Source: Zygnema circumcarinatum SAG 698-1b (taxonomy: Eukaryota; Plantae; Zygnematophyceae). Taken from it: a stretch of 64,000 nt of DNA. This document shows positions 1 through 64,000 of the stretch, piece after piece. The position numbers and the translations under genes were made by a program. The DNA is taken from assembly GCA_037447605.1 (NCBI GenBank), contig CM074805.1, positions 558,001-622,000 of the forward strand. The letters run 5' to 3'. The notes beneath the pieces were generated by a model. It made no database searches. It was not told where the DNA came from and saw only the letters and a list, made by a program, of their open reading frames with translations. Positions within the stretch are counted from its first letter, which is position 1. Each line of letters opens with the position of its first letter.

Positions 1-175
1 GGGCAGGCAGCAAGCAGGCAGGCAGACAGACATACAGACAAACAGGCAGGCAAACAGCCAACAGAGAGACATCGACAGACGCAGACTGATGGACGGTCGA
101 TTGAACAACCGACCGACAGACCAAAGACGGAAGGACGGACAGACAGACAGACAAATAGACAGGCAGTCGAGCAAC
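1..175. repeat. Degenerate (GCAG)n/(GACA)n tetranucleotide low-complexity tract, probably intronic in the RNF170-like gene
   Basis: Repeated gcag/gaca/gacg units visible directly. Confidence 0.7.
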
Positions 176-383
176 TTAAGAGCCGGAGGCGAAATTCAGC
201 AAACAACGTAAAAGGGGAGGAAGAAAGAAGACGTTGAAAGCGGCAAACTGCATCCTTCAAATGACTCCGGACTTGTAAGTAGAAAAGTGATATACATAAT
301 GAGCCTTAAAGCACTGAAAACTCTTCTGAACGGATACAGTCTTCTGCTACAGCTTAAAAGGAAGAAGGAGAAGTGAAGCTCAC

Positions 384-2211
384 ATTCTGGAATGATGTCG
401 GTGGGCGACAACACATAGAGCACCACCATCACAACCTGCAGCCACTCTCCATTTCGTGAAGCCCGTCAATGCAGATTATTTCATTTTGACCAAATGAAAC
501 AGGCTGTCTAAAGCTGTCCAAGCAGGCAGCCAGTTGTCAGTTGTTTGTGGCCGGCAAACGAGGAGTTCTCAAAATCCCTTAACCTCAATGTTACAGTCAT
601 CATCAGAATTGAAACCTAATTTCCTACCAATGTATGCATGAATCAAAGAGGTAACTGACACGCAGGTTTTCATATTATTGTTAACATCGGTTCACAACTG
701 TTAGGGACTTTAACAAGGCAGATGTGACATGGCATGCTTACACAGAACAGGATGCGGGCATTGTGCAGCAGACGAATGGCTCGATTGAGATCTGTGAATT
801 CCCAAGCAAGCCGACGAAGAAGGACCGGCATATCTCGTAATCGCTGCACTTTCCCATCCGATTCCGAGTTACAATGGCGGTTTACTGAGGTATCCCATTT
901 CGATATTCACATAAAAACCTTCAGAGATAAACATCTGTGCAAGAGGTTCGTCTCAACTAGGCTGAACATCCCCCTGAATCCACTTGTCTCACAATAATAC
1001 AAGATAAACGACTTTGGCCATCTTCACAGTGTGATACTCCGAGGAATAGTAATCCAATGATTCAGCAGGAGCAACAACAAATGGCCCTTCCTGGACAAGT
1101 TAAAAACGCAGACTCACCTGCATAATGCTAACAGGACCTCCACCAAAAAGCCGGTTATACTTAGCCACATCTTGGAGCATCCGCTGTGCCGCTGCACTCC
1201 GTTGCTCTACTGCCAGTGCCTGGCTGGGTATGAGCAATGTGATGGATCGTCGACAAATAGGGCATCGGCAGGGTGCCAGCACAGTACTGTGCTCCCACAC
1301 ACGCAATATACATTCACCTGGAACCCAGCCAAACTCCTCTCACATTGAAATGTACAAAATAAAATAGAAAAAAAGGATCTATGATTACCGAGTTAACATT
1401 TGAATCACTTGCACAGGTTCCTGGTATAGCTTCACTTTGTACTGAAAGGAGAAAACATCGCTGATCTACAGGCAGCGAGTACCCGCACAAGGCAGCTGAG
1501 TACAAAATTCACTCAAACTCATGAAAAAGCGCCACAGAGTACGGCAACAACTTGCGAACAGTATGATAACATAGGCGTTGCAAAGGGATCCGTTATTCAC
1601 ACGCTCAACAATTCACACAAAACGCATGGCATAGTGTGCTTGACTTTCATCTGCACTTACCACAAAACCAATGACTGCAATTGGCCTGACACGGCAAAGT
1701 AAATCCATCATGGCAGACTGAACAGAGGTCATTATCGGGCGGGCAATCCATCTCCGAGACTCGCGGTGATCTCGCATGCGAGTCCGCGTCTCCGTGTACC
1801 CTCTGTGCTGTATCCTCACTTGCCCTTGCACCTCCTGCTCGACCACGCCCTCGAGTCCAAAGACTCACTATCACGCGCCGCAATGCCGCTACACTGCCCT
1901 GAAACCATTGAAAAGGATTCCTGAAATCCAGCCATCACCAATCTCGCTTGAGCCATTGGACCCACGAATAGTGCAGAAGCAAACCTCACTAGAAGGTGAA
2001 AAGTATCAGTTTTACTGTCGCAAGCAAGGCAATACCGTCACCAGCAAGGGACTCCAGTCATTACGTCTTAATAACAGCACATATCCTGGCATGAAAAAAA
2101 TAAGCTTGAATTTTCGTACGTTCGCGAGGAGTGCCAAATAAGGAGGAGGGGCACAGCGGCAATAAGAGCCGCATACAGCACCTCGTCTCCCACGCCGTCG
2201 ATAAATGGCAT
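384..2211 (-). CDS. RNF170: RNF170-like ER-membrane RING E3 ubiquitin ligase (N-terminal TM, C3HC4 RING, DUF1232), 3' part beyond the window edge
   Basis: Predicted exons about 2120-2211 (MPFIDGVGDEVLYAALIAAVPLLLIW, like the RNF170 IEGVxDxV N-terminus), about 1661-1893 (DCPPDNDLCSVCHDGFTLPCQANCSHWFCG), 1118-1317 (ECILRVWEH...CPICRR...YNRLFGG), about 741-843 (RLRDMPVLLRRL) and 384-435 (VLYVLSPTDIIPE, DUF1232 motif); GT-AG boundaries. Confidence 0.88.
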
Positions 2212-2253
2212 TGGTTGCAACCTCCTCTTTAACAAAGAAGACAATAGTCTTTG

Positions 2254-3335
2254 CTAGCAGCGAACGACTAATAGTCGAGGCCTACATATACTTATCCGGC
2301 CTATATTCAACAAACCACTACACAAAACCTGCAGATAATTGCAGTTTCCTTGTTGCATTGAAAACATGCAACAGTTCTCCAAGCACTGTTTCCCGTTTCT
2401 TTCCTTCTCTAAGCTCCTTAAGCCTGCTTCGTCACTCAGCACAAACACCTCGTGGATATCTGCATAGGAGACGCTAACAAGCTCATTAGCTGACTTACAA
2501 AAGCACTGCTGACTTGCAAACTTACATTTTGATAATAAGACGCAACTGATGCATGCTTAGGCTGGAAATCACCAGCGTGAGTATACATGCTGGTGATTGC
2601 GCGTTGTATTCGTTCATGCGACCACAAGACCTCTTAAGTTGCAAGGCAACTGAACAAAGTAGACCTTTCTGAATAGCACTAGAAAACAACAAAAATGCCT
2701 GCCGTTGATTCACGCGTAGCTGCCATCTCTTCGTCATTTCAATTTGGCTTACAGCGATATTCTCATACTATTCATACAAACTCCTCAGATTTGTCTGGTA
2801 ACTTACAAAGAAAATGTATATGAGATAATGGAATGTGCAAGGGAAGAAGATAGACTGGAGGTGACTGCATGAACCTAAGCAAGCAACAAAAAGCACAACA
2901 GAGTACAACTAGAGTGGGCGGGAGGCCATTAGAATTCCAACCCTCTCACAAATTTAAGAGTTAATAAACACTCAAAGCAGATACCACAATATGGTAATTC
3001 ATTTCATTAAAATGCATACTCCAGGTTTCATGGACTCACTTGATAGAGGCCAAGCACAAACAAAACGAGCAGGAATAAAGCCTGCAAAATCACAGTGTCA
3101 TATTTTTTCAGATGAGTAAATAAGTATTACAACGAAGCGTCATAGAGATCAATACGCGTCCTGTTATTGAAACCCTTCCAGTTGCAAAAAATGAAGCTCT
3201 CACCGAGTGAAAGTCGGTCTCAAAAAGCGGCACAATCTGGGCGTTCTGCAGGCCCTGCTGCCGCCTCTGCTCCTCTGCGCTACCGCCGCTCTCTCCGCTC
3301 GACCCTGCGACGGACTTCCCTGAAGGAGGCGCCAT
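2254..3335 (-). CDS. Small spliced ORF of unknown function with one hydrophobic segment; 3' exons uncertain
   Basis: ATG in good context (gcagccATGG) at 3335. Exons 3204-3335 (MAPPSG...FETDFHS), 3040-3081 (ALFLLVLFVLGLYQ) and 2807-2864 join in frame with canonical gtgag/gtaagt donors and tgcag acceptors. A further donor lies at 2525 and an acceptor near 2459. No recognisable family. Confidence 0.45.
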
Positions 3336-4031
3336 GGCTGCCTTCCTGCAGCAACGTCCACGTGGCCGCAGGCGGCAATCGGATAATTTGCAACTTTCAA
3401 AGCCGCCACTTTCAAAACTCCGTGTGACGCAGTTACATAACGCTGTTGAGTTCGACAGCAATTTGAGCTGGCTCTCACGGATCTCTCCAGTTCTAGTTAC
3501 AGTTCACGTGAAAGGGATGTTTCAGACCTGTACAAACATGTACGGACGAAGGTGATGGTACGGCGGCGGGCAACGCGGGAACTGGAATTTGAACATGGAG
3601 CACATGTAGCCGCGACTGCTTTGGCTCGTGACTGACTAACCCTGGCCAATTGGGGTTAGTCAAGTCAGTGGCTAGTCAGTGACAGAGAAATGAAGTTAGA
3701 GAATGCGATGCCATCAAAGGCCCATAGACAAAGCCAACATGGAGAACCACGAGGAACCAACTGGTCGGAAATGGCCAAGGGACGGCAAAGCTACTAGTGA
3801 AACTCTGCTTCTAGGCCCAACAACACCACGGCTCTCTAGGCAGTTGAAATCAAAAAAAGTACTAAAATTTCCCTTTGAATATCTATTTCGCAGGAAATCA
3901 TGTACCTGTTTCGATTGCTCTTGTTTCAGAAAATGTCAAAGAGTTTGAAACGCCCTGCAGCACCGAATTCATGGGCCAAAAAGACCCTACGCCTACGGGC
4001 CTACGGCCTACGGCCCTACCAGGCTACTACC

Positions 4032-4234
4032 GTACGGCATATTGACTTTCACGAGGCTCTCTGCGCCCGCCGGGACCTGGCGTGGTCCGTATGGCTCGTA
4101 CGTATAGTACACTCCCACGTCACCCCGTACGGTGCCGACTTCTCCGCCAATCACGCTCGCCCGAGCGAACCTTCGTCGTCGTACGGGTGTACCAATTCTG
4201 TATATACCGTACTGTCTTGACGGTCTGTCCGTAC
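4032..4234. promoter_or_regulatory. Cluster of 8 GTAC (mostly CGTAC) motifs upstream of MsrB copy 1; SBP-box/CuRE-type core
   Basis: GTAC at 4032, 4098, 4107, 4127, 4181, 4189, 4209, 4231. Confidence 0.5.
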
Positions 4235-4560
4235 GAAGGGAAGGAGAGGACGAAGGTGCGGGAGGGCAGCGAGAGAGCGAGAGAGATCGGCCTTATAAGC
4301 TGCGGCCATGGACTGCTTGTCTCACAGTCCTGCTCGAGCCTCTACCTGAAACTTCTCCATTTCCTTGAGTACTCTGTCGTATTTTTTTTCATCTTACAGC
4401 CGCCTCACCGGCAGGATCTCTGCAGCCGCACACGTTAAGCAGTCCAGTTTTTTTTGGCGGGGAGGTCCTTTTCTTTGCTGTGTGCACATTCGTCGGAAGG
4501 GCAGGGATCTCGCATAGAGGTAGAGAAAGATCTACAGGAATAAAAGAGACGAGAAGAAGT

Positions 4561-5660
4561 ATGGCGACCGCTGTTAAGAAGAGCGATGAGGAGTGGCGGG
4601 CGGTCTTGAGTCCCGAACAGTTTCGCATTCTCCGGAAGAAGGGCACAGAGTAAGAGCTTCTTGCAGCAGGGATAGTGGAGGGAGGGTTAGAAGCGACCTG
4701 GAAGAGGCGAGAGGTGAAGGGGACGGTGGGGAGGTGATTTGGATGTTTTTTTTTCAGTTGCTTCTTTGGTGACGCAATTTGTGGAGAAACCAGGTAGCAG
4801 ATTTTTAGTATACTGATATGTCTGTAATGTGCGAGTTGCAGGTATCCTGGCACGGGGGAGTACAACAAGCACTACGACGAGGGAGTGTACACATGCGCCG
4901 GGTGCGGAACGCCTCTCTACAAATCGACGACCAAGTTCAACTCCGGCTGCGGCTGGCCGGCGTTTTTCGACGGCATTCCTGGCGCAATCAGCAGAACTGT
5001 AAGCCTTTATTAATAGACCTTTCTTAGCTTGCTCTTGATGTAATGTGGAGCCTTGTGAGGGAGCTGAGTCTGGCCAGTGCTTGAAGCAGTAGACGAGTTA
5101 AGATTTCATCACATCTCCAGCTTGACGTTTCCAGAAAGAGGGAGAGTTTGAGGGGCTTGTTTCATGGTGATGGGATGTGCTGGCTAGACAGGTTAGCTGA
5201 CTTGAAGATATTTAGATTCAATAGCTACGGATTTTTCGTCCACTTAGTTTCCTAGTCTGATATGTTTCAAAACATTTGTGTTTATGCTGCTTTTAACCCT
5301 TCTTTTTATGACTGGTAACTACATAAGTTGGGAAAATCGGAGGCTTCATCTTGATTCTTTAAATGTATCTACTGTTGAAAGTGTTCGTCAGTCGCCAGTG
5401 GATTCAAGAATGGCTAGTTCGTTTGCACGACTTGCTGTCCAAACCCATGCTGCTTCACTGTCGTATGTGGTATGCTGAATTAGAATTGTTGTTTTCTCCT
5501 TGTGCAGGTTGATTCAGACGGGAGAAGGATCGAAATAACCTGCACTGCATGCGGAGGACATCTCGGCCACGTCTTCAAGGGAGAAGGCTTTCCCACTCCC
5601 ATTGATGAGCGCCACTGTGTGAACAGTGTCTCGTTGAAATTCACTCCAGCCAATGAGTAG
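4561..5660 (+). CDS. MSRB: Peptide methionine-R-sulfoxide reductase B, copy 1 (no transit peptide, predicted cytosolic)
   Basis: join(4561..4649,4842..4998,5508..5660): [37 protein letters not shown]...CAGC...SGCGWPAF...[16 protein letters not shown]...RHCVNS. Both Zn-binding CxxC pairs and the catalytic RHCVNS motif are present. Confidence 0.96.
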
Positions 5661-6117
5661 AATTTTTTTAAAGCGCGGGACTTTTTTCAAAGGGGAATTA
5701 GCAGTTCACAACTTGAAACGGACGAGTGTGTATATGGGAACGGGGAGGGAGAAAGGCCTCAGAGAAGAATAGACGAGCTTTACTTCACCACATCGAGGGG
5801 CGACCTCACCAGGCTCCAGCCTCCATATATGGTGCCGGGGAGATGGAGCCGTCTTTGAGATTTCAATTGAAAAAGATTTGTATTAAGGGATTGATTGGAG
5901 AAGAAATGAACTTAAGTTGAAATTGCTACAGTGTACATTTGAACACCGATTTGTGTGGTAAAACATTTACCGCAACCTTTTTGTATAGACGGTTTTACAT
6001 AATTGAATCCCTTTGAGAGGGGCATCCTACTTTTTATTTGTGCCCAAAATAGTAGTGCCTGTACTGTCATTTATGATGTGTTGAATGCCAGGCTGTCGAG
6101 TAGACACTTCTGTATCA

Positions 6118-6435
6118 CGAAGGGGGGAGGAGCAGGAAGGGAGAGGGACGGAAAAGAAAGGAGACAGGAAGGAGAGAGGGGAGGACGGACGAGGAGCAGG
6201 ACGAAAGGGGGAAGGATGGGAGAGGTGGAGGAAGGAAGGAGGCAGGAAAGGAGCAGGAAGGAAGGGGGGAGGATGGGAGAGGGAGGGGAAAGAAAGGAGG
6301 CAGGAAAGGAGCAGGACGATGGGGGAGGATGGGAAGGAAAGGAGACAGGAAAGGAGAGGGACAAAAAGGGGGAGGAGGGGAGAGGGAAGGGAAAGACACG
6401 AGACAGGAAAGGAGGAGGGCGAAAAAGACAAGATC
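6118..6435. repeat. Purine-rich (GA/GGA) low-complexity tract
   Basis: Almost pure A/G; generates spurious ORFs on both strands. Confidence 0.8.
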
Positions 6436-6789
6436 GGAGAGAGACATTGTCTTGCCATCCTCCGATGAGAAATTAATAAAGTCGGGAAATTAGAAGTACA
6501 AAAAGATCATTTTGATACGTCTTTGTCTTCTATTCCATTCAAGTACCACCCAGTCCTATTGCGCCTCTGCTCTACCACAATGTAATGACGTCCGAGGCCC
6601 CTAGCGGCCCTAGCGTCTCTCTGTTTGAATTTAAAAAAAAAAAAAAAGGAAAAAATGAATACTGGAGTTTCTGCCTTCCATAGAGTCAACCACCAAGGCC
6701 CATCTCTGCCATCTCTCGCTCTCACTTCTCCAGCCTTGCCACTATTGCCAAGTGATAGGAGTCCAGAAATCCTGTCATCGTTTCAAGTC

Positions 6790-9700
6790 TGAAATATCAT
6801 ACAAGGGAGTCTGGTCGTCTCTCCATGACCCTGCACATGGGAGACGACGTCATGAGAGTGTATCCTGAGAGGGACCTTTCAACAAAGGAACGGCGAGGAG
6901 AAGTCAGACATAGTCCGGTAATTTTGGTAAGCAATGACAGAAGTATGAGAGAAAAGCAGGCAAGGAGGAAGGAGCTTCCAAGAAAGTTCCTTGGCCCAGG
7001 GGGCACCAACAGAAGCCTCACAAGGGGAGGACGAGGGGTGCGAAAGCAAAAGTACTGAGAGTAGGAAGTAAGGATGTTGTAGAAAGGCCATAGCTTTGAC
7101 ATACCTGAGCCAGGAAGGCGCCAAGGGGCAGCCAGAGGCTGTGCCCTCATCCATCTAGGTAGCCTTCGTTCCCTTACTCTATCTACTCTCACTTGAGTGG
7201 GTTCTTCTCTCGCCTTCTCGTCTCCGTCCTGGCCACTATGGTCGACCGTGTCTCTGTTGGCAGCACTGGCACGTCCTATGCAGCCTGTAATCCGTCGAGC
7301 CAACTGGCCTACTGCCCATGTTCTATGCCAGGGGGCCATTTGGAGGACCTGACTCGCCCAAATCACAGCTTGAATGTATGAGTACACTAAGGTAACCCTA
7401 AGGTAGGAACACCTCATTATTTTGCAAGTCAATGGGGCATAATCTGAAAGGGCAGTCGGCTGAAACTATAGCAAGACAGTAACTTGCAGGAACGAAAAGT
7501 TGGATCCCATATTTCTAGACAAGTCGCTGAGGTGAGATTTTGTTTCCATCTTGTGGAACCAAAGCATGCGTTTTTGCTGATTGTTGAATCTCTCATAGAA
7601 AAAGTAAAAGGCCATAAAGTAAGTCCCTTCATAGTTGAAGGGACCACAGTTCCGAAGAAGGTGAAGAAAGGAATGGAGAAATCGCTCACCTCATCAGAAT
7701 TAAAGCATTCAAGTAAAACTCCTCCCCTCCGAGGAACTGCGAGCTCCCTCCAGCCCATGGGAAAAACCCCAAATTGGCGGGCCAATTCCTGCAACCCACT
7801 CAATGAAGCCCATTTTATTAGCACCATGGTGCTGAGAAATGCTAGTAAGAACACACCTTCTCCAACGGGAGAGCAAAACTTCGGTCGCACTGCCTACAAA
7901 AGTGAATCTGCATTTCAGATGGAAAACAATGGACAAAACATAGGACGACTTTCTCAACAACACAAGCAGCTTTTAAGTAAGTACGCATACGCTGTTCAGT
8001 GGAGCCGCCTCATCTCCAATGACCCCCAAAACAAATCCACGATGATCGGCAGCTGAGCCCTGCACCCACTTATACCCGCTTACACCCTGTTACCGACAAC
8101 AACCTATAACAGCAGTGCTGTCAATACATTCGTGATCAGATTCATCATCAACTGTCAATTGCATAGACAGAAAAAAATCAAACAGCCTTCTAGAAACCTT
8201 GCCTTCCAAAAGGTTGGACTGGTATGACCTTCCAAACCATAGAGCAAAAAGTCCCACCTGGCCGTGAATCTCAAGAACGGGAGATCCCCTCAAAGTCTGC
8301 AAATGCCCGCATTAGTCATGTCAGCTCCACTCTGCCTCTCCAGAAATTCCTCACGCTCGTAACTTACTTACCAGCTGCCCTCTTATAACATAAAACCCAG
8401 CGACTGATTGAGCAGGGCCTAAGGTTCAACCCCAATCCTGCCTACAAGAGTGTAGGAAATGTCAAAAAAATCACTACCTGGCGAGACACCCAGTTAAGAT
8501 ATTCCTCCCATCGCAGGTTCGGTGCATCCCGGTCAGGTCGAAGCACATCCCAACCTGTGCTCCGAAGTCGCTGCTCCACTGCATTAGCCACCTGGAAACC
8601 CTTCCAAGCCACATCTTGTTAATGAGAATTCATCCGATTGATACGACAAAGCTGGAGAAATACAGCACAAGAATCAGAAACTTTCAAGTGAGCATGTCGC
8701 TCCTTCAAGCAATCCCCACCTCAAGATTGAATTCTCGTTCTCCAGATGCTCCTGGTTCAAATCCAGGATCTATCCAGTGACCAGGAACAACAGTTATCAC
8801 GCCTGTTTTGCCTATTGCCGCTGAAGCCCTCAAATATGTGCTCGTGCGTTTGGGGGGATCTCTCCTGCCCTGTGTGATCGGCAGCAGCATCCCACTCATC
8901 TAAGGCTCTTTCTTACTCACATTAGTGGACTAGGGTTTTGAAAACTAAGACAAACTGCTTTTCTACAACTTCGACGCCTATATAATCGAAAGATTGAAAA
9001 TGTGGAACACTGCTTAGTCTACAGAGCAGTGTCTCCCATTATAATTTGTGGAAGGAAAAGGGAAGCGTTCACACCAGAGTGCCAATGATCTGCGTCACTT
9101 TGAGTCGCTGTAAGTGTAAGCTACGGAGAAGCTGTCCTCCCAAGCTTTGCTGTGAGGTGGTCGGCACATCCAATGCCACGGCTACGTCCTGCATTTGTAC
9201 CATCATTGGACTCCCCTTGCAGCTCAGTAACAACCCATTTCTGCGATATTCAGACAATTATCTGCTGCTCTTCACAACAAAAAATTGCAGGCTTTCGTCA
9301 AATACACATAAATGCCAGAGAAGACTATTTTCTGCTGCTCTTCAGGAACGTTAAAGGGTTCTTAACAAATAACATCCGTGCCCGAAATCCCTTGATTTCA
9401 GTACATCTCTCGCATGCGGCTCACAGTCAAAATGTGTTCAGAGAATCTCTTGCATTCACGGGCAGCTTAAAATATGTGGAAGACAGACACAATCTAGCCA
9501 GCGAAAAGAGCATACCAATCTGCAATCTCGCGTAACGGGCAAACCGCGATGATATTGCAGTCGCAGAGCATCCTCTTTGGGCAGCCGCCACGTTTTCAAC
9601 TGAAAGCAACACCAGAGATGAAGATCAGGAAAATGCTGAAAGACACATCAAATATGTATTAGAAACGAACAGAACAAGCGAGAGGGAGTTCAGTCTGTGT

Positions 9701-10100
9701 TCATCTCTTGTTATTGGACAAGCAGCCTTCACGAACGATATAGCAGCAGCATATGATAGCCGTCCTTCTATTTTCAATCAGGATGGAAACTAAAGTATGG
9801 AGGAGGACATGAATTTGAGGACGAGGAGGTTAGGCTGCTTGTGCCAAGTTTCCAAACGACCTGAGACCTTTCGAGTAAGCATTGGTCTGTGAGAGAACAG
9901 CAGGTTCATTCCTGAGAAATGAAAGCTGCACACCAAGGGCTAAAGATGGCTATATCAGCTCACCAAATCAGCAGGATGCCAATGCAGCTCCAGCGACCAG
10001 GAGGGAATGAGTGGATGGTGGCTTTCCTGGCTGGCCTGATCATATGGCCAAAGCCCCAAAATGAGGTGGGAAGGCACCAATAAAATAGAGAAACAATTCA
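6790..10100 (+). mobile_element. Highly decayed non-LTR retrotransposon (L1/Tx1-like ORF2 remnants); ends undefined
   Basis: Motif relics in the expected order, broken by stops and frameshifts: frameshifted SD-HSPVIL (APE endonuclease end, about 6903), LQPMGKTP (about 7750), NQTAF (about 8176), YDK (about 8642), IYPVTR...AAEALKYVL (RT, about 8770-8845), W..PK...G-like (about 10040). Confidence 0.45.
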
Positions 10101-11816
10101 GACTTGAAAATTTTCCCTTCAAACTAGGTATCCTTACATCAGAACAGAAATTTCAAGTTCGTCTGCTCTGACAATCATGGCAATGGAAGAGCAAAAACAT
10201 CACCCCAATGGACGAGCAAGAATGATGCAAAAGTGCCCTCAAGAAACCAATGCCGCCAAGCGCACCTTTAACGATGCTCGCACGCCAAACTTGCTGGTAC
10301 CGACTGAAAAAACTCTTTTAATTGTCAATGCAGGATTTGGGAGTAGCTCCAATGTCGGCCTTAATGCTGCGAAGCCACCAGTATTCCGGACTAGTTTGTC
10401 AACACATAGAGAGGAAATCGGCCTAGTCAAAATGACGTGGCAACTCTAGAAGCGACCCTGACAAAAGCGTAGGAGACCAAATTATAAACTTGAGAGCAGG
10501 CACAGTTCAGAGAGTGCTGACCCAGCTTGCCGAAGACGGGCGATAGCACCTTGATGCGGGCCGCAGGCCGCAAAGCAAATCTCGTTCCTGCAGATGTTTG
10601 CCGACCCATGTCCAGGTCTGCTTTCCACCCTAGAAGTACAGCTAAAGGAACACCCTGCCAGCGCCAGCGCCCATCATCACCTGCAAGGGGAAGATAGAAC
10701 AGCTGCTTACAGTCTGAAAGAAGAAGGAATGAGATTAAGCTGACCTTGTTCTACACACAATTGAGTGTGACAGTTGTTGGACTCAAGAAACGTGGAGTCT
10801 GAAACAAACTGTGAGTTGTGAGAAAGCAAACAGCATAACAAACAAAAGTTTTCAGAAATACTGCAGCTCCAATAGCTGTATTGTTTGGAGCTGAGCTGTA
10901 ATTCAGTATTGGTTGCTATGACTCATGTCAAGGGATGCTGAGTCCACACCAAGGCCCATTATCTGCGGTAAGGAGAAACCACGCAGCACTCCTAGTCGTG
11001 GACAGAGGCGTCTCTTTGAGCCCCACTCTTCGACCTCCCGGAGCTGCAAAGCTACTTTCCATCGATAATCCTGCATTGGAGCAGAGTCTCCGTATTCAGA
11101 AAACATTTTCCAAGCATAGCTCCAAAGGCAAGTGAAGAGTTAATGTCAGAAAGCTAGGAAGAACCATACCCTTCCAGGCACCTTCTCCCCTCTCAACAGC
11201 GGTATAGGGTAGAACCGAGGCAAGACATAAGCTTCATGAGGCCGCGCGAAGCAGCGCCTCCCCACGCACTGCAGTTCTTCCTCGTCATCCTCCGCCATGG
11301 CCAGGGCCGCGGAGCTCTCTGCGACTGAGAAGCTCAGGGATCTTTCCTCTAAGGGCGACATCAGCTCGCCATGAAGGACCCCCCTCCGCCTTAAAGCCGC
11401 CACAGGAGGGAGGGCCCTTATATGCTCACCCCCTAATCTAAAAACCAGGCCAATTTCAGGGGGCAGTGCGCCGCCCGCCGACTTAGCAGAGTACGAAATA
11501 TGAACACATGTGAGTGCTAAAAATGTATAGAATGAGTACATACAGTTGTGCAGTACAGGGAATCGCGCGCCTGGTGGATCGGGAGGCGGTCGGTACAATT
11601 GCAGAGTACGCATTTTGAGAAGGTGTCCAAATACAGGAAAGAAAGTTAGTACTGCGCAAATTCTTGATACAGGGCACCTTATCTTGCTTCAGGATACAGG
11701 AAACCAGGGGAGGCTAAATAGTTGCAGGCAGAGGCAGTGGTAGGAGGCGATTCTTTCTGGCTGGAGTGCGTGGTAATATTATCTCTCAGTCTACTTGTTA
11801 GACTGTGCAGGATTGA

Positions 11817-11905
11817 ATAAAAAAAAAAAATAATAATATATTTTATTTATATATATATATATATTTTTATTATATATATTTATAATATAAAAATATATTA
11901 TATTG
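11817..11905. repeat. AT-only low-complexity/(TA)n tract
   Basis: Direct composition. Confidence 0.8.
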
Positions 11906-12738
11906 AGTAAGAGGGTGGAAAAGTGAAGCTCTTCTTGCATATATGTAAGTTGTCATGCACTTCTGTATGCAAATTGCTTTCCTGCTGCCTGTCTAAAGGA
12001 GCGGCCTGAGATATGAAGATTCCTGTTCATGCATGCTTCGCATGTTACTACTGTGCCGCATTCATGCGCCTTTTACATGCTGGCCGCATTCTTGTTCCTC
12101 GGTTTGTTCATCCAATGTCGCTTTACGTTTTTACAACGGTTGACAGAAACATGTAGCGATCGTCGCTTAAATTTTTTTCGCATGCAGCTCTTTTCTTGGG
12201 ATTGTTATTCACTCTGTTATCATGTGCAAAAAGTTGCTGTCTCCTGCCGGGTTGATATGACGGAGGAGCTTTCGACGCCGCTTAGAACGAAATGGCCGCG
12301 GCGATGGATTCATCCTTTTCTTCCAATGCGTCTTTTGGAAGATTTGAGGAGGAGGAGCCCATGGTTTGCAATGGGAGCTCAGTGGAGGATAGATTGTGCT
12401 GCGAGATGAAGAAGTGAAGCGAATCTGGATGCTTTGAAAAATGAGGTAAAACCTGGTCTTTCGCTCTCTCCCACGCTCTCTGTCTCTTTCCCCTCCACTC
12501 TCTTTCTCTCCCTCTCTCCTTTTCTCTCTCCCCTCTCTCCCTCTCCCTCTTTGTTCAGCTATTGTGTTTCTTTGCATACAGCTAGCAATAGACATGCCGG
12601 AAGAAAACGAGGGCAGAAAGGGGCAGATGGGGAACATCCAAATCGTTGAAGTGGAAGGAAATGGTGCCGCAACCCATCAACTTGAAATTGATATTGTAGC
12701 TGAATTTCAGTTTTTGTTTGTGTCTTTTCGTTCTGCAG

Positions 12739-13491
12739 GTGGAGATGAAGGTGGAACAGATGCTGCAGCTGGAAGCGGAGTACGATGAAAGCGTTCTGCA
12801 CTGGGAGAGGCTCCGCAAAAGCGCGCTTTGAAGTCGAGCAGTCGAAGATGGAGGCGGAGGTGGTCGAGGTGGGGAATAGGGCCTTTGTGGAGGGGATATG
12901 ATGGCCGTACAACAGGACCCATGCAGTGGTGGAAGGGCGCTTAACAGAAGCGATGAAGATGAAGGCGGTGATGGAGGAGGAGGCGAGGAAGCTCGAGAGG
13001 GTGGAGGTGGATTCCAACAAGGTGAGCTTGATAGGACTCACAGCTGCTTCAAGGAAACGCAGGAAATAAGCAATAGAGTTTGCAGCCTATTAGTTTCATG
13101 TGATAACGATCTGCAGTGAGTTTTGTTTTGGACTATTTGTTTCCTTATACATACCAATCTGACCCTTCAATCTGCGCTTTTCGCAAGCCTTACTTCACTT
13201 TCTCCTCCTCGTTTACGGTTCAAGTTGTACAAATTGTTTTAGGGCTTGAAATTGACTGGAGTGATGAGATGTGGCGCGTCCTGACAGGCCCTCTTGAAAG
13301 CAATCGAAGAGAAGAACGAGCTTGCAGTTTTGCTTCATGAGAGGAAGGAGCTGTTGGATCACATTGAGAAGATGGAAGACGACGAGGAGGTGATGAATGA
13401 CGACATTGTGAATTTGAAGAGGACGAGATCGGAACTTTCAGATGAAGTTGATCACTTGGAGCAAGAGAAGGCGCAGCTGCAGAAAGAGTGA
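12739..13491 (+). pseudogene. Disrupted spliced coiled-coil protein gene fragment (possibly TE-derived)
   Basis: Acceptor ttctgcag at 12738 followed by VEMKVEQMLQLEAEYDE...; frameshift and in-frame TGA; donor gtgag at 13022; later exon KAIEEKNELAVLLHERKELLDHIEKME...QKE*. Confidence 0.4.
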
Positions 13492-14623
13492 ATGGAGAGG
13501 AGGGCGTGGCAGGAGGGAGGACGATGGGAGGGCTCAAAGCCAACAAGAGAAGGAGGACGACCACGAGTTGAGTTTAATCTTTTTTTATTGTTTAACTAAT
13601 ATCCAATTCTGCATTGTAGAAGTTTGGCCCGAGACAAAAAACACGTCAAAGTTAGAGATGTGAAGGCAATGGAAGGAGACCACACATTCGGTGGTTCTGG
13701 AGTTACATGCGAGCGTAGTTCAGTCCAAGCGTTGTGGGGCTGCCTGCTTCTTTTTTAAGGTTAGGACCTGTGAAGTACTGCATAGAATTCTGCAACATAT
13801 ATTGAGTCCATGTTCTTCCAAGGCATTTTCCAACAACAGTAAACTGATTTGACGGTCATTTAAATTTATGCGGTGAAAAATCGACTCTTCGTCTTTATAT
13901 GCTGTGGACTAATGCTATAGGCTTGTTTGAACTACATGTCTTGAATTGCAGTTTTATCCTCTTAAGGGACAGCTGTAATTTTTTTTTTTTACCGGGCCAA
14001 GCCTATCAAATAAAGTGTTCTCTATTCAGTCTGGGTTGACGCACTTAGCCAAAAGTTGCATAGAATGCGCGTATAATTCTGTTCGTCCTGCAAAAAAACT
14101 GTTGTCTCTTTTATTCTTCTAAGGAGCGAAGCAAAGCGAAGCTAGGCACAGCCCAATGTATGGAAGACTTCCAGTTCGTACACGCAAGGAAGAACATGGT
14201 TGTGATTATCGGAAACAAAAGCTCAAAAAGGATTGATACAGTAAACAAATAACATACATTGACAAATTTGAAAAAAAGCAACACAGAGTTCGCTTATTCC
14301 GACCTCCAAAACCAACTATGCGTTAAGTTATTTCCTCAATCCTAACCCTAAAAACTCTCAAGCTCCTGAAAGCTTTTGCAACGCTGTCTGAATCTGCCCT
14401 TCCAGATCTCTGCGCCGCCTTCAGGCTTCCTTAACTGATGCCGCAAATGTGATAGCCCACTCTTATTCTTCGAAAATTTAGAGATAAGTACAAATTCTAA
14501 CGGTCAGGGTTGCATCCAACCTCTCGCATACAGCTGCATGCGTCATGTAACAACCTGTCCCGTTGGTGAGTTCGAGCATTTTCACATCACTCTCTAAATT
14601 GGTACAGCTGAAGCAGGGGGCGC

Positions 14624-19823
<5,200 letters not shown>

Positions 19824-22023
19824 GGCGGTGCGCTGTGGGAGGGCGAGAGAGAGGAGGTAGTGGGAGAGGATGGGAGAGAGGGAGAGCGCGAGGGAGGGAG
19901 AGCGGCAGAGCAGGAGGGAGAGAGAGCGGGAGGGAGGGAAGGAGAGCGGCAGAGCGGGAGGGAGGGAGAGCGGGTGGGCGGGAGGGAGAGCGAGCGGGAG
20001 GGAGGGAGGCAGGGAGAGTTGCAGAGCAGGAGGGAGGGAGGGCGGGAGGGAGGGAAAGCGGGAGAGCGGACGGGCGGAAGATTGGGAGTCGGTCCGAGGA
20101 CGAAACGTTTCCTGGAAGCCCACGCGGCGGTGGCGGCGGTCCCTGGGCGGCAGCGCTGCAGATGCGTCCAAAGCATCAGCCTGCCCTGTACCTTTTTTTT
20201 TGGGTCAAATCTCACAGTGACACGCCGTACCTTCAGGTGTACCAAATGATTGTGGCTGACACGTGGCGGTACGGTTACGTGCGGTACGTGCAGCTCACTA
20301 GACGACAACGACAGGAGAGGGGAGGCAGGCGGGCTGGTCCAGTGGGCAGTTAATGCGCTGGCAGATTTGAAGCACACTGCAGGCGGCCAGCCGTACGGAA
20401 TGCCACCTGGGTAGGGAGCGGCCAAGCTTGTCGTTTGCGGAAGGATACTGTACGACAATTCCAGGAACTAGAAAACTATGGGAAAACGCCAGCTGACGCC
20501 ATTTGATTGGTGAATGTAAATCTGCTGATGTGCATAGGGGGACAGCGGTGTGTCCTCATCTGATCCCACTATTACATTTTGTCCATTTTTGCCGTTGGAA
20601 AATTTGCAGTTTTACGAAGAAGCCAAGGTATTTACGGAATACGGCTTTTGGCTGTTTCCACCAATTATCTGATTCTTTTCGGAAGTGTCCTCAGCAGATT
20701 GGGGCTTGTTGTCGCCTTAAAAGGTTTGCAGCGAATTGAAGATCGCCACGTCACCTGGGCATTGGCGCACTTCCTTGTCTTTACTGAAGTTGGTTGAAGG
20801 TTGAATATGATACGGCGGCAGTTGAACACCGAAATAGAAGGGATCGAATCACGAACGATCCGACGGCTGAGAATCGATCCCTCGCCAGGTCCTTAAACCG
20901 TCCGTACAGGGAGGCATCGCCCCTAGTGGACGTGTCCAATTATAAGCAGCTCAAATCGTTCAGATACGACAAATACCAAAGATATTGGTCCTTCCGGAAA
21001 ACCCGGTTTTTCTGGTTTCCTGTACGGCAGTTCGCCGACTTTGTCGTTACGGGATCGAATTCGCTCGTACTGGACCACTTGCAGTGATTGCTGTACGGTC
21101 AGTCGCTTGGCATATTCCAAGCCGCCAGAGGGAATTCCTGATTTGACGGTGGCCGCCCTCGCCCCTTGCGGCCGGCACGGTTGACGCGGCCGTTCCGAAA
21201 GTCAAGGGGCGCCCCTCCATCGAAACATTTTGAAACTGACCGACTCACATGTAAGCCAATCACAGCTTGTCACGCAAGCACACTTCCAGACGGGCAACTT
21301 CACACTTCCAAACCCCTGTACTGTACAAAACTGTGCAGGCACTGTACCGGCAGGTAACCTACACCAATTGGAGGGTGCCACGTGGCATATGATCACAGTT
21401 TTTATGAGAAGAAATCTGGAAATTCGTTGATCCTTTCCACAGTTTGCAACCTGCTTATGTGGCAGGCACTGATTCGCCATTGTGTATCCCACGTGCCATG
21501 GAACGGGAAGTTAGCCTACATCGCGACATGGAACGCGTCACTAGTCAGTGAAAAGGTAGAACGTAGCGCGGAACCATCGCCGCCAAAGGAGGGCCTCCTC
21601 TAGAATGCAAAACTTGGCCAGGCTTGCGACGGTTGTTCAGCAACTCATGGCGCCATGCTTCATGTGACGTATTGGACGACACGAAACAATCGAAACTAGA
21701 ATAACTTCCATTTTTGCCGAACACTAATACGGAAGATACCTGAAGTAGTCCACTCACCATCTTGACGAAAATAAGCACGCCATGCATGTGCAATGTGCAT
21801 GCATGCATGCATAGGCATGGCGCATGCATGCTGTTGAAGCTCCACACCTAACGTAAAACGAACCCTAAAACGCCGTTCGTTACTGATCCGAATGAATCCA
21901 GGATCCATGTCTGCCACTCTCAACTTCCTGCTCCGTTCCGTTTCTCCAAAACTAGCAACGGAACAGCCAACATAGCCCGCCCGTTGCCTTTCACGGAACA
22001 GCTGAGCACAGAGCGCCCCTCCT

Positions 22024-28560
<6,537 letters not shown>

Positions 28561-29249
28561 TATGAAGCTGAGAGATGAGATTCACTCAAAAATGTGAAAA
28601 TATGGGAGTTGAACATTAATCTCCGCATCAGATAGACAGGCACGATAAGCGGCCATCGATCGATCCCAATTTAGGAGTAGTATGACTTATCATTTGTCTG
28701 TCACCAAATTTTAAAAGTTCAGAAAACTCATGCACAAAGCTCGCAAAAGGAGGGCCTGTCTTGACAAGGAAAAGAGAGAATTAAAACTTGAATAAAAGGC
28801 CTTTCTCATTAAGCATGCGAGTATCAACAAGTATGCAGCAAACTTGAAACCCCTGCTCAAAAAAAGGGCGGTGGAAGGTGGTTCCCACTTGGTTAAAAAC
28901 TGCTCTGAGGACCTTACAATGTACATTCGAGCATCCTCATTACAGGATACTCCCCAACAATATGCCCTTTAGAGCTCAGCTCTACGAGCCTTCCAGGGCT
29001 CGTTTCCAGGTTTCAAAAACTACACATCCTACCTTTAAATTGGACAGTTGTCAAAAAATGTTTACTTCATGCCCAAATCTTCGAAGTCACGAAAATTGTA
29101 CACTGAATGCAGTGAAGGGCCTTTCCTCAAAACCAGCTTTACAATTCCAGAGCTGCTAATGAGACTGTTGCAACGATCAGGGGCAGGCCCAGGGGACTAT
29201 GAAAGGGGTCTTAGCTCCCCCTCAGAAGCTGGAAGCCACTGAGCGCCTT

Positions 29250-29440
29250 TTCCGATATAGACGATATCCACGATACAAACGACATTGGCGAAATCATCGA
29301 TACAATCGATTCTGACGGTATTGACGATATCAAGGATCATGACGATATTTTTGATGTAATTGGTTCCTGCGATATTTAAGATACCAATGACACTAGCGAT
29401 ATTATCGGTACTTTCGATTCTGACGATATCGATGATACCA
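29250..29440. repeat. Degenerate 9-bp tandem repeat (consensus about GACGATATC/TCGATGATA)
   Basis: Recurring acgata/tcgat units at 9-nt spacing. Confidence 0.65.
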
Positions 29441-30832
29441 ACAAGTCGGTTCGCATGTAACAGTAAAGCACGCACTAGTCCCATTGCGCGGTCGGATGTT
29501 CTGTGAGTGACGTCACGAACAGACGACGGAAAGTCAATTAGTACTGTGAGGGACAGGGAAGAGTATCGAGAAAACCAATGCAAAAGATGTTGCATTATCT
29601 CACGATGGCGAGCCCATCAAATGTACATGGACAAAAGCAGCATGTGGAATCACGAGGGACTGGTCGCAAAGGACCTAAGCACAAACGAAAAAAGCTACGA
29701 GCGGAAAACTACGCCTACGCGCAACAAAGAAACCAAAGTGTTCGACATCGTCACGTTCCGCCACCACGCATTCACAACAGTGAGCCATCGGCAATTTCAC
29801 AATGGCATAATCAGAAGAATAGTTGATCCAATTTTTGTTTTGCTTTAGTGAATTTCCTTACGTATGCAATGTGCTTCAACTCAGTTGTGTGGGAAGTCAA
29901 TTACGGGCGATCATTCGGTGACTAAACAGAAGCCGAAGATGGACGGACCCGTGGATATGTCGTATTAGACATGCCTTTTAACAGCATCGCGGATTCTTGT
30001 CTTCAAATATCCCTTCAGTTCTTCTGAGTGCAGCCGCCCTGAGCTAACTTCACTGGTTCCTTAGAAAGGCAGTTATTTAATAAACATGGATGTGCAAATA
30101 TCATACTATGGAGATTTACTATCCTACTTTTCTACAAAAGAAATATTATGACTACTCAGCACGAGATGCCCATGGTATGCCCACTGTAAAGTGATGGCTA
30201 ACATACCGCACTTCGAAAAGTCATTTTTGCGTTTTAGGAATAAGAGGGTATCAAGTAGCTTTGCAAAACGGCGCCATTGGAAAGCTGGAGCGCTACGTAA
30301 GTATGGGAGCTGGAATATAATTGAAGTACCCATTCGCCATGTTCTGTTATTCTATTCCCCTCCCCCTCCCCCTCCCCATCTCCTTTCCCAGGACTCGCAC
30401 TCTCTTCCCCTCTTTTGTGCTCTCCCATAATTGGCTTGCAAGACACACAATGCCGCAACAAGTAGAAAAAGGGGCACCAACCAAATATTATAGCAGATTT
30501 TGTACTTAAGATGAGCAAGCAGGGGACGCATCCCTCCTTACAAAGTGAACTGTTCATGACGAGATCTGGACCACAGGAGACAACAAACTGCAGCGACACT
30601 AGATATTTCTCAACAAAATGTATGGGTCTAGACCATTCCAAGAAGCACGACGTATATCCCACTGTACAAAACCGTGGACCTCTGATTCATTGAACTGCTA
30701 GCCGAGGCTGGAACCATGCAGTACCCTCCCTCCCTCCCTCCCTCCCTCACCCCCATTCCGAGGCCAGCATGCCCCCTCCCTGTGACTTTGCTACCCAATG
30801 AAACAATGCCTCCAAACCATAGAAATCTTGAC

Positions 30833-33800
30833 TTAGTACCGAGAATAGGGAGAGCGAGACCTGGAACGCCGGCTTCCTCCACGGTAGGGACTAGGGGACC
30901 GGTCGCGTCCGCTTCCGCGATAGGGAGCATAGCCGGGGGAGGCACGGCGGGACCCACGATAGCTATCCCGGTCATCATAGCGCCCACCCCCACCATAGCG
31001 ACCTCCTCCATAGCCGCCGCGTCCTCCCCGCCCTCCGTATCCGGGCCCACCTGCCAGCGCAGCTGCACAATGTCAAGGTCAAACAAATAAGGTTGGAATC
31101 ATTGGTAGCAGAAAGTGAGGCAACTGCCTGTAATCGCTTGAACGACGGGAAAGCCTGTGAATTAGGGTTCCCCTTAAACTATAAGAAGGGATTGACAGAT
31201 TTCTGACCTGCACCTCGTGCGCCTCGCACACCGAGATACTCCCCTGGTGTAGGAGTCCGCGCACGCTTTCGCTTTGCCTGCAGGAGGGAAAGTACTCCGC
31301 CAGTTTCCTCAGTACAACCACCCACAATCATCGTACATTTGCCTCGAGCAATCTCACCTTAGAGCACCTCCTTTCAGGAACGACTGCAAACCATTAATCA
31401 CTTCACAACCCGTTAGCCGCTAAATATGCTGGACGCAACAGAGGAGTACCAAGCATCTGAGAACTGTGCTCCTTACAAGAAACAAGTATCAAAGGAGAAG
31501 GCAAGCCAGCACCTCTTACGGTAAAGCGCGCAATTAGGGGCTGGCAACCATGATAAAGAAAGAGCCTGGCAAGGTGGAGGGCAGCTTCCACAGGGCTCGC
31601 AGACGGCAAGGCAGCCTTTGAAGGATGCTTGTGCCGGACATTCAGCAATTCGAGTTCAAGTTTGAACGTTGTAACAGCTCGGTTGGAAAGTTAAGCACGT
31701 TCGAAGCTTGTATGACTCATTTTGCTGCATTCGACTCGATTTGTAGTTGGCTCTATGCAGACACTGAACTTGAGCTTGATGAAGATCCATGCAGAAAAGG
31801 GCAGCACATTGTGGTGGCAGAATCAAGTGGAGGGCCACTAAAGCTCGAAAAAAAACAAGATGCTGGTGCAGTCTGCTGCAGTATTGACCACGCATACATG
31901 TGGCCTCCCCTCATCAAGTCAGTCTGATTTCAGATACTCTAATTAGAAATTAACCGCATCTGACCAGGTTACTGGCATTCAACAGACAACGAGCAGTTGC
32001 AGTAACTTGGAGGAGCACTAATGCGAGAAATGCTGCAGATTCAGGTGGTTCACTGGACATCCGCAGGCCGGCTTGGGATGACAAAGTTTGGAACATTCAA
32101 CAGGGGTGGGAAGTCTTTGCTAGGCAAGCGGCTCATGTCTCCCGACGAATAAAGCAGACATGATTTTTTATTAAAAGGAAAAAAATTGCAGTCAGAAAAC
32201 GAGGGGGGAGAGCTGCCGCACTACCAAAGCAGACATAACTTAATCAGTCTTGACAGTTTCCTCCGGGAAAAGAGGGACAGTCTAGATTGGAAGAGACCAA
32301 AGTGGGACGGGAACCATTGCTCTTTATGGTATATGATAAGACGCGTCAATCACTGACCAAGCTTCTCAACTATACGTGTTTTTTGATGCGGGGTAAAGGC
32401 TGCTAAATCAATGATCTTATCGTGAGGATGTGCAGGTCAATGCTCAAAACTAGAAAAAAAAATAGAATATATATATTTAGAAAACAATCAAGCTCTATTA
32501 AACTCTACATATTCCAGACGAGGAGTCCCTGGCGTAGAAGACTCAGCAGGTACACCCGCTCAACTGCATCACTGGATCAACAGTTCCATCATTGAGCTGA
32601 AGGAGTACAATCTGACTGGGAGTTTTGCAATCTCACCTTCTCTACCATGATGACACGCCCCTGGAGAGTAGAGCGATTGAGATACTTGACGCACGATTCT
32701 GCATCCGCCACTTCAGCCATGGTGACAAAACCAAAGCCACGAGATTCATGTGTACGCGGGTCGACAACCAACCTGCACTCCATGACCTGCTCACAGTCAA
32801 CAACAGACAATCATTAATTGATACAAATGCCTGCAAATATTTCTTAAGGATGATTTACAGTCCAGCGAATGAAAACGAGCCCTTTTGTCAGCCACTGTCG
32901 ACTGAATATGAGTTAAGGATCTTAAGCCACTACTTATATTTGTGGAATCCAGGTTCCTCATGGTGGAACAGTACACAACGAGAATTGCGAAAGAGTTGTG
33001 CCCAATTTTGATGTGGCAATGCAGATAAACATTGATCTGCACACGACGCACGTCGTTGGGCATTTTCCTATCTTGCCTCGTTTCAAACGACCTATTTCTC
33101 GCTACTTTATCACTATTCAATTTCGCGACAAAACTTCAACAAAGCATTGCAGAAAAGAAAATTGCAAAATACACGTAATTAAAGAAAGTCACAAAGGACT
33201 CACCCTGCCCTCCTTCTCAAAATGAGCAAGAAGTTCCGCTTCCGTAACTCGAGTAGACAATCCAGCAACATACAAGTTATTCCCAGGATTTATGTTGTTT
33301 TCGTTTGGTCCACGATCATCCCTGCATGAGCATGACAAGTCAATGACTCCATAATTTGCCTTTTCTCTCCAAATAGCAGTACATAGCCAATACGGACGAG
33401 ACAACAAGTTGATGCGCTGAAAAATACGGACTGGAAACAAAGCTTGTACATAAGCAACGTGCACTAGAAGGAACTCGAGTTCGAATGGTCGCTAGCGGAG
33501 GAGTCGATCAAGCTGCCAGAAAGGAATTCATGGAATCTATAAAGGGTTACGAGGAAAAGAAATAGACAAGTGGTCCTACGACTAAGTCTACAGGACCCTT
33601 GGCAGCCTGCAGTAATAAAGGATGCCATTTGCAGAACGTGCTGTCACCGGAGATGAGAAGTTAATCATTACCTGCGAGGTGGAGGACTCCGTGACCAGGA
33701 ACGGTACCTTCGGGGACTCCGAGGAGGAGGAGATTCTGAGTATCTGCACATGCATGATAACACAAGAATTCAAAAATCACCGCCAATACTCGTAGTAGGC

Positions 33801-34116
33801 ATTGTAATAACAGCAAAGCAACGATCAAATTATGGACCAAAGAAACATTTAATGGTTTAGGACGAGTTACGCAAACCACATCAGCAGATTGCAGTGATCA
33901 GAGCAAAACAGGGTAGAGGTCGCTTGCACAATATGCTGCAGATGCACACCTTCCTCGGGGAGATGCCTGAAATCGCCGCCAGCATCATAGGAGAAAAAAC
34001 AGCGCACCCACTACAGAGTCAGAAAACATTTTTCACAAGTCATACCACAAGACGTGGTAACATGGTTGAATTCTTTCCATCGAAGATTGCTTGATCTCAA
34101 GTCCAGGACTTACCAT
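30833..34116 (-). CDS. SR45a: SR45a / Transformer-2-like serine/arginine-rich splicing factor (RS-RRM-RS/RGG)
   Basis: M (34114-34116)/ASPRGR (33950-33966)/YSESPPPRSPRRYRSWSRSPPPR/DDRGPNENNINPGNNLYVAGLSTRVTEAELLAHFEKEGR/VMECRLVVDPRTHESRGFGFVTM...GRVIMVEK/AKRKRARTPTPGEYLG/...RSRSRSPYSRY*. Confidence 0.93.
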
Positions 34117-34580
34117 GATGATTACTTCTCCTGAGTTTGCTGCGTCGCTATAGCCCTGGCTTCCAAAACAAGAAAGGCATCAAATTCCGGCGTACGACCG
34201 CTACCAAGTGACAAAACTGAATCAGCAGCTGCGAGCTTTCAAGTCTTGCAATCACTTGTACCAAAGTAGACTGTTTCACCTTGCAACCTCACATCATTCA
34301 TCACTTCCACGCGAAAACCGTCAGCATTCAGCCAACAGCCTCAAACAAAAGCACCTTGACCACCCAGTTTCACAACAAAAAAACAGCAATCATCAACATC
34401 AAATCCTCCTCCTCCTGTGTCTATGAGCCTCTATTCCGTCAGATCTCTCACCTGCAAAACGCAAGCAACCTGCAGCAGAGGGCCCTGCACTGAGTCCTGC
34501 ACGTCCCTTTCCTTCCTCGCCCTCTCGCCGACTTCACCCTAGCGCCCGCTGTAAATCTAAAGGCAGGTCAGAAGCCGTCC

Positions 34581-34644
34581 GTACCATACGGTAACCACGA
34601 TCGTACAATGTCGTACATTATACCGTACACGTAAAGTACGGTAC
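34581..34644. promoter_or_regulatory. Cluster of 6 GTAC motifs in 64 bp upstream of SR45a (duplicated at 35941-36004)
   Basis: GTAC at 34581, 34603, 34613, 34625, 34636, 34641. Confidence 0.5.
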
Positions 34645-34821
34645 ACTTTAACGAGCGGCTCGATAAAGACGTGTTAATTTCTCCTAATTTATCCGGAGAA
34701 CTATATAGCGCCCCCCGCCCCCCGCCCCCCCCCTCCTTTTTTTTGGTTATCCCGCCCCTGTTTTTTTTTAATCCTACTCTCCCATTTTGGCTATTCCCAT
34801 GTGTTAAGTCTGACCCGCCCT

Positions 34822-35027
34822 AATAGGGGGAGTCAGACCTTGACCGTCGCCAAATCAATTTCGTAAGCCTGTCGGGCGTATTAAGCATTGGCTAGGTACG
34901 CATTTCGGTACGGCTGTGTACGGCGGAGCCGCGGATCCCGACCAGGAATTCGTACACGAAAGAAGTGACTTTTAGTAAAAGGAATTCGGGAATTCCAGAA
35001 GCGGTCAAGGTCTGACTCCCCCCTATT
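34822..35027. mobile_element. About 200-bp MITE-like element with about 25-bp terminal inverted repeats (second copy 36182-36385)
   Basis: aatagggggagtcagaccttgaccg ... cggtcaaggtctgactcccc(cc)tatt; TA on both sides of the GGGG/CCCC ends. Confidence 0.6.
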
Positions 35028-37054
35028 TTATGCAGATTAAATTTGAGTGCGCCCCCCCCCCCCCCCCCCCCCCCCCCCCNNNNNNNNNNGAGATTCTGAG
35101 TATCTGCACATGCATGATAACACAAGAATTCAAAAATCACCGCCAATACTCGTAGTAGGCATTGTAATAACAGCAAAGCAACGATCAAATTATGGACCAA
35201 AGAAACATTTAATGGTTTAGGACGAGTTACGCAAACCACATCAGCAGATTGCAGTGATCAGAGCAAAACAGGGTAGAGGTCGCTTGCACAATATGCTGCA
35301 GATGCACACCTTCCTCGGGGAGATGCCTGAAATCGCCGCCAGCATCATAGGAGAAAAAACAGCGCACCCACTACAGAGTCAGAAAACATTTTTCACAAGT
35401 CATACCACAAGACGTGGTAACATGGTTGAATTCTTTCCATCGAAGATTGCTTGATCTCAAGTCCAGGACTTACCATGATGATTACTTCTCCTGAGTTTGC
35501 TGCGTCGCTATAGCCCTGGCTTCCAAAACAAGAAAGGCATCAAATTCCGGCGTACGACCGCTACCAAGTGACAAAACTGAATCAGCAGCTGCGAGCTTTC
35601 AAGTCTTGCAATCACTTGTACCAAAGTAGACTGTTTCACCTTGCAACCTCACATCATTCATCACTTCCACGCGAAAACCGTCAGCATTCAGCCAACAGCC
35701 TCAAACAAAAGCACCTTGACCACCCAGTTTCACAACAAAAAAACAGCAATCATCAACATCAAATCCTCCTCCTCCTGTGTCTATGAGCCTCTATTCCGTC
35801 AGATCTCTCACCTGCAAAACGCAAGCAACCTGCAGCAGAGGGCCCTGCACTGAGTCCTGCACGTCCCTTTCCTTCCTCGCCCTCTCGCCGACTTCACCCT
35901 AGCGCCCGCTGTAAATCTAAAGGCAGGTCAGAAGCCGTCCGTACCATACGGTAACCACGATCGTACAATGTCGTACATTATACCGTACACGTAAAGTACG
36001 GTACACTTTAACGAGCGGCTCGATAAAGACGTGTTAATTTCTCCTAATTTATCCGGAGAACTATATAGCGCCCCCCGCCCCCCGCCCCCCCCCTCCTTTT
36101 TTTTGGTTATCCCGCCCCTGTTTTTTTTTAATCCTACTCTCCCATTTTGGCTATTCCCATGTGTTAAGTCTGACCCGCCCTAATAGGGGGAGTCAGACCT
36201 TGACCGTCGCCAAATCAATTTCGTAAGCCTGTCGGGCGTATTAAGCATTGGCTAGGTACGCATTTCGGTACGGCTGTGTACGGCGGAGCCGCGGATCCCG
36301 ACCAGGAATTCGTACACGAAAGAAGTGACTTTTAGTAAAAGGAATTCGGGAATTCCAGAAGCGGTCAAGGTCTGACTCCCCTATTTTATGCAGAGAGATT
36401 AAATTTAGGCCTCTCCGCGCCTTTGTAAACAGTACGCGCAACGCAAGAGGAGATGGAGTTCGCCATGCGCCTCAGTTTCCGCCTTTACAGCTTGAAGCAG
36501 TTGAGGAAAGTCGGCCCATAAAAGTGCACCCCGAGGCCGACCACGAGCACGCGACCCCGCCACCCCCCGCCTCGCCTCGCCGACGACGCGGCTCGAGCAG
36601 CAGGCGAGCAGCCAACCCGCCGCGACGCGAAGGGAAGGGCGGGAGGGGGGGCGACCGCCCGCCGGCTGTTCGCTGTTCCGTTACAGTTCCCAAACAGTTT
36701 GGCGGTCGAACGGCGGAGCCCCTGTTCGCTATTGGCAGTTTGTGGCAACGGCTCGCAAGGAACGCCGCCAGACTTAGCGGACGACGCGGAACGGAAAGGA
36801 ACGGCCCGGCACGGAACAGCTCTTGTCCGCCCTGAGGACAGCCCTCAGGGACTTTCATTCTTTTGGAAAGCCCAAACTCCGTCGACTTTGCTCCAGGACA
36901 CGCCACGTGTTGCCTATTACGGTGGGGTGTCTGCCACGGCATGTGCTCACACCCAAGCAAGAATTTCACTTCGATCGTTTCTCACATAGAACCTGTTGTC
37001 ATTTGAAATTCCCGCTGGGTGCGAGATGGACGGCAAAGGGAGCGAGACGATAGG

Positions 37055-38130
37055 CGGAGGGGAGGGGGGGTGGAGGGGCAGGAGTGGGGGGGGAGTGGCA
37101 GTGGAGGGAAGGGGGAGGGGGAGGGGGAGGGGGAGGGGGAGGGGGAGGGGGAGGGGGAGGGGGGAGGGGGGGAGGGGAGGGGGAGGGGGAGGGGGGAGGG
37201 GGAGGGGAGGGGGAGGGGGAGGGAGGAGGGGGAGGGGGAGGGGGAGGGGGGAGGGGGAGGGGGAGGGGAGGGGGGAGGGGGGAGGGGGAGGGGGAGGGGG
37301 GGAGGGGGAGGGGGAGGGGGAGGGGGGAGGGGAGGGGGGGGAAGGGGGAGGGGGAGGAGGGAGGGGAGGGTGGTGGGGAGAGGTGGAATAGGGGAGTAAG
37401 TGGGGAGGGGGAGGGGGGAGGGGGGAAATAGGGAGGTTGGAGGGGGAAATAGGGAGGGGGAGGGGGAGGGGGAGGGGGAGAGGGGAGGGGGAGGGGGAGT
37501 GGGAAGGGGGAGGGGGAGGGGAGGGGGGAGGGGGGAGGGGTGGGGAGGGGGAGGGGGAGGGAGGAAGGGGGAGGGGGAGGGGGAGAGGGAGGGGGAGGGG
37601 GAGGGGGAGGGGGGAGGGGGAGGGGGAGGGGGAGGGGGAGGGGGAGGGGGGAGGGGGAGGGGGAGGGGGAGGGGGAGGGGGAGGGGGAGGGGGAGGGGGA
37701 GGGGGAGGGGGAGGGGAGGGGGAGGGGGAGGGGGAGGGGGAGGGGGAGGGGGAGGGGGAGGGGGAGGGGGAGGGGGAGGGGGAGGGGAGGGGGAGGGGGA
37801 GGGGGAGGGGGAGGGGGAGGGGGAGGGGGAGGGGGAGGGGGGAGGGGGAAGGGGGGGAGGGGGAAGGGGGAGGAGGGAGGGGAGGGTGGTGGGGTGAGGT
37901 GGAATAGGGGAGTAAGTGGGGAGGGGGAGGGGGGGGAGGGGGAGGAGGGGGAGGGGGAAGGGGGAGGGGGAGGGGGAGGGGGAGGGGGAGAGGGGAGGGG
38001 GAGGGGGAGTGGGAAGGGGGAGGGGGAGGGGGAGTGGGGAGGGGGGGGAGGGGGGAGGGGGAGGGAGGAAGGGGGAGGGGGAAGTGGGGAGGGTGGTGGG
38101 GAGAGGTGGAATAGGGGAGTAAGAGGGGGA
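37055..38130. repeat. About 1.1-kb (GGGGGA)n array with a thrice-repeated spacer GGGTGGTGGGGWGAGGTGGAATAGGGGAGTAAG
   Basis: Direct; spacer at about 37368, 37884 and 38091. Confidence 0.92.
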
Positions 38131-38593
38131 GGTTGTGTTTTGTGTTTTCTCAGGTCGGTTGGAGGGGTTTACATTTTATGTGTAAAGTAAACCCTCGCAG
38201 CCCCTCGAACGCCACAAAGGAACTGTTTGTCCATGCATTGACCACTCGGTTGCAGTTTCTTGAAGCTCGGACCAACCCATGAAACACGTTTCGAGCGAGA
38301 AAAAATATCTCGTGTATATATATACATATTTGTTGCACATTAAGTACACACCATACATGCACTGCTTCGCCACACTGTGCGCCGTCGAACTACCAACGAC
38401 TACCGCAAAGGACCCTTCTGTTGCAGAACGGCCCACATCTCCCATCTGCTACCAACGCGAGCACTCGCTAATCCCACGAACAAAACGCGCTTTACAAAGG
38501 AGCGCTGTGAGTGAGCCCAAGCCCCCGCGCTCGGTCGCTCGAGCGGGCGAGCCCACAACCCTAATCGCGTCGCGTCGCGTCGCGTCGCGTCGC

Positions 38594-41500
38594 CTACTGC
38601 AACAGCGCGAAGCTCTTGACGCTCTCGCCGAGCATGTTCCGCGCGGCGGAGGACGCGAGCTCCGTGGCGCGCTCCGTCCCCTGCACGCGCTCGCGCGCTC
38701 GGACGAAGCGCGCGAAAAGGCAGTCCGCGCGGAGGAGGCCCGAGGAGCGGTAGCTCGCCACGCTGCCGTCCAGAAACCCTTCCGCGTCGTCTCCCGGCAC
38801 CACTTCGGCCCCGAAAACCTCACTGTACTCCAGCTTTTGATTCGCACTGCCACCCGAACGTCATTCTCAGAACAAGTGTCAGTCAAATGTATCTTGTGCA
38901 TAATTGGGCTCTGATCAGAAACAAAGCAAAGCACGGCATGACTCGTTGCAGGTAGGGCGAAAGAATGCGAAAGGAGAGGGGTTTTGCTTGATGTATGTCG
39001 GCACTCACAGTCTATCCTTGTGGTCGGAGCGGAAGGTCTGCCCTAAAACCCCATGCGCATTGTCCGACAAGTCGGCCACCGGCATTTCAAAGTCGAAGTG
39101 CACAACCCCGTCCGTGGGGGTCCTCAACATCGCGATTTCTGGCCGCAATGTGAGCCTCAAACTCAGCACATCCGCGACCTTGATGTGGAACACATCCACA
39201 AAGTCATCGCCGCTGCGCCTCTTCGCCGCGAGCCACTTCACTTCAATGTCGCCATTGGCGCGGACGGCAGAGTCTCCCGCCTGCCCGAGCTCCACATCCT
39301 GACCGTCGATCATGAGGCGGCCCAGATAGCCGCCATCGTACTGCCACCTGGCGCCTTCCCGTGCCGCCAGCAGGATGGTGTGGTGGCCCCAAAGGACGCC
39401 GATTTGGCGGATCCATGTGAGGGCCTTGTGCGGGTTGCTGCCCCACCGCCCGTAACGGCCGCCATAGAACACGTTGATGTGGAGGTGGGCGTCGCTGACG
39501 AGGCAAAAGGCGGTGTTGGGTTCGCCTGCTCGAAGTGCACGCATCCACATCCATCAACTTTGAAGAATTTGCAATTTCTCACAGCTACCTAAATTACCAT
39601 TAAGCAATGTTCAAAGGTTTCATGCTGAACACTGAAAAAGGGCTAGAAACGCAAAAACTGTCAACCTTACATGTTATTACAGATCAAAAAAACCATACCT
39701 GAAAAGTCGAAGCGGGAGCCGTCGGCCCCAGTGTAGTGGGGGTCTCCCACTCCCCCGGGAGAGGGGGCAGACGCGGCGGGGCAGCTCGCGTCCCTTATGG
39801 AGGGGGCGTAGCACGCCTGCACGCCCAGACTGATGTCGGCGGAGGTGGAAGCCAAGTTTGTGAGAGTCACGGCGCTGATCCATGCGTTACCCTGGAGAGT
39901 AGTGATAAGGGGGAGGAAGAGTGAGAGGCAGGGAGACAAATAGGGAAGAGGGAGGAAGAAGGAAGATTGCGTGGGAGGGCAACCAGGAAAGTGGATGGAG
40001 AGAGGAGAGAGAGAGAGGAGGATGAACGAGAGAAAGGCTGGGCAGAGCGAAAACGAGGCGGAAGGGAGTGGGGCAATACAGGTAGAAAGAATGATTAGAA
40101 AAAACAGGAAGGGAGAGAAAGACGGGAGAGTTAAAAGATTGAGAAAGAGAAGGTGGTAGAGAGCAAAACAAGGCAGAAACTAGTCTTCAACGGGTGAGAG
40201 ACACAAAGGAGTAGACGGAGGCCGAAGGAGAAGGAGAAGGAGAAGCAAATGGAGAAAAAGGCGGTCAAAGAGTAAAACAGAATGAGACGCGAAGAGTGAG
40301 TAAGAGCGAGAGAGAGAGAATGAGAGAGAGAGAGAGAGAGAGCTGACCAGCACGCCTCCGGAGCTGCACTGGCCGTTGTTGAGGATGTTGACGGGGCAGA
40401 GCCCGCTGGAGGCCGTCACGTAGCAGCCGTCGATCTGCGCGGTCGCGATCTGACCGCTGAGCGGATTGCCGCCCACGAAGAGCGCGCTCAGGAACTTCGC
40501 GTTCGCGGAAATGAGCGCCGATGTGCCCGTAGCGCCGCTGATGGCGACCTGCGGGCATGCATATGCGCGCATGCATGCATGCATGCATCCCCAAAGGTGA
40601 GGCGGAGAGAGGCAGGGTGAGGGAGGAAGGGAGGCGGCGAAGAATAGGAAGATGGAGAGAATCATCGAAATTCAACATTTATGTTCAAGGAACTGATTAG
40701 CAAAAAAGAAAATTATACTACAATGAATATTCTCCTATTGGAAACATCACTTTATTAGTTTATTCATTGACTTGGGATGATTGTAGAGAATGAGAGGTTT
40801 TGACGTGGTTACCTGGAAGCCTCCGCTGGCAGTGGTGCCCCCCGTGGCCCACACGTACGTGTAGGAGGTCTGCCCGGCCACGACGGAACTGATGCTGCAG
40901 TTGATGCTCACCTGGCACCGCATTAGGGCACACGTGGCACCACGGCGTTAGCCTACAATACTCCAACTCAAGTGGCGGACATCACATTGCAAGAATGAAA
41001 CTAGTGTGGTGAGAGTCAGAGAGAGAGAGAGAGAGAGATAAAGGGGGATGGAGGTGGGGATGAAGAGAAAGAGAGATTGGGGGAAATGGATGGATGAGGA
41101 GAAGCCGTACAGGGGTGAGCGCGTCCAGGAGGTCGAGGGTGCCGCTGAAGGAGCCGTCCCAGCACTTGTCGCAGAACAGCGATCCCACAATGGAGCTGCC
41201 GCTCTGCGCAACGCGCTTACAGAAAGGAAATTAGGACCAAACTGGGGGGTTTCAGGGACTGGAATTATGATACATTCGTTTAAGAAGGTCTAACTGCCAA
41301 AATTGTGATACCACGACAAGCCTTTCCACAAGTTTTCACTTCTAGTGCCGAATTATCATTTGTGCCTTCTGCGAAGCCTTTATCGTACCGCGGTGGGAAG
41401 CAAGGACTGGAGCAACGCAGCGCAGAGCACCCCAACAACCGCCACCCAACTTCTCCCGTTTGCAGCCATTGCTCCGACTCTCGCTCACTCTCCTTCGTCG

Positions 41501-42568
41501 CACTTTCTATCTCTTTCTTTCCCTCCCTCTCCTCTCTCCCTCTCCCTCTCCCTCTCCCCCTCCCTCTCCCTCTCTCTCTCTGTCTCTCTCCCTCCCTCCC
41601 TCCCTCTCCCTCCCTCCCTCCGCCCCCTAGCCGCGGGTCGATTGAAGCAGCAGCAGCAGCAGCAGCCGAGAGCGGTGCCGTTCCCCTCCGCGCCGGCGCC
41701 TTTGTGCGCCCCCGCGCAGCTGTCCCTTTTGTCCGTTTGCGGAGCCGCCGCGGGCGAACAGTTACGACACCACGTGGCGCCGCGCCAGTGGTGCTGTGTC
41801 TCTACGTGGCACATTCGCACGTGCGGCGACGCAGCGGGGGCGGCTCCGCCCGCCGTTTGTCGCTTTGCGCCTCGTTCCGCTGCGCGCTGTTTGGCCGCTA
41901 GCTGTGGGCTCGACCATCCGTGCTTTACGGGAAAGCACGGAGGGGGGAACTGGAACTGTAACGGGACGGACGTCGCATTAAAATTAGGAGAACTATATAC
42001 CCCCTCTCCCCCTTTTTTGGTTATCCCGCCCCTGTTTTTTTGAAATCCTACTCTCCCATTTTGGCTATTCCGTCCCCCCCCCCTCCCATTCTGGCTATCC
42101 CCCCTCATTTTGGATGTTTCGGGAGGAGATTCTGCTCATTCTCTCGCGCTCCTTTGCTCTCTCCTCTAGTCTCTCTCTCCTCTGTTCTCTCTCCTCTGCT
42201 CATTCTCTCTCCTCTGCTCTTCAAGTGAGAGAGAGAGAGAGTCTCACACACTCTCCCTCTCTCTCTCTATCTCTCTTGCTCTCTCTCTCTCCCTCTCTTT
42301 TCTGCTCTGTCCTCTCTTTGCGAATGTGTTTACGGACGTTGCGCTGATGTGTGAGAAGGAGAAAACAAGGGGGGAATGTCCAAAGTAGGGGCCGGGAAAT
42401 CCCAAAATGGGAGGGGGCGGAATAGCCCAAATGGGAGAGTGGGATTTAAAAAAAACAGTGGCGGGATAACCAAAAAGGGGTGGCGGTATATAGTTCTCCA
42501 ATTTCTCCTCGTTAAAGGCGAAGGGAAATGAATTGACACATTGGTCTCACGACGGCGACGATGGCCAT
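38594..42568 (-). CDS. Cell-wall-type protein: Pollen Ole e 1-like N-terminal domain + root cap (LEA-related) domain; N-terminus uncertain
   Basis: Exons IVGSLFCDKCWDGSF (41111-41205), VSINCSI...TTASGGF, VAISG...GCYVTASSGLCP, GVGDPHYTGADGSRFDFSG, EPNTAFCLVSDAHLHIN...TWIRQIGVLWG...HFDFEM...LSDNAHGVLGQTFR, GFLDGSVASYRSSGLLRADCLFARF. Putative hydrophobic first exon ends at 42551. Confidence 0.8.
41987..42499. mobile_element. MITE-like non-autonomous element with about 110-bp imperfect TIRs (Mutator-like TIR length) and CT-rich core
   Basis: Left ggagaactatatac...ttttggttatcccgcccctgttttttt.aaatcctactctcccattttggctattccg; right is its reverse complement ending gtatatagttctcc. A solo copy of the same TIR lies at about 34695-34798 (and 36055-36158). 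No clear TSD. Confidence 0.75.
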
Positions 42569-43179
42569 CAAATGGACACAGACAATGGCCAAATTTAGAA
42601 CCAGTGCGAACCGGTCATAACATGTGACTCCATACAAATCTCAAACAAAGGGAAAAAACGAGTCCGAGTGATGTGGGGCAGACACACCGTGTTTGTTTAA
42701 CCGTTATTGCTCTGTTATAGTTGTTGTCCCCCTCTCTCTCTTTTTCTCTCTCTCTCTCAGTCTCTCTCTCTTTCGCTATCCATACAGCATTCGAGGCCTT
42801 CTGGGTTCCCCAAATTCTTGGAATTCAACAGACCGCCATCGCAAGATCAATGTCATATTCTTCTAATTCATGTCATCATCGGGAACTTCGCTGCCTTGTT
42901 TGCACGGTATTGTAAACACCGTATTATTCCATTTCCCCTTGGCAGATGCGTACTTTACAGAAAAAACAACCTCACCACTTAACAGCTCATCCATACGTTA
43001 TCTGCTCTATATTAATCTAAATATTTACATAACGAACAATACACACTGAGCTTCTCACATACTAAAACTACACGTTTTCGCTAAGTAGGCTCATTTTAGG
43101 GTTTCTAAGGGCTATAGATACCTCCTACCAGAGACCCTCCTTATCCTATCTTTAGCCTTTCTTTCAAGACCCTCGCAGT

Positions 43180-46100
43180 TCACGAGGACTCTTTCAAAGG
43201 GGTCCACAATCGGTGCCTTACAGAGGAGCGTTTCACAGAATCTCCTAACTTTCGGGGACGCCGTGAGTGCCCACAGAGAGTGGGCCTCTCCCGCTGCACA
43301 ATTTGAAGGGTCAATCGCATTGCTTTGAGACTAAATGGCACAAGTAAATGAGAGACCAATGGCAGCTCTATGGCCTCAAAGTAGTGACAGTCTGTCACTG
43401 ATCCCCATCCAAGATTGGATGTATTGTCAATGTCTTCTTGGTTGCCATCCCCAACCCCAAAGACGAAGTCAACTGGAAGCACTCCTTGCTTTAATTCCGA
43501 AAGCACAACTCCAACCTTGGTGTCGAGACCTGATCCATAGAACGAGAATGTGTTGACTGATGGAGCTTTCCTTGGCGTTATGAGCCCATTGAAGAGGGGA
43601 AACAGCTTCGGAGCAAGTGTGAAGTTGGATTCTAGGAAGAGTTCCTGAAATGAGAAGCCACTCAATCATAACTTGAGTTCTAAGTGCAGTTTTAACCCAT
43701 TCAAAGCATCACAATAAAGTGCAAACCATGTCAACTCAGCTCAAACAACTCATCAGCACTGCACGATATGTCACGATATATCACGATATATGATACCTGA
43801 TAGTCTTCAGCTGTGTAGTTTCTTCTCTCAGTACGAACCAAGACCTCACTGGAGCCATAAACTTCCGGCTGTGCCATAGAGAAGTAGATGGACGGCCAAG
43901 ATTCGAACACAGAGGCGGAATCAGGTCGGGGCGTTGAGAAATCAAAGGACGAGAAACCAGTAAAAAGGTACTGCACAAAGCTGCCTTGCCCTGCCCAATT
44001 GCCCGCATACGAGATAAAACCAGCTGCAGCCCTCCACCCAAAAAACCCGAAGTCATGCATCAGATCAACTTCAAATCGCTCAAAAAAACAAAAACAAAAA
44101 AAAAGTGAGTTTGCAGACAGCAAGTAGAGCCACTCTCTCACCAACATATTTGTCGGACCACTCTCGCGACTGCGAGTGAAGGAGGGCGAGGGCCATCGGA
44201 CTTCCATTTGAGTGCGCCAACACATACACTTTTTTCCCTCCACTCTTTTCGTAAGCTGTCTCTACAAGCCCCTTTGAAGCCTCCAGAAACGAGTGGCCAG
44301 GTGTCACATCCACATTGGGCGCCATCCGGTAGTCGTAGCAAGCTACAAATAGTGACTGACCTGCAAAGCAGGGCAAGCCAAAGCTCTCACCCACGTCTTC
44401 AGAAGGTTTGTAAGGTCCTATAAACTCAACACATTTACCGCAAGAAAACCCTCGAATGCAGAAAGAAAGTTTGGAGGATATTTCGAGTACCTGCAGAGTA
44501 GCCTGCAGCCATGAGACGGAGGTAGAGAGGAATGTAGATAGGTGCACACTGCAAAGCTCCAAAGTCTGCCAGTTCGACTGTCACTCCGGGAAGGCTCGAG
44601 AAGCGTTTTTGGGACTCTGGATGGCTCTCATTGTATTGCAGTCGGAGGGACTGCAGGGAAACGAACAGAGGGAATCGAGCAGTCAAAATTTGTTTGTTCT
44701 ATATTCTCAATTTAGCCACCAATAGGACGGGAGAGTGGGAGCCTCTTGCCAGATCTGAGTTATTGAGTAAGTCCCTAAGGTCAGAACACGCAGTGGACAA
44801 GCACCTCAAGCCCCTACAAACACGTGAGATAAGGCCTCCTCACTCATCTCCTTGTAACATTAGTTGCCTAAGCAGGTCGTTTCATTCTCAGCGACTGTCC
44901 GCAACCAGGTTATCAGTTACTTTACACTTCAAGACGTGAAGTCGTTTTAGCAGTCTGCTCCAGATGCTTCTTGAGGAATTGAAAGCGAGCAAACGCTGCG
45001 AACTGCTTGCAGCATTATCTCAAGCCGCGTCTAACATCTCGTCGCCTATTCAGTACGTTTCATAACTCTTAACTGAAGCTCAAATCCGTTCCTTGTCGAA
45101 CCTCCCCTCCCTTAGCCCTAACTGTCGAAACTCATCATCGACAACGGCACCTCGTCGCGAAAGGCTAACTAAAGGTTAAGGTTAACTTGGAGGCCATGCA
45201 CTTCAGTCAGTCGTTGTCTTCAAATCCCCCTCTCACTCCCGGTCACTATCCAGATATATATATTTTTTTTCCGAACCCCTCGGAGATTATCAATAGAGCG
45301 CATTCACCCTCTTCTGACCCTTCTCTATTCCCCTTTAAGCATACCGCTGTCAAAGCTATTCCCTTTCTGAAACAATGCCCGAAACGAAAAGCAACATGTC
45401 CTTTTTGACATCGAGGAAATTAGAACAGAGCTGCTTCAGCCCTAACCTTGCAGCTTTTACAAAATTTGGATCGGTTCGCGCCCCTATTCATGGTATGATG
45501 GTGAGTGTCTGCAGTGAGTGTCTGCAGCGTTGCCAATAAAAAGGAAAGGGGCATGTACACAATTCCTAACAAATAAATTAGAAAATACAACACGTACCTC
45601 TAACGCGCATCTCTCACTGACTTCCCACGGAAACAAGTGGCCCGAATACACCTCAAAACTTGCAGAAGGCGGGCAGATGCTTGAAAACGTTTGATCCCGC
45701 AGCGTGACCTGCCCATAAGCCGCCGATCATGTCAGAGCATGAGAACATGCTGACAGAATTAATGGATAGAATTAATGGATGCTGGTTTCATATCGAAGAT
45801 GAATCCTCTCAAACACCAAACATGAGTTATGCATTATGTATCGAAAAGACATTGGAGAAACTTTCTGGAACATTTCAGGGGAAATGATCTTATGAAGCAG
45901 TTTTGAAAGGGGCCGTGTCCACTTGGAAGTAAGGAGCGAGTGGGAGAAGCGAGAGAGGAGGCGAGTGACGGTCTCACCTTTAAGCGGGAGGTGCTGTAGG
46001 CGGGGAAAAACACCACTGGGTGCTTGACGGGCGGAAAATTCCATGGGAATGAGGGCACGCCATCTCCATGAACCGCGCTGAGAAGCAGAATAAGGGCAAG

Positions 46101-46223
46101 GAGCATGAGAGGGAAGGAGAGGAGCACTGCAACACCAGCGCAGCAGAGGCCCCGGGATCCGACGGACAGCAAGCCTCTGCTCACATAGAGAATTTCGCGG
46201 GATAGCCGCAGAGCTCTGATCAT
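43180..46223 (-). CDS. Lecithin:cholesterol acyltransferase / group XV phospholipase A2-like alpha/beta hydrolase, secreted or signal-anchored, 6 exons
   Basis: Hydrophobic N-terminus; HPVVFFPAYSTSRLK/VTLRDQ...C/...PGVTVELADFG/ACYDYRMAP...KKVYVLAHSNG (nucleophile Ser)...WSDKYV/AGFISYAGNWAG/...YGSGLDT...GDGNQED (Asp)...VSH (His). Confidence 0.88.
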
Positions 46224-48322
46224 GGCCGCTGCCCAGAGAGAGAGGGAGAGAGATGGAGAGGTAGAGGGAGGGGGAGGGAGAGGGTGAGGGAGAGGGACAG
46301 GGAGAAGGCCGCGCTGACCCAGTGTGAAGTAAACAGGACTTTCCTCCATTAATACAAGCTCGTAGTCAAGCATCTCCAATCGCGACGTGCCATGTATGCA
46401 TAAATGATACGTGGCGGGTCGCTATTGGAGGTGGTCAATTTTAGTGCGCGAAGAGAAAAAAAAGTCCCCGGCGAGCCTTCCTTTTCGGACGATGGAGGGC
46501 CAAAAGACGGGCAGGTGGAAAACGTTTTGGTGACCGGTCGAATCTGATTGCCCAGATCTGTATTGCATTGTAAACATATCGCAACATCGCCGGCGTACCG
46601 AAAATGACCGGCAGAAATGTGCCGGTTTTGGCAAACTCGAGTCTCGAGACTGTACATGTAGTTTTGCTGGCCGGCAAAAACTCGGCACTTCGCACGTAAG
46701 GAGCGGCAGCCCGGCGTCGGTTCAAGTTCTGTCGGTCGTAGCCGATACGTCAGCGATGTGACAATATCTCCACTATGGTCCAGAAACGACAAAGATGGCC
46801 GCCCTGTCGACTATCGCTGACGCGCCCGTTAGTACCACCGACAGGTTGATGATGTCTCCTGATTGGTTGTAGCGGATTTGATGATGTCATACGAGTGGAA
46901 TTTAGGTTTTTGCGCTGTCTCTAAGGAGGTCCAAATGGAATTTCTGTAGGCCAGAGAAAAGTCGTAGAGAGGTGTACGGTCAATTTGTCGGTTAGTTTTT
47001 TTCTTCACTAGAAGGATTGCAGTACCGTAAAACCGAACAGATTGAGAAATTGTGAAACGAGTTTAGTTAATCTCTCAATTCTCAATCTTTTGAATAGGGC
47101 TGAACTCTGAACACAGGAGGTTAAAACTTTTTCGATTTAAGAAAGCGAAAGCGAAAGCTTTAAGAAGCGTTTTTAAGAAAAATTTCAGCGACTCAATGTG
47201 TTCGGTGATTCGGTCGCAAGTGTGGATTCCAATTTTTGCCACGCTAGTTCTGTGCGATTCGAGGAATCCGGTTAACCCGGGGGGCCAGTTCTACCGTACG
47301 ACTCTTCCCGCGAGACCGATCAACAATTTCTTTACGAACATCCGAGTCCACTCGCTTTACGATCCGCCAAAATTTCATTGTTGGTTGGTGGACCCAAGGA
47401 AAATCCAAGTTGAACACGAAAGATAATTAATTGTTCAATGATCAATTGGTCCTCCAAAAAAAATCATTGAGAAAAAAATAGGAATTCATTTCTCATCTCA
47501 AAATTAATCGTGGTCACAAATATGGGATTTTTCTTCAAAAAATGGTTTTGAAAGTTTCTTTTTTTTTGTGAAGGCAAAATCTTTAATTTCTTTTTTTCTC
47601 AACCTGTTCGGTTTTACGGTACCAAAAAGGACTCTGTCGTCGTGACAAAAGACAATCTGAAGATACGGTAGGGATAATCGACGGTTAAAGGGATTCGCAG
47701 CCTGATTAGTCGGCATAAAGCGACAAATTTGTGCCGACATGTACCAACAAAAGAGCGGCCAGTCAATCAAATCGACCGTCTGGCATGCGGACAAGGATAG
47801 AAGGGCTTCCGGGCAGGAAAAAAAAACGCAAGTCAAGGTTTGACCGCCTCGGCTGAGATATTTAAGCGCAGACACATGGACAAAGAACAACGTAATACAG
47901 AAAGCTATTGAACTGTCAGTAAAACTGTGTGACACATGGACGTGCGGCATATGGCTAATCGTTCTGCGGTTCAGTAAGCGCCGCCGGCACTTTCGCTTTC
48001 CGCGCGTGACATGAGTCACGCGGAGGCTTAACTTGCGCAACCGCTGCTCCTTTTCAGCTGACAGTGAAAGGGGAGCCATGGATGGCGCCCTGCAACCCTC
48101 TGTGACTGGGACATCCACGTCTAATAAAAATCCATGGCGGAGAACTCGATATAATTAATATTTTTTTCTGAACTTAGAGGAGTAGCTATGGTTGGTGGCC
48201 CATTGGCGGACTTCCAAAACGGTGGCAATGTAAGGGATCTCAACGTTTAAAAACCAATCAGGGTCGTGTAATCAGGGTTCGAGTCTCCTTATAGTTGAGC
48301 CCAAGTAAAAGGCTCATTCAGC

Positions 48323-48994
48323 ATGAGTCTGGAGAATAGCCGGAAACTATTCCCTGGTTTCATGACAAGGGAAGCGCCTCCCTCCCGTCCATGGAAGCAA
48401 CTATACTCTCCCATCCCCAAACACTCGGCCATGGAGTTGATGGACGAAGAAGCTTCGATCGACCCAGTGATGAGCAGACGAATGGCGCGCCGTGTAAGGG
48501 AGAAAGCGGCACAGATTTTGGCAGCCAGAGGCGTAGCACGAGCCAAGGAGTCACTGGGGGAGCTGACGACTGGAAGACTAGGATCGGCCTCACAGCAGGA
48601 GATAAGACTCTACGAAGGTAGAGATCTCTCTGCTACAAAGCCGGCTTCTTCAGCAGCTCCCTCTCGATTGATCGAGAAGATAATGAGGACATTGAAACAA
48701 GATGCAGACTTTTCAAGCGGTACTGAAAAAAGCATTTCGAAGGAGCAATGGAGCGGAAGAGTAGAGGTGCAGATAGAGGACGTGGCAGCACTGGAGGTGG
48801 ACCCCCATGGCGAGCAGCAGCGGTTGAGCCATTTTGATTCGTGCCAAAAAGTTGTCTATGCAACAATCGAAAAGAATAACAAAAGCCTGTTCGAGAAGCG
48901 CGGGCTTCATTCGCCCGACGAGGTGACGATGTTGGTTTCTACGAAGTGTCACTTAAGCTATAACAAAGTTGACATGAATCTGGTCTGCGATTAA
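48323..48994 (+). CDS. Hypothetical 223-aa protein, single ORF, no recognised domain
   Basis: ATG-initiated, normal complexity and charged composition, in an otherwise empty interval; no recognised homology. Confidence 0.4.
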   Translation: MSLENSRKLFPGFMTREAPPSRPWKQLYSPIPKHSAMELMDEEASIDPVMSRRMARRVREKAAQILAARGVARAKESLGELTTGRLGSASQQEIRLYEGRDLSATKPASSAAPSRLIEKIMRTLKQDADFSSGTEKSISKEQWSGRVEVQIEDVAALEVDPHGEQQRLSHFDSCQKVVYATIEKNNKSLFEKRGLHSPDEVTMLVSTKCHLSYNKVDMNLVCD

Positions 48995-49747
48995 ACTTAT
49001 TGGTAATGTTTACTTGTAGATAAATTGCATTTGGCTTTTGTCCAAATTCTCCTTATGAAGGTATAACACCTTTCTCTCGCAATCAAGATTGGATGTGCGG
49101 AAAATGTTAAACAACTTTCCAATTTTCTAGAGGAGATAAGGTATTAGTAAACTTAGGATCAATCACTTCAAACACATAGTTGTTTTTGCGTCGCACGTTG
49201 CAACTTTACTGTGACACCCAGCTGAACCCATTCATGCCTGAAAGGTTTTCACATTCGATTTTTTCAAGCGGCCTTTGGAGGATGTTTTAACCTTTAAGAC
49301 TCCCAAACTTACACCCTTTGTAAAGCAAAGACCGTATACATGAAAAACTTTACGGCAATCGTTTGCAATGCCAATATAAAGTGTCCAGAACACAGATTCC
49401 ACACCTTGTCAAAGGTAAAAAAAAACTGTATCAGATAGCAGCAGGCAGCTACCTATCCACATGCCAAGAATCATTACGAATAAGAGTACAGAGTGAACTG
49501 AACCTACTCCTGCACTGCAGCCATGATTAAGACTTCCGTGCTGCAACAGAGGTTGCAGCTCAAAACAAAGAAGTGTCATGATATAGCAAAGTTACGTAAT
49601 CTACACTGTCAAAATGTGGACACTATCCAAAAAATCGTGAAGCAGACATGATGCATACTTCTTTGAAGCTAATAATTAGCAATCGTCGTCGTCGCCCACC
49701 TCTTCATATGAACACCCTTCTATTTCACTTGTGAACTGCCAATCCCC

Positions 49748-51133
49748 CTACTCATTGGCTGGAGTGAATTTCAACGAGACACTGTTCACGCAGTGGCGCT
49801 CATCAGTGGGAGTGGGAAAGCCTTCTCCCTTGAAGACGTGGCCGAGATGTCCTCCGCATGCAGTGCAGGTTATTTCGATCCTTCTCCCATCTGAATCAAC
49901 CTGCACAAAGAGAACAACTATTTCAAATAAGCATACCACATACCCACTGAAGCAGAATAAGTTTGAACAGCAAGGCGTGCAAGCGAATTAGGCATTCTTG
50001 ACTCCACTGACAACTGCCGAACACTTTCAAACATAAATGGGAGTAAATAAATTAAAATACTCAAGATAAAGCCTCCGATTTTCCCAATTTATCCATTTAC
50101 CAGTACCCTGTGAACTTTTGAAACTTATCAGAATCAGAAACCAAGTGAGCTAAACATCCTTAGCTAATGACTCCCAAGTAAATGGAAGTCGCTTCTCGGG
50201 TCTAGACGGCATATCCCATCACCCTGAAACAAGCCCCTCAGAACCTCCCTCTTTCCGGAAACGTCCAGCTGCAGATGTCATGGAATCCGCTCAGAAAGGT
50301 GCGAAGGAGCACTGGCCAGACTCGGCTCCCTTACACGGCTCCACAGGGCACGCTAAGAGAGAAACCGAGAGGAGCAAAGATAAAGACTTACATGTCTGCT
50401 GATTGCGCCAGGAATGCCGTCGTAAAACGCCGGCCAGCCGCAGCCGGAGTTGAACTTGGTCGTCGATTTGTAGAGAGGCGTTCCGCAGCCGGCGCATGTG
50501 TACACCCCCTCGTCGTAGTGCTTGTTGTACTCCCCCGTGCCGGGATACCTGCAACTCGCACAGCACAGACACAACATAACAACTAAAAGTCAGCTGAGGG
50601 ATTCCCGCACAATCAATATCCCCAGAAAATAAGCCCCTGAATAAAAGCATCCAAATCAACGGCCCACCGTCCTCACCTCTCCCTCTCTACCTCCCTGTCT
50701 TTCACCTCCATCAGCTCGACCAAGTGTCTCTCTATCAGTCACCATATCTCTGTCTTTCACTCTCTCTCTCTCGTTATCTGTCACACCACAACCCCCCCTC
50801 CCTCCCGCTATCCTGGAGTCAGGGCAACTCTTACTCTGTGCCCTTCATCCGCAGGATGCGGAACTGCTCCGGACTCAGAATCGCCCGCCATTCTTCTTCA
50901 CTATTCTTCACGCTGGTCGCCATACTCCTCACGATGGTCTTCCCTCGCTTGAGGGGTCCTCTCCCTCCCTGAGAGACCTCTGCCCCCGCGAAGGACTTGC
51001 CGAAACAGAAAGAAATCGGCCTTCCGGCAGAAGCTACGGAAACCACAGACGACGAAGGTGCGGCAGCGAGCGAGGCAAGCGGTGAGGCGGTTGCAAGAGG
51101 CTTGAGCAGAGCTGTGAAGTAGGGCCCGGCCAT
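49748..51133 (-). CDS. MSRB: Peptide methionine-R-sulfoxide reductase B, copy 2, with N-terminal plastid transit peptide
   Basis: complement(join(49748..49900,50392..50548,50835..51133)); Ser/Ala-rich, acid-poor leader [29 protein letters not shown]...TIVRS followed by [12 protein letters not shown]...GCGWPAFY...RHCVNS. Confidence 0.96.
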
Positions 51134-51314
51134 GGCTGCCGCTTTATCTGCAACCAAACGACTGCAAATGCACTCCTGCAGCGCTTTCCTGCTCCCTTTC
51201 TTTAGGTACGACCACGTCCGTACAACCAAGTTCGTACACGTTCCTACGTTCCTACGCTTCTTCCTTTCATTCGAGAGGCGTTACGTTCACAATGGAGGAA
51301 GGTCCACTGAACAA

Positions 51315-51425
51315 CCAGCCAACGGTTGCGACCCAGCCAACCATTGAACCCAATGGAAGGGTTGCAACCATTGGCTAGCGACCCAGCCAACCTTTGAAAC
51401 CAATGGAATGCTAGCAACCATGGAC
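51315..51425. repeat. Two imperfect tandem copies of an about 50-bp unit (gcgacccagccaacc.ttgaa.ccaatggaa.g.t.gcaaccat) upstream of MsrB copy 2
   Basis: Direct; contains CCAAT/ATTGG boxes. Confidence 0.7.
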
Positions 51426-52181
51426 CGAGCATCTTCCCATCTCGCCACTTACGAACGATTTGCATGTTGCGGGTCGGCATTGGAAGATGCTCAAGAGTGG
51501 TTCGCAATTGACGAGAAGGAAATTAAGATGGGCATTGATCTCATAATGGCGACGCCATCCAATTACATGGAAAAGGGCAATATGTAAAGAACCAATGTCA
51601 AACGGTTAGAAATGACCAAGGAAAGAAAGAACGGGTTACGAGCCGATGACTGCTGCAAGGCTTAATTGATGAGAGAGACAATGCAGCAGTGCATAGAGAG
51701 AGGGCGAGGGGCGATAAAGGATGATGAAATTGCGTAATGAGAAAAGGAGAGGGAGCCGCAGAGAGACGAAAAGAAGAGAGGGAGAGAAGGGAGGGGTGGA
51801 GGGAGGAGCCAGAGGGAGCGGGAGAGTGGAAAACACGGGCTGTGAAGCTCCTTGACCTTGTTCCCTAGGAACAGTTTGCAACTGGTGACGAAAAAATTGA
51901 AGTTGAAGTCAAACCAATGAGCAAATTCTGATTTTGCACTGTCTTAATGAGCACATGGCCCCACAGCAGCTGCCAACCAGGTATCAGCCAATCGCGGTTT
52001 GCCACACGGGCTTCCAAATAAAACTGCAGTCCCTTATCGGCTCATTTACATTGGACAGGTTGCCCTCAACGGATCCCAATCCCGAACCCTAACAATCACA
52101 AGGATGCAGTTGGTCGTCTACACTTAGACGGAGAGCCCGTTCCCGCCCATTCTATGCTTTTCTCTAACTTCATGTTCCTCC

Positions 52182-55100
52182 TCATACCTTATGCCTCTCC
52201 CTGTCTTCAATACCATTGCTTCCATTTATACTACGTTCCTTCTCATCCTTTTCAACCACCCTCTTTGACGCCCTCTTTCCCTTCTCCCTCTGCTGATCAC
52301 TCTCTAAGATAAAGTCTGACTCTCTGCTGTTGTACGCCCATCTCTCACCTTTCCCTCGTCCTTCAGTAACTCTAGAGTCACCATCGCCCTTCCGCTCTCG
52401 CATCTCTCTACCACTAACTCGAACCTTGCGAGCCTTGTCCTCCCACCCTTCCCCTTTTCGTCTTCCCTTCCCCTGTTCTGCCCTGTCGCCTTCGTAATTT
52501 CTCCTTGGTCTCGCTTCATCGTGATCACTACTCCCACTGCCCCGACTGTCCATTTCCCTCCGCCGATCCATAGTTCTCTCCCTCCTTTCCCCCCTCCCTC
52601 CATCCGATGATTCAGAAACTTCGCTTTCACTGGTTGCCTCCTTCCGACGCTTCTTACCCTTCTCTGCTCTTTCCTTTGCCTCACTCTTCTTCTTTCTCCG
52701 CCTCCTGCTTGCTCTCTCCTCTTCCGTGTCATCACTTGAGCTCTCACTGTCTTCCGATTCACTCTCCTCATACCTCTTTCTCTTCCTCCGCTCTCTGCTG
52801 TCCTCTGAATCTTCTTCCTTCTCCCTCTTTTTCCTCGACTTCCTTTTCTCGTCTTTTTCCCGTTTTCGCTCTTTTTTCCGTGCTTTTCTCTTCTCTGCTT
52901 TTTCCTTCCGTCGTTTTTTCTTCCTCTTCTCTTCCTGTTCTTCCTTCCTCCGTTTCCTTGAGAACTGCTCGAGAAGTTCTGCGGGGATGACAGTTCCCCC
53001 AACTTCCCTTCCTCCACCAAGGAATCCTGTAACCCTCGTGAAAAATATCCCGGTCATTTTATTTGAGCAACATGCAGTAAGTCATAGAGCATAGACTCGC
53101 TATTCCCTCTCCCCTATGTTTGGTTCAATACTCCGAAAACATGAAACAACGATCAAATAAAACTCTGCATAAAGGCCAAACAGAATGAGGCATGCTCCTT
53201 TCCAAATGAACTTACACACCTCCATACTCATCAAATACACATTCTTCTTCTTCTTCTGGAAGGATCTGTTGATTAGGATCATCCAGCTTGAACCCTCCTC
53301 TCGGAGGGCTACAGCCACCAGGTTGCTGCTTCAGCTCCCACTTCAGGGGCTGCAACAAAGGCAAAAACATACTCAGATAGAATATTCACTACTTCCTAAC
53401 CGGTGCTTCCTCGACTGAATCTGTTCATCTGCTTTCACTCATACCTAGGAGGGGTTTTTCTTTTCCTATTCCGAGTGGCACACGACCCACCCGATTGCTT
53501 TATAAAAGCAGTTCAAATACTCCATGTTTTCACGCAACAGTCCAAACCAAGGGCCGACGTTCCATATGTTGCACGTGGTTACAGATTTAAACATACTGCC
53601 TATTCCGCCGAGTCCTGCAAAATCTGTCAAACGCAATCCTACAATGGTATCTTACTTAGGGTAACCATGTATTGAATAACCCGTCAAACGATGGGTCGAA
53701 CACAATATTGACCTGACTTCCATGGTGTGTCCTTTTTTAGACCAAACACATACACACTCACCTCTGCGCTTTCTGTCATCATGAGCGAGATAGGATCTTC
53801 CCGCCTTTGCCTTTCCAACTCGACGGCTGTGAACGTATCTTTCATGGGGCATTCACGGTCTCCACTTTGATGGCCCATGGCCCCGCAACGCGCACATTTC
53901 ACATTGCGGATTTCAATTCCAAATGGCTTTGCTCTTCCGACAACTCCAGTTTCGTACCTGCAGGAAATACAGAAACATTGGGAGTTCCTTATTAGGCTCC
54001 TGTATAAAGTATGTACCAATAGCTTCCTTAAGGGTTCCTCTCTTATCTCATGTCAATATTTCTTTTAAACTTAACGGAGACAGGCCCTGAAAATGAAAGA
54101 CTCGCCGGTTTTCAATGGAGCGCCTTTCCATAGAATTTAGCGCGAACAGAGAAGCCGAACAGTTCAAAAGACTTGGATTTGAAACAGTCGGCCCTCTAAA
54201 GTCCGGCAAAAGAAAACCCCACTGTCACATGGCAAAGTAGCCGAGCAGAACATAAACCTACCGAGGTGCATCTTTCAACTCCGGAAATTCCTCCGCGGTG
54301 GCGATTGTCCTTCCAAAAATATCTTTTGCACGCGGTTTTCTCTTCTCCCCTTCTGGCCCTTGAATTGAAGACGGAATCAGACCTTTTTCCTCCCTGCAAG
54401 CGCACATTTTCCAACTACTGTAAGAGGCAGTTCCGGCCAACTGATTGCTGAGCCCCCCCACTCACCTTTTCATTCATAGAATTTGCGTTCAAGTCGATAG
54501 AATGATGCCCAAGTTACATGACTCTACCCGTTGCCCGCTCCTCCACTCACCCCCGCTCTGGGGAAGGCCTTGCGTTCCATTTCAGCTTGATCACCCATTG
54601 TTCCTTTTTTCAATTTTCGAACTACGAAAGGTCTGAACATCGACATGCGCATGCTTTCTAGTTCCTGCTTTGTCAATCCCAGCCTGCCTGTGCCCTTTGT
54701 GACTTACTTGTCAGGGCCGCCTATAGCAGCTGCGATTCCACTGCTTGCAAGCGCCTTCTTCTGCTCGTCCGCCATTTCCGCTGCCCTTGCGCTCTCTGCA
54801 TTGTACCCGGGAGGCTTGGTGTACATGAAGCTAACAGCTTGCATGGCCTCCAGCTGTAGGACACCCATGAAACACAAACGAGATGACTAATTGCAGTTTT
54901 GCAGTGGCACCATATACAAACATGGTCTGAATGATGCACTCTTTCCTGTTTGCAACTTGCGCATGTCAAGTTTCACACTTTTGCGTCGAGGATGTAGCTT
55001 TCTTTCAACGAAGTGACGAAGTGATCGAAGGGACCAATCCTTCATAACCACGGCCATGAACGGAAGTAAGGAAACCAAAGACACAAACCAAGTGCAAAAC

Positions 55101-55864
55101 TCTCGTGAACAGACCTCACTTGCTTAACATTTTCCACCGCAGAAACAGAAAGTCGCGACCTATGACGACAGAGAAATTTCACAATCATAACTAAGAGACA
55201 GTTTCCCTGCCACAAGCTCATCTTGCAAACTATTCCGAGAATGCTACGCTTGTATTGAAGTACCTTTTCTTTCTCCTTTTTCGATAGCATCGCAGCCTGC
55301 TTCAAGAAGTCCTGCTCCTGCGAGAACTGCATGCAACAGTCCATTCCGCCATAAATGTAAGCATGACTTCCCAACACCACATCAAGCCCATGGAAATCCC
55401 ATGGACACAGAAAATTCGAAGAAAGATTTAAATTGGAATATTATGTTAGAAACAAACCTAACGTTCGTTCTCATGGTGTCCCCTACCTTAACTTACCCAG
55501 CTTAAATTCTAAACCTTACATTAAGCGGGGTTGCCAACCTTATCATAACTCTAACCATATCAAACGCTAACTTTAAATGTACTGGAGTCCTTGATATAAT
55601 CCCGATCCAAATCCTAGTCCTATTCCTAGCCTGAACCCTACAACCCGCAACCTCAGATGTGCAAAGCGGCATCACCTCCTTCGCCACCTCCGTTTGAAGC
55701 TTTGAGTTCTGCAGATGTGTCTGTTCTGCAATCCATTTGCGTCTCTGGTTGGGATACGAGAGCGGGTGCCATGGCTTCTGATTCAAGTAGTTATGCGACC
55801 ACGCAGTGCCGGACTTCAGCTTGAAGTCCGCCTCCTCCGCCGGCGCCTTCCCGTCCTTGCGCAT
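52182..55864 (-). CDS. Cir_N domain + CCHC zinc-knuckle protein (CIR1/CWC25-related putative splicing factor) with K/R/E/S-rich tail
   Basis: LKSGTAWSHNYLNQKPWHPLSYPNQRRKWIAEQ (Cir_N)/VSFMYTKPPGYNAESA/EEFPELKDAPR/KPFGIEIRNVKCARCGAMGHQSGDRECP (CX2CX4HX6C-type knuckle); long charged last exon. Confidence 0.9.
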
Positions 55865-57697
55865 CGCTGTATGGTGTCGCCCCGGGGGCAACGCTCGTCT
55901 CCTTGATTGCTTCGAACTAACCTGCAGCCGCAGCAGCCTGCAGAGCGCTTTCAATTCGATGGGAGTCCAAGAATGGCCGTCTTTGGTTTGCCGTGTCTGC
56001 CACTCGTTACCATTTCAGGATGTTTTTTCATATCTGCACTTTCCTAAATACATTTGATGGGGTCGCCTTCGTGAGATCAATGACAATCCGCTCTTCGGTT
56101 GAGGAGCATTATTGCGAACAACTTAAAGTGAGAAAGTGCGGAATAGGGTGCTGCAACGGCACTACTACCCCCACCCTGCGACAGGACTGAGTTCAGGTTT
56201 GAGCTTTGAAGTTTGAACTTAACCACTGTCAAAATACATATTCCAGATAGCCCTTCAAGAGGGAAGCCACGGCGGCAGATTTGCAGCCAATTACTAAACA
56301 ACTAAGCTAAACTAAACTAACCAAACTTACTAAACTTTTCCAAATTGGCACAAACGACGTCCCGGCCAGGAGCGCTTTATGTCGAAGATCTGTTCTATCG
56401 TTTGTGACTAACCAAGTAGCCACAACTTGGCTACCCATTATTGGCTGACTAAAAGGTGAGTCAGCCTCGTCAAGATTCGGTACCTCGCCTCTCGCAGTCG
56501 CTCATGGGACCTCTCTGGGGCCTAACCAACCGGTGCTCGCCACGTGGAACCTTTGTCCCATTTTGCCTACTGGAGTGGCGCCACGTAGCCCTGATCATCT
56601 GGCCGTACTACAATGTACAATTTGTACGGTCGGTGGGCATTTGGATCAATGCGAATCTTCCGCGGTAGAAAAGCTTTTACTGTACCGTTTCTGGTCCGCG
56701 AGGCGTACGAAAAGAAGACTTGACGTTCTGTCCAATGACGAGATGACGCGTTTTCGGTGGAGAGACACGTGGTGGAACAGGAGTGGCCATTTCAGGCATA
56801 AAATCAGCATAGAAAATCTTTTCGCTTAAATGTTAACATGGAACTCGACAAGAACTAGAGATTTTACAACATGGAGAACTCCACAGCGTTAAGAACGACA
56901 GACAACGGTAAACTGGAGCATGGAACGTCGTTGCTCTGAAGGCGATGATGGCAGCCGAGGGCCTAGTGTATGGCCATAGCTTTCTGAAGAGGCCATGGCG
57001 GCCGGGGCTGCCGTGCACTCCAAAGGTGTCTTCTCTTGGCTGCAGATATCTCCGTTGATCGCCTCGGCATGATGACATGTGTGCAGGCGAGGTTCACTTT
57101 CGAGGGTGTTCGGCCCGTAGAAGATGCTTTGTGGCTGTTGCAGAGGTAGGTGGAGGGACTTCCAGTGAAGGGGGACGCCTGGATTCCTCTCTTGCAGCAG
57201 GGCAAGGAGGTGCAAGGACTGCAGCGGCGGTAAGGAAAACTCCCCTTTACCTCTTTCCTCCTTTCAAAGGAGGAAAGTGCCGGAATCTGGAAAGGATGGC
57301 TCGGTTAGGGTTTGACTTGCCAGTTGTCCTACACGTGACGTTCATGGATGCACGTGTTTGATCCCTCCTTTCGATATTTAATTAATTATATTCGTGTGTT
57401 CGTTTTAGGTCAGGCTTAGGAAGACTGAGATTTCTCTGACAGAATAATGTTGCGGGCATCCAAATCTTGCTTTTTGCTGGATTTTTCCTTGTTCAATACA
57501 TTTTTAGGGTATTCCGTTAGCTGCAGACAAATAGTGATGGGGCTTAGTGAGGGCTGACGATGAGAGGCGAAAGATCTTCATTTCCTGTTGAAGCAGATTT
57601 TCCATGGTCAGTATTGTAGCGTTCGACATCTTGAAGTCCTAAATGATTCAGCTCATCCTTTGTCATCTTTCACCTTCTTTTTTTTTTAGGTAGTGTG

Positions 57698-60600
57698 ATG
57701 GCGGTCAGGAGCAGAGTTCCGCAGCGGCTTTGGCTCCATTGTTTCCTGTTTGTGGCCTGTCTAGTTGCCGCGCCAATAGCAGGTGGACATGTCATCCATG
57801 GTAAGCTCTTACAAGGGCCCATTGCTGCGACTCATTTACTTTACCTTCGTCACGACCAACTTGATAATAGTGTTGGTGGCGGTCGCGAACTGGAAGAGTT
57901 GAGCGTTTGGAGTACAGTGGTCTGGGGATTTTGTAGGTTCAGTTATACCTTTAGCGTGGGTGTTGTTTTTACTGGCATTTACACGAAGGTGGTAGCCATC
58001 ACTTTGATTGCAGGGAAAACAAACGATCTTGTAAAGTTTTTTAAAGAGATCGATAGGGATGGCGATGGAGAAATTCAGCATTATGAGGCTGCAGCTTCTG
58101 CAGGGGTAAGTGTGCAAGAACGTTGATTTGCTCATTTTTCCAATCGGAACATTGAAACAAACAAACGAATCTGACTGTTTTCTTGTCTTCGTGGCACTTG
58201 ACTTCCCATACTGTTAAAGAACTGATTTCTGGCGTTCACGCCTTCCTTTTGGTCCCGATCATCGTTTTAGCAATGCGGGAGTCCCTTTCAAGAATTGTGT
58301 TTGCTCAAAAAGAGTGTAAAATGCTATGAACTGCATCCTCGTTCTAGCCTATGCCGTTGGTCAACTTCTAGTATGGGCTACTTCTCAGCTTATCATACTC
58401 TGTAAAGTTCTACATAATCTAAACGGTAGCTGCGACTGCTGTTCATTTTAACCCCTGACCTAGTGCGATTTTGAGCACACTATTCCATTGATTCAGTCAG
58501 AGCCCCTACTTTGCGCTTCTCATCGTGAAATTGGCAACTGCTGTGCCCTACTGCAGCTCTTTCAGGTTCTTCCAGATGGTGCAAATCCTCATTCAGACGG
58601 AGAGGAAACAACTACGTCAGACCCTTCAACACTGCAAGTCGCAGACTTGGATTTCAGCTATGGAGGGAGCACAATATGCGCAGCAGAACTTGTGGTACGC
58701 AGGGTCTCTCAAGAGTAGAGTGGGAGAAGAATGAGAAGGAGGGGCTATCCGCATAGTATGTTCGTTGCAGTTAATCACTTTGCGATCCTGCAAAGGGATA
58801 GGATAGGGTGTAAGATAAGCTCTTAGCCCCCAGCTCGTAACTGACTTGCTTTTAATTGATCCTTTTCGCTTGTCACACTGCAGGAGCATCTGGGCAACAT
58901 GCTCACAGGAGAGCAAGTGGTAGAATGGGTCAAACATGGCCTCCGTCTGCCGCAATACGCGGAGGCCTTTCAAAGAAACGCTATTGTTGGTTTAGATTTT
59001 CCGACTTTAATCTCAGATGATAGCAGGTCACTTAGTGAAGACTTGGGCGTGCAAAGCTCTTTACACCAGAAGAAAATTCACCAGTCAATCATGCGGCAGA
59101 TCTTTGGGCTGGGTAGACCACCAGGCCCCCCCAGAGCCCTTGAGTGTAAAGCTACCCCTTGTGGTTCAATTCAGCTTCAATGGGACCCCCCAGTCATTGT
59201 TGGAGTTCCACCTGTTCACAAGTATTTGGTCCAAAGGCGGCCTATGTCGACTCGTTCAGCAGCATGGGTAGAAGTGGGTGACCCCAATGAAGATGCTTTG
59301 TTGGATAATGGTAATCTATCCCCTGGGGTGCCCTACATATACAGAGTGCAGGCATGGGGGGGGCACGGGTCTTCGGAATGGGTAACGGTGGAAGGATGCT
59401 TGACGCTGACAGCTCTCGTAAAGGATTGCACTCTTGAAGGATGGGACTTCGAGAATGCGGATATACAGGCTATCACTTCATCATTGCTAGGAACACAGGT
59501 ATCAGGAGAAGGACGGGAGCAGAAAGGGGAGAAAACAAAGGCCACTCACAAGAGCCATTTCTGGAGTTACATGTACTCTGTCAACGGAGGCCTTGTGATG
59601 ATTGGGGTCTTGGCTCGGTTCAGTTTTTTCTCCAAAATGGCATTCACTCTTTTGGGGTTTCTTCAAGCGAACGTGGTACGAAAGCTTAAGTTAAAATATG
59701 CTCTCTCAAAAGCGAGCCCCTACTTTGCTGTTCGCATGTTTGCGAGATTTGTGGAAGCTGTTGTGTACTGTGTGGTCTGGGTGCAAGCCACTGCTAAAAG
59801 GGCCGTTGAGTCCTTATTGAGGGCCGGACATTTGGGGGGTAGGACGGAAGTAGGGGTGGGTTCGAGGGAGGGAGGAGGGCGGAGATGGTGGGAGCATGAC
59901 CTGAGCACTCCTGCGGAGTACACATGGGATGAGATGATGGCAGCAGTGAGTAAAACGGTGATGAGCAAAACGAAGGACATGGGTGGGACAGGTTCAATAG
60001 AGCATGCAGAGATGAGGCTAACTAAGTCAGAACCTATGCTCAGCCGTTCTTCATCAGAAGCGAGCAAGTCATCTGCTGACGGATTGTGGCCCTCGACTTG
60101 CACGAGTAGTAGCAATGGGGGTGGAAAAGGGAACAGCAGTACGAGTGGCAGCGGAAAGGAGGAATGGTGGAAACAGGAGGGAATTCGATCCTTAGACGGA
60201 AAGAATCTTTCCGCGGAAGATCTGAGAATTTTAGGGGCCATTGCTGTGTCTTCCCAAGACGCAGAGACGACAGTAGGGGGGAGGGAGGAGCTTATGCGCA
60301 GGCTAATGCTAATCAGCCGCAAATCAAGTGGTCTGAGGTCGGGAGGTGATAGGAGCAGCCACTCTGGGAGTGAGAGCGAGGATATGGAGGATGAGGAAGA
60401 GAAGGATGCTAATCAGTTTGAGCACAGTAACCACGGGTCGGAACTCAGAAGGGAAAGCAGCGAAAGTTCAAATGGGAGTCAGAAAGGGAGGTTCAGGTGA
60501 GAGGATAAATGCGATTTGTATTGTCTGCTAACGTCATTGTCTTCAATCTGCTAGCTTGATGCACGAGTACATGCTGGTTGACTGTCTCCCTCTTCCTTTC

Positions 60601-62873
60601 CCCTGCATCACCCTGTCTTCTTTTGTATTCGCTCGATACAGACGCTTTTCTTCATACAACTCTTGTGATGTTCAGTTCATCCATTCAAAATGCTTGAATC
60701 TTTGTAATGCCGATCCGTCCCTACAAACGGCATCACCGACTCGCTGTGCGGTATTACAATCCAATGTCAAGATAGCCATACTATCGGTACAAATTGCTGA
60801 AAAATTAGAGTTGTTGTTATATTAAATCGCAATTCTGATCCTGATCGGATGGCTGTCCTGCATGGCTGCAGGTGCAATGCTGAGGGCTGCCCTGTCCGGT
60901 TTGACAGATGGCACAGTGTGACTGACTGGCGAGCAAACCTCTCAAAGCATTACTGCAGAGATTGTCAGGGAGTGTACTGTATAAAGCATACCCGAATCTC
61001 ACCACACGGGTCAAGGGGGCAGTGCGGGCTTGATAGCAAGTGCATCTGCTACAGCTGCTTTGCTCGCCTCCCAGCTAACGTGCAGGCAAATCTGGAGAGG
61101 CAGAATAAGCTGAGAGCAGGGCCTCCTGTAGGCACAGTTTCAAGTTCTGCAAGTGCTGCAGATGAGCATGGTAGCGGTCAAAAGTTTAAGGTGACAGGAG
61201 CAGTTGTAGGGTGGCTTACAGGGCATGATCATGAAACCCAAAAGAATGCAGCTTCAATGAGCCACTCCGTTTCATTAGATGAGGAAGGTAGAGGGGCAAC
61301 AAAGAATGGGGCTGCTAAAACAGGTGTTTTGCGACAGAGGTCCCGGTCGCGTTCACCTTTAAGAGAGGCTGTTGGGAGTGAAGTGAAAGTGGTAAGGTCT
61401 GTTTCAGCTGGGCAATCATCAAACAGGAAAAAGAGTTTTGGAGGGTTTCCGGAAAGCTTGGGACTAGGGAGTCTTAGCGCTAATTCTAGAGGTAGCAATA
61501 CTGAAACGACGGACTTGATGGATTCAGAAGACCATGATTCGGATTCAGTAAGGGCATCCGGCTTTGCTTTTCGGCCATCAGGTTTAAGAGACCTTGAAAG
61601 GCATGCATCAGCTCAACTGAAGACAGAAATGGACGAAGGCACCGACGAACAGCGTTTGCCTTTCTTTTCGCTAGGGGGATCGACAATTGACAATTCAGAC
61701 AGGGGAAGGGCGAATAAGCAGAAGTCTGAGTTGTGGAAGGTGGGAAGTGGGCCTTTGCGACCTGTCTCTACTGAATATTCCCCAAACGATAATAATAATA
61801 AGCTTGAAAAGTATTTGTCATCACCGTTAAACGGTTGGGGTGGTGGAAAGAGTCCTCGTGCTGCAAGCAAATCGCCAATCAAAACTAGAGGAATTTTCGG
61901 ATTGGGAGGAAGTTCTGTTGGGAAGGAGCAGAAGGAGCCAAATGTGGAAGTGAGCAGAGGGGCAGAGTCAGATGCTGCTTTGAAAAAGCATTCAGCGTCA
62001 GGACCCCCAATTCTGGTGAGACTGATGTTGAATCTACTTGTTCTGTTTGCATATTTGTCAGTGTTACGGTTTAGTAACGAGTTAATGCAAGGGCCCTGAG
62101 GGGGGAAGGGTGCCTGGAAGTTTCTCTTTGTTCCTTTCGTTCTTTTTGTTCCTTTGTTCCTCAGCGTAGCATTGAGAACCAAGGAGTTGGCTCTCACCTC
62201 TCTCAAATTGGTTTCGTACAAGCTTAACTTTTCCTTTCGTCGTTTTGCTTTCCGTCACTTTATTTCGCTTCAGGTTGATGCGATCCATCCCACCTTCGAG
62301 TCTCGGAGCACATCTTCAGAGGAATTTCATGGGTTTCACGGGCCAACCCTCAGTGAGCAAGGGGTCTCACCAGCCCCTTTGCCAAGTCCACCTTCAGAGA
62401 CCATAGCGCTGCGTGGAAGCAGCTCATTGGATTCCGTAGACGACGAGCTCAGCAAAATTGCAAGCGAGTTGAGGTGGCGCATGTGTACTATGTATGCACT
62501 AAGGAATCGGGGTTCAATGTCCCAAGAAAGCATCAGCGGCTCTGCAGAAGGTGACAGTCACAGAGGGTCGCCTGGTTCAAGTAATACGATTGGAAGCGGT
62601 GGAAAGGCCTCCATGGGGGGCATGGCAAGGGGGGCCTCAGTGAAAGGGAGGGAGGGAGGGGGGGCTCCCACTGAGGGAGGTAGAGGAACAGAGTGGGGTA
62701 AAGGAAAGCCTCCTCGACCTCCTCCTACGGACGCCCAGAGGAGATGGTTGAAGGCGGGCATTTGGGCTATTGGGAAGGAGCTGGAGAGGAGGAAATCCTT
62801 CACAGAACAGACGTCAGGTGGTGAGACTTCAGAGAAGCTAGGCAAGCGCGGGTCCTCCAAGTCTCACGGATAG
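57698..62873 (+). CDS. STIM-like EF-hand/SAM membrane protein with FN3 and FYVE-like zinc finger, about 1226 aa
   Basis: join(57698..57800,58014..58105,58566..58694,58884..60496,60872..62015,62274..62873) = 3681 nt, all GT-AG and phase-consistent. Signal peptide; EF loop DRDGDGEIQHYE; SAM LTGEQVVEWVKHGLRLPQYAEAF...LHQKKIHQSIMRQIFG; FN3 (PGPP...LQWDPP...Y.V.R...W...LSPGVPYIYRVQAWGGHGSSEW); TM; Zn finger CNAEGC...KHYCRDC...C..H...CYSC. Confidence 0.9.
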
Positions 62874-63629
62874 GAAAAGTTGGGATTGTGATGTACACCA
62901 GCAAAAGGAAAGGGGAAGAGAAGAGGTTTCAGTCATCTGTGGAGGCGCAAGCAATGGACGCCTCCGAGCAGTGTGCATAATTTTTTCTTTTGGTATCAAG
63001 GGAAACCATTTTTTTCAGAATTAAAAAAATGGAGGTGCGGATGGGCCCCATTAATTATTCCATTAGATCGTGTAAGCTATATAGTAAACTGAGTCTTAAT
63101 TGTCTCGCTTTCTGCCGAGTTGTACCATTTGGAACAGAAGAAGACGTGGCAGAAGAAGTACACTTCACAAGGTATCTCCTGCTTATGATGAAGCGCGGAG
63201 CTTTGCTTCCTGATGAGTTTGTTGTATACGAGGAATTACTTGTTGCTTGCTTGTTGCTTAGAGCACACGGTATAGTAGGCCCTTAGACATAGTGGTGGCA
63301 AATTTGTGACTAAGGGCCATCCTCCATTGCGGGCGAGTCCGGTTGAGTTCAACTGTTTCTCGAATCGACTCTTTTTGAGCATTTTCTCAGCCTATAAAGA
63401 GTTCTTCAATGAGAAGTCCCGAAGTGTATATTCTCTCTCTCGCTGCCGTCGGCCCACAATGAACCTGTGAATGCCACACGTTCAATGTATCGGATGACGT
63501 GACAGTCCACGTGCCATTTTGCAGTCCAAATTGTTCGGGTGTAATCGAAAAAAGGATGCCACATGCGCAAGGTTTTGCCTAATACCTGCGCTTTGGGGAT
63601 GGCGACAACTCTGGCTTCGCTGCCCATTT

Positions 63630-63780
63630 CCTGGCTCCTCCCTACCTTTCCCCTGATTCTCCCCTTACCTCTCTCTCTCTCTCTCTCCGCACCCCTCTCG
63701 CTCGCTCTATCTCCGCTCCCTCTCTCCACTCCCCCTCTCCCCCCTGCCTACCTCATCGCTCACTCTCTCGCGCATCTCTG
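63630..63780 (+). other. CT-rich tract, probably the 5' UTR of a gene continuing beyond the window
   Basis: Pyrimidine-rich stretch preceded by CACGTG/GCCAC motifs, like the other gene starts here. Confidence 0.3.
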
Positions 63781-64000
63781 CCTCAGCGGCGCTGATCTGT
63801 GGGTCGAAGGCTGCTGCTTTCATACCCTTCTGTAGCTCTCTCCGTTTCGTCCTTGTAGTCTATTCGTCAGTTGGACGTTAGTCTTGGTAGAGTCAAGCAC
63901 GTATTCCAACGAATATTTTTCTGGACTTCTGCCAAGATCCACTTATTAACAGAAGGGCCAGCACCGTCATTTCATGGTCATAGACAATTCATCCTTAGGC

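Follow-up and report, generated by a model that had tools for sequence, protein, structure and literature searches.

The window analysed here, a 64,000-nucleotide stretch of contig CM074805.1 of Zygnema circumcarinatum SAG 698-1b, carries on its forward strand a gene of six coding exons for a protein of 1229 aa, with the start codon at 57698 and the stop codon at 62873 (Table 1). The reading frame was uninterrupted when the exons were joined, and an in-frame stop codon was found upstream of the start codon. Six neighbouring genes were identified on the reverse strand and no functional link between them and the EF-SAM gene was seen. Long G/A-rich and C/T-rich simple-repeat tracts, with a GC content of up to 78% and extreme skew, were present at 19100-20400, 23500-24150 and 37000-38200.

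Table 1. Positions of the EF-SAM gene features and of the neighbouring genes in the window.
Feature	Position	Strand	Basis
5' untranslated exon	56930..57229 (start approximate)	+	Loose contig ends match the exon end in three runs; 299 letters in run X1
5' UTR intron	57230-57689	+	Follows the untranslated exon
Coding exon 1, with the start codon and a predicted signal peptide (about the first 30 aa)	57698..57800	+	19-residue hydropathy peak of 2.18
Five coding-region introns	57801-58013, 58106-58556, 58695-58883, 60497-60871, 62016-62273	+	Skipped by contigs
Exon 2: canonical EF-hand	58014..58105	+	Pfam EF-hand E 1e-4 on the 30-aa exon; family profile E 7e-9
Exon 3: acidic linker and hidden EF-hand	58557..58694	+	RNA joint; family profile E 1.4e-5
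STIM-type SAM (aa 117-188)	58899..59114, in exon 4 (58884-60496)	+	Pfam SAM_1 E 1.2e-8
Fibronectin type III domain, FN3 (aa 190-283)	59118..59399	+	Pfam fn3 E 1.3e-6; FN3 matches in PDB
Predicted transmembrane segment (aa 337-355)	59559..59615	+	Hydrophobic block aligned in orthologues
Unconserved G/S/P/D/E-rich linker (predicted cytosolic)	59784..60496	+	Composition and heptad scan
FYVE-like Cys/His finger (aa 650-715) and conserved helix ending NKLRxGP	60873..61124, in exon 5 (60872-62015)	+	
Short conserved helix LRWRxxxMxAL	62466..62513, in exon 6 (62274-62873)	+	Common to Spirogloea and locus L001
Basic amphipathic Trp-anchored helix, calmodulin-target-like (aa 1175-1201)	62706..62786	+	Common to Spirogloea, E 2e-11
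Zinc-knuckle protein	53684-55380	-	
MsrB-like, transit-peptide-like start	50831-51229	-	By eye
LCAT-like	44080-46379	-	
Root-cap domain protein	39005-39550	-	
eIF2A	25933-27981	-	
Urea-transporter-like gene	14624-17382	-	By eye

Spliced joints at 57800/58014, 58105/58557, 58694/58884, 60496/60872 and 62015/62274, all with GT..AG introns, were found in all four public runs, which came from three studies. Since the introns were removed at GT..AG, the four runs contain spliced transcripts, although their records do not list them as RNA. A single contig of run X1 covered coding exons 1-4, so that one transcript encodes everything from the signal peptide through both EF-hands, SAM and FN3 to the membrane segment, and splicing of the EF exons to the SAM exon was confirmed. 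An earlier reading made from the sequence only had placed a luminal sensor module at 57698-59120; its modules were present there in one frame, but exon 3 begins at 58557 and the gene extends far beyond that span to its stop codon. An in-frame AG at 58565 was ruled out as the acceptor of exon 3 because the contigs use 58557. Contigs with intron 2 retained (stretch 58076-58585 of the window) were present in three of the four runs and, if translated, this RNA would meet a stop at 58126 and give a short secreted peptide with the first EF-hand only; it may simply be pre-mRNA. The spliced 5' UTR of approximately 300 nt (56930-57697) contains eight upstream ATGs with ORFs of 5 to 53 codons, the longest of which terminates shortly before the main ATG, and translational control by these ORFs is possible.

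Database searches were made with single exons or with database orthologues, and structure work was done on full-length orthologues. The N-terminal hydrophobic segment was found in most full-length orthologues and is predicted to be a signal peptide. Exon 2 encodes a 12-residue EF loop, DRDGDGEIQHYE (58052-58087, aa 48-59), with D1-D3-D5-G6-I8-E12. Its ligand positions were kept across the family, D1, D/N3, D/N5 and E12 being retained in 42 of 42 rows with D1 and E12 invariant. The helix leaving this loop (58088-58105 and 58557-58574) was divergent in the window protein, reading EAAASAGLF against EATKFL in relatives and lacking two hydrophobic residues that the relatives keep; in this species the change may adjust how stable the domain is or how tightly it binds Ca2+. 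In exon 3, the hidden EF-hand was recognised by F-x6-I-x3-E-L at 58644-58694, in a degenerate helix-loop-helix that continues in the same frame into 58884, and the family profile paired this loop with the hidden EF-hand of C. elegans STIM. Streptophyte members have lost the acidic ligands of the second loop and have retained the F-x6-I spacing of the STIM hidden EF-hand, in which the two residues are F108 and I115 (PMC11506743). The second EF-hand was predicted as helix-strand-helix in the model of the Diphasiastrum orthologue P0004. SAM stands directly after the EF pair and is followed directly by FN3, which has conserved cysteines and gave a fold match of Z 16.4 with the model of an orthologue. 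Overall, the putative signal peptide, canonical loop, degenerate second EF-hand and SAM domain named in the sequence-only reading were all recovered.

The relationship of this head to STIM was examined by profile and by fold. The SAM of the window protein alone had C. elegans STIM as its best PDB match (E 1.7e-6, ungapped across 65 residues), and the entire EF-SAM of a lycophyte orthologue aligned with C. elegans STIM and human STIM1. An EF-SAM profile of 42 sequences matched C. elegans STIM (E 1.9e-15), STIM2 (2.8e-14) and STIM1 (2.2e-12) in PDB, and among the matches listed the STIM proteins were the sole structures spanning positions 6-147, the others covering the EF part only. With a SAM-only profile, the bits per domain were 42.1 for STIM2, 41.8 for C. 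elegans STIM, 37.4 for Shank2 and at most 21.5 for liprin SAMs; the STIM SAMs aligned without deletions whereas the liprin SAMs needed them. The affinity of the SAM, judged by profile and fold ranking rather than by a tree with STIM sequences, thus lies with STIM ahead of generic SAM families. For structure comparison, the EF-SAM of P0004 was modelled with AlphaFold2 (pLDDT 84, pTM 0.77), and it was folded alone because FN3 had swamped the first fold search. The EF pair was predicted to pack on SAM as one globule. The top three Foldseek matches of this model were the three STIM EF-SAM structures (TM 0.63, 0.57 and 0.53), and in a fold comparison with 48,161 chains the best match was C. elegans STIM (Z 12.8, 137 residues, rmsd 3.4), with only STIM chains covering both the EF and the SAM halves. 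The superposition proposed in the sequence-only reading was obtained for the orthologue as a prediction, in which AlphaFold2 may echo STIM packing learned in training; identity to STIM in the structure matches was about 20-22%, a Z of 12.8 is modest for a helical protein, and the independent sequence evidence weighs most. Annotation as a generic SAM protein or as a calmodulin was rejected, as the EF-SAM profile, the fold match and the SAM-only ranking all point to STIM. The EF-SAM of the family very probably shares ancestry with that of animal STIM, so the proposed STIM-like module was upheld by sequence profile and predicted fold.

The predicted membrane segment is only moderately hydrophobic in the window protein (1.49), and basic amphipathic segments extend behind it as far as about 59783. 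In 30 of the 35 sequences, more positive charge followed the membrane segment than preceded it, which agrees with a luminal N-terminus. Together with hydropathy and the block aligned in orthologues, this bias favours the luminal or extracellular N-terminus that had been proposed, as a prediction. Streptophyte members have one main hydrophobic block plus a second, weaker hydrophobic segment, so that their topology could be more complex. No di-lysine ER signal was found at the C-terminus of the protein.

Where STIM carries CC1 and CAD/SOAR, the Orai-gating part of the animal protein (PMC10758431), the family has a linker of 140-300 aa with 29-52% G/S/P/D/E. No conserved columns were found in the linker in the family alignment and no shared coiled coil by a crude heptad scan. 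Pfam SOAR gave no match in exons 4-6 at E≤1, nor in 10 homologues at E≤0.05. Since CC1 and CAD/SOAR are replaced by the linker and the FYVE-like finger, any coupling to Orai would have to use another mechanism. The finger has nine invariant Cys/His in 40 sequences and has eight zinc ligands in FYVE spacing. The top seven PDB matches of its profile were all FYVE domains (best E 1.1e-3) and Pfam FYVE was matched by 18 of 40 members (E 3.7e-6 for P0047). Beyond the eight FYVE-type ligands, further invariant His/Cys were seen at positions 26, 45, 51 and 57 of the finger alignment (60873-61070), possibly a third metal site. The likeness to the fingers of EEA1, Vps27/Hrs and WDFY3 consists of the two-zinc Cys/His spacing and weak but consistent profile matches. 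Unlike these, the family finger sits in a membrane protein that also has a luminal sensor, shows a His at one ligand position and three extra invariant His/Cys, and in green members lacks the lipid motif R(R/K)HHCR (SKHYCR in the window protein) and the RVC motif (KCIC). Some non-green members have RRHHCR and a finger closer to the canonical motif. The fingers of green members conserve another surface, RFDRW and HTRISPHG, which suggests a protein partner.

Many algal members end in a Trp-anchored basic helix, of which the window protein has a looser version. The family motif profile of this helix matched the Munc13-1 peptide 2kdu_B (E 0.0097), a calmodulin target, and weakly an MLCK fusion. 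A strict 1-8-14 pattern, devised after the orthologues had been viewed, was present in 8 of 32 orthologues against 0.06 expected, and the window protein has only the loose form. The tail helix resembles the calmodulin-binding helices of Munc13-1 and MLCK in being basic, amphipathic and Trp-anchored, with 1-8-14 spacing in chlorophyte orthologues, but land-plant orthologues lack the helix. The net charge of the last 30 aa was +3 in the window protein and -5 to +5 across orthologues.

Compared with STIM1, STIM2 and invertebrate STIM (PDB 2K60, 2L5Y, 6PW7), the window protein shares the predicted signal peptide, the canonical and hidden EF-hands, the STIM-type SAM, the predicted EF-SAM packing and a basic amphipathic element near the C-terminus, and possibly also the type I topology. 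It differs in that about 150 aa, made up of FN3 and a stalk, separate SAM from the membrane; the family also differs by the absence of CC1 and CAD/SOAR, by the FYVE-like finger, by having no consistent polybasic end and by its occurrence in green plants, a haptophyte and stramenopiles, STIM being holozoan. The protein is therefore not STIM proper, as CC1, CAD/SOAR and the adjacency of SAM to the membrane are absent, but the whole luminal sensing module is present.

Family searches with SAM-FN3 queries returned full-length members with the same domain order from Diphasiastrum, Selaginella, Physcomitrium, Ceratodon, Sphagnum and Ginkgo. Such members were also found in the streptophyte algae Closterium, Spirogloea, Chara, Chlorokybus and Mesostigma and in the chlorophytes Ostreobium, Tetraselmis, Pedinophyceae, Picocystis, Gonium, Edaphochlamys, Polytomella, Tetradesmus and Pyramimonas. 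Beyond the green lineage, members were present in a Pavlovales haptophyte and the labyrinthulid Mucochytrium, and an Atlas cluster that groups 70 SAM+FN3 proteins, the majority from oomycetes, matched the EF-SAM model at TM 0.69, so the family probably occurs in oomycetes as well. The family is thus not specific to plants. Unnamed orthologues or close homologues of the same architecture include Selaginella LOC9637430, Ceratodon KC19_1G322100, Ginkgo Gb_13753 and Gb_01581, Chara CBR_g40157 and the oomycete Atlas cluster; some database entries of the family are partial. The homologues examined were labelled 'Calmodulin', 'SAM domain-containing' or 'hypothetical', and none was annotated as related to STIM. 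Six non-green members (P0017, P0047, P0069, P0072, P0084 and P0113), from a haptophyte, from a labyrinthulid or of unassigned origin, have two tandem EF-SAM-FN3 units and keep more acidic ligands in the second EF loop; some of them have an extra N-terminal EF-hand. P0004 stops before the zinc finger and is probably a truncated gene model.

In the SAM-FN3 tree, the green clade (100/95), the clade of zygnematophytes and land plants (99/94) and the land-plant clade (99/98) were recovered, with the window protein in the second of these, beside Closterium with weaker support, which is in line with a zygnematophyte host and with the green-lineage gene of the sequence-only reading. The family tree follows the species tree, which argues for vertical retention since the green ancestor. 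Introns were found at matching places in the related genomic loci L002 and L003, and the gene is a single conserved one rather than part of an expanded receptor family. Among 241 million metagenome records scanned, 18 loci were found, and those placed in the tree fell with mosses, in a clade beside Ginkgo or outside streptophytes. One profile search in a word-index database returned only land-plant members. Close-pattern scans of bacterial and archaeal genomes and of viral contigs showed no relatives. No named angiosperm protein appeared among the results of four protein searches, a weak negative as some rows were unlabelled. Closterium and Spirogloea have no flagella and keep the gene, so a flagellar role, considered for the loss in angiosperms, was rejected.

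[quoted passage not shown] 8 of PMC11085791. The range of the family, up to Ginkgo with no angiosperm member found, resembles this published range, and the proposed co-occurrence with Orai held as a clade-level comparison with the literature, not as genome-by-genome counts. The origin of STIM has been placed near the base of animals (PMC7016017) and STIM has been described as unique in combining EF-hand and SAM (PMC11506743). According to reviews, it is missing from Orai-bearing plants, green algae and diatoms, where another sensor must exist (PMC11085791, PMC8318260). The sequence-only reading had likewise described green plants as having no STIM, and store-operated entry in land plants has been posed as an open question (PMC11894410). 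A STIM match in P. infestans was dismissed as sharing the SAM motif alone (PMC4820453) and may be a member of the present family. The searchable literature yielded no description of the family; an earlier mention in subscription papers is possible.

Overall, the reading we lean towards places the protein in the secretory pathway, most likely in the ER, as a type I membrane protein whose luminal EF-SAM has common ancestry with that of animal STIM and would work likewise. As the whole luminal sensing module matches STIM by sequence, the window protein probably senses like STIM. In STIM, the canonical EF-hand with bound Ca2+ retains the final SAM helix within the EF cleft; when Ca2+ is lost, EF-SAM unfolds and forms oligomers (PMC11506743, PMC10758431). 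By analogy, a Ca2+-dependent switch in the head is likely: with Ca2+ bound, the EF pair would stay packed against the final SAM helix as a compact monomer, and loss of luminal Ca2+ would destabilise EF-SAM and let the SAMs oligomerise. Because FN3 and a flexible stalk precede the membrane and a disordered linker follows it, clustering, and not a coiled-coil switch, would transmit the signal. Once clustered, the cytosolic FYVE-like fingers would have a higher avidity for a membrane that is anionic or contains phosphoinositides, with plasma membrane, endosome or vacuole as candidates, or for a protein partner, and so form a contact site. The Trp-anchored tail helix could provide feedback from cytosolic Ca2+/calmodulin. 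Orai is the leading candidate effector because its range from green algae to gymnosperms, diatoms and oomycetes, without angiosperms, resembles that of the family; action of the window protein on Orai is put forward tentatively. The absence of CAD/SOAR and CC1, the divergent EF-exit helix and the SKHYCR motif of the finger count against this reading as a whole.

An ER or other endomembrane location is moderately favoured over the cell surface; FN3, typical of cell-surface proteins, and the absence of a C-terminal di-lysine signal count against the ER. A cell-surface or wall-facing receptor would hold EF-SAM-FN3 outside the plasma membrane, sense external Ca2+ or a ligand with its STIM-like head, signal or undergo endocytosis via the FYVE-like finger and have no store role. 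We consider such a receptor unlikely: FN3 follows the sensor as in receptors and adhesion proteins and the tandem EF-SAM-FN3 repeats of the haptophyte and labyrinthulid members resemble receptor ectodomains, but the single conserved gene shows no receptor-type expansion and has a range like that of Orai. The C-terminus without an ER-retrieval motif would also suit a receptor, though to our knowledge STIM likewise has no classic retrieval motif.

The sensing half of the preferred reading is shared by another explanation that differs in output alone, namely a luminal Ca2+-regulated tether or sorting factor for contacts of endosome, Golgi or vacuole that is unrelated to Orai. Nothing in the protein resembles an Orai-binding coiled coil and the most conserved cytosolic element is the FYVE-like finger, nearer to canonical in non-green members, but the lipid-binding motif is degenerate in green members, where the RFDRW and HTRISPHG surface suggests a protein partner. 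The match in range with Orai would then be a coincidence due to a shared angiosperm loss, and angiosperms have lost many ancient genes; we regard this tether as quite improbable. Finally, an independent fusion of a generic EF pair with a generic SAM, with convergent likeness to STIM or an EF-hand that is only structural, appears very improbable. EF and SAM are mobile domains, the low identity noted above would fit convergence, and kinship with STIM was judged only by profile and fold ranking. Against this, the SAM by itself prefers STIM at the same length without deletions, the second EF-hand is degenerate at the same place with the same F-x6-I spacing, the order and membrane side are those of STIM with a similar linker, and reviews know no further EF+SAM protein (PMC11506743).

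Whatever its function, the family contradicts the statement that STIM is the only protein with EF-hand and SAM. The STIM sensing module is pushed back before the divergence of animals from plants and stramenopiles, or was transferred early. With the reading of STIM ancestry and luminal sensing, the gene offers a low-copy candidate for the store sensor of plant and algal Orai channels. It is conceivable, though doubtful, that the family is both a non-animal branch of the ancient STIM lineage and the missing Orai activator in green algae, non-flowering land plants, haptophytes and stramenopiles, lost with Orai in flowering plants. If this is true, store-operated Ca2+ entry would predate the split of animals from the green, haptophyte and stramenopile groups, with the FYVE-like finger in place of CAD/SOAR.
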